Program-made: the position numbers and the translations under genes
Virus record (IMG/VR): IMGVR_UViG_2695420471_000001
DNA: 26,356 nt
Direction: 5' to 3' (one strand)
Origin: a virus
Lineage: Duplodnaviria > Heunggongvirae > Uroviricota > Caudoviricetes
Shown: positions 1 to 26,356 of the stretch, piece by piece
Numbering within the stretch: the stretch's first letter is position 1
How the letters are laid out: each line of letters starts with the position of its first letter
The notes under the pieces: generated by a model
What the model saw: the letters and a program-made list of their open reading frames with translations, nothing else
Database searches by the model: none
What the model was told of the DNA's origin: nothing

Positions 1-18
1 GCGAATTACCGTCTTATA

Positions 19-345
19 TCACTGGCGCTGACACTTCATCACCTCCGGACGTAAATCACCATCCTTTGGTGCATTCAGAAACGCGTTCAGTGTCCCCGGT
101 GCATCAGTCGGTGCCACATCAATATCCCCGACACGGGTTGGCTGCCAGCCGTTACAGTGAAGCGCAACCTCGTAATACCCCGGCTCAGCCTCAATCACAT
201 AAGCACCGTTATTGTCCGTCACGCAAGTGGCAACAACGTGTGCCACAACGGTCGGACTGGTTCTTCTGGCCCGCAGTTCAATCGCACAATTTACGACAGG
301 TTTACCCGCCCCATCTTTCAGTACACCTGAAATCTTTACTGCCAT
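19..345 (-). CDS. stf: Side tail fiber (Stf)-like N-terminal domain protein, short form or truncated
   Basis: Translation from the internal Met reads MAVKISGVLKDGAGKPV..., matching the lambda Stf N-terminus (MAVKISGVLKDGTGKPVQNC...). ATG at 343-345 lies 63 nt downstream of the lom stop, as in lambda. The ORF ends at TGA (19-21) after about 109 aa, where lambda Stf continues; the window edge prevents seeing what follows. Confidence 0.55.
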   Translation of the reverse strand: MAVKISGVLKDGAGKPVVNCAIELRARRTSPTVVAHVVATCVTDNNGAYVIEAEPGYYEVALHCNGWQPTRVGDIDVAPTDAPGTLNAFLNAPKDGDLRPEVMKCQRQ

Positions 346-408
346 ATTCACCCCACAAAAAGCCCGCCTGAACCAGCGGGCAGTCATAACACTGTGTTAC
401 CTGGCTAA

Positions 409-1008
409 TCAGAACTTATAACCGACACCCACGATGAAACCGTCAGTGCGCCAGTCACCACTGCCGGAACCTTCATAAGCAAGGTCAATGGCCACGGATT
501 CGGTCGGGTTAAACTGCACGCCAGCCCCCCACGCCAGAGACGTGTTGCTGTGGCGACCGCCATCACTTCCGGTCAGCACATCGTGCGTTTTCCCCTTGTT
601 GTCAGTTACGCGGAGATAATCCCCGGAGAAGGTCGACACACGGCTGTAAGCCACGCCCGCCATCGCATACGCGCTGAACCATTCATTCACGCGCACAGAC
701 GGCCCCGCCATCACGCTGAACCAGCGGTTACGCACGGAATCCTCATGCCAGCGGGTATCGCTGTAATGCGTTTTTTGCTCATCTTCAGCGTTGGCATAAC
801 TGAATGACGTAATCAGCCCCAGCGTGTCCGTAAACTCATAACGGTATTTCACGTTAATGCCCTTCAGGTCATCGCTGCCTGGCATATCAGTATGGGTCTG
901 AAGATACCCGGCGCTCAGCGTGGACTGATGTTCAGACGCCCATGCAGGCGCACCGGATACGGCCAGACAGATGGCTGCGGACAAAATGGCTGCACAAACT
1001 TTACGCAT
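409..1008 (-). CDS. lom: Lom outer membrane protein (Ail/Lom/OmpX family beta-barrel)
   Basis: 199-aa ORF with signal peptide (MRKVCAAILSAAICLAVSGAPAWA) and near-identity to lambda Lom throughout, ending ...DGFIVGVGYKF. Sits immediately downstream of J as in lambda. Confidence 0.92.
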   Translation of the reverse strand: MRKVCAAILSAAICLAVSGAPAWASEHQSTLSAGYLQTHTDMPGSDDLKGINVKYRYEFTDTLGLITSFSYANAEDEQKTHYSDTRWHEDSVRNRWFSVMAGPSVRVNEWFSAYAMAGVAYSRVSTFSGDYLRVTDNKGKTHDVLTGSDGGRHSNTSLAWGAGVQFNPTESVAIDLAYEGSGSGDWRTDGFIVGVGYKF

Positions 1009-1031
1009 AATTACCTCTCGCTTTTCTGCAA

Positions 1032-1056
1032 TAAAAAAGGCACCATTTCTGGTGCC
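1032..1056 (-). terminator. Rho-independent terminator between J and lom
   Basis: Perfect 7-bp stem ggcacca/tggtgcc (1039-1045 and 1050-1056) with a 4-nt loop, followed on the minus strand by a U-tract (plus-strand aaaaaa at 1033-1038). Confidence 0.5.
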
Positions 1057-1075
1057 CGTATCTGGGTTATAAAAT

Positions 1076-3412
1076 TCAGCTAATCGTGATGCCTGCAGTG
1101 GCTTTCTTCATCACCACAACCAGCAAATCGCTGATACTTGCTGTGGGATACCAGCCATTTACCAGCCATGCCGATACAGAAAACTCCAGCGTCATGTGAC
1201 CGTGACCGGCAGGCATATCAATAACACCCGTATATATCAGCGTATTATCCAGGGTCGTTCGGTTATAAATTTCAGCACCGTTTTTCTTCACTATCAGGCG
1301 GCATGACGAATAAATATTGTTATTCTTCCGCTCATGTTTAGCACCGCGAAACGCCACCGCGGGAATAACAATTTGCCGATCAAACGGCTGATCGTCATAA
1401 ACCCTGACGGTAATGGTCCCTGATGGCCACCTCTCCGGTGCCCGGGAGTCCCGTGGGAAAGGTTTGCCCACTGTTTTAACGAGATCGCCTTCAATCTGGT
1501 TCGCGGACAATTTTCCCAGAACCCGACAGTTCTTATTAATCGTGACGTTGTTGAGCGTCCCGGAGTTCGCGTTCACGTTACCGCTGATATCGGCATTTTT
1601 CGCCGTCAGCCGTCCGCCAGGTGTCAGGGAAAATGCCGGAGGATTACCGCCGCTGGTAATGGTCGGAGCCGTCAGGCATTTCAGGAACACGTCGTTCATG
1701 AATATCTGATCGCCCTGACCAACAAACATCGGCTTTGTGTTGCCATTCGCAGGATTAATCATCGCAATCCTGTCTGCCGCCAGCAGCACCTGACTCTGCA
1801 TTCCTGCTGGCGTATTCTCAATACCGGCACCGATACCCGCAATATAAAGGCGTCCGTCCTTCATCTGTTGCAGCTTCACAGCCCACATGCTGTTCAGGTT
1901 ATTATTTGTATCAACCTGAACTTTCTGTATCTGCTGGATTGCAGCACTCTGATTTTCCAGTTTTTTATTGACGGTTTGCGTGATTTCATTGCTGACATTC
2001 GTAATGGACGTCCTGATTTCAGTCAGGTCCGGCGCAAGCTGACCGTTATCAATCTGCGTCCACAACTCCTTGCCGAGATGCGTTTTATTGATCAACCCTT
2101 TATAAAAATTCAGATAACCTTCTGCATCATCGCTCGCCCGACCGATGGCCTCCACAAATGCCGATTTGCCAACGGTGTTCACACTGCGAACGTAAAAATA
2201 ATAATCATGGCCCGGCCTGATATTGATACTGGCGGCTATCCAGTACAGCGCCGTGCCAAGATAGCGGGCGCTGGTTTCAACCTGCCTGATATCCGCAATC
2301 CGCTTTTCCGAAAACCAGAACTCAAACTGCACCGTCGGGTCATATACAGCCAGTTTCGGGACCGCCGTTATCTGAAAATACCCCGGTATCAGTTCAATAG
2401 TGACAGGCGCTGCCGGTGCCGCAATCCGGAACGATACCGACGCCGGATCGCCCTGCTGCCCCCACGCATTTACTGCCCGGACTGTCAGCCTGTAGTTCCC
2501 CAGCGCCAGTTGTGTGAAGCGGTAAGTGGTTTCCGTCGTCCGGGCCGTGCTGACCAGCCGCTCACTGCCGTCATCCGCTGTTACGGTCAGACGGAGCAGG
2601 AAGCTCACGCCCTTCACCACCTTCGGCGTGTCCCAGCGCGCCAGCACCTGATATTCCCCGCTGTCTGCGGTGACTTCGGCAGTCAGGTGCTGCACCGCTG
2701 GCGGCGTGACACCATTCACCGTGCCGCTCTGGTCGCCGTCAAAGTGCGCCCCGTTATCCACGATGGCTTCTTTTTCCGGCACATGCTGCACGGCGGTGAT
2801 GGCATACGTGCCGTCGTCGTTCTCACGGATACTCACGCAGCGGAACAATCGCTGGTGCAGCGTCGGCAGCTTCAGCCCCCACACGCTGTATTCAGCAACA
2901 CCGTCAGGAACACGGCTCACTTTTACCTTCACGCCGTCGGTGACGGACTGGACCTCCACGCTGACCGGATTCCCCTGCCCGTCAACCAGGCTTATCAGCG
3001 TGGTGCCGGAGGATGGCAGCGTGATTTCACGGTCGAGCGTCAGCGTCCGGGTCTGGCTGTTCACCGCCAGCACGCGCCCGCCGGTGCGGATACCGGCATA
3101 GTCATCATCGCAGATTTCAATGACATCGCCCGGTACATGACGAAGCCCTTCAGCACCCACGCTGAAATCCACGGTCTGCGTCTCCAGCAGTTCCGTTTTA
3201 ATCAGCCACAGCCCGGCGCGGTGTGCCTGCCCCCGGCTGGTACAGCCAAAGGCATCCATCTTCGTGACGTTACGACCGTAACGGACAATGGCCTGCGTAT
3301 CCTCCACAAGCTCTGTCGCCGTCTCCCAGCCGTTATCCGGGTCAATCCAGTTCACCTCAACGGCATTATGGCGGTCTTTCAGGGCGCTGAAACTGTAGCG
3401 GAACGGCGCGCC
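1076..3412 (-). CDS. J: Host specificity protein J (central tail fiber), C-terminal about 778 codons; 5' end runs into an N-gap
   Basis: In-frame continuation of J-like sequence ([22 protein letters not shown]..., repeated fibronectin-like region, ...[35 protein letters not shown]...). Stop at 1076-1078. The N-terminal two thirds are near-identical to lambda J; the last 250 aa or so are recognisably homologous but divergent. Confidence 0.85.
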
Positions 3413-4361
3413 NNNNNNNNNNNGCCCGGACTGTCAGACTGTAATTCCCCAGCGCCAGCTGCCTGAAGCGGTATGTGGTTTCCGTCGTCCTGGCTGTGCT
3501 GACCAGCCGCTCACTGCCGTCGTCCGCTGCCACGGTCAGGCGAAGCAGGAAGCTCACACCCTTCACCACCTTCGGCGTGTCCCATCGCGCCAGCACCTGA
3601 TATTCCCCGCTGTCTGCGGTGACTTCGGCGGTCAGATGCTGCACCGCTGGCGGCGTGACACCATTCACCGTGCCGCGCCGGTCACCGTCAAAGTGTGCCC
3701 CGTTATCCACGATGGCCTCTTTTTCCGGCACATGCTGCACGGCGGTGATGGCATACGTGCCGTCGTCGTTCTCACGGATACTCACGCAGCGGAACAGACG
3801 CTGGCGCAGCGTCGGCAGCTTCAGCCCCCACACGCTGTATTCTGCAACGCCGTCAGGAACCCGGCTCACTTTCACCTTCACGCCGTCGGTGACGGACTGG
3901 ACCTCCACGCTGACCGGATTGCCACTTCCGTCAACCAGGCTTATCAGCGTGGTACCGGAGGACGGCAGCGTGATTTCACGGTCGAGCGTCAGCGTCCGGG
4001 TCTGGCTGTTCACCGCCAGTACGCGACCACCGGTGCTGATACCGGCATAATCATCATCGCAGATTTCAATGACATCACCCGGTACATGGCGAAGCCCTTC
4101 TGCGCCCACGCTGAAGTCCACGGTCTGCGTTTCCAGCAGTTCCGTTTTAATCAGCCACAGCCCGGCTCGGTGTGCCTGCCCCCGGCTGGTACAGCCAAAG
4201 GCATCCATCTTCGTGACATTACGACCGTAACGGGCAATGGCCTGCGTATCCTCCACAAGCTCTGTCGCCGTCTCCCAGCCGTTATCTGGGTCAATCCAGT
4301 TCACCTCAACGGCATTATGGCGGTCCTTCAGGGCGCTGAAGCTGTAGCGGAACGGCGCGCC
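2475..4361. repeat. Two near-identical copies (about 938 bp each) of an internal J segment, flanking the 11-N gap
   Basis: 2475-3412 aligns base-for-base with 3424-4361 apart from scattered SNPs (for example AIVRYGRNV vs AIARYGRNV, DGQGNP vs [18 protein letters not shown] vs RFRQLALGNYSL in translation). Confidence 0.85.
3413..3423. other. Run of 11 N (assembly gap or masked bases)
   Basis: Literal n characters in the sequence; flanked on both sides by J sequence from different positions of the gene. Confidence 0.95.
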
Positions 4362-5504
4362 ATCGTCCGGCATCACCACATTACTGCGGTTATAGGTCCA
4401 CACCTTATCCGACGGTCGGTCCTGCACGAACGTCAGCATCTGTCCGTTCCATACCGGCATACAGCGCATCGCCGAGCAGAAATCACTGAGAACATCCCAC
4501 GCCTTACGCTGTGTGGTCAGGTAAGAGTTACAGGTGATGCGCGGCTCCGTGCCGCCAAATCCGTCCGTCACTGACTGGTCGCAGTACTGGCCGATGACAT
4601 ACAGCGCCCATTTGTCCACATCTGCCGCACCAAGACGTTTCCCCATGCCGTAGCGCGGATGAGTGAGCATGTCCCACAGACACCAGGCCATGTTGTTGCT
4701 GTATGCTGGCTTAAGCGTTCCGTCCCAGATACCGCTGTATTGCCGCGTCTGCGGGTTATAGTTCGACGGCACCTGCAGAATGCGCCCGCGAAGATGATAA
4801 TTGCGACTCACCTGCTGGTTACCGAACTGCTCTGAATCCACCTGCACGCCGACCAGCGCCGTGTTCGGGTAGCACTGTTTCACATCGATGATTTCGGTGT
4901 ATGACGACCAGAGCGTTTTGTTCTGCAGCTGGTCTGTGGTGCTGTCCGGTGTCATCCTGCGCATCCGGATATTAAACGGGCGCGGCGGCAGGTTACCCAC
5001 CACCACCGAGGCCAGATACTGCGAAGTGGTTTTGCCCTTAATGGTGATGTCTTTTTCCGTCACCCAGCCACCGTTACGCTGTATCTGAACCAGCAGGCGG
5101 ACTTCCGACGGATTCCGGTCACCCTTTGAGGTGGTTTCCACCAGTGCCTGCACACCGAAGGTCAGGCGCAGACGGTCGATGTTTGCCGACGTGATGGTCC
5201 GGGTGATCGGCGTGTCATATTTCACTTCCGTACCCAGCACCGTCTCGGAGCCGGAGGATTCAAAACCCTCCGGCGGTGTCTGCTCCTGCTCACCTGCACG
5301 GAACACCACCGTAACACCGGAAAAGTTTGTCTTCCCCTCGCTGTCCAGGACCGGCGTACCGTTCAGCAGCACGCTTTTTAATCCATCCACCGGACCGTCA
5401 ACCGGCCCTTCGCTGATGGCATCAATCACACTCAGCAACTGCGTGGATTTCAGGTTGTCCTTCGCTTCGCGCGGGGTATGCCCCTTACTGCTGCCTTTAC
5501 CCAT
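3424..5504 (-). CDS. J: Host specificity protein J, N-terminal about 693 codons (copy B); 3' end runs into the N-gap
   Basis: ATG at 5502-5504; begins MGKGSSKGHTPREAKDNLKSTQLLSVIDAISEGPV..., near-identical to the lambda J N-terminus. The apparent continuation to a stop at 3366 passes through the N-run and is not real. Confidence 0.85.
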
Positions 5505-5564
5505 TCCTCACGCTCCATAAACGACAAAACCGCCCGCAGGCGGTTTCACATAAAACATTTTGCA

Positions 5565-6206
5565 TCAGCGACCAATCACCACAACCTGACCACCATCCCC
5601 TTCGTCTGCCGTGCTGATCTCCTGAGAAACCACACGTGACCCCACGCGCATTTCACCGTACAGAACGGGCAGAACATTGCCCTGGGCAACCATGTTATCC
5701 AGTGACGAGAAATACGTGTTCTGCTTACCGTTATCCGTTGTCTGTGTACGGGGAGTTCTGGCTTTCGGTGCCAGCATCTGTGCAACACCGCCAAGCGTCA
5801 TACTGGCACCGAGAGAAAACAGCAGATTACTCGCCATAATTCCTACCCCCGGCATCCATATAGCAACCGCCATAACAGCCGCCCCCAGCACCGCCTGAAA
5901 CACACCGCCACTTTTAGCTCCCACCAGACGCGGTACTATGTGGATCACTGCACCATTTGCCAGCGGCTCATTAAGACGGGCAGACAATTCGGTTTCACCT
6001 GCATCACGCCCGGCAATGCGCACCTGATACCAGCCGTCACTCAGTTTCTGACGAAACGCCGGGAGCTGTGTGGCCAGTGCCCGGATGGCTTCAGCCCCCG
6101 TTTTCACACGAAGGTCGATGCGGCGACCAAATCGTTGTAAATCCCCGTAAAGGCAGATGCGCGCCATGCCCGGTGACGCCAGAGGGAGTGTGTGCGTCGC
6201 TGCCAT
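5565..6206 (-). CDS. I: Tail assembly protein I (copy 1, variant with shorter hydrophobic central segment)
   Basis: 213 aa; MAATHTLPLASPGMARICLYGDLQRFGRRIDLRVKTGAEAIRALATQLPAFRQKLSDGWYQVRIAG... matches lambda I. Overlaps the 3' end of K by about 100 nt and lies 60 nt upstream of J, exactly as in lambda. Confidence 0.85.
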   Translation of the reverse strand: MAATHTLPLASPGMARICLYGDLQRFGRRIDLRVKTGAEAIRALATQLPAFRQKLSDGWYQVRIAGRDAGETELSARLNEPLANGAVIHIVPRLVGAKSGGVFQAVLGAAVMAVAIWMPGVGIMASNLLFSLGASMTLGGVAQMLAPKARTPRTQTTDNGKQNTYFSSLDNMVAQGNVLPVLYGEMRVGSRVVSQEISTADEGDGGQVVVIGR

Positions 6207-6847
6207 TTGTCGGTATACCTCTCTCGTTTGCTCAGTTGTTCAGGAATATGGTGCAGCAGCTCGCCGTCACCACAGTAAATGGCGGCATGATTCGGCACCG
6301 ATGAACCAAAACAGCACAGCAGCACATCGCCCGGCTGTGCCTCTGTCAGTGCGACACGGTAAAAACCCGTCACCTCCATATTGTCAAGATAGAGATTCTG
6401 ACCGTTACGCCACCAGTCATCCCCGCGATGAAAATCCGGCATCTCAATCCCTGCCAGATGATAAGCATCCCGGAACAGCGTGTAACAGTCCGTCACCCCG
6501 TGCTCAAAGCGCCGCCCGGTAAGATGTGGCACACAGCGGAACTTGTGAATCGCCCCCCGGCAGACCAGCCACCACGGCAAATCACTCTGCACCTGCAGCC
6601 GCCGGTCAGCCTCACTCAGCCAGGGCAGACCACCGGGATGACTGTGGACCAGCGCCACAATCTCACCCTGCATTTGTGCCCGCAGCCAGTCCTCCGGAGC
6701 CATCCGGAACCGTTCCTCCGGCTCACCGGAGATATTCTCGCTGGGAAGATACCTGTCTCCCTCCGGCGTTCTTACCACGAAGCCACACGACTCCGCTGGC
6801 GCACATCGCCGGGCGTGCGCCAGAATCGCTGATTCTGTCTGTGTCAT
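6104..6847 (-). CDS. K: Tail tip assembly protein K (copy 1; JAMM/MPN plus NlpC/P60 domains)
   Basis: Start set at MTQTESAILAHARRCAPAESCGFVV (ATG 6845-6847), by homology to copy 2; the longer 335-aa track ORF is an upstream extension into L. JAMM motif HSHPGGLPWLSEAD is present. Confidence 0.85.
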   Translation of the reverse strand: MTQTESAILAHARRCAPAESCGFVVRTPEGDRYLPSENISGEPEERFRMAPEDWLRAQMQGEIVALVHSHPGGLPWLSEADRRLQVQSDLPWWLVCRGAIHKFRCVPHLTGRRFEHGVTDCYTLFRDAYHLAGIEMPDFHRGDDWWRNGQNLYLDNMEVTGFYRVALTEAQPGDVLLCCFGSSVPNHAAIYCGDGELLHHIPEQLSKRERYTDKWQRRTHSLWRHRAWRASAFTGIYNDLVAASTFV

Positions 6848-6851
6848 GGAT

Positions 6852-7550
6852 TTACTGAGAAAGTTTATTGATGGAAAGGAAACCGCCGAAATTACCGGTA
6901 TTGTTGCGCAACTCACACCCGCGCATACACTTGCTGCATTTGTCCTTCCGGATATCCGTCGTTGGTTTGTCGAACTCGTCAGCCACTGCCCTGCCCGTGT
7001 AACCACACTCATCAGAACGGTAAGTCCACATACAGGTATTCGCCAGCATGATACGCCCCGGGAAAACCGCGCCATCCGTCTCCGTTGGTGTGGCCAGCAC
7101 AAAAGAGGCACTGACCGCGCTCAGTTCGCTGCACTGCTCGATGCGCCAGCGGCTGATCACCTCCTGTTCCGGATCGGCGTCGCTGTTTCCGTTGACGAAG
7201 TTCACCGCATCCAGAAAACGGGCGTAAACCTTACGCCTGACCACCGTTCCGCCGACCAGACTCTGCAGGTCTTCCGCCATCCCGGTGACCATTCCGTGCA
7301 GGTTAGAAACCGTCAGTGTCGGACGGGCAGCACTGCCCTTGCCGTTCAGTTCAAATCCCGTCCCCTGAATGGGGTATGCCTGATACTGCCGCCCCTGCCA
7401 GGTAACCGGCTCACCTTTTTCGTTCTGCTCATTACAGAAAAAATAACGTTCTCCACCGACCTCTGTCAGATCGATTTCCCAGAGCACCACCTGGGCTGAC
7501 TGAGTGAGGCGTGTCGTCTCATGATGTGTTTCCTGTGGAATATCCTGCAT
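6852..7550 (-). CDS. L: Minor tail protein L (copy 1)
   Basis: 232 aa, same length as lambda L; about 90% identical by eye to copy 2. C-terminal cysteine cluster (DKCSKCMRGC) consistent with the Fe-S site described for gpL. Confidence 0.88.
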   Translation of the reverse strand: MQDIPQETHHETTRLTQSAQVVLWEIDLTEVGGERYFFCNEQNEKGEPVTWQGRQYQAYPIQGTGFELNGKGSAARPTLTVSNLHGMVTGMAEDLQSLVGGTVVRRKVYARFLDAVNFVNGNSDADPEQEVISRWRIEQCSELSAVSASFVLATPTETDGAVFPGRIMLANTCMWTYRSDECGYTGRAVADEFDKPTTDIRKDKCSKCMRGCELRNNTGNFGGFLSINKLSQ

Positions 7551-7559
7551 CAGAGCCTC

Positions 7560-7889
7560 CTATGCCACGACCTGTTCAAAATCTGCCGTTATGGTTACCC
7601 ACAACGCCCCCACGCTTGCCGACCATTTACGACAAACCACCCTGATCGGCTTCCAGTCATAAGGTGGCGTCCACTGAAATGCGCGGACGCCACCGTGCCG
7701 TTCCAGAAAGGCTTTTAAAAATGGGTGTTCACCTTTACGAACACGTATCTTCACGCTGTAAGTCGACAACTGGTTATTCAGTCCCGCCGCACGACGCTGT
7801 TCATAACCATCGCCCAGCTTCACTGTCACCACTTTCGGCTCTGATACCACATTCATATCCGGGCGCACTTTCCAGTGAAACGTCTCCAT
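7560..7889 (-). CDS. M: Minor tail protein M (copy 1, divergent allele)
   Basis: 109 aa, same length and position as lambda M but only about 50% identical by eye to copy 2 (METFHWKVRPDMNVVSEP... vs MKTFRWKVKPGMDVASAP...). Confidence 0.8.
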   Translation of the reverse strand: METFHWKVRPDMNVVSEPKVVTVKLGDGYEQRRAAGLNNQLSTYSVKIRVRKGEHPFLKAFLERHGGVRAFQWTPPYDWKPIRVVCRKWSASVGALWVTITADFEQVVA

Positions 7890-8228
7890 TACCGGTATGC
7901 TCCACTTAACCGGCCACCATCACGGGCCTGCTGTTGCATAAAGTCCGCGGCCGCTTTTTTCCCGAGGTCATAAACCACCTTCAGGGCAGCCGGACCTATC
8001 TGCCCGTTCGTGCCATCGTTATTGATCTCAATGTTGTACTGCGGGGCAAACATCACCATGCCTGAACCACCAGTATCCGCCACACCCCCCAGCTTACCAT
8101 CAGCACCGCGACGCAGTGGCAGAATGGCTTCAGGTCCCGCTTCCCCCATCACACCCGCGCCTTTTGCAAAAGCAAAAAACGTCGGACGGTTAACCACCGT
8201 GCCACTGTAGCGACTCAAATCAGCAGAC
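7889..8228 (-). pseudogene. H: Tape measure protein H, 3' fragment only (C-terminal 110 codons or so), truncated at an IS junction
   Basis: Translation ...YNIEINNDGTNGQIGPAALKVVYDLGKKAAADFMQQQARDGGRLSGAYR aligns with the lambda H C-terminus (...NHVVIQNDGTNGLPGPQMMKAVYDMARKGARDEIQTQMRDGGLFSGGGR). Its stop overlaps the M start. Upstream the reading frame runs into IS-like sequence and hits a stop; no H N-terminus is present. Confidence 0.7.
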
Positions 8229-8353
8229 TGAGGTAGCCTGAGTTTAACGGACACTCCTTCCTGAAATAGAATGGCATCAGAAGGAGCTAATAATGAGCAG
8301 AAAAACCCAACGTTACTCTAAAGAGTTCAAAGCCGAAGCTGTCAGAACGGTTC
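8229..8353 (+). mobile_element. IS3-family insertion sequence, left end only (putative inverted repeat plus first 20 codons of orfA); possibly IS600-like
   Basis: Good RBS (aaggag) then ATG at 8293 encoding MSRKTQRYSKEFKAEAVRTV, a typical IS3-family OrfA N-terminus (HTH region). Upstream sequence begins tgaggtagcctgagtttaacgg, consistent with a TG-initiated terminal inverted repeat. The element is cut off by NNN at 8354. The left boundary is approximate (about +/-10 bp). Confidence 0.6.
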
Positions 8354-8356
8354 NNN
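8354..8356. other. Run of 3 N at the IS/J junction
   Basis: Literal nnn; IS orfA sequence on one side, internal J sequence (minus strand) on the other. Confidence 0.95.
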
Positions 8357-9749
8357 TCCAGCAGTTCCGTTTTAATCAGCCACAGCCCGGCGCGGTGTGC
8401 CTGCCCCCGGCTGGTACAGCCAAAGGCATCCATCTTCGTGACGTTACGACCGTAACGGACAATGGCCTGCGTATCCTCCACAAGCTCTGTCGCCGTCTCC
8501 CAGCCGTTATCCGGGTCAATCCAGTTCACCTCAACGGCATTATGGCGGTCTTTCAGGGCGCTGAAACTGTAGCGGAACGGCGCGCCATCATCCGGCATCA
8601 CCACATTACTGCGGTTATAGGCCCACACCTTATCCGACTGTCGGTCCTGCACGAACGTCAGCGTCTGCCCGTTCCATACCGGCATACAGCGCATCGCCGA
8701 GCAGAAATCACTGAGCACATCCCACGCCTTGCGCTGTGTGGTCAGCCAGGCATTACAGGTGATGCGCGGCTCCGTGCTGCCAAAGCCGTCCGGCACCGAC
8801 TGGTCACAGTACTGGCCGATGACATACAGCGCCCATTTATCCACATCTGCCGCACCAAGACGTTTCCCCATGCCATAGCGCGGATGGGTCAGCATATCCC
8901 ACAGACACCAGGCCATGTTGTTGCTGTATGCCGGTTTTAACGTTCCGTCCCAGATACCGCTGTATTGCCGCGTCTGCGGNNNNNNNNNNNNNNNNNNNNN
9001 TTATAGTTCGACGGCACCTGCAGAATGCGCCCGCGAAGATGATAATTGCGACTCACCTGCTGGTTACCGAACTGCTCTGAATCCACCTGCACGCCGACCA
9101 GCGCCGTGTTCGGGTAGCACTGTTTCACATCGATGATTTCGGTGTATGACGACCAGAGCGTTTTGTTCTGCAGCTGGTCTGTGGTGCTGTCCGGTGTCAT
9201 CCTGCGCATCCGGATATTAAACGGGCGCGGCGGCAGGTTACCCACCACCACCGAGGCCAGATACTGCGAAGTGGTTTTGCCCTTAATGGTGATGTCTTTT
9301 TCCGTCACCCAGCCACCGTTACGCTGTATCTGAACCAGCAGGCGAACTTCAGACGGATTCCTGTCTCCCTTTGAGGTGGTTTCCACCAGTGCCTGTACAC
9401 CGAAGGTAAAACGCAGTCGGTCAATGTTTGCCGACGTGATGGTCCGGGTGATCGGCGTGTCATATTTCACTTCCGTACCCAGCACCGTCTCGGAGCCGGA
9501 GGATTCAAATCCCTCCGGCGGTGACTGCTCCTGCTCACCTGCCCGGAACACCACCGTGACGCCGGAGATGTTGGTATTCCCCTCACTGTCCAGCACCGGC
9601 GTACTGTTCAGCAGCACGCTTTTTAATCCATCCACCGGACCTTCAACCGGCCCTTCGCTGATGGCATCGATCACACTCAGCAGCTGCGTGGACTTCAGGT
9701 TGTCCTTCGCTTCGCGCGGGGTATGCCCCTTACTGCTGCCTTTACCCAT
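8357..9749 (-). CDS. J: Host specificity protein J, N-terminal about 465 codons (copy C), interrupted by a 21-N run at 8980-9000 and ending at the IS junction
   Basis: ATG at 9747-9749; MGKGSSKGHTPREAKDNLKSTQLL... It follows I (copy 2) after the same 60-nt spacer as lambda. About 98% identical to copy B with scattered substitutions (VEGPVDG vs VDGPVDG, NSTPVLDSEGNTNISG vs NGTPVLDSEGKTNFSG). The frame is broken by the N-run, which replaces 1 nt with 21 N. Confidence 0.85.
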
Positions 9750-9809
9750 TCGTCATGCTCCATAAACGATAAAACCGCCCGGAGGCGATTTCACATAAAA
9801 CATTTTGCA

Positions 9810-10481
9810 TCAGCGACCAATCACCACAACCTGACCACCGTCCCCTTCGTCTGCCGTGCTGATCTCCTGAGATACCACACGTGACCCCACGCGCATTTCA
9901 CCATACAGAACAGGCATAACATTGCCCTGGGCAACCATGTTATCCAGTGAGGAGAAATAGGTGTTCTGCTTACCGTTATCCGTTGTCTGTGTGCGGGGAG
10001 TTCTGGCTTTCGGTGCCAGCATCTGAGCCACACCGCCGAGCACCATACTGGCACCGAGAGAAAACAGAATGCCGGTCATACCACCGGCACCAATGGCAGC
10101 CCCCCATGCTGCAAGGGTGGCTCCGGCGGTAAAGAATGATCCGGCAATGGCGGCTGCTCCCAGGACAATCTGGAATACACCACCTGACTTGGCCCCGGCG
10201 ACTCTGGGAACAATATGAATCACAGCGCCGTCAGGCAGAGCCTCATGTAACTGTGCCGTTAATCCGGACGTGCTAACATCCTGCCCGGCAATACGCACCT
10301 GATACCAGCCGTCGCTCAGCTTCTGACGAAACGCAGGGAGCTGTGTGGCCATCGCCCGGATGGCTTCGGCACCCGTTTTCACACGAAGGTCGATGCGGCG
10401 GCCAAATCGTTGCAAATCCCCGTAAAGGCAGATGCGTGCCATGCCCGGTGACGCCAGAGGGAGTGTGTGCGTCGCTGCCAT
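9810..10481 (-). CDS. I: Tail assembly protein I (copy 2, lambda-type)
   Basis: 223 aa, the lambda I length, with near-identity to lambda I including the Gly/Ala-rich hydrophobic segment. Confidence 0.93.
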   Translation of the reverse strand: MAATHTLPLASPGMARICLYGDLQRFGRRIDLRVKTGAEAIRAMATQLPAFRQKLSDGWYQVRIAGQDVSTSGLTAQLHEALPDGAVIHIVPRVAGAKSGGVFQIVLGAAAIAGSFFTAGATLAAWGAAIGAGGMTGILFSLGASMVLGGVAQMLAPKARTPRTQTTDNGKQNTYFSSLDNMVAQGNVMPVLYGEMRVGSRVVSQEISTADEGDGGQVVVIGR

Positions 10482-11122
10482 TTGTCGGTATACCTCTCTC
10501 GTTTGCTCAGTTGTTCAGGAATATGGTGCAGCAGCTCGCCGTCACCACAGTAAATGGCGGCATGATTCGGCACCGATGAACCAAAACAGCACAGCAGCAC
10601 ATCGCCCGGCTGCGCCGCTGACAACGGCACCTGATACAGCCCTGTGGCCTCCAGATTATCCAGATAGAGATTCTGACCGTGACGCCACCAGTCATCCTCA
10701 CGATGAAAATCCGGCATCTCAATCCCCGCCAGATGGTAAGCATCCCGGAACAGCGTGTAACAGTCCGTCACCCCGTGCTCAAAGCGCCGCCCGGTAAGAT
10801 GTGGCACACAGCGGAACTTGTGAATCGCCCCCCGGCAGACCAGCCACCACGGCAAATCACTCTGCACCTGCAGCCGCCGGTCGGCCTCACTCAGCCAGGG
10901 CAGACCACCGGGGTGGCTGTGGACCAGTGCCACAATCTCACCCTGCATCTCTGCCTGCAGCCAGTCTTCCGGCGACATACGGAAATACGCCTCCGGCTCA
11001 CCGGAGATATTCACGCAGGGGAAATATCTTTCCCCCTCCGGCGTTCTTACCACGAAGCCGCACGACTCCGCTGGAGCACATCGCCGGGCGTGCGCCAGAA
11101 TCGCTGATTCTGTCTCTGTCAT
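10379..11122 (-). CDS. K: Tail tip assembly protein K (copy 2; JAMM/MPN plus NlpC/P60)
   Basis: 247-aa ORF starting 6 nt after the L stop (MTETESAILAHARRCAPAESCGFVV...). An internal Met at codon 49 (MSPEDWLQAEMQ...) would give a 199-aa product. Contains the JAMM motif HSHPGGLPWLSEAD and a Cys/His pair (DCYTLF...HAAIY) typical of NlpC/P60. Confidence 0.9.
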   Translation of the reverse strand: MTETESAILAHARRCAPAESCGFVVRTPEGERYFPCVNISGEPEAYFRMSPEDWLQAEMQGEIVALVHSHPGGLPWLSEADRRLQVQSDLPWWLVCRGAIHKFRCVPHLTGRRFEHGVTDCYTLFRDAYHLAGIEMPDFHREDDWWRHGQNLYLDNLEATGLYQVPLSAAQPGDVLLCCFGSSVPNHAAIYCGDGELLHHIPEQLSKRERYTDKWQRRTHSLWRHRAWHASAFTGICNDLAAASTFV

Positions 11123-11127
11123 GGGAT

Positions 11128-11826
11128 TTACTGCGAAAGTTTGTTAATGGAAAGGAAGCCGCCAAAGTTGCCGACGTTATTGCGAAACTTACAGCCACTC
11201 AGGCATTTGCTGCATTTATCCTTCGTGATGTCGGACGTTGGCTGGTCATATTCATCCGCGACCGCCGGACCGTGATAACCGCACTCATCGCCGCGATAGG
11301 TCCAGGTGCAGGTGTTGGCCAGCATGATACGTCCCGGAAAAACAGCGCCATCTGTTTCCGTCGGCGTGGACAGTACAAAAGAGGCACTCACCGCGCTCAG
11401 TTCGCTGCACTGCTCAATGCGCCAGCGGCTGATCACCTCCTGCTCCGGATCGGCGTCACTGTTTCCGTTGACGAAGTTCACCGCATCCAGAAAACGGGCG
11501 TAAACCTTACGCCGGACCACCGTTCCGCCGACCAGACTCTGTAGATCTTCCGCCATCCCGGTGACCATACCGTACAGGTTAGAAACCATCAGCGTGGGGC
11601 GCGTACTGGTGCCTTTGCCATTCAGTTCAAAACCACTCCCCTGAATGGGATACGGCTGATACTGTCGCCCCTGCCAGGTGACCGGCTCACCTTTTTCGTT
11701 CTGCTCATTACAGAAAAAATAACGTTCTCCACCGACCTCTGTCAGATCGATTTCCCAGAGCACCACGCTGGCCGACTGCTCCGCACGGGTGCATTCATTC
11801 AGTGTTTCCTGCCGGATATCCTGCAT
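11128..11826 (-). CDS. L: Minor tail protein L (copy 2)
   Basis: 232 aa, identical in length and near-identical in sequence to lambda L. Confidence 0.93.
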   Translation of the reverse strand: MQDIRQETLNECTRAEQSASVVLWEIDLTEVGGERYFFCNEQNEKGEPVTWQGRQYQPYPIQGSGFELNGKGTSTRPTLMVSNLYGMVTGMAEDLQSLVGGTVVRRKVYARFLDAVNFVNGNSDADPEQEVISRWRIEQCSELSAVSASFVLSTPTETDGAVFPGRIMLANTCTWTYRGDECGYHGPAVADEYDQPTSDITKDKCSKCLSGCKFRNNVGNFGGFLSINKLSQ

Positions 11827-12155
11827 CAGTTCACCACCTGTTCAAACTCTGCGCTGAACTCAACACGCAGCATACTGACCCGCGACGACCATTTTGCGCA
11901 GGTCACCTTTATCTGCCGCCACTCATAAGGCGGCGTCCACAGAAAGGCTTTCCAGCCCCCGTGCTCTTCCAGAAACGACTCCAGTACCATGGCCTCCTCA
12001 CGGGGGACAGAAAGCGTCACGCTGTACGTTTTCAGGTTGGCATTCAGCCCGGCAGGCGCTCGCTGGGAATAGCCATCACCAAAGCGCACCTTTCTTACAG
12101 AAGGGGCCGAAGCCACATCCATACCGGGTTTCACTTTCCAGCGGAAGGTTTTCAT
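11826..12155 (-). CDS. M: Minor tail protein M (copy 2)
   Basis: 109 aa; start overlaps the H stop (ATGA-type overlap), as in lambda. Confidence 0.93.
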   Translation of the reverse strand: MKTFRWKVKPGMDVASAPSVRKVRFGDGYSQRAPAGLNANLKTYSVTLSVPREEAMVLESFLEEHGGWKAFLWTPPYEWRQIKVTCAKWSSRVSMLRVEFSAEFEQVVN

Positions 12156-14713
12156 CGTCCACCTCCGGAGAACAGGCCACCATCACGCATCTGTGTCTGA
12201 ATTTCATCACGGGCACCCTTGCGGGCCATGTCATACACGGCCTTCATCATCTGTGGACCTGGCAGACCATTCGTACCGTCGTTCTGAATCACCACGTGAT
12301 TGTTCTGATTAAAATTAATGCCTTCAGCCCGCCGCATCTGCGCCGGACTTCCGGCACCGCCCACATAACCACCTTCCGCATAGCCGCGCATCAGCCGGTA
12401 GAGATTCCCCACGCCAATCCGGCTGGTTGCCTCCTTCGTGAAGACAAATTCACCACGGTGAACAATCCCCGCTGGCTCATATTTGCCGCCGGTTCCCGTA
12501 AATCCCCCGGTTGCAAAATGGAATTTCACCGCAGCGGCCTGAATGGCTGTACCACCTGACGCGGATGCGCCGCCACCAACAGCCCCGCCAATGGCGCTGC
12601 CGATACTCCCGACAATCCCCACCATTGCCTGCTTAAGCAGAATTTCTGTCATCATGGACAGCACGGAGCGGGTGAAGCTGCGCCAGTTCTGTTCACTGCC
12701 GGTCAGCATCGCCGCCATATTCTGTGCAATACCATCAAAGGTCTGCGTGGCTGCACTTTTAACCTGTGACATACTGTCCGTGGCGCTCTCTTCCCACTCA
12801 CTCCAGCCGGACTTCAGGCCTGCCATCCAGCTCCCGCGAAGCTGGTCTTCAGCCGCCCAGGTCTTTTTCTGCTCTGACATGACGTTATTCAGCGCCAGAG
12901 GATTATCGCCATACTGTTCCTTCAGGCGCTGTTCCGTGGCTTCCCGCGCTGCCTGCCGGTCAGTCAGCCCCCGGTTTTTCGCATCAATGGCTGCCCGTTT
13001 TGCCCGTTGCTGCTGTGCGAATTTATCCGCCTGCTGCGCCAGCGCATTCAGGTGCTCCTGATACGTAACCTTGTCACCAAGTGCAGCCAGCTGGCGTTTG
13101 TACTCCAGCGTCTCGTCTTTATGCGCCAGCAGGGATTTCTCCTGTGCGGACAGCTGGCGACGTTGTGCCGCCTCCTCCAGTACCGCGAACTGACTTTCTG
13201 CCTTCCACAAATCCCGGCGCTGCTGGCTGATTTTCTCATTCGCTCCGGCATGCTTCTCCAGCGTCCGGAGTTCTGCCTGAAGCGTCAGCAGGGCCGCATG
13301 AGCACTGTCTTCCTGACGATCGCCCGCATACACCTTCACGCCGGACTGTTTCGGCTTTTTCAGCGTCGCTTCATAATCCTTTTTCGCCGCCGCCATCAGC
13401 GTGTTGTAATCTGCCTGCAGGATTTTTCCGTCTTTCAGTGCCTTGTTCAGTTCTTCCTGACGGGCGGTATATTTCTCCAGCGGCGTCTGCAGCCGTTCGT
13501 AAGCCTTCTGCGCCTCTTCGGTATATTTCAGCCGTGACGCTTCGGTATCGCTCTGCTGCTGCGCATTTTTGTCCTGTTGACGCTGTTGATCTACCCTCTT
13601 TTGGGCTGCATCCCGCTCCAGGCGTTTTTTTTCACGATCATCCCAGTAACGCGCCCGTGCTTCATCGTTAACGAAATAATCATCCTTGCGCAGATTCCAG
13701 ATGTCGTCTGCTTTCTTAAACGCAGCCTCTGCCTTAATCAGCATCTCCTGCGCGGTATCAGGACGACCAATATCCAGCACCGCATCCCACATGGATTTGA
13801 ATGCACGTGCAGTCCTGTCTGCCCAGGTCTCCAGCGTGCCCATGTTCTCTTTCAGGCGGCGGGTCTGGTCATCAAACCCTTTCGTTGCGGCCTCGTTCGC
13901 CGCCTGCAATGCCCCGGCTTCATCGCCGGAACGCTGCAACTGAGCAACATACGCAATCTGCTCCGCCGTCACGTTATGGAACTGGCGTGCCATCGCCGTC
14001 AGCCCCGACGTCGGGTCTGTGGTCAGCTTCCCGAAGGCTTCAGCGACCTTGTCCACCTCCACGCCGGATGCATAGGAGAAACGCGCCACACTCTGGCTGA
14101 TGGACGCAATCTGAGCCTCACCGCTTACCCCCGCCTTAACCAGTGCGCTGAGTGACTCGCTGGTCTGGTTAAACGTCAGCCCTGCCGCCTGCCCGGCTCT
14201 GGACAGGACCAGCATACGATCTGCCGTCAGTCCCGCCTGATTACCGGAAAGGACCAGCGTTTTGTTGAAATCGGACAGGGTTGAGTTGCCCTGATACCAG
14301 GCATACGCCAGCGCACCGGTCGCCACCGCCAGCGAGGTGGCCCCCACCATCGGCAGGGTGATCGCGCCGGCAAGCCCCCTGAACATGGGGATCATCCCGC
14401 CGAAGGAGTCCTTAACCTGACCACCCTGTTGCAGCAGGATCAGCCAGGGATTCTGCCCCCCTGCAAGCTGCGTGGCCACGTCGGTGAACTGTGCAGGCAG
14501 CATACGCATGGCGGCTTTATACTGCCCGACGGAAATCCCCGCTTTCTGTGCAGCCAGCGCCTGTCGGCTCAGCGACTGTTCAACGACTGCCGCTGTTTTT
14601 TTCGCATCACTTTCCGTACCGGAAAAATGACGCCTGACTCTGGCCATCTGCTCGTCAAATCTGGCCGCATCCAGACTCAAATCAACGACCAGATCGCCTA
14701 CCGGTTCAGCCAT
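12152..14713 (-). CDS. H: Tail tape measure protein H
   Basis: 853 aa, the lambda H length; long coiled-coil-rich middle region; C-terminus ...VIQNDGTNGLPGPQMMKAVYDMARKGARDEIQTQMRDGGLFSGGGR. Start overlaps the end of the T frame. Confidence 0.95.
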   Translation of the reverse strand: MAEPVGDLVVDLSLDAARFDEQMARVRRHFSGTESDAKKTAAVVEQSLSRQALAAQKAGISVGQYKAAMRMLPAQFTDVATQLAGGQNPWLILLQQGGQVKDSFGGMIPMFRGLAGAITLPMVGATSLAVATGALAYAWYQGNSTLSDFNKTLVLSGNQAGLTADRMLVLSRAGQAAGLTFNQTSESLSALVKAGVSGEAQIASISQSVARFSYASGVEVDKVAEAFGKLTTDPTSGLTAMARQFHNVTAEQIAYVAQLQRSGDEAGALQAANEAATKGFDDQTRRLKENMGTLETWADRTARAFKSMWDAVLDIGRPDTAQEMLIKAEAAFKKADDIWNLRKDDYFVNDEARARYWDDREKKRLERDAAQKRVDQQRQQDKNAQQQSDTEASRLKYTEEAQKAYERLQTPLEKYTARQEELNKALKDGKILQADYNTLMAAAKKDYEATLKKPKQSGVKVYAGDRQEDSAHAALLTLQAELRTLEKHAGANEKISQQRRDLWKAESQFAVLEEAAQRRQLSAQEKSLLAHKDETLEYKRQLAALGDKVTYQEHLNALAQQADKFAQQQRAKRAAIDAKNRGLTDRQAAREATEQRLKEQYGDNPLALNNVMSEQKKTWAAEDQLRGSWMAGLKSGWSEWEESATDSMSQVKSAATQTFDGIAQNMAAMLTGSEQNWRSFTRSVLSMMTEILLKQAMVGIVGSIGSAIGGAVGGGASASGGTAIQAAAVKFHFATGGFTGTGGKYEPAGIVHRGEFVFTKEATSRIGVGNLYRLMRGYAEGGYVGGAGSPAQMRRAEGINFNQNNHVVIQNDGTNGLPGPQMMKAVYDMARKGARDEIQTQMRDGGLFSGGGR

Positions 14714-15544
14714 ACCGGACTCCTCCTGCGATCCCTTCTGATACTGTCATCAGCATTACGTCATCCTCCGTCATGTCCGCCACATCCGGGGAAGCGGGGA
14801 TAACTTCATTCCCGTCCGGGCCAAAGCGGACACCTCCGGCAAGCCCTGCCGCTTTCTGCATCAGCACATCATCTTCAGGCTCTTCGTCAGCCTCGCGCCG
14901 GTTCAGCAGACTGAAATCCAGCGGATGCATCTCCGGATCGCTGAAAAACAGGCTGAGCACGGTGTACGTCAGCCCGGAAAAGTGCATATCCAGCAGAACA
15001 TCATGAAAATAATGGGTACTGTAAAAGCGGTGCCAGTCGGCATACTCCGTGGATGACATCCCGGCAAGCATGGCGCGCCAGTCGGGTCGCCCCATCTCAC
15101 GCGCCAGTTTCAGGGCAAAACTCAGCTCACCGTCGAACACTTTCCCGCAGAAACAGGCTCTGCAGGCCCGGCGTCCTCTGCCTGTTCAGGAGCATCATTC
15201 ACCACAAACTCATACATACCGGACAGCCGGTACACCACGTTTTCAGCATGAGAAATTGCCTCTGTGGGCCAGGTGGTAAGCACTTCCTGCTCAATCTGTT
15301 TAACGGCTTCATTCATGGACGGCATCTGCGTCTTCTTCGGATGGTTATGCCACAGGGACATCGCAACCACAAAAGCGCCGGTTCTGATGGCGTCTTCCAC
15401 AGTAAACTTCCGGTTGCTGTCTGACTCCGCCTGTTCTGCCTGCCGTTTCATCAGGTCGAGATGCTCAATACGCTGCAGGGCTGACAGTTCAGAAAGCGTG
15501 ACGGTCACACCGTTATGTTCAAATGATTCGGTTTTCAGGAACAT
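14706..15544 (-). CDS. T: Tail assembly chaperone G-T fusion, made by programmed -1 ribosomal frameshift
   Basis: The T reading frame (14706-15140) has no start of its own and lies -1 relative to G. The slippery heptamer G GGA AAG sits in the G frame at codons ...AGK, 6 codons before the G stop. After the slip the reading is ...GKVFDGELSFALKLAREMG..., matching lambda gpGT. Confidence 0.85.
15122..15544 (-). CDS. G: Tail assembly chaperone G
   Basis: 140 aa, MFLKTESFEHNGVTVTLSELSALQRIEHL...; same length as lambda G; stop TGA at 15122-15124. Confidence 0.93.
   Translation of the reverse strand: MFLKTESFEHNGVTVTLSELSALQRIEHLDLMKRQAEQAESDSNRKFTVEDAIRTGAFVVAMSLWHNHPKKTQMPSMNEAVKQIEQEVLTTWPTEAISHAENVVYRLSGMYEFVVNDAPEQAEDAGPAEPVSAGKCSTVS
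15140..15146 (-). promoter_or_regulatory. -1 frameshift slippery heptanucleotide GGGAAAG (G to G-T)
   Basis: Plus-strand ctttccc at 15140-15146 is the reverse complement of GGGAAAG, positioned in the G frame as G GGA AAG (same motif and position as in lambda). Confidence 0.8.
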
Positions 15545-15559
15545 CGCTGACTCTCCGGA

Positions 15560-16300
15560 TTAACTGGCGGTGACGTTGATTTCTGCAACCGCAGCAAACT
15601 CACCATTACCAGATACGACCGGAATGTTGACCTTGCCTGCAGCAACACCTTTCACGGTGATGGTCATACCACTGACCGACACGGTGGCTTTTGTTTTATC
15701 CGCAGACACCGCACGGAAGCTCTTGTCGGTTGCGCCATCCGGCTGGAATGCCACGGTCAGCGTGGTGCTCTGCCCTTTCACTACGGAAGCACTGGCGGGT
15801 GTCACCGTCATGCCGGTCGTCGCCGTCACCGTGCTGCGATCTTCTGCCATCGACGGACGTCCCACATTGGTGACCTTCACCGTGCGGGTAATCACCTCCT
15901 TCGCCGTCACCGCCTTACCGATACTGCTGACCCAGCCACGGAACACATCGACCGTGCCGTTCGGGAAGCGGATTTTATAGGCACGGGTATCACCTTCATT
16001 AAACCACGCCAGCAGCGCCTGCTGCCCCTGCTCTCCGGGCATCCACGCCAGCGTGAAGCTGGTATCTCCGGCAGATTTCTGCCCCTGCCCGGTCGCAGTC
16101 CAGTCTGCATCTTCATCATCGAGATAGCTGTCGTCATAGGACTCAGCGGTCAGTTCGCCGGGCGTCAGGTCTTTAACTTTTGCCAGACGCGACCAGTCAA
16201 CGTCTGAAAGCGGGTTCGCATAAGGGTCACCGCTCCCCTTATAAACCCACAGGGTGGTCCCGGCACCTTTCACCGGCATTGTAGGATTTGGTACAGGCAT
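15560..16300 (-). CDS. V: Major tail tube protein V (with C-terminal Ig-like domain)
   Basis: 246 aa from ATG at 16298-16300 ([36 protein letters not shown]...). The track ORF starts 10 codons upstream at a weaker start. C-terminal [23 protein letters not shown]... is Big_2-like. Confidence 0.93.
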
Positions 16301-16307
16301 AGCGTCC

Positions 16308-16703
16308 TCACATTTCATAGATAATGACATAAGTCAGATCGGCTGAACTCCACAGGCCCGCATCATCGTCGCGCCGGTAGTCATAGCCGCTGGCCACCAT
16401 ACTGGTGATCAAATCTGACAGTGCCGGGATATCGCTCATCACAGGATAAATCCGGGACTCCATCCACGAATCCAGCTCTGAATCCGGCACCTGAGCAGGC
16501 AGGAAAACTTCAATATGCAGCTCCGCCTGCCAGGTATCGCTGTCCAGCTCTTCGCCCGTGTATTCAGCGCCGGTGAGATAAACGGCAATTGCCGGAAAAT
16601 CTTCCTCATCAAAAACAGCGGGGCGACCATCAAAAAGCGTCGCCCCGGTGTCATGCTTCTCCAGTGCATCCAGTACGGCTGCACGGAGTTCAGTATGTTT
16701 CAT
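16308..16703 (-). CDS. U: Tail terminator protein U
   Basis: 131 aa, [50 protein letters not shown]..., near-identical to lambda U. Confidence 0.93.
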
Positions 16704-17278
16704 CGCTTTATTACCATTCTCAGTTGATGCTGCAGCGCATAGCCCAGCTCTTTCGGAAGACGTTCACGCCGTATCCGTTCAATATTCTGTTTAAACGCCG
16801 TGGTCAGCGGCACCGCCATCGGGATTTTCACCACATCAATGGGGTAACGGTTTTTCCCGGCCACACGCTGCATAACATGCCACCGGCCGTTTTTCAGTTG
16901 CTGAATAAACGCGCCGGGAATACGACGGTTACCCACCACAAGCACGCTGCCGCCACCTTTCAGGGATGAACGCTGCCCCTTTTTATGACGCCTGCGGCGG
17001 GACAGGACAACCCGCGCATTACCCAGCTTGATTACGGGCAAATCCCCCCGGTTAACTTTGATTCTGGCCTGCGGATTTTTGACCGTGGCCCTTTTCAGCC
17101 TGGCCCTTTCCTTTACCAGTTTCCGGCGTACCTTTGTCTCACGGGCAACCTGTGACGCAGACTGCGATATCGCGGATGAAGCAACGCGGTTAATGGCCAT
17201 TGCGGCGGCACCGGGCACCGCCGTTTTGCTGATACGGCTGAGGTTTTCAACGGCCTGCTCAAGACCTTTTATGGCCAT
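16700..17278 (-). CDS. Z: Tail completion protein Z
   Basis: 192 aa, MAIKGLEQAVENLSRISKTAVPGAAAMAINRVASSAISQ...; 4-nt overlap with U. Confidence 0.93.
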   Translation of the reverse strand: MAIKGLEQAVENLSRISKTAVPGAAAMAINRVASSAISQSASQVARETKVRRKLVKERARLKRATVKNPQARIKVNRGDLPVIKLGNARVVLSRRRRHKKGQRSSLKGGGSVLVVGNRRIPGAFIQQLKNGRWHVMQRVAGKNRYPIDVVKIPMAVPLTTAFKQNIERIRRERLPKELGYALQHQLRMVIKR

Positions 17279-17289
17279 ACATCCCCCTT

Positions 17290-17643
17290 TCAGCGGCGAC
17301 GGTTAACGGCAGGCGGTACGCCCCGTCCAAGCCAGAGATGACAACTTCCGCCATCATCCGGCGAAACCCGATCTACCCAGAAATTTTCCTCACCGATGGT
17401 CAGCGTGTCTCCACGCCGCAGCTGCCGCACCTCATCAGTCCGGACAAACAGGGACGGGCTGGAGCCTTCAACGCGCACGCCCTGTCCGGCATAGCTGATA
17501 TTTTCAGGGTCATCAAAAACACCACGTATCACCGCACCTGACTGCTCACCGGATGTCATGGTGGCTGACGTTCCCATGTACCCGCGTATCGTTTCATCGG
17601 CGCGGGCAATGGCAGCATCGAACAGGTTATCGAAATCAGCCAC
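17290..17643 (-). CDS. FII: Head-tail joining protein FII
   Basis: 117 aa with a GTG start (plus-strand cac at 17641-17643); translation MADFDNLFDAAIARADETIRGYMGTSATMTSGEQSG... matches lambda FII. Confidence 0.92.
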   Translation of the reverse strand: MADFDNLFDAAIARADETIRGYMGTSATMTSGEQSGAVIRGVFDDPENISYAGQGVRVEGSSPSLFVRTDEVRQLRRGDTLTIGEENFWVDRVSPDDGGSCHLWLGRGVPPAVNRRR

Positions 17644-17654
17644 AGCGCCTCCCG

Positions 17655-18053
17655 TTATTGCATTCTGGCCAGGCCGCGCTCTGTCATTTCGGCTGCCACA
17701 CCGGCAGAGACACGAAACGCCGTTCCCGGCAGCACAAATGCCACAGGTTTATCCCGCGTGGCGTGAAGTGCATCAGTATGCAGCGTCACCAGTGCCACGA
17801 CCGTGACCAGTTCAGCCGTATCCTGAATCACGGTATCCGGCTGCGCTGATACCACCTCATTTTCATGCCCGGTCAGCACATTTTCCCGGCTGAGAGGGGT
17901 GTCCTGACCGGCAGTTTCATCCGTGTCATCAAGCTCTTCTTCCAGCTCTGCCACACGAAGCGCCAGTTCTTCTTTCGTTCCCGTCAAACTGACATCGCGG
18001 TTCAATTGCTCACCCAGCTCCTGAAGACGGGCAATCAGTTCATCTTTCGTCAT
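17655..18053 (-). CDS. FI: DNA packaging/head completion protein FI
   Basis: ATG at 18051-18053 gives MTKDELIARLQELGEQLNRDVSLTGTKEELALRVAELEEELDDTDETAG... (132 aa), matching lambda FI. The track ORF begins 13 codons upstream. Confidence 0.9.
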   Translation of the reverse strand: MTKDELIARLQELGEQLNRDVSLTGTKEELALRVAELEEELDDTDETAGQDTPLSRENVLTGHENEVVSAQPDTVIQDTAELVTVVALVTLHTDALHATRDKPVAFVLPGTAFRVSAGVAAEMTERGLARMQ

Positions 18054-18094
18054 GAACTCCTCCACAGAGAGAAAATGGCCCCGAAGGGCCATGA

Positions 18095-19120
18095 TTACGC
18101 CAGTTGAACGGACACGAACTCATCAGGATCAGCCAGCAGCATCAGCGGTGCTGACTGAATCATGGTGAACTCACGCGCCGGATCGCCGGTGGTCACCCAG
18201 TTTTTCGGGTAACGGGCAGAAGCGTTAATGCCTTCGCGCTGTGCGTCCGCATCCTGAATGCAGCCATAGGTGCGCAGACCGCGAGCCTGAGTGTTCCCCA
18301 GCACCATCGTGTTGTCCGGCAGGAAGTTCTTTTTGACGCCGTTTTCCACGTACTGTCCGGAATACACGACGATGGCCACATCGCCATACATTCCCTTATA
18401 GGACACCGCTTTGCCCAGGTCTTTTACCGCTGTCTCCAGCTCGGAATGAGAGCCGCGACGGGTATCCAGCTTCTCCTTGACGGCTTTGAAGGAACGGAAC
18501 AGCGCCCAGCCTTTCGGGTCAAACACGATGATATTCACCACACCGCTGGCGTTCAGCGCGTAGGCTTCGATATCGTCGGTCGGGTCATACGTGGACTTGT
18601 CACGCTTGCTCCACTCCGTGACGCCGGACTGTGTGATGTTGTTCGCCGCACTGCGGCCCATATCCACCTCAACCGGATCGAAGGCTTCACCGGTCATGGT
18701 GTATTTGCCCTTGAGCACGGCAGAAACTGCCTGCATCTCTTCGACCTGAGCAATGGCCAGCTCTTCGTCACGCATGTTCTGCATGATGATGCGACGGCGG
18801 CGGTAAGCCGGGTCCGCCAGATTCTGCGGATCTTCATCCGGCAGGCGACGCAGGGTCATCTGCGGATTCACCTCATGCTTGGGTTTGACATATCCCGGCG
18901 TAAATTCAGAGGTGGAGCCGCCACGGGAACGGATAACCTCACCGGAAACAATCGGCGAAACGTACAGCGCCATGTTTACCAGTCCCGGAATTTGTGAGAG
19001 ATAGACTTTCTCCGTAGTGAAGGGATAGCTCTCACGGAAAAAGAGACGCAGAAACAGCGGATCAAACTTAAATTTCTGCTCATTTGCCGCCAGCAGCTGG
19101 GCGGTTGTGTACATCGACAT
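18095..19120 (-). CDS. E: Major capsid protein E
   Basis: ATG at 19118-19120 gives MSMYTTAQLLAANEQKFKFDPLFLRLFFRESYPFTTEKVYLSQIPGLVNMALY... (341 aa), near-identical to lambda E; the track ORF begins at an upstream GTG. Confidence 0.95.
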   Translation of the reverse strand: MSMYTTAQLLAANEQKFKFDPLFLRLFFRESYPFTTEKVYLSQIPGLVNMALYVSPIVSGEVIRSRGGSTSEFTPGYVKPKHEVNPQMTLRRLPDEDPQNLADPAYRRRRIIMQNMRDEELAIAQVEEMQAVSAVLKGKYTMTGEAFDPVEVDMGRSAANNITQSGVTEWSKRDKSTYDPTDDIEAYALNASGVVNIIVFDPKGWALFRSFKAVKEKLDTRRGSHSELETAVKDLGKAVSYKGMYGDVAIVVYSGQYVENGVKKNFLPDNTMVLGNTQARGLRTYGCIQDADAQREGINASARYPKNWVTTGDPAREFTMIQSAPLMLLADPDEFVSVQLA

Positions 19121-19130
19121 AAAAAAATCC

Positions 19131-19157
19131 CGTAAAAAAAGCCACACAGGCGGCCTT
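19131..19157 (-). terminator. Terminator-like hairpin with U-tract in the D-E spacer (possible attenuator)
   Basis: Minus strand reads aaaggccgcctgtgtggcttttttt: a 5-bp stem (with one G-U pair) and 4-nt loop followed by seven U, located between the D stop (19176) and the E start (19120). Confidence 0.4.
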
Positions 19158-19175
19158 TAGTGATGAAGGGTAAAG

Positions 19176-19508
19176 TTAAACGATGCTGATTGCCGTTCCG
19201 GCAAACACGGTCCGTTTTTTCGTCTCGTCGCTGGCAGCCTCCGGCCAGAGCACATCCTCATAACGGAACGTGCCGGACTTGTAGAACGTCAGTGTGGTGC
19301 TGGTCTGGTCAGCAGCAACCGCAAGAATGCCAACGGCAGCACCGTCGGTGGTGCCATCCCACGCAACCAGCTTACGGGTGGAGGTGTCCAGCATCAGCGG
19401 GGTCATTGCAGGCGCTTTCGCACTCAATCCGCCGGGCGCGGTTGCGGTATGAGCCGGGTCACTATTGCCCAGCGGCTGGTAATGGGTAAAGGTTTCTTTG
19501 CTCGTCAT
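19176..19508 (-). CDS. D: Head decoration protein D
   Basis: [110 protein letters not shown], 110 aa; starts 9 nt after the C stop as in lambda. Confidence 0.95.
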
Positions 19509-19517
19509 AAACATCCC

Positions 19518-20123
19518 TTACACTGGTGTGTTCAGCAAATCGTTAACGGCATCAGATGCCGGGTTACCTGCAGCCAGCGGTGCCGGTGCCCCCTGCATCA
19601 GACGATCCAGCGCAGTGTCACTGCGCGTCTGTGCACTCTGTGGTGCTGCGGCCAGAATACGGCGGGCCGTTTCCACGGTCATACCGGGGGTTTCGGCCAG
19701 CACGCGTGCCTGTTCTTCGCGTCCGTGAGCCTCCTCACAGTTGAGGATCCCCATAATGCGACTGTTTTCTGCCGCAACCGCTGCGGTGATCTGCGCGTTC
19801 ACGTCCGGCTGCGCCGCGCTGGCGTTCTCGCCCTCCGTCGCTTGCACCACGCCAGTAACGTCAGCCTGCGAAGCAGTGGCTGAAACAGTTGTTGATTGAG
19901 TCTCTTTGGTCATTCGCCCTCCTGAGAGACGGGATTTACGTGCATCCAGTGCATCACGCATGACGGTGATCGCATCGGTACTGTTAACAAGTTCATCAGC
20001 CAGTCCGGCATCAATGGCCTCCTGACCGCTGTACACTGCAGCCTCGGTATCCAGCACAGCCTGCACGGACAGGCCGGTATATGCCGACACCTTCTGTGCA
20101 AACATCCGGCGGGTTGCATCCAT
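19518..20123 (-). CDS. nu3: Capsid scaffolding protein Nu3 (in-frame internal start within C)
   Basis: Internal ATG at 20121-20123 (MDATRRMFAQKVSAYTGLSV...) in the C frame gives a 201-codon product sharing the C stop, the arrangement known for lambda C/Nu3. Confidence 0.75.
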   Translation of the reverse strand: MDATRRMFAQKVSAYTGLSVQAVLDTEAAVYSGQEAIDAGLADELVNSTDAITVMRDALDARKSRLSGGRMTKETQSTTVSATASQADVTGVVQATEGENASAAQPDVNAQITAAVAAENSRIMGILNCEEAHGREEQARVLAETPGMTVETARRILAAAPQSAQTRSDTALDRLMQGAPAPLAAGNPASDAVNDLLNTPV

Positions 20124-20817
20124 CCGGGACTGCAATGTTTCCCGGACATCATCCGGTAGATGGCTGTAGGGGTTGCCATCCACCTTATGGCTGCCGCTGT
20201 AAATCAGCGTGATTTCCACGCCCTGTTTCTCCAGTGCAGCGCCGTAATTACTGTGAGCCATCATGACGCCGATGGAGCCTGTCCGGGCGGTCTGCGTGAC
20301 CAGACGCCGGGAGGCGGCACTGGCAAGCAGCTGACCTGCGCTGCAGTTCATGTCATTGGCCAGCGCCCATACCGGCTTTATGTCACGCACACGGGCGATG
20401 ATGTCAGCGCAGTCAAATGCTCCCGCCACCATTCCGCCCGGTGTGTCCATATCGAGCAGAATGCCGTCCACCATCGGGTCGCTGGCAGCCTGTTGCAGAC
20501 GGGCGATAATGCCGTTGTAACCGGTCATCCCCGAGTACGGCTGCAGCGCCCGCGTCCGGCTGACCAGCGTGCCGGACACCGGCAGCACGGCGATGCCGTT
20601 CATTACCTGATAACTGCGGGCCTGTCGTGGTCCGTCATCATCACCGGATAACGCCAGCGCCGCGGGTGCCTCTCCGGCAGTCAGGCTGTCGCCGGATACT
20701 GCATCCGTCAGGCAGCTGATCCCAAGCTGGCCTGCAAGCGCACAAAAGAAAACCCGCGCATAGGCGGGTTCAAGCATCAGCGGCTCATTAAAAGCCATGC
20801 TGGCAATATGCGGGAGA

Positions 20818-20837
<20 letters not shown>
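19518..20837 (-). CDS. C: Capsid assembly protease C (S49/ClpP-like)
   Basis: Start placed at GTG (plus-strand cac 20835-20837) giving (M)TAELRNLPHIASMAFNEPLMLEPAYARVFF..., 439 codons, overlapping the end of B by 20 nt exactly as lambda C does. The track ORF extends 45 codons further upstream inside B. Confidence 0.85.
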
Positions 20838-24518
<3,681 letters not shown>

Positions 24519-24544
<26 letters not shown>

Positions 24545-25064
24545 TCAGCAACCCCGGTATCAGTTCATCCAGCGCGGCTGCTTTGTTCATGGCTTTGATG
24601 ATATCCCGTTTCAGGAAATCAACATGTCGGTTTTCCAGTTCCGGAAAACGCCGCTGCACCGACAGGGGGATCCCGTCGAGAATACTGGCAATTTCACCTG
24701 CGATCCGCGACAGCACGAAAGTACAGAATGCGGTTTCCACCACTTCAGCGGAGTCTCTGGCATTTTTCAGCTCCTGTGCGTCGGCCTGCGCACGCGTAAG
24801 TCGATGGCGTTCGTACTCAATAGTCCCTGGCTGGAGATCTGTCTCGCTGGCCTGCCGCAGTTCTTCAACTTCCCGGCGCAGCTTTTCGTTCTCAATTTCA
24901 GCATCCCTTTCGGCATACCATCTTATAACGGCGGCAGAGTCATAAAGCACCTCATTACCCTTGCCACCGCCTCGCAGAACGGGCATTCCCTGTTCCTGCC
25001 AGTTCTGAATGGTACGGATACTCGCACCGAAAATGTCAGCCAGCTGCTTTTTGTTGACTTCCAT
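24519..25064 (-). CDS. nu1: Terminase small subunit Nu1
   Basis: 181 aa, MEVNKKQLADIFGASIRTIQNWQEQGMPVLRGGGKGNEVLYDSAAVIRWYAERDAEIENEKL..., near-identical to lambda Nu1 (N-terminal winged HTH). Confidence 0.95.
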
Positions 25065-25300
25065 TGTTCATTCCACGGACAAAAACAGAGAAAGGAAACG
25101 ACAGAGGCCAAAAAGCCCGTTTTCAGCACCTGTCGTTTCCTTTCTTTTCAGGGGGTGTTTTAAATAAAAACATTAGGTTACGGCGAAGAAGAACGGAAAC
25201 GCCTTAAACCGGAAAATTGTCATAAATAGCGAAAACCCGCGCGCCTTCCGCCCCGTAACCTGTCGGATCGCCGGAAAGGACCCGCAAAATGATAATAATT
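25065..25300 (-). other. cos: cos region: cosB (between nu1 and cosN), cosN 12-mer at about 25242-25253, and cosQ-side sequence up to about 25300
   Basis: The minus strand reads ...gatccgacaggttacg GGGCGGAAGGCG cgcgggttttcgctatttatgacaattttccggtttaaggcg..., which aligns with the joined lambda ends (right end ...GATCCGACAGGTTACG, left end GGGCGGCGACCT CGCGGGTTTTCGCTATTTATGAAAATTTTCCGGTTTAAGGCG). The flanks are near-identical to lambda; the 12-mer differs. Confidence 0.8.
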
Positions 25301-25452
25301 ATCATCTACATGTCACAACGTGCATCTACGCCATCAAACCACGTCAAATAATCAATTATGACGCAGGTATCGTATTAATTGATCTGCATCAACTTAACGT
25401 AAAAACAACTTCAGACAATACAAATCAGCGACACTGAATACAGGGCAACCTC

Positions 25453-25686
25453 ATGTCAACGAAGAACAGAACCCGCAGAACAACAACCCGCAACATCCGC
25501 TTTCCTAACCAAATGATTGAACAAATTAACATCGCTCTTGTTCAAAAAGGGTCCGGGAATTTCTCAGCCTGGGTCATTGAAGCCTGCCGCCGGAGACTGT
25601 GCTCAGAAAAAAGAGTTTCGCCTGAAGCAAACAAAGAAAAGAGTGACATTACTGAATTGCTCAGAAAACAGGTTAGACCAGATTGA
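25453..25686 (+). CDS. Small basic hypothetical protein of the lambdoid right-end region (family not confidently identified)
   Basis: 77-aa ORF, MSTKNRTRRTTTRNIRFPNQMIEQINIALVQKGSGNFSAWVIEACRRRL...; Arg/Thr-rich N-terminus. Lies about 200 nt from cosN on the strand opposite to the late operon. Confidence 0.55.
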   Translation: MSTKNRTRRTTTRNIRFPNQMIEQINIALVQKGSGNFSAWVIEACRRRLCSEKRVSPEANKEKSDITELLRKQVRPD

Positions 25687-25743
25687 AGCAATTTAGATAA
25701 TCGTGCAGACTACGCCCCCTCATATCACATGGAAGGTACTACA

Positions 25744-26154
25744 ATGGCTCAGGTTGCCATTTTTAAACAAATATTCGATAAAGTGCGAAATAATTTAAAC
25801 TATCACTGGTTTTATTCTGAACTAAAACGTCACAATGTCTCACATTACATTTACTATTTAGCCACAGAGAATATTCATCTTGTTCTTGAAAACGATAATA
25901 CGGTTTTAATAAAAGGACAGGGTAAGGTTGTAAATGTAAGATTTTCAAAAAATAAATGCCTTATAGAAGCCACCTTAAAAGGATTCAAATCAGGAGAGTT
26001 ATCATTTTACGAATACAGGAAAAATCTTGCTACAGCAGGGGTTTTCAGATGGATTACAAATATCCACGAAAACAAAAGGTATTACTATACCTTTGATAAT
26101 TCATTACTCTTTACTGAGAACATACAGAACACTACACAAATATTTCCGCACTAA
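25744..26154 (+). CDS. Hypothetical lambdoid right-end protein (possibly YbcV-like)
   Basis: ATG at 25744 preceded by GGAAGG at 7-nt spacing; [58 protein letters not shown]... (136 aa). The AT-rich coding sequence contrasts with the structural genes. The family assignment is from memory and tentative. Confidence 0.55.
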
Positions 26155-26356
26155 ATCATAACGTCCGGTTTCTTCCGTGCCAGAACCGGACTCGCTGGCA
26201 TGATGAAATATGTGTACCCGGTAACCCCGGTGTGCATCGTTTTTGATTATTCCCGCACACTCGCGCAGAAGGAGTTCCCCGTCGGGCTACGGTCTCTGTT
26301 AATACGGGAATACGGCGACGATTGGATTTGCCCCTATATTTCCAGACATCTGTTAT

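Follow-up and report, generated by a model that had tools for sequence, protein, structure and literature searches.

Two similar prophage tail regions, very probably stitched together in assembly, and the three partial J genes of a draft Shigella sonnei scaffold

The tail tip or host specificity protein of phage lambda, gpJ, is 1132 aa long. The gene order H-M-L-K-I-J-lom is common to lambda and the loci described here, as is the Pfam set FNIII-A_GpJ, Phage-tail_3, Ig_J, Phage_Tail_Tip and Ig_GpJ_C, but lambda gpJ is shorter than either of the two S. sonnei proteins, J1 (1165 aa) and J2 (1159 aa). In the stretch that we analysed, a window of 26,356 nucleotides, two of the partial J copies (A and B, below) match phrog_31, "central tail fiber J", with E = 0; the GpJ domain set is recorded on an identical 1159-aa protein, and J lies after M-L-K-I and before lom, the position of a lambda gpJ-type protein.

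Two S. sonnei J alleles, one of them on a remnant bracketed by IS600, are already present in closed genomes, where the pieces of the window map to two loci separated by about 684 kb. Both are in direct orientation in CP023645, at 1.26 Mb (prophage) and 1.95 Mb (remnant). The closed S. sonnei loci were found by exact-protein look-up of the two I proteins; L010 (CP023645.1, 1.261-1.282 Mb) served as the J1 prophage reference and L003 (CP023645.1, 1.945-1.966 Mb) as the J2 remnant reference. An intact lambda-like prophage carries J1, and the remnant bracketed by IS600, 'H-M-L-K-I-J2-lom, carries J2. With about 95% identity overall, the two genes have short identical stretches in common; the C-terminal part of J1 differs from that of J2, and is followed by a 1027-aa protein with no Pfam match and then by a tail-fibre assembly protein. 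Each allele occurs on about 1000 contigs, under the name S. sonnei host specificity protein J, and pure J1 or pure J2 is seen in other S. sonnei, both closed (L004-L006, L011) and draft (contig L012). Strain 75/02 has two tandem copies of the remnant, separated by IS600.

The window is the entire record CXAW01000054.1 (GCA_001254155.1), a short-read draft S. sonnei scaffold; a literature search for CP023645 and CXAW01000000 found no paper. It consists of four pieces (1-3412, 3424-8353, 8357-8979 and 9001-26356), and every junction between them is an N run. As the original prediction had it, three partial J copies lie on the minus strand: A at 1076-3412, B at 3424-5504 and C at 8357-9749. Copy A is the C-terminal part, ending in ITIS*, and copies B and C both start MGKGSSKGH. 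All three are broken by N runs, so that, as predicted, the record as written contains no intact J. The features are as follows.

19..387, minus strand: side tail fibre gene, N-terminal fragment, remnant locus (tail-fibre PHROG families, Pfam phage_tail_N; identical to L003)
409..1008, minus strand: lom (Ail/Lom outer-membrane protein), remnant locus (phrog_108, E = 8e-110; zero mismatches to L003)
1076..2420, minus strand: J2 C-terminal part, J nt 2136-3480 (J2 variable sites; zero mismatches to L003)
2421..2463, minus strand: 43-nt stretch identical in J1 and J2, site of the switch from J2 to J1 (mismatch positions against L010 and L003)
2464..3412, minus strand: internal J1 segment, J nt 1144-2092, the A copy of the 0.94-kb overlap (zero mismatches to L010)
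3413..3423, no strand: scaffold gap, 11 N; flanking sequences paralogous, not adjacent
3424..5504, minus strand: copy B, J2 nt 1-2081, the remnant allele (J2 base at 204 of 205 variable sites)
5565..8228, minus strand: remnant tail genes I, K, L and M, then the tape-measure gene H, of which the last ~120 codons remain (PHROG matches)
8229..8353, plus strand: IS600 left end, first 125 nt including the start of orfA (100% identity to annotated IS3-like IS600)
8354..8356, no strand: scaffold gap, 3 N, between IS600 and the J1 interior; adjacency unsupported
8357..8979, minus strand: J1 nt 751-1373, lower part of copy C (J1 base at 32 of 32 variable sites; matches L010)
8980..9000, no strand: scaffold gap, 21 N standing for one real base, J nt 750, a J1/J2 variable site
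9001..9749, minus strand: J1 nt 1-749 (comparison with the J1 and J2 references)
9810..25064, minus strand: morphogenesis genes of the intact lambda-like prophage (Pfam assignments)

The overlap of A (2475-3412) with B (3424-4361) aligns as predicted, far beyond chance (BLAST E = 0). The copies are more divergent than had been estimated: B and C, thought to be about 98% identical, are 95.8% identical (58 substitutions, 14 of 457 amino acids changed), and A and B, thought to differ by about 10 substitutions, differ by 50 together with two compensating 1-nt indels (94.7% identity, 9 amino-acid changes). The predicted end of copy C at the point matching A 3183 is borne out, since A 3183-3412 and 8357-8586 agree at 230 of 230 positions, an identical overlap between non-adjacent pieces. 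At all 674 J1/J2 variable-site calls over the four pieces, the base is the J1 or the J2 base of CP023645. Thus the expectation of two, possibly three, J alleles holds for at least two; a third was rejected as unnecessary, there being no variable site that requires one.

The piece that carries copy A is itself a chimera. Its bases 1-2463 match J2 and lom exactly and its bases 2421-3412 match J1 exactly; every mismatch to L010 lies at or below 2420, and every mismatch to L003 at or above 2464. The J2 base is present at 256 of 256 variable sites in 375-2420, lom included, and the J1 base at 56 of 56 in the upper 949 nt (2464-3412), a single clean switch. The J1 segment is wrongly attached to the J2 C-terminus and, because it stands beside its J2 paralogue at 3424-4361, it resembles a 0.94-kb duplication. 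The 759-aa ORF of piece A had no match in the protein look-up; the 270-aa ORF, with its X residues, did match the source record. A single intact J made of C and A had been proposed for the prophage. The two parts do combine into 3480 nt with an open ORF of 1159 aa, but the product is chimeric, and it fails as the J of the intact prophage because piece A is a J2/J1 chimera. The valid reconstruction is B + 11 nt + A(1076-2463), a genuine rebuildable gene whose translation is 100% identical to remnant J2; the intact J2 is obtained only by removing 2464-3423 and adding 11 nt.

Copy B belongs to the prophage remnant, as had been suggested. The piece at 3424-8353 is 99.86% identical to L003 (7 mismatches), the 'H::IS600 junction included, and window 1-2463 is 100% identical to the same remnant locus, which is also found in CP019689 and CP022455. 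In contrast to L003, the window has this locus split in two, with the 949-nt prophage J1 piece and 11 N between the halves. Remnant H is cut off by IS600, an IS3-family element, at the same junction in the closed S. sonnei loci L003-L006; the junction is in no genome of a complete E. coli collection that excludes Shigella. Identity to IS600 extends from the terminal TG onwards over 125 of 125 nt (positions 1-125 of the element), and only this left end lies in the window.

The remaining J pieces belong with the intact prophage. Window 8357-20481 is 99.7% identical to L010, and 2421-3412 is 100% identical to it. The genes in 9810-25064 are I, K, L, M, H (853 aa), T, G, V, U, Z, FII and FI, then E, D, an S49 protease, portal, terminase A and Nu1. 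Compared with L010, the window has none of the J1 C-terminal third, the 1027-aa protein or the tail-fibre assembly gene. It differs further in the 344 nt at 9001-9344, which are identical to 4756-5099 and carry 11 J2 bases and 1 J1 base. This stretch is consistent with a collapsed or mixed consensus, though true gene conversion could also account for it. The protein collection lacks a J1 that carries the two changes brought by the stretch, an absence that does not decide between the two readings.

The lengths of the N runs are uninformative about distance. Across the 21 N at 8980-9000 the alignment offset shifts by 20, and a 3844-nt query across this gap spans 3824 nt in complete genomes. A reading of the N runs as length-preserving masking was rejected, since 21 N replace 1 nt.

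The J layout of this record is very probably an ordinary assembly artefact. The three partial copies and the 0.94-kb "duplication" would have arisen by the stitching of two 95%-similar prophage tail regions across N runs. The sequences flanking the N runs overlap or do not fit the gap size, and the pieces map to different loci of the closed genomes, with one sharp switch inside a common stretch. Judged by other S. sonnei genomes, this strain would in reality have two lambda-like tail modules at separate chromosomal sites, the J1 prophage and the IS600-bracketed J2 remnant. The assembler would have built a chimeric contig that crosses from J2 to J1 inside the 43-nt common stretch, placed the remnant contig between two J1 pieces, and left short N runs of uninformative length. 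Greedy scaffolding and gap filling of the SSPACE/GapFiller type, with extension stalling where reads of the paralogues disagree, probably produced the misjoins. Of four independent piece ends, three stop right beside a J1/J2 variable site (J nt 750, 1374 and 2082; p≈7e-4), which fits greedy gap filling that stalls between paralogues. GapFiller is documented to stall at ambiguous overhang bases in repeats (PMC3446322), and both programs are greedy and capable of false joins (PMC5320598). Repeat gaps left by such tools likewise have short N runs of arbitrary length, false joins beside IS and prophage repeats, and edges that stop where paralogues differ; the use of the software here is undocumented and is suggested by the accession series only, CXAQ, CXBN and others being the S. 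sonnei drafts of Holt et al. 2012. The record's accession does not appear in the supplement of the pipeline paper. Two observations count against this account: the upper end of piece A lies 3 nt short of the next variable site and not next to it, and the 949-nt over-extension exceeds what a simple gap-filling model predicts.

It is conceivable, though improbable, that the cell itself made the switch, by crossover or gene conversion between J1 and J2 in the 43-nt stretch, so that the join of C and A is a true J1(N)-J2(C) hybrid and only the placement of the remnant between the J1 pieces is an artefact. In such a hybrid, with the N-terminal two-thirds from J1, parts of a dead remnant, the receptor-binding J2 C-terminus and lom, would retarget the host specificity of the intact phage. 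The open 1159-aa ORF speaks for it, as do the 230 identical nucleotides that link the upper end of A with the piece at 8357-8979. J genes also recombine in nature, which counts against an artefact: in loci L002 and L007-L009, from EIEC and E. coli, J1-like segments are combined with J2-like ones as mosaics, and L009 has a J2-like N-terminus and a J1-like C-terminus. However, a collection of about 15 billion proteins, which covers thousands of S. sonnei assemblies, contains neither the hybrid nor a cleaned form of it nor the reciprocal chimera, and all four hypothetical recombinant J proteins had zero matches there. The junction is likewise absent from complete E. coli genomes, where it reaches 98.1% at best over 12,178 J places in 5,426 genomes, from species-representative genome contigs and from 12 individual loci. 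With the loci in direct orientation and 684 kb from each other in CP023645, a simple crossover would delete 684 kb, and an identical stretch of 43 nt in 95%-similar DNA offers recombination a poor substrate. The scaffold is defective elsewhere too: gap sizes are false, one stretch mixes the alleles, and the join to IS600 is unsupported.

Still less probable is a real tandem brought about by IS600, in which a truncated J1 is followed at once by the remnant (prophage - J1' - IS600 - 'H M L K I J2 - lom) and the rest of the element hidden in the 3-N gap. S. sonnei is rich in IS600, the remnant is flanked by copies of it, and in strain 75/02 the remnant is doubled around an IS600. Against this, 8357 begins with no IS600 right-end sequence, although across the gap the element extends for 125 nt, and J1 continues unbroken through the equivalent point in 2464-3412. 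The J1 region of the locus with the prophage-type I is complete or uninterrupted in every S. sonnei examined, closed or draft, and no IS element is called in the 20 kb around that locus in the genomes examined; nor does a tandem explain the J1 segment on the J2 C-terminus. That one J gene underwent a genuine internal tandem duplication of 0.94 kb is barely credible. The segments 2475-3412 and 3424-4361 do appear as adjacent direct repeats, but the 50 sites at which they differ are exactly the J1/J2 differences, one copy being 100% J1 and the other J2, alleles whose loci a closed genome places 684 kb from each other. Between the two copies stand 11 N in place of a sequenced junction, and no such duplication occurs in any 1159- or 1165-aa J gene of the closed genomes. 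The original prediction's preference for an assembly product over a real internal duplication is supported.

With stitching as the preferred reading, the scaffold provides no evidence for duplication of J, for J pseudogenes or for a tandem arrangement of prophage and remnant. It is instead a clean worked example of how prophage paralogues that are roughly 95% identical lead to chimeric contigs, and to N runs of meaningless length, in short-read scaffolds. The source record annotates J fragments of 270, 209, 712 and 778 aa; in the public record, the five annotated fragments of J are artefacts. In a megablast of the whole region against complete E. coli genomes, the repeated query was folded onto single 7-kb loci.

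The window is the entire 26,356-bp record CXAW01000054.1 of GCA_001254155.1, and three runs of N (3413–3423, 11 N; 8354–8356, 3 N; 8980–9000, 21 N) cut it into the four pieces A, Y, Z, and W. Nearly all of its genes lie on the minus strand and together form a lambda-like morphogenesis module:

Pieces of the scaffold and the IS600 segment
1–3412, minus strand: piece A; remainder of a J gene, lom, beginning of side tail fibre gene
3424–8353, mostly minus strand: piece Y; IS600 left end, 'H, M, L, K, I, first 2081 nt of second J
8229–8353, plus strand: first 125 nt of IS600, 100% identical to annotated IS600
8357–8979, minus strand: piece Z; internal J piece
9001–26356, mostly minus strand: piece W; Nu1, terminase A, portal, S49 protease, D, E, FI, FII, Z, U, V, G, T, H, M, L, K, I, J start

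In piece W, H encodes 853 aa and J is represented by its first 749 nt; in piece Y, the truncated tape-measure gene ('H) directly adjoins IS600. A DUF1398-family ORF of 141 aa (25729–26154, plus strand) lies opposite, just past Nu1, at the scaffold's right end. Only one real base lies under the 21-N run: the offset shifts by 20 across it, and a 3844-nt query covers 3824 nt in complete genomes. The N runs are thus scaffold gaps of arbitrary length, and masking is ruled out as their origin.

Exact matches to the two I proteins were found in closed Shigella sonnei genomes. In CP023645, two modules lie in the same orientation ∼684 kb apart. The intact prophage at 1.26 Mb (L010) carries allele J1 (1165 aa), a 1027-aa protein without a Pfam hit, and a tail-fibre assembly protein; the remnant at 1.95 Mb (L003) reads IS600::'H-M-L-K-I-J2 (1159 aa)-lom, with IS600 copies on both sides. 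Piece Y is 99.86% identical to the remnant, IS600 junction included, and pieces Z and W are 99.7% identical to the intact prophage (compared over 8357–20481). The J proteins carry the database name S. sonnei host specificity protein J, and other S. sonnei genomes (closed, L004–L006 and L011; draft contig, L012) hold pure J1 or pure J2.

Alignment bears out the coordinates of the original prediction, in which A 2475–3412 pairs with Y 3424–4361; likewise, Y 4132–5504 pairs with Z/W 8357–9749, and A 3183–3412 is identical to Z 8357–8586 (230 of 230). Divergence had been underestimated. The two N-terminal copies, put at about 98% identity, are 95.8% identical (58 substitutions, 14 amino-acid changes), and the first of them differs from piece A by 50 substitutions rather than about 10, together with two 1-nt indels that compensate each other (9 amino-acid changes). 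No copy in the window is an intact J as written, just as had been said, and a suggested third allele is superfluous, since two account for all variable sites.

At those sites, piece A changes allele once, cleanly. Every mismatch to the remnant falls at or above 2464, and every mismatch to the intact prophage at or below 2420; piece A has the J1 base at 56 of 56 variable sites over 3392–2464, then the J2 base at 256 of 256 over 2420–375. The switch lies within 43 nt common to both genes (2421–2463). Judged by its bases, piece A is a J1/J2 chimera, and the supposed 0.94-kb duplication is thus J1 in A beside its J2 paralogue in Y. Piece Y, 11 nt of L003, and A 1076–2463 together encode a protein 100% identical to J2. 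These missing 11 nt (3 variable sites; compare 2464–2474), between the end of Y and the shared stretch, equal the 11-N gap in length, and removal of 2464–3412 would give the scaffold the correct length for J2; the match may be accidental or a relic of the original scaffold.

The single J that had been proposed from the second N-terminal copy and piece A is indeed an open ORF of 1159 aa, but it is J1 to about residue 716 and J2 beyond. Neither this protein, its cleaned J1–J2 version, nor the reciprocal J2–J1 chimera has a match among ∼15 billion proteins, a collection in which J1 and J2 each occur on ∼1000 contigs. The junction sequence was not found in the genome_contigs species-representative genomes or the 12 loci compared; across 12,178 J places in complete E. 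coli genomes, its closest match reaches 98.1%.

There are other signs of faulty assembly. W 9001–9344 is identical to Y 4756–5099, both with 11 J2 bases and one J1 base. The pattern resembles a single mixed or collapsed consensus placed in both positions; real gene conversion is possible. A J1 protein carrying the two amino-acid changes that follow from it was not found in the protein collection. Piece ends themselves adjoin J1/J2 variable sites at J nt 750 (the base hidden by the 21-N run), nt 1374 (just past the lower end of Z), and nt 2082 (just past the J end of Y). Three of four independent ends do so, which gives p≈7e-4 where variable sites have a density of 0.056.

Very probably, then, the arrangement in the window is not a real feature but an artefact of assembly between known S. 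sonnei prophage paralogues. A real J1–J2 hybrid made by recombination is possible in principle, and the J genes of EIEC/E. coli loci L002 and L007–L009 (at ∼10703–14200) are naturally mosaic, with both J1-like and J2-like segments; the 1165-aa J of L009 is J2-like at its N-terminus and J1-like at its C-terminus. These show that lambdoid J genes recombine in nature, but at other breakpoints than the window's. The hybrid is unlikely: it is unseen in any database searched, it needs a crossover inside 43 nt, and the direct orientation of the loci implies a 684-kb deletion. A real IS600-mediated tandem is a poor candidate. The Z–Y join sets J1 interior beside IS600 across 3 N, but no IS600 right-end sequence was found at 8357, and J1 runs uninterrupted in piece A through the equivalent point. 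Internal duplication within J is contradicted by the allele pattern and scarcely credible.

An assembly artefact could have arisen through greedy scaffolding and gap-filling. S. sonnei drafts of Holt et al. 2012 stand under neighbouring accession prefixes (CXAQ, CXBN, CXBR, and others), and from this series we suppose that the record passed through the high-throughput pipeline used for 299 S. sonnei assemblies (Velvet, SSPACE, and 120 GapFiller iterations), whose authors describe SSPACE and GapFiller as greedy, with false joins possible (PMC5320598). GapFiller grows gap edges base by base under a 0.7 majority rule and leaves repeat gaps open where alternatives have equal support (PMC3446322). 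Edges that stop where the paralogues differ, and a gap of 1 nt left unclosed, would fit this behaviour. The 949-nt over-extension exceeds what the simplest gap-filling model predicts.

The closest complete E. coli relative is L001 (CFSAN029787, 13038–16494), which counts as EIEC-like because ipaH is present. The annotation treats its J, lom, and tail fibre genes as pseudogenes with frameshifts; the many 1-nt gaps that appear when it is aligned to the window are suggestive of indel errors from long reads, not of real decay.

Nested or stacked IS600 copies flank the remnant in L003 (5645–7978 and 15653–18766), where a partial IS600 (nt 1–482) adjoins 'H and further copies follow. Past the tail-fibre fragment lies an IS600 that the window's left end misses by ∼400 nt. 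In CP019689 (S. sonnei 75/02; L004/L005, for example L004 7935–14849 and 17352 onwards), two tandem copies of the remnant lie 9417 nt apart, separated by IS600. A real duplication mediated by IS600 is one possibility and an artefact is another, because SSPACE scaffolding and gap closure were used for that genome. Downstream of J1, L010 14192–14777 is 88% identical to lom (window 532–1114) with no gene called, possibly a decayed lom. J2 itself (window 3424–5504 plus 1076–2463; L003 10703–14182) is an intact 1159-aa ORF, and at least 999 contigs encode the identical protein, in a prophage from which IS600 activity has removed the head genes and most of the tail genes; J2 may have stayed intact because S. 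sonnei is a clone of recent origin or because the gene is still in use.

Follow-up and report, generated by a model that had tools for sequence, protein, structure and literature searches.

The exchange of the C-terminal part of J, the central tail fibre or tip attachment protein of lambdoid phages, and its part in receptor choice are textbook knowledge, as exemplified by the lambda h434 hybrids, and the last 249 residues of lambda J are known to bind the porin LamB. In the terms used for the lambda tail structure (PMC11101478), the distal part of the protein comprises FNIII-1, FNIII-2, a shaft of alpha-helices, a straight fibre, and the RBD (receptor-binding domain). Brödel et al. (Nature 2024; PMC11338833) placed natural gpJ C-termini on lambda gpJ at residue 964, and with the resulting chimeras A8 and 1A2 the delivery of DNA into cells deleted for lamB requires a suitable OmpC. 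According to the source data of that study, delivery by 1A2 reached about 98% with OmpC-EDL933 versus about 2% with OmpC-MG1655, and a follow-up paper aims 1A2 at O157. The protein deposited as "A8 gpJ 713" has been solved both closed (PDB 9WCA) and open, the latter bound to OmpC G17 of EDL933 (PDB 9WCB). Phage 21 (phi21), which uses LamB natively, gains OmpC by the single change I1025T.

Here we describe gene J in a stretch of 26,356 nucleotides of a caudovirus (IMG/VR record IMGVR_UViG_2695420471_000001), which is referred to as the window. A sequence-only reading had proposed that J in this DNA carries a swapped C-terminal receptor-binding region. In our analysis, the region is the 3' third of gene J and carries a naturally exchanged C-terminal module: residues 1-814, with the hub and two Ig/FNIII domains, are of the lambda type, followed from residue 815 by a shaft 28 residues longer than that of lambda, by a straight fibre of the phi21/Sakai type, and, past a joint at residues 951-1000, by an Ig-like RBD (residues 1026-1159) of the VT1-Sakai/gpJ-1A2 class. 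Taken as a whole, the account of an exchanged J module of this class that binds OmpC is in our judgement probably correct.

Layout of the window and reconstruction of gene J

On the minus strand of the window lie the late (morphogenesis) genes of a lambda-like prophage. In the ORF map, homologues of Nu1 and A (about 25064-22619) are followed by H, M, L, K, I, J, lom, and the start of stf, and the tail gene order H-M-L-K-I-J-lom-stf matches the lambda annotation when the contig at 3424-8353 is left aside (Table 1). The stf ORF has a lambda-Stf-like N-terminus, MAVKISGVLKDG, which starts at residue 15. The sequence-only reading had treated J as one contiguous gene, and this view had to be given up: J is present in pieces across scaffold joins, with a foreign contig inside.

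Table 1 Features of gene J and of its surroundings in the window
Feature	J residues	Position	Strand	Evidence or remark
stf/orf-401 homologue, start		19..387	-	ATG-to-stop ORF of 122 aa; lambda-like gene order
lom homologue		409..1008	-	199-aa ORF, adjoins J downstream; equivalent in CFSAN029787 and VT1-Sakai annotated as Ail/Lom family protein
J stop codon		1076-1078	-	ORF ending at 1076
RBD proper	1026-1159	1079..1480	-	Pfam PF12421 Ig_GpJ_C, J1030-1159, E=1.9e-36
Hairpin RKNNN (KEHTD in Sakai/1A2)	1076-1080	1316..1330	-	Alignment; turn between two predicted strands
Conserved island	951-1000	1556..1705	-	88% DNA identity to lambda; flanks 64% (5') and 53% (3')
Central straight fibre	872-1000	1556..1942	-	Pfam PF09327 Phage_Tail_Tip, E=7.5e-31
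Start of divergence and alpha-helical shaft	815-871	1943..2113	-	Alignments; between Ig_J_second (ends J818) and Phage_Tail_Tip (starts J872)
28-aa insertion relative to lambda	836-856, 860-866	1958-2050	-	Alignment; within shaft
Lambda-like part contiguous with C-terminus	382-814	2114..3412	-	95.7% aa identity; Pfam Phage-tail_3, Ig_J, Ig_J_second
Interposed second contig, outside the J gene under study		3424..8353	-	Holds IS600 end, H', M', L', K', I', J'
J'	1-693 (of J')	5504-3424	-	Interposed contig
I'		6206-5565	-	Interposed contig
L'		7550-6852	-	Interposed contig
M'		7889-7560	-	Interposed contig
H', truncated C-terminus		8254-7889	-	Interposed contig; 3'-terminal 121 codons of a second tape-measure gene
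IS600 left end		8255-8353	-	100% match to annotated IS600 copies; abuts truncated H'
J, middle piece	251-458	8357..8979	-	N runs on either side (8354-8356, 8980-9000)
J, N-terminal piece	1-250	9001..9749	-	ORF map; downstream of I
I		10481-9810	-	Upstream of J N-terminal piece
H (tape measure)		14713-12152	-	2562 nt

The window contains three runs of N, at 3413-3423, 8354-8356, and 8980-9000, and these are joins made in scaffolding a draft assembly. The 21 Ns at 8980-9000 take the place of a single missing base (between SNYN and PQTRQYSG), at 8354-8356 codon ~458 of J gives way to internal sequence of an IS600 transposase gene, and at 3413-3423 the sequence jumps from residue 693 of J' back to residue 382 of J, so that this run is not a gap within a gene. 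Masked sequence was ruled out as an explanation of the N runs, because 21 Ns replace one base in one of them and the other two separate unrelated positions. The 3' ends of ORF calls that span an N run (e.g., 8937-9749 and 3366-5504) are artefactual.

J is thus split in the window and has to be rebuilt from 9749-9001, 8979-8357, and 3412-1076. The C-terminal stretch, which begins at 3412, extends back to residue 382 only, and two candidates for its upstream partner were compared. The 3' 230 nt of 8979-8357 are 100% identical to 3412-3183, whereas J' overlaps the C-terminal piece by 939 nt with 94.5% identity, and for this reason J' was rejected and 8979-8357 was taken as the true upstream partner. 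Joining 9749-9001, one base, 8979-8357, and 3182-1076 yields a single ORF of 3480 nt that encodes 1159 residues. What had been called a composite J is a reconstruction, and the conclusions based on it stand with either upstream piece.

The second tail-tip module (3424-8353) shows 89-96% DNA identity to the first one, and the contig probably stems from another, IS-truncated prophage and was placed here by scaffolding rather than being a true tandem duplication. Its IS600 end at 8255-8353 fits a Shigella or enteroinvasive Escherichia coli (EIEC) source, in line with the best matches of the J allele. The I homologues are 213 residues (5565-6206) and 223 residues (9810-10481) long, with the shorter one deviating in the central glycine/alanine-rich stretch, and the second K ORF (6104-7111) is listed with a long extension at its N-terminus, which is probably spurious.

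Such an assembly raises the question whether the composite J could have arisen in assembly or be a defective remnant, with a C-terminal module that is not expressed in a working tail tip. There are three scaffold joins within J or beside it, a foreign contig separates the pieces, one base is missing at a join, and the J of VT1-Sakai is itself split by mutation. Against these points stand the 230-nt overlap of the flanking pieces at 100% identity, the reconstructed frame, which is open over 1159 codons, and intact orthologues of 1159 residues in complete genomes, and we consider a defective J quite improbable; it would in any case bear on the expression of the module and not on its identity. 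The rebuilt pieces suggest that J is intact in the real genome, with the reconstruction crossing two joins and with one base missing at 8980-9000. As presented in the record, the window serves as a warning, since a J "gene" is stitched over scaffold joins.

Divergence from lambda J and domain anatomy

Rebuilt J is 97.2% identical to lambda J over residues 1-400 and 95.7% over residues 401-814, and identity falls to 62% over residues 815-990, which include the 28 inserted residues, and to 44.4% over residues 991-1159. The ORF ending at 1076 has a C-terminal sequence of its own, whereas lambda J ends ...DVQVMVIKKQALGISVV; both C-terminal sequences had been quoted correctly in the sequence-only reading. 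Over the last 150 residues of lambda J, 59 of 149 positions (39.6%) are identical in window J, as compared with the value of more than 90% that this reading had named as speaking against a divergent C-terminus. Its estimate that J is 25-30 residues longer than lambda J also proved right, as the lengths are 1159 and 1132 residues, respectively, and the difference of 27 corresponds to the 28-residue insertion minus one residue. With respect to the extent of the divergence, the description of a C-terminus that is homologous yet different stood, but the proposed sizes did not: about 345 residues are divergent and about 814 conserved, instead of about 250 and about 900. Likewise, the range 1076-1900 that had been assigned to the divergent region ends too early, since it covers the last 275 codons only; divergence begins at J residue ~815 (window ~2113), just past an EGYLNFYKG motif, and the divergent part extends over 1079-2113.

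At the DNA level, J matches lambda with 92-98% identity as far as about nt 2100 and with 84-91% as far as nt 2400; the values are then 40-64% at nt 2401-2850, 88% in an island at nt 2851-3000, and 53-60% from there to the end, so that the drop from 92-98% to 40-64% takes place inside about 300 nt. Gradual divergence by drift was ruled out as the cause, because the profile changes abruptly and contains a conserved island, both of which argue for recombination. Judged from the alignments, this stepwise profile is a recombination mosaic between lambdoid phages that goes far beyond chance, and its breakpoints agree with the earlier proposal of a swapped C-terminal receptor-binding module.

All Pfam domains were found above their cut-offs and in the order Phage-tail_3, Ig_J (J610-714), Ig_J_second (J716-818), Phage_Tail_Tip (J872-1000), and Ig_GpJ_C (J1030-1159). 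The Pfam hits thus reproduce the domain order of lambda-type J proteins, i.e., hub, two Ig/FNIII domains, shaft, straight fibre, and C-terminal Ig-like RBD, and in the nomenclature introduced above Ig_J, Ig_J_second, Phage_Tail_Tip, and Ig_GpJ_C correspond to FNIII-1, FNIII-2, straight fibre, and RBD (PMC11101478). The NCBIfam profile lambda_TipJ (NF049904) was scored with the contiguous piece of 778 residues, which matched positions 382-1163 of 1163 with 1470 bits; the full-length cut-off of 1950 bits is beyond the reach of a partial protein. The length of this profile, 1163 positions, indicates that the long J is the usual form and that lambda J with its 1132 residues is the short one.

The structure prediction that had been proposed as a check (AF2, last 200 residues) gave a confident beta-sandwich for the RBD (pLDDT 78-96), and the strands of the fibre were of low confidence, as expected for a single chain of an intertwined trimer. 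The best Foldseek matches of the model were 9wca and 9wcb, followed by 8xck and 8xcj, and a phmmer search against the PDB likewise returned A8 gpJ 713 (9wca; E=3e-118) ahead of lambda gpJ. The conserved island at residues 951-1000 is likely to be a natural recombination joint of fibre and RBD, and the junction chosen by Brödel et al. at lambda residue 964 lies inside it (PMC11338833). Within this otherwise conserved joint, residue 960 (window 1676-1678) is a cysteine in the motif FLKCLTAPT; the substitution is unique, with arginine in lambda and EIEC gpJ and tyrosine in Sakai and phi21 at this position.

Relatives, prevalence, and predicted receptor

Over the RBD proper (residues 1026-1159), window J is 100% identical to gpJ of EIEC CFSAN029787, 91.8% to VT1-Sakai J (123/134, with no indels), 66.9% to A8, 64.6% to phi21, and 39.6% to lambda; depending on the span compared, the value for Sakai is 91.8-92.9%. 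These figures place the RBD in the VT1-Sakai/gpJ-1A2 class. The longer hairpin NFNSNNQQSYW and the shorter segment RNGSYASG of the phi21/A8 class are both absent from it. The published DNA sequences of 1A2 and A8 were taken from a machine-read PDF supplement with base errors and were compared with a frameshift-tolerant aligner, counting cleanly read codons: on this basis, 143 of 158 clean codons (90.5%) agree between 1A2 and the window and 154 of 158 between 1A2 and the Sakai RBD, and the A8 tail is nearest to phi21 (about 81% identity).

Upstream of the RBD, residues 815-990 are 91% identical to phi21 and 94% to Sakai, and for residues 867-990 the values are 63.7% (lambda), 92.7% (phi21), and 96.8% (Sakai). 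From these comparisons, the module is itself a mosaic, with shaft and fibre near both phi21 and Sakai and an RBD of the Sakai type. For the final 329 residues, identity amounts to 94.5% with J of the VT1-Sakai and PPompW prophages, as against about 79% with phage 21 and with many "Lambda_ev" phages. Three further candidates for related tips or leads were set aside: the C-terminus of Gifsy-1 J is 18% identical to lambda and represents a different module, the OmpC-using phi330 has an RBD of another class (35-40% identical to lambda and 434), and a receptor-prediction preprint of 2026 covers GpJ of Drexlerviridae and leaves out lambda.

Of 5426 complete E. coli genomes searched by megablast with 990 nt, 4479 contained related DNA; 3489 of the matching records were at 90-95% identity and 13 at 95% or above, and EIEC CFSAN029787 is one of the near-exact matches. 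An exact 57-mer of the RBD is present in Shigella flexneri SFBU1023, a 100% identical fragment has been recorded from Shigella dysenteriae, and the long J with the insertion is common to phi21 (1160 residues), EIEC gpJ, and S. flexneri J (1159 residues each). The allele class is ordinary, widespread, annotated, and functionally characterised; prophages of E. coli and Shigella usually carry J in this form, and the short J of lambda is less typical.

With respect to the receptor, we consider it likely that window J uses OmpC and not LamB, with an allele that differs from 1A2 in one hairpin. The prediction is drawn by analogy from the membership of the RBD in the Sakai/1A2 class, the OmpC dependence of 1A2, and the structural match to 9WCB; the chimeras covered the part after lambda residue 964, with the longer shaft outside them. 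An identity of 92% is a good but not a conclusive guide to the receptor, because the RBDs of A8 (OmpC) and phi21 (natively LamB) are about 81% identical and yet differ in receptor.

A rival reading is that LamB is retained, as in phi21, with the divergence reflecting another binding mode on the same porin, perhaps on a Shigella/EIEC variant of LamB. Phi21 shares the long shaft and fibre and is a native LamB user, and single substitutions can flip receptor choice in this family; both window J and Sakai J have leucine at phi21 position 1025. The RBD proper is, however, just 64.6% identical to that of phi21, from which it is separated by two indels, and 92% identical to the Sakai/1A2 RBD, which functions without LamB. 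A LamB-dependent window J therefore seems distinctly unlikely to us, and OmpC is kept as the predicted receptor.

For the Sakai/1A2 RBD class, the porin would accordingly be OmpC in particular variants. By homology with lambda gpJ-LamB (PDB 8XCJ), for which the trigger mechanism has been described (PMC11101478), and with A8 gpJ-OmpC (PDB 9WCB), the trimeric RBD of this exact allele may dock its distal loops in the extracellular mouth of a trimeric porin. Docking would spread the bases of the RBDs and twist the fibre, the helical shaft would flip next, and the tail tip would then open for ejection of the DNA.

Relative to Sakai/1A2, the RBD carries five consecutive changes in the hairpin J1076-1080, which aligns to lambda residues 1048-1052 and where phi21 and A8 have a 5-residue insertion, and one at G1134 in a long loop, which aligns to lambda residue 1106. 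In lambda, residues near 1104-1107 belong to those that are altered in the evolution of OmpF use. Differences in the hairpin and at G1134 could shift the specificity for OmpC variants. That the sub-allele found in Shigella and EIEC (RKNNN for KEHTD, together with G1134) has been retuned to the OmpC variants of these hosts or to another porin is a tentative and rather doubtful suggestion. Also unlikely, in our opinion, is a reading of the same substitutions in which this sub-allele has moved to OmpF, OmpA, or narrow OmpC variants outside the range of 1A2. It would account for the clustering of the changes in hairpin and loop, for the rarity of the sub-allele in complete E. coli genomes (the 13 versus 3489 records mentioned above), and for its occurrence in EIEC, S. 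flexneri, and S. dysenteriae, and 1A2 itself tells OmpC variants apart; at 92% identity with a conserved core, however, the receptor is usually kept, and use of OmpC remains the preferred reading.

As a discovery the allele carries little weight, as its RBD class has already been exploited, characterised, and annotated in public genomes. By analogy with 1A2, it predicts that particles of the prophage would adsorb via OmpC and not via LamB, and the Shigella/EIEC sub-allele might serve as a candidate tip when lambda particles are engineered against those pathogens. If the retuning of the sub-allele were true, it would represent a natural case in which the tail tip of a prophage tracks receptor variants at a fine scale, and it would supply a ready-made module for targeting Shigella.

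Comparison with described J proteins

Lambda gpJ (P03749; PDB 8IYK, 8XCK, 8XCJ), which binds LamB, resembles window J in gene position (after I and before lom and stf), in domain order and RBD fold, and in sequence over residues 1-814 (96-97% identity). It differs in its shaft, which has 28 more residues in window J, in its fibre (64% identity) and RBD (39.6% identity), and in the receptor, which for window J is predicted to be OmpC instead of LamB.

The phi21 J protein (UMO75436.1) and the A8 gpJ chimera (9WCA, 9WCB) share with window J the long shaft and fibre as well as the RBD fold, and A8 gpJ is the best solved match to window J and was solved with OmpC bound. Their RBDs belong to another class, with 64.6-67% identity, a hairpin that is 5 residues longer, and a 4-residue deletion relative to the window, and phi21 uses LamB natively.

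J of VT1-Sakai (Sp15), J of PPompW, and gpJ-1A2 have the same RBD class and the same long shaft and fibre as window J. The VT1-Sakai/1A2 RBD differs from that of the window at 11-12 residues, including those of the hairpin J1076-1080 and G1134, and the N-terminal part of Sakai J is far more diverged (57-81% DNA identity). The annotation of VT1-Sakai J (518-3990 of its locus) gives two CDSs that overlap and are "truncated by a mutation", so that the type phage of the Sakai RBD class has a broken J.

The closest relatives are gpJ of EIEC CFSAN029787 (WP_046880234.1), which has 1159 residues and an RBD 100% identical to that of the window, and J of S. flexneri SFBU1023, also of 1159 residues, which is 97.7% identical overall. 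The CFSAN029787 prophage carries a frameshifted ipaH effector gene (12887-14529 of its locus) downstream of the tail fibre genes. It differs from the window in its backbone, with a tape-measure gene of 3042 nt (1095-4136 of its locus) versus 2562 nt in the window, and since these genes differ while the RBDs are identical, the allele moves between prophage backbones.

What the first reader, a model, noticed from the sequence alone, without database searches (positions are those of the whole stretch)
5565..12155. Two copies of the M-L-K-I tail-tip module with a divergence breakpoint at the M/L boundary
The window has a complete lambda-type set (M 11826-12155, L, K, I 9810-10481) and a second set (M 7560-7889, L, K, I 5565-6206). 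The second set is preceded by only the last 110 codons or so of a different tape-measure gene. By eye the two M proteins are about 50% identical, whereas L (about 90%), K (about 95%) and I (about 85%, with an indel in the hydrophobic central segment) are much closer. That pattern is a classic lambdoid mosaic joint, and it puts the recombination breakpoint inside or just after M. Either the host genome carries a second, defective lambdoid prophage remnant sharing its tail-tip genes with the intact one, or there is a true tandem duplication. Near-identical tail-tip genes are likely substrates for homologous exchange of host-range determinants between co-resident prophages.
Basis: partly seen in the sequence, partly recalled or inferred. 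Interest (0 to 1): 0.6.

Follow-up and report, generated by a model that had tools for sequence, protein, structure and literature searches.

The report
Two prophages mis-joined by a scaffolder
The two tail-tip gene sets are real, but they belong to two separate Shigella sonnei prophages (a lambda-like one and an IS600-truncated remnant) that a short-read scaffolder stitched together inside their similar J genes, so this is an ordinary, already known situation and not a tandem module.

Summary
Both M-L-K-I sets are present at the stated coordinates. Protein identities are M 55%, L 88%, K 91% and I 81%. The identity step lies 60 nt inside L, not in M.

The window is a whole draft record, CXAW01000054.1, from a Shigella sonnei short-read assembly series. 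It has three N gaps: 3413-3423, 8354-8356 and 8980-9000. Every junction needed for a tandem arrangement falls on one of these gaps.

Set 2 (3424-8353) is 99.86% identical to a remnant found in complete S. sonnei chromosomes. That remnant reads Q, IS600, last 114 codons of H, M, L, K, I, J, lom. Set 1 is 99.76% identical to a different, lambda-like prophage. In chromosome CP104423.1 the two lie about 687 kb apart.

The contig ends beside the gaps are chimeric. Positions 2464-3412 are prophage-1 type, and 9048-9270 are prophage-2 type. All 7 differences between set 2 and the reference remnant are prophage-1 alleles. Removing 2464-3412 and filling the 11-N gap with 11 nt gives a J identical to the remnant's 1159-aa J.

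Sibling assemblies join the two prophages in mutually inconsistent ways. The M/L identity step is the same as that between phages lambda and mEp460, so it is an old mosaic joint.

Verdict: known biology plus a scaffolding artefact. Low interest.

The parts
19..387 (-). Prophage-2 (P2) remnant: N-terminal fragment of a side tail fibre gene (122 aa)
   Evidence: Pfam phage_tail_N 1.5e-36. It is 100% identical to the remnant in complete S. sonnei chromosomes.
409..1008 (-). lom of the P2 remnant
   Evidence: Pfam Ail_Lom 4e-129. The exact protein is found only in the P2 context in complete chromosomes.
1076..2463 (-). 3' part of J of the P2 remnant (J nt 2093 to the stop)
   Evidence: All 604 informative sites in window positions 1-2420 are P2-type. 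There is no difference from L003 over 1-2463.
2464..3412 (-). Misplaced J fragment of prophage-1 (P1) type (J nt 1144-2092). It is fused to P2 sequence within the 43-nt identical stretch 2421-2463. It is a chimeric contig end.
   Evidence: All 56 informative sites are P1-type. Positions 3183-3412 are 100% identical to 8357-8586. The fragment overlaps set 2's J by 938 nt at 94.35% identity. The hybrid junction is absent from 29 loci, most of them from complete chromosomes.
3413..3423 (.). Scaffold gap of 11 N
   Evidence: Replacing 2464-3423 with 11 nt from the ungapped P2 contig L031 gives a 1159-aa J identical to the J of complete genomes.
3424..5504 (-). 5' part of J of the P2 remnant (nt 1-2081)
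   Evidence: Positions 3424-8353 are 99.86% identical to L003, with 7 mismatches in 4930 nt.
5565..6206 (-). I, set 2 (213 aa)
   Evidence: Pfam Lambda_tail_I. It is 81.2% identical to I of set 1, with a 10-aa indel.
6104..6847 (-). K, set 2 (247 aa)
   Evidence: Pfam Prok-JAB plus NLPC_P60. It is 91.1% identical to K of set 1. The exact protein occurs in only 26 blocks, all with contigs under 50 kb.
6852..7550 (-). L, set 2 (232 aa). The mosaic step lies at about 7491.
   Evidence: Pfam Phage_tail_L. It is 87.9% identical to L of set 1. Cys173, 182, 205 and 212 are conserved.
7560..7889 (-). M, set 2 (109 aa), of mEp460 type
   Evidence: Pfam Phage_min_tail. It is 55% identical to M of set 1.
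7889..8230 (-). Last 114 codons of an mEp460-type tape-measure gene H, truncated at its 5' side
   Evidence: The DNA match to tape-measure genes of E. coli prophages and of mEp460/cdtI-type phages ends at 8230. There is no Pfam hit.
8229..8353 (+). Left end of IS600: terminal inverted repeat and the first 20 codons of orfA. The contig breaks inside this multicopy element.
   Evidence: Sequence. The corresponding stretch in complete genomes is 99.7% identical to annotated IS600.
8354..8356 (.). Scaffold gap of 3 N. It joins IS600 nt 125 to the middle of P1's J.
   Evidence: The remaining ~1.1 kb of the IS600 copy that complete genomes carry here is absent from the window.
8357..8979 (-). J of P1, nt 751-1373 (small contig)
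   Evidence: No difference from P1 (L012). Its first 230 nt are identical to 3183-3412.
8980..9000 (.). Scaffold gap of 21 N that stands for a single base
   Evidence: Alignment to P1 and P2 shows 20 surplus positions.
9001..9749 (-). J of P1, nt 1-749. Its last ~270 nt (9048-9270) carry P2 alleles, so this contig end is also chimeric.
   Evidence: All 11 differences from P1 in the M-to-J region lie at 9048-9270, and all are P2-type.
9810..10481 (-). I, set 1 (223 aa)
   Evidence: Pfam Lambda_tail_I.
10379..11122 (-). K, set 1 (247 aa)
   Evidence: Pfam Prok-JAB plus NLPC_P60.
11128..11826 (-). L, set 1 (232 aa). The mosaic step lies at about 11767.
   Evidence: Pfam Phage_tail_L. Step position.
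11826..12155 (-). M, set 1 (109 aa), of lambda type
   Evidence: Pfam Phage_min_tail.
12152..25064 (-). The rest of the left arm of the lambda-like prophage P1, from H back to Nu1
   Evidence: Positions 9001-25100 are 97.2% identical to phage lambda over 16.1 kb. Positions 8357-22155 are 99.76% identical to P1 of complete S. sonnei chromosomes.

Best explanation
The window is one scaffold of a short-read draft assembly of Shigella sonnei (WGS record CXAW01000054.1). It concatenates pieces of two different lambdoid prophages.

Prophage 1 (P1; 8357-26356 plus the stray fragment 2464-3412) is a lambda-like prophage whose left arm is about 97% identical to phage lambda.

Prophage 2 (P2; 1-2463 and 3424-8353) is a defective remnant of an mEp460/cdtI-type lambdoid phage. 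IS600 has removed everything upstream of the last 114 codons of its tape-measure gene. What is left is H', M, L, K, I, J, lom and a fibre stub.

In the chromosome the two prophages lie hundreds of kb apart. Their J genes are 91-100% identical per 100 nt. I infer that the assembler collapsed or cross-extended them there and that the scaffolder and gap filler chained the resulting contigs. This produced an apparent tandem with three N gaps and chimeric contig ends.

The M/L identity step is an old mosaic boundary between two phage lineages. H and M, the parts on the tube and tape-measure side, are lineage-specific. L, K, I and J, the tip and host-range block, are shared.

Shown: the identity of the pieces, their separate loci in complete genomes, the gaps, the chimeric ends, and the same step in lambda versus mEp460.

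Inferred: the exact assembler steps (bubble merging and gap-filler extension in a Velvet/SSPACE/GapFiller-type pipeline).
For: 1. There are N runs at 3413-3423, 8354-8356 and 8980-9000. Every inter-module junction is one of them.
2. Self-BLAST shows two things. Positions 2475-3412 and 3424-4361 cover the same 938 nt of J at 94.35% identity, so the two sides of the first gap are not colinear. Positions 3183-3412 are 100% identical to 8357-8586, so piece 1-3412 continues piece 8357-8979.
3. As written, neither J is open: stops occur at aa 713 and aa 271. Two simple repairs restore them. Removing 2464-3412 and filling 11 nt gives a 1159-aa J with 0 differences from the remnant's J. Joining 9749-9001, one base, 8979-8357 and 3182-2464 gives 697 open codons, of which 695 match P1's J.
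4. Positions 3424-8353 are 99.86% identical to a remnant in complete chromosomes, with the context Q antiterminator, IS600 copies, H', M, L, K, I, J (1159 aa), lom, IS. Positions 8357-22155 are 99.76% identical to a prophage with intact J (1165 aa), lom, stf and tfa.
5. In CP104423.1 the two M genes are at about 1,991,184 and 1,304,044.
6. The contig ends are chimeric: 56 of 56 P1-type sites followed by 604 of 604 P2-type sites; 11 of 11 P2 alleles at 9048-9270; and 7 of 7 P1 alleles scattered in set 2.
7. The window equals CXAW01000054.1. Sibling CX** records join P1 and P2 inside J in mutually incompatible ways, including a 1512-aa chimeric J, while one sibling has a clean 7345-nt P2 contig. 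An independent ungapped 7358-nt P2 contig also exists.
8. The hybrid J junction is absent from 29 loci, most from complete chromosomes. In IMG/VR it occurs in 1 contig, against 23 contigs with the pure P2 junction and 116 with the pure P1 junction. That one contig carries all three forms at single-N joins.
9. Lambda versus mEp460 shows the same step, ending at L nt 60. E. coli homologues of both prophages show the same identity profile.
Against: 1. No reads or long reads of this particular isolate were available, so its own gene order is inferred from relatives.
2. One sibling scaffold (L173) also nests P2 inside P1's J, so the scaffolder repeatedly found read-pair links there.
3. One complete S. 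sonnei genome (75/02, CP019689.1) shows a P2-P2 tandem copy. IS-mediated duplication of this module may therefore occur, although that assembly also used SSPACE and gap closing.
4. That CXAW is S. sonnei rests on its accession series and its sequence identity, not on a record title.
Confidence: 0.93

Rival explanations
1. There is a true tandem or nested arrangement in this isolate. The IS600-bounded P2 module would have moved or been duplicated into the J gene of the lambda-like prophage, so that both M-L-K-I sets really lie about 4 kb apart.
For: The scaffold order itself supports it. A sibling scaffold (L173) has P2 between two J1 fragments. A P2-P2 tandem is present in CP019689.1, and S. 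sonnei is rich in IS600.
Against: Each junction is an N gap. Only 125 nt of IS600 are present before a 3-N gap. The flanks of the 11-N gap duplicate 938 nt of J out of frame. There is a 230-nt exact overlap between the pieces on either side of the inserted module. The sibling scaffolds disagree with one another. Complete chromosomes have the two prophages 687 kb apart, with intact J genes.
Confidence: 0.03
2. There has been real recombination between the two prophages in this isolate or in a subpopulation of it. The hybrid J (P1-type up to nt 2092, P2-type afterwards), the P2-type patch at 9048-9270 and the seven P1 alleles in set 2 would be gene-conversion tracts.
For: Every discordant site carries the allele of the other copy. 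The hybrid junction recurs in one other public scaffold. Recombination between temperate phages and defective prophages is documented (PMC3945230).
Against: The two long tracts end exactly at scaffold gaps. The variant K2 protein occurs in only 26 blocks, all with contigs under 50 kb, and all eight places shown are from the same accession series. No tract is seen in the loci from complete chromosomes. The other scaffold with the hybrid also holds both pure forms. The two prophages are in direct orientation, so a J1-up/J2-down crossover would delete 687 kb.
Confidence: 0.04

Closest known systems
Phage lambda late operon, tail-tip genes M-L-K-I-J (Lambdavirus)
   Same: Set 1 and the whole arm 9001-25100 are 97.2% identical to lambda, with the same gene order. 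M, L, K and I hit the lambda Pfam families. The four Fe-S cysteines of gpL (173, 182, 205, 212; PMC10721106) are present in both L copies.
   Different: It is a resident S. sonnei prophage with a 1165-aa J, against 1132 aa in lambda. In this record its J is broken by gaps and its right part is missing.
mEp460 / cdtI / PhiR55_1-type lambdoid phages, and their E. coli prophage relatives (for example at bioA-ybhB in FDAARGOS_944)
   Same: Set 2 with its H tail is 93-93.7% identical to these phages and 97.5% identical to the E. coli prophage. H and M are of this lineage. Lambda versus mEp460 shows the same identity step at L nt 60.
   Different: In lineage III S. sonnei only H', M, L, K, I, J and lom survive, because IS600 removed the head genes and most tail genes. 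The 3' half of L and part of K are a different allele from mEp460's.
Lambdoid mosaicism, and defective prophages as recombination partners (De Paepe et al. 2014, PMC3945230; Juhala et al. 2000, from memory)
   Same: There are sharp transitions between roughly 55-60% and over 90% nucleotide identity at or near gene borders. An intact phage and a remnant share tail genes in one host.
   Different: No exchange event is demonstrated here. The apparent tracts are assembly artefacts.
Repeat-induced scaffold misjoins in short-read assemblies
   Same: Contigs break at IS600 and inside the near-identical J genes. Ns are inserted at the joins. Contig ends carry alleles of the paralogous copy. Sibling assemblies give inconsistent orders.
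   Different: Nothing is unusual. The only oddity is that the 11-N gap has exactly the length of the missing 11 nt, even though 949 foreign nucleotides sit next to it.

Membership tests
Lambda-type tail-tip module (gpM, gpL, gpK, gpI) | Each protein matches its Pfam family above the gathering score. | tested here: met
   All eight proteins match: PF05939, PF05100, PF14464 plus PF00877, and PF06805.
Lambda-type tail-tip module (gpM, gpL, gpK, gpI) | Gene order is H-M-L-K-I-J-lom on one strand, with K and I overlapping. | tested here: met
   ORF coordinates, and the same order in annotated lambda and mEp460.
Lambda-type tail-tip module (gpM, gpL, gpK, gpI) | gpL carries the four cysteines that ligate the Fe-S cluster (Cys173, 182, 205, 212 in lambda, PMC10721106). 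| tested here: met
   Both L copies have Cys at 173, 182, 205 and 212.
Lambda-type tail-tip module (gpM, gpL, gpK, gpI) | The module assembles into a functional tail tip. | not testable with these tools
   Set 2 lacks V, U, Z, G, T and most of H, so it cannot build a tail on its own. This is an inference.
Tandem duplication of the module | Uninterrupted sequence across both junctions between the copies. | tested here: not met
   The junctions are N runs, and the sequences on their two sides do not fit together as one gene.
Tandem duplication of the module | The same adjacency is seen in finished genomes of the lineage. | tested here: not met
   The modules are 687 kb apart in CP104423.1. The 10-kb flanks of either module exclude the other in all the complete-chromosome loci read.
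Tandem duplication of the module | The copies derive from one another, that is, there is uniform high identity including H and M. | tested here: not met
   M is 55% identical at the protein level and 61% at the nucleotide level, and the H tails are 31% identical. Each copy is closer to a different free phage.
IS600 (IS3 family) | Near-identity to annotated IS600, including the terminal repeat. | tested here: met
   Positions 8229-8353 continue into a stretch that is 99.7% identical to 'IS3-like element IS600 family transposase'. Only 125 nt lie in the window.
Shigella sonnei defective prophage remnant (P2) | At least 99.8% identity to the locus in complete S. sonnei chromosomes. | tested here: met
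   There are 7 mismatches in 4930 nt, and positions 1-2463 are identical. CP019689 is S. sonnei 75/02.

The most novel reading that the evidence does not exclude
The discordant tracts could be real, not artefacts. These are the hybrid J at 2421-2463, the P2-type patch at 9048-9270, and the P1 alleles in set 2. If real, this isolate (or part of its culture) would show ongoing two-way gene conversion of host-range gene J between an intact lambda-like prophage and a defective remnant 687 kb away.
Probability: 0.04. Interest if true: 0.4.

Novelty: already known. Interest (0 to 1): 0.07.

Why it matters
It matters mainly as a caution. Short-read scaffolds of genomes rich in IS elements and prophages, such as Shigella and pathogenic E. 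coli, can present two unlinked prophages as a tandem module. They can also fabricate 100%-identical "exchange tracts", hybrid J genes and oversized J proteins. Anyone mining such records for prophage architecture, tail-fibre diversity or recombination breakpoints would be misled.

The underlying biology is textbook lambdoid mosaicism. It consists of a lambda-like prophage, an IS600-eroded mEp460-type remnant, and a mosaic joint 60 nt into L that separates the tube-side genes (H, M) from the tip and host-range block (L-K-I-J).

Tried and rejected
1. A third prophage carrying the hybrid J. The exact Lom protein of piece 1-3412 occurs only in the P2 context in complete chromosomes. The hybrid 90-mer is absent from 29 loci and from the species-representative genomes. 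The control P2 90-mer found only 2 genomes there, so that collection is a weak test.

2. Intragenomic gene conversion in complete genomes. A four-way comparison with E. coli homologues found no 150-nt window where P1 and P2 of S. sonnei are closer to each other than each is to its own E. coli homologue.

3. The N runs as 1:1 masks of real sequence. This is rejected for 8980-9000, where 21 N stand for 1 nt, and for 8354-8356, where about 1.1 kb of IS600 is missing.

4. Closest complete E. coli genomes. The best hits were only 96.9-97.7% identical, which pointed away from E. coli and towards Shigella.

5. Searching IMG/VR for the source of the window. The source is not there. It was found instead through the exact K2 protein.

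6. Pfam on the H' fragment gave no hit. Its identity rests on DNA homology.

Structure prediction and remote-homology searches were not used, because every protein is a close relative of a characterised lambda protein.

Full report
**1. What is in the window**

All long ORFs are on the minus strand and form a lambda-type late operon. From high to low coordinates they are:
- Nu1 (24519-25064), A, W, B, C, D, E and the remaining head and tail genes
- H (12152-14713)
- M (11826-12155), L (11128-11826), K (10379-11122), I (9810-10481)
- the start of J at 9749

A second set follows:
- an H tail (7889-8230)
- M (7560-7889), L (6852-7550), K (6104-6847), I (5565-6206)
- J starting at 5504
- lom (409-1008) and a fibre stub (19-387)

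All eight M, L, K and I proteins hit their Pfam families far above threshold. Protein identities between the sets are M 55.0%, L 87.9%, K 91.1%, I 81.2% (with a 10-aa indel) and the H tails 31%.

**2. The window is a gapped scaffold**

There are three N runs: 3413-3423 (11 N), 8354-8356 (3 N) and 8980-9000 (21 N). They divide the window into four pieces:
- A = 1-3412
- B = 3424-8353
- C = 8357-8979
- D = 9001-26356

Self-BLAST shows three relationships:
- B and C+D are homologous (88% over 3.6 kb).
- The end of A (2475-3412) and the start of B (3424-4361) cover the same 938 nt of J at 94.35% identity. A and B are therefore not colinear across the gap.
- The last 230 nt of A (3183-3412) are 100% identical to the first 230 nt of C (8357-8586).

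The upstream end of B is the left end of an IS600. It comprises the terminal repeat and 20 codons of orfA (8229-8353). It is followed by NNN and then by the middle of a J gene. As written, neither J is an open gene: stops occur at aa 713 and aa 271.

**3. Where the pieces belong**

The exact M2 protein lies in many complete chromosomes of about 4.8 Mb. Its context there is Q antiterminator, IS600 copies, H' (121-127 aa), M, L, K, I, J (1159 aa), lom, IS. B is 99.86% identical to that locus (7 mismatches in 4930 nt).

The exact M1 protein lies in a different prophage. That prophage has a full head and tail gene set, an intact 1165-aa J, lom, a 1027-aa side fibre and tfa. C+D is 99.76% identical to it.

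In CP104423.1 both are present on the same strand, at about 1,304,044 and about 1,991,184, which is 687 kb apart. One of the chromosomes carrying the remnant, CP019689, is S. sonnei 75/02. A contig carrying prophage 1, AKNC01000068.1, belongs to S. sonnei 3226-85.

**4. Chimeric contig ends**

Piece A switches cleanly between the two prophage types. From 3412 down to 2464 all 56 informative sites are P1-type. From 2420 down to 1 all 604 are P2-type. The switch lies in a 43-nt identical stretch. B stops at the position equivalent to A 2475.

Piece D does the same in the opposite sense. All 11 of its differences from P1 in the M-to-J region lie at 9048-9270, directly beside the 21-N gap, and all are P2 alleles.

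All 7 differences between B and the reference remnant are P1 alleles. The perfectly identical runs that the window shows between the two sets are therefore partly artefacts.

**5. Simple repairs restore both genes**

Deleting 2464-3412 and replacing the 11 N with the 11 nt of an independent ungapped P2 contig (L031) gives a 1159-aa J. It has 0 differences from the J of the complete-genome remnant.

Joining D, one base, C and A (3182-2464) gives 697 open codons, of which 695 match P1's J.

It is curious that the 11-N gap has exactly the length of the missing stretch.

**6. Source and sibling assemblies**

The exact K2 protein carries the foreign alleles. It occurs in only 26 blocks of the collection, all with contigs under 50 kb. 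One of them is CXAW01000054.1, which is 26,356 bp long and whose sequence is identical to the window. The other seven places shown are CX** records of the same series. PMC5447701 lists members of that series (CXAQ, CXBN, CXBR, CXBV and others) as S. sonnei isolates of Holt et al. 2012.

These sibling records join P1 and P2 inside J in incompatible ways:
- P2 nested between two J1 fragments (L173)
- P2 followed by the J1 3' end across 5, 48 or 67 N (L176, L178, L179)
- a P2/P1/P2 chimera without an N at the first join, giving a 1512-aa "J" (L177)
- a clean 7345-nt P2 contig (L180)

Other public scaffolds show similar stacks of overlapping J fragments at single-N joins.

The hybrid junction occurs in 1 IMG/VR contig, against 23 with the pure P2 junction and 116 with the pure P1 junction. 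That single contig holds all three forms.

I infer a short-read de Bruijn assembly followed by read-pair scaffolding and gap filling. I recall from memory that the depositing centre used a Velvet/SSPACE/GapFiller pipeline. I did not verify this.

**7. The mosaic joint**

Using complete-genome sequences, dense divergence ends at nt 60 of L, which is window 11767 / 7491. Identity is patchy after that point.

Set 1's arm is 97.2% identical to phage lambda over 16.1 kb. Set 2 is 93-93.7% identical to mEp460, cdtI and PhiR55_1-type phages and 97.5% identical to an E. coli prophage at bioA-ybhB.

Lambda versus mEp460 gives the same mismatch pattern, with the same last dense mismatch. The E. coli homologues of the two prophages reproduce the identity profile. 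The joint is therefore an old boundary between phage lineages and not an event in this host.

A structural rationale can be inferred from PMC10721106. The gpM ring docks on the gpV tube, and the gpH C-terminus sits in the tip lumen. H and M would thus travel with the tube module. L, I and J form the conical tip and travel as the host-range block.

**8. Verdict**

The genes and the identity step are real. The tandem arrangement is a scaffolding artefact. The biology is known: a lambda-like prophage plus an IS600-eroded lambdoid remnant in S. sonnei. Residual uncertainty comes only from the lack of reads for this isolate.

Noticed in passing
L025/L026 (CP019689.1, S. sonnei 75/02, 4617248-4647264): This complete genome shows the P2 remnant twice in tandem: IS, H', M, L, K, I, J, lom, IS, H', M, L, K, I, J, lom. 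It is either a real IS-mediated duplication or an artefact of that genome's SSPACE and gap-closing assembly.
   Followed up: partly
L175 4083-9288 (CXAQ01000042.1, lineage I strain Sh74369): Here IS600 abuts the 3' end of V. G, T and a full-length mEp460-type H precede M2. The remnant is therefore less eroded in lineage I than in the window, which suggests stepwise IS600-mediated deletion among S. sonnei lineages.
   Followed up: partly
L177 2757-7295 (CXBN01000105.1): A P2/P1 chimeric contig with no N at the join encodes a 1512-aa 'J' with duplicated Ig_J domains. This misassembly would look like a novel giant host-specificity protein.
   Followed up: partly
window 3413-3423: The 11-N gap has exactly the length of the 11 nt missing between B and A 2463. 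Its first and last positions are P1/P2 SNP sites, yet 949 nt of P1-type sequence sit beside it. The assembler step that produced this is not explained.
   Followed up: partly
window 25100-26356: A low-GC stretch (about 40%) lies upstream of Nu1. It has two plus-strand ORFs, DUF3950 (25453-25686) and DUF1398 (25729-26154). These are typical accessory genes at the right end of lambdoid prophages.
   Followed up: partly
L001 2948-4711 (E. coli FDAARGOS_944, bioA-ybhB locus): The closest E. coli relative of the remnant is a full-length prophage with an HK97-type protease/capsid fusion. It sits at the lambda attachment region, with an ipaH effector gene just beyond its tail fibre genes.
   Followed up: no
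L069, L111, L020 (IMG/VR UViGs 2700989365, 2700989368, 2698536366): Other public draft scaffolds contain two or three overlapping J fragments separated by single Ns. J-gene pile-ups appear to be a recurrent artefact in enterobacterial drafts and in the viral catalogues derived from them.
   Followed up: partly

Follow-up and report, generated by a model that had tools for sequence, protein, structure and literature searches.

An IS600 stump against a tape-measure gene remnant of a probably deletion-derived Shigella sonnei prophage, and its false scaffold join to a J gene

Introduction

When the 3′ end of a lambdoid tail tape-measure gene stands directly against the first nucleotides of an insertion sequence (IS), and both break off at a run of Ns beyond which the middle of a J gene begins, it has to be asked whether the IS broke the gene, whether it fused the gene to J, or whether the parts are true neighbors at all. 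The window examined here, the whole stretch of 26,356 nt that was analyzed, raises this question at 7889-8356. IS600 (IS3 family, IS3 group) was first described from Shigella sonnei and normally makes 3-bp target duplications, and IS600-driven prophage decay in Shigella is well established. A study of IS-driven genome degradation in Shigella (Hawkey et al. 2020, PMC7373316), whose main text uses the word 'prophage' 0 times, counts IS600 among five IS families that have expanded in every Shigella species and are linked to gene loss. The finding, we conclude, combines familiar, unremarkable biology with an artefact of assembly: taking the explanation as a whole, the structure is very probably a stump of IS600 lying against the tape-measure end of a dead prophage, with an assembly error added.

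The junction and its parts

The window is the reverse complement of a Shigella sonnei draft scaffold (CXAW01000054.1 of GCA_001254155.1, 26,356 bp). N runs lie at 3413-3423, 8354-8356 and 8980-9000, and the scaffold was split at these into pieces A (1-3412), B (3424-8353), C (8357-8979) and D (9001-26356). The features around the junction are as follows.

7560-7889, minus strand: M gene, directly downstream of H′
7889-8228, minus strand: H′, what remains of a lambdoid tail tape-measure gene: its final 340 nt (112 codons plus stop)
7889-8254, minus strand: hybrid ORF of 121 aa, from the ORF list
8226-8228: GAC, the 3 bp adjoining the IS600 left end, a putative target-site duplication if the IS had simply inserted
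8229-8353, plus strand: IS600 nt 1-125, at 100% nucleotide identity
8229-8254: IS600 left inverted repeat, TGAGGTAGCCTGAGTTTAACGGACAC, with its TG end
8244-8272, plus strand: promoter-like site upstream of orfA, IS600's own and the sole such site in the promoter scan
8281-8286, plus strand: ribosome-binding site (RBS) AAGGAG, 6 nt ahead of the ATG at 8293
8293-8352, plus strand: orfA codons 1-20, encoding MSRKTQRYSKEFKAEAVRTV; the ORF enters the NNN at 8354
8354-8356: NNN, a false scaffold join of the contig ending in IS600 to a J contig of a different prophage
8357-8979, minus strand: internal J fragment, about nt 751-1373 of 3498

By nucleotide match, the element at 8229-8353 is IS600, of the IS3 family. 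Its 125 nt, which start TGAGGTAGCC, match the IS600 left end throughout (125/125, E = 4e-58), the matches being E. coli RefSeq elements annotated 'IS3-like element IS600 family transposase', and a search of the window found no further IS600 sequence in the rest of it. The reference IS600 (L001 2501-3764) is 1264 bp long with TG...CA ends, beginning with the same left repeat and ending ...GTGTCCGCTATTGCCAGTACACCTCA; the right repeat (TGAGGTGTACTGGCAATAGCGGACAC on the other strand) lies outside the window and was seen only in this reference copy, which is flanked by a 3-bp duplication, CGC/CGC. The full reference element carries HTH_Tnp_1 and rve domains and orfA/orfB, with the RefSeq annotation 'programmed frameshift'. 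The window shares with it the left inverted repeat, the RBS and the orfA start, but holds only nt 1-125; its part of orfA/orfB is orfA codons 1-20, and the frameshift and the DDE region lie outside.

The parent H gene is about 3.04 kb long (3041 nt in the prophage of E. coli FDAARGOS_944). Homology to the intact tape-measure gene spans from the stop at 7889 to 8228, and the TG at 8229-8230 is common to H and IS600. Both the 340 nt of H′ and the M gene are 99.4-99.6% identical to the FDAARGOS_944 prophage, where H′ corresponds to the 3′ end of the tape-measure gene I6H01_RS24630. No Pfam domain was found in H′, the TMP_2 and Tape_meas_lam_C domains of full-length gpH not being retained, and G/T and the 5′ 2.7 kb of H are absent beside it (upstream of M). 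From its coding content, H′ is a pseudogene fragment. A duplication of the complete lambda-type H at 12152-14713 was considered as its origin and rejected: the two share no nucleotide similarity longer than 17 nt, and their amino-acid identity at the C-terminus is about 40%.

An earlier note, made from the letters of the window, had read much of this correctly. Its IS3-family left end (a TG repeat, a strong RBS and an orfA start, with about 125 bp before the 3-N run) proved exact to the base; the IS600-like identity that it suggested agrees with the match of all 125 nt to the RefSeq-annotated elements; its statement that H survives only as a 3′ end is borne out by the last 112 codons; and its guess of a Shigella background was right, since the window is an S. 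sonnei draft contig whose junction ORF carries only S. sonnei names.

The junction in other genomes

The hybrid ORF takes its GTG start and first 9 codons from the antisense strand of the IS600 left inverted repeat, and the rest from H′. Its exact 121-aa sequence is that of SSON_1768 (Q3Z1A8_SHISS), 'tail length tape measure protein [Shigella sonnei]'. The identical protein, to which only S. sonnei names are attached, is present on 440 contigs. Among the sequences with the exact ORF is CP000038.1, the genome of S. sonnei Ss046, alongside several chromosome-size contigs. Piece B (3424-8353) is 99.86% identical to Ss046, and the window does not differ from the SSON_1768 locus at the junction itself; the difference is that the IS breaks off in the window after 125 nt. 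The junction of H′ and IS600 was spanned in none of the 5,426 complete E. coli genomes searched, the best coverage being 85%, for H and M only, and a scan of the GTDB species representatives, where Shigella is probably not separate, gave 0 matches to the 41-nt junction string.

The junction at 7889-8353 is very probably, within the explanation as a whole, real and fixed in S. sonnei. It is also already known, its ORF being annotated in Ss046 as SSON_1768; the data bibliography of PMC6562246 dates the deposition of the Ss046 reference genome to 2004. The junction ORF has stood in its annotation from deposition on, and there is nothing new here. The promoter scan found no minus-strand promoter facing outward that could express the hybrid ORF, and nothing in the sequence suggests that this ORF would be expressed.

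What lies beyond nt 125 of the IS in this isolate we infer from other S. sonnei assemblies, which differ among themselves. In Ss046 (locus L008), as in loci L004, L005, L007, L010 and L012, the IS600 at H′ comprises only nt 1 to about 480 (479-482). This stump runs straight into nt 1, the left end, of a second IS600 oriented the same way (head-to-tail). Most assemblies have that second copy complete (nt 1-1264); in Ss046 and L004 it lacks an internal stretch (about nt 795-969). L003 has a shorter stump, nt 1-255 (L003 9772-10026, against L008 9545-10026). The joints read H′...CAGAC/TGAGGTAGCC on the side of H′, ...AACAAAG/TGAGGTAGCC between the stump and the second copy, and ...CACCTCA/CACTCTATCC where the second copy meets the far flank, the slash marking the boundary. 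In the finished genomes, then, the copy at H′ is a non-autonomous 5′ stump without target duplication, unlike the full 1264-bp reference. The outer flanks in Ss046 are GAC vs. CAC, so that neither copy, nor the pair as a unit, has a target-site duplication, and the internal junction also lacks one. A missing duplication is expected after deletion or rearrangement; it argues against a simple insertion, not against the identity of the element as IS600.

Beyond the IS600 pair lie four clustered tRNA genes, downstream of a DUF1133 (Q-like) gene, with ybcO/DUF1367, hok, IS1 copies and an integrase further out. These genes mark the far flank as a lambdoid prophage's early-right end.

A different neighbor was observed in L010 (UDSB01000042.1, GCA_900485255.1; 8284-10026), where the second IS600 adjoins not the Q/tRNA region but a truncated cse1 of a type I-E CRISPR-Cas locus (cysJIH-cas3-cse1), a sign that IS600 may have rearranged the chromosome of that strain.

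Loss of the late genes

In E. coli FDAARGOS_944 a single prophage matches both flanks of the IS600 pair (98.6% for the Q/tRNA side and 99.4% for H′), and there the two lie 15,108 bp apart. That prophage has no IS600 at this place and keeps 15.1 kb of lysis, head and tail genes; the 15,108-bp interval holds the holin, lysozyme, Rz, terminase, portal, protease/capsid and tail tube genes, G, T and nt 1-2699 of the 3041 of H. The distance between the flanks therefore indicates that S. sonnei has lost the lysis and head genes and most of the tail genes, the first 2.7 kb of H among them; the size of this deletion, about 15.1 kb, assumes an ancestral prophage like that of FDAARGOS_944.

Downstream of H′ the remnant keeps the tail-tip genes M, L, K, I and J (1159 aa) and lom as intact ORFs. 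These lie at 409-7889 of the window (minus strand) and at L008 10366-17703, in Illumina-based and reference assemblies alike, and persist though every gene needed for a virion around them is lost.

The join to J

The two sides of the NNN are not true neighbors. Piece C is 100% identical to L013 11384-12006, which lies within the intact 1165-aa J of a complete lambda-like prophage, and only 94.9% identical to the J downstream of H′. Piece D is 99.9% identical to the same prophage, in which J is intact and is followed by lom and tail-fiber genes. In the 4.82-Mb contig JBEAAD010000003.1 (GCA_040188945.1) this J, that of the module at 9001-26356 (module 2), and H′ are about 680 kb apart.

Within the scaffold, 8357-8586 is identical to 3183-3412 over 230 nt, and this overlap between pieces C and A means that B, with H′ and IS600, was placed wrongly between two pieces of J. 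Piece A itself is chimeric between two J genes: its first ~950 nt (from 3412 down to ~2450) are module-2 J, with at most 1 mismatch to L013, and what follows is the J of the remnant, with zero mismatches to L008. The 11-N run at 3413-3423 is also a false join. Across it J is ~938 bp too long (712 + 778 aa vs. 1159 aa in Ss046), because the first ~950 nt of A come from the J of the other prophage. At 8980-9000, 21 Ns stand for 1 base (L013 11382 is followed by 11384), so the lengths of the N runs in this scaffold carry no size information.

The false join arose from near-identical J segments together with a multicopy IS. A contig of unique sequence built from short reads would reach only 125 nt into such an IS, and the scaffolder would then have misplaced it. 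The earlier note had taken the IS, as a multicopy repeat, for an assembly breakpoint, and the contig does end inside IS600. It had also described a jump into mid-J on the opposite strand; J sequence is indeed found there on the minus strand, but the adjacency is a false join.

It follows for the use of this record that its N runs of 3, 11 and 21 bases represent neither real adjacency nor real gap size, and that reading gene order across them leads to false conclusions, of which 'tandem tail modules' and 'an IS next to J' are examples.

Discussion

The plainest account of an IS beside a truncated gene is a simple insertion of IS600 into an otherwise intact H, in which case a full IS600, GAC and then H (TGGTAAACACC) would lie beyond the end of the contig. 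The boundary between H and IS600 is clean and falls at the IS terminus TG, and the reference copy has a 3-bp duplication (CGC), as an insertion of this kind would leave. Every long assembly with the exact junction ORF, however, shows the stump, the second IS600 and non-H DNA, with no duplication, and the missing 5′ part of H, 2.7 kb, found no match among the loci compared, including 20 kb around the Ss046 junction. We consider this account very improbable. Hardly less so is a real adjacency, in which IS600-mediated recombination would have fused H′ to a truncated J of the other prophage, leaving the remainder of IS600 concealed in the NNN. IS600 does mediate rearrangement, and the pair in L010 adjoins the cas locus; moreover L006 (CXBT01000039.1), apparently from the same project as the window to judge by accession style and N-run joins, shows the same succession, from a fragment of J through a complete IS600 to H′. 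That order was rejected as support for a real fusion, L006 having single-N joins both at the J/IS600 boundary (8762) and inside J (7795), with J duplicated across the latter. Against a real adjacency there are also the J sequence supposedly missing, which is present in the same scaffold, the 230 identical bases by which it overlaps the contig end, the intact module-2 J of complete genomes, and the meaninglessness of N lengths where 21 Ns are 1 nt.

We therefore favor, with high confidence in the explanation taken as a whole, an IS-bounded deletion remnant and not a gene broken by a simple insertion. The proposal in the earlier note that an IS insertion inactivated H holds in so far as IS600 stands beside a truncated H, but not beyond that: the element is followed by a second IS600 and then by the Q/tRNA region, and about 15.1 kb is missing, by comparison with FDAARGOS_944. 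The target-site duplication for which the note had advised a search was not found in Ss046.

The likeliest history would begin with two IS600 insertions, one in H and the other either within that first element or close to the tRNA cluster. From a terminus of the second copy, a deletion would then have taken out the intervening DNA together with two-thirds of the first copy, on its 3′ side. Alternatively, IS600 copies may have recombined with each other; the sequence fits both routes. The outcome would be a non-inducible remnant with the order Q region - IS600 pair - H′-M-L-K-I-J-lom.

The stumps of different length (479-482 nt vs. 255 nt, in few assemblies) each end at the left terminus of the second copy. 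It is conceivable, though we think it unlikely, that this left end has repeatedly produced nested adjacent deletions and acts as a live, lineage-marking deletion hotspot.

The J segment of L006 (7798-8761), which adjoins the right end of IS600 across a single N, is 98.3% identical to module-2 J and 94% identical to the J of the remnant, and may be a third S. sonnei copy of J, truncated by IS600.
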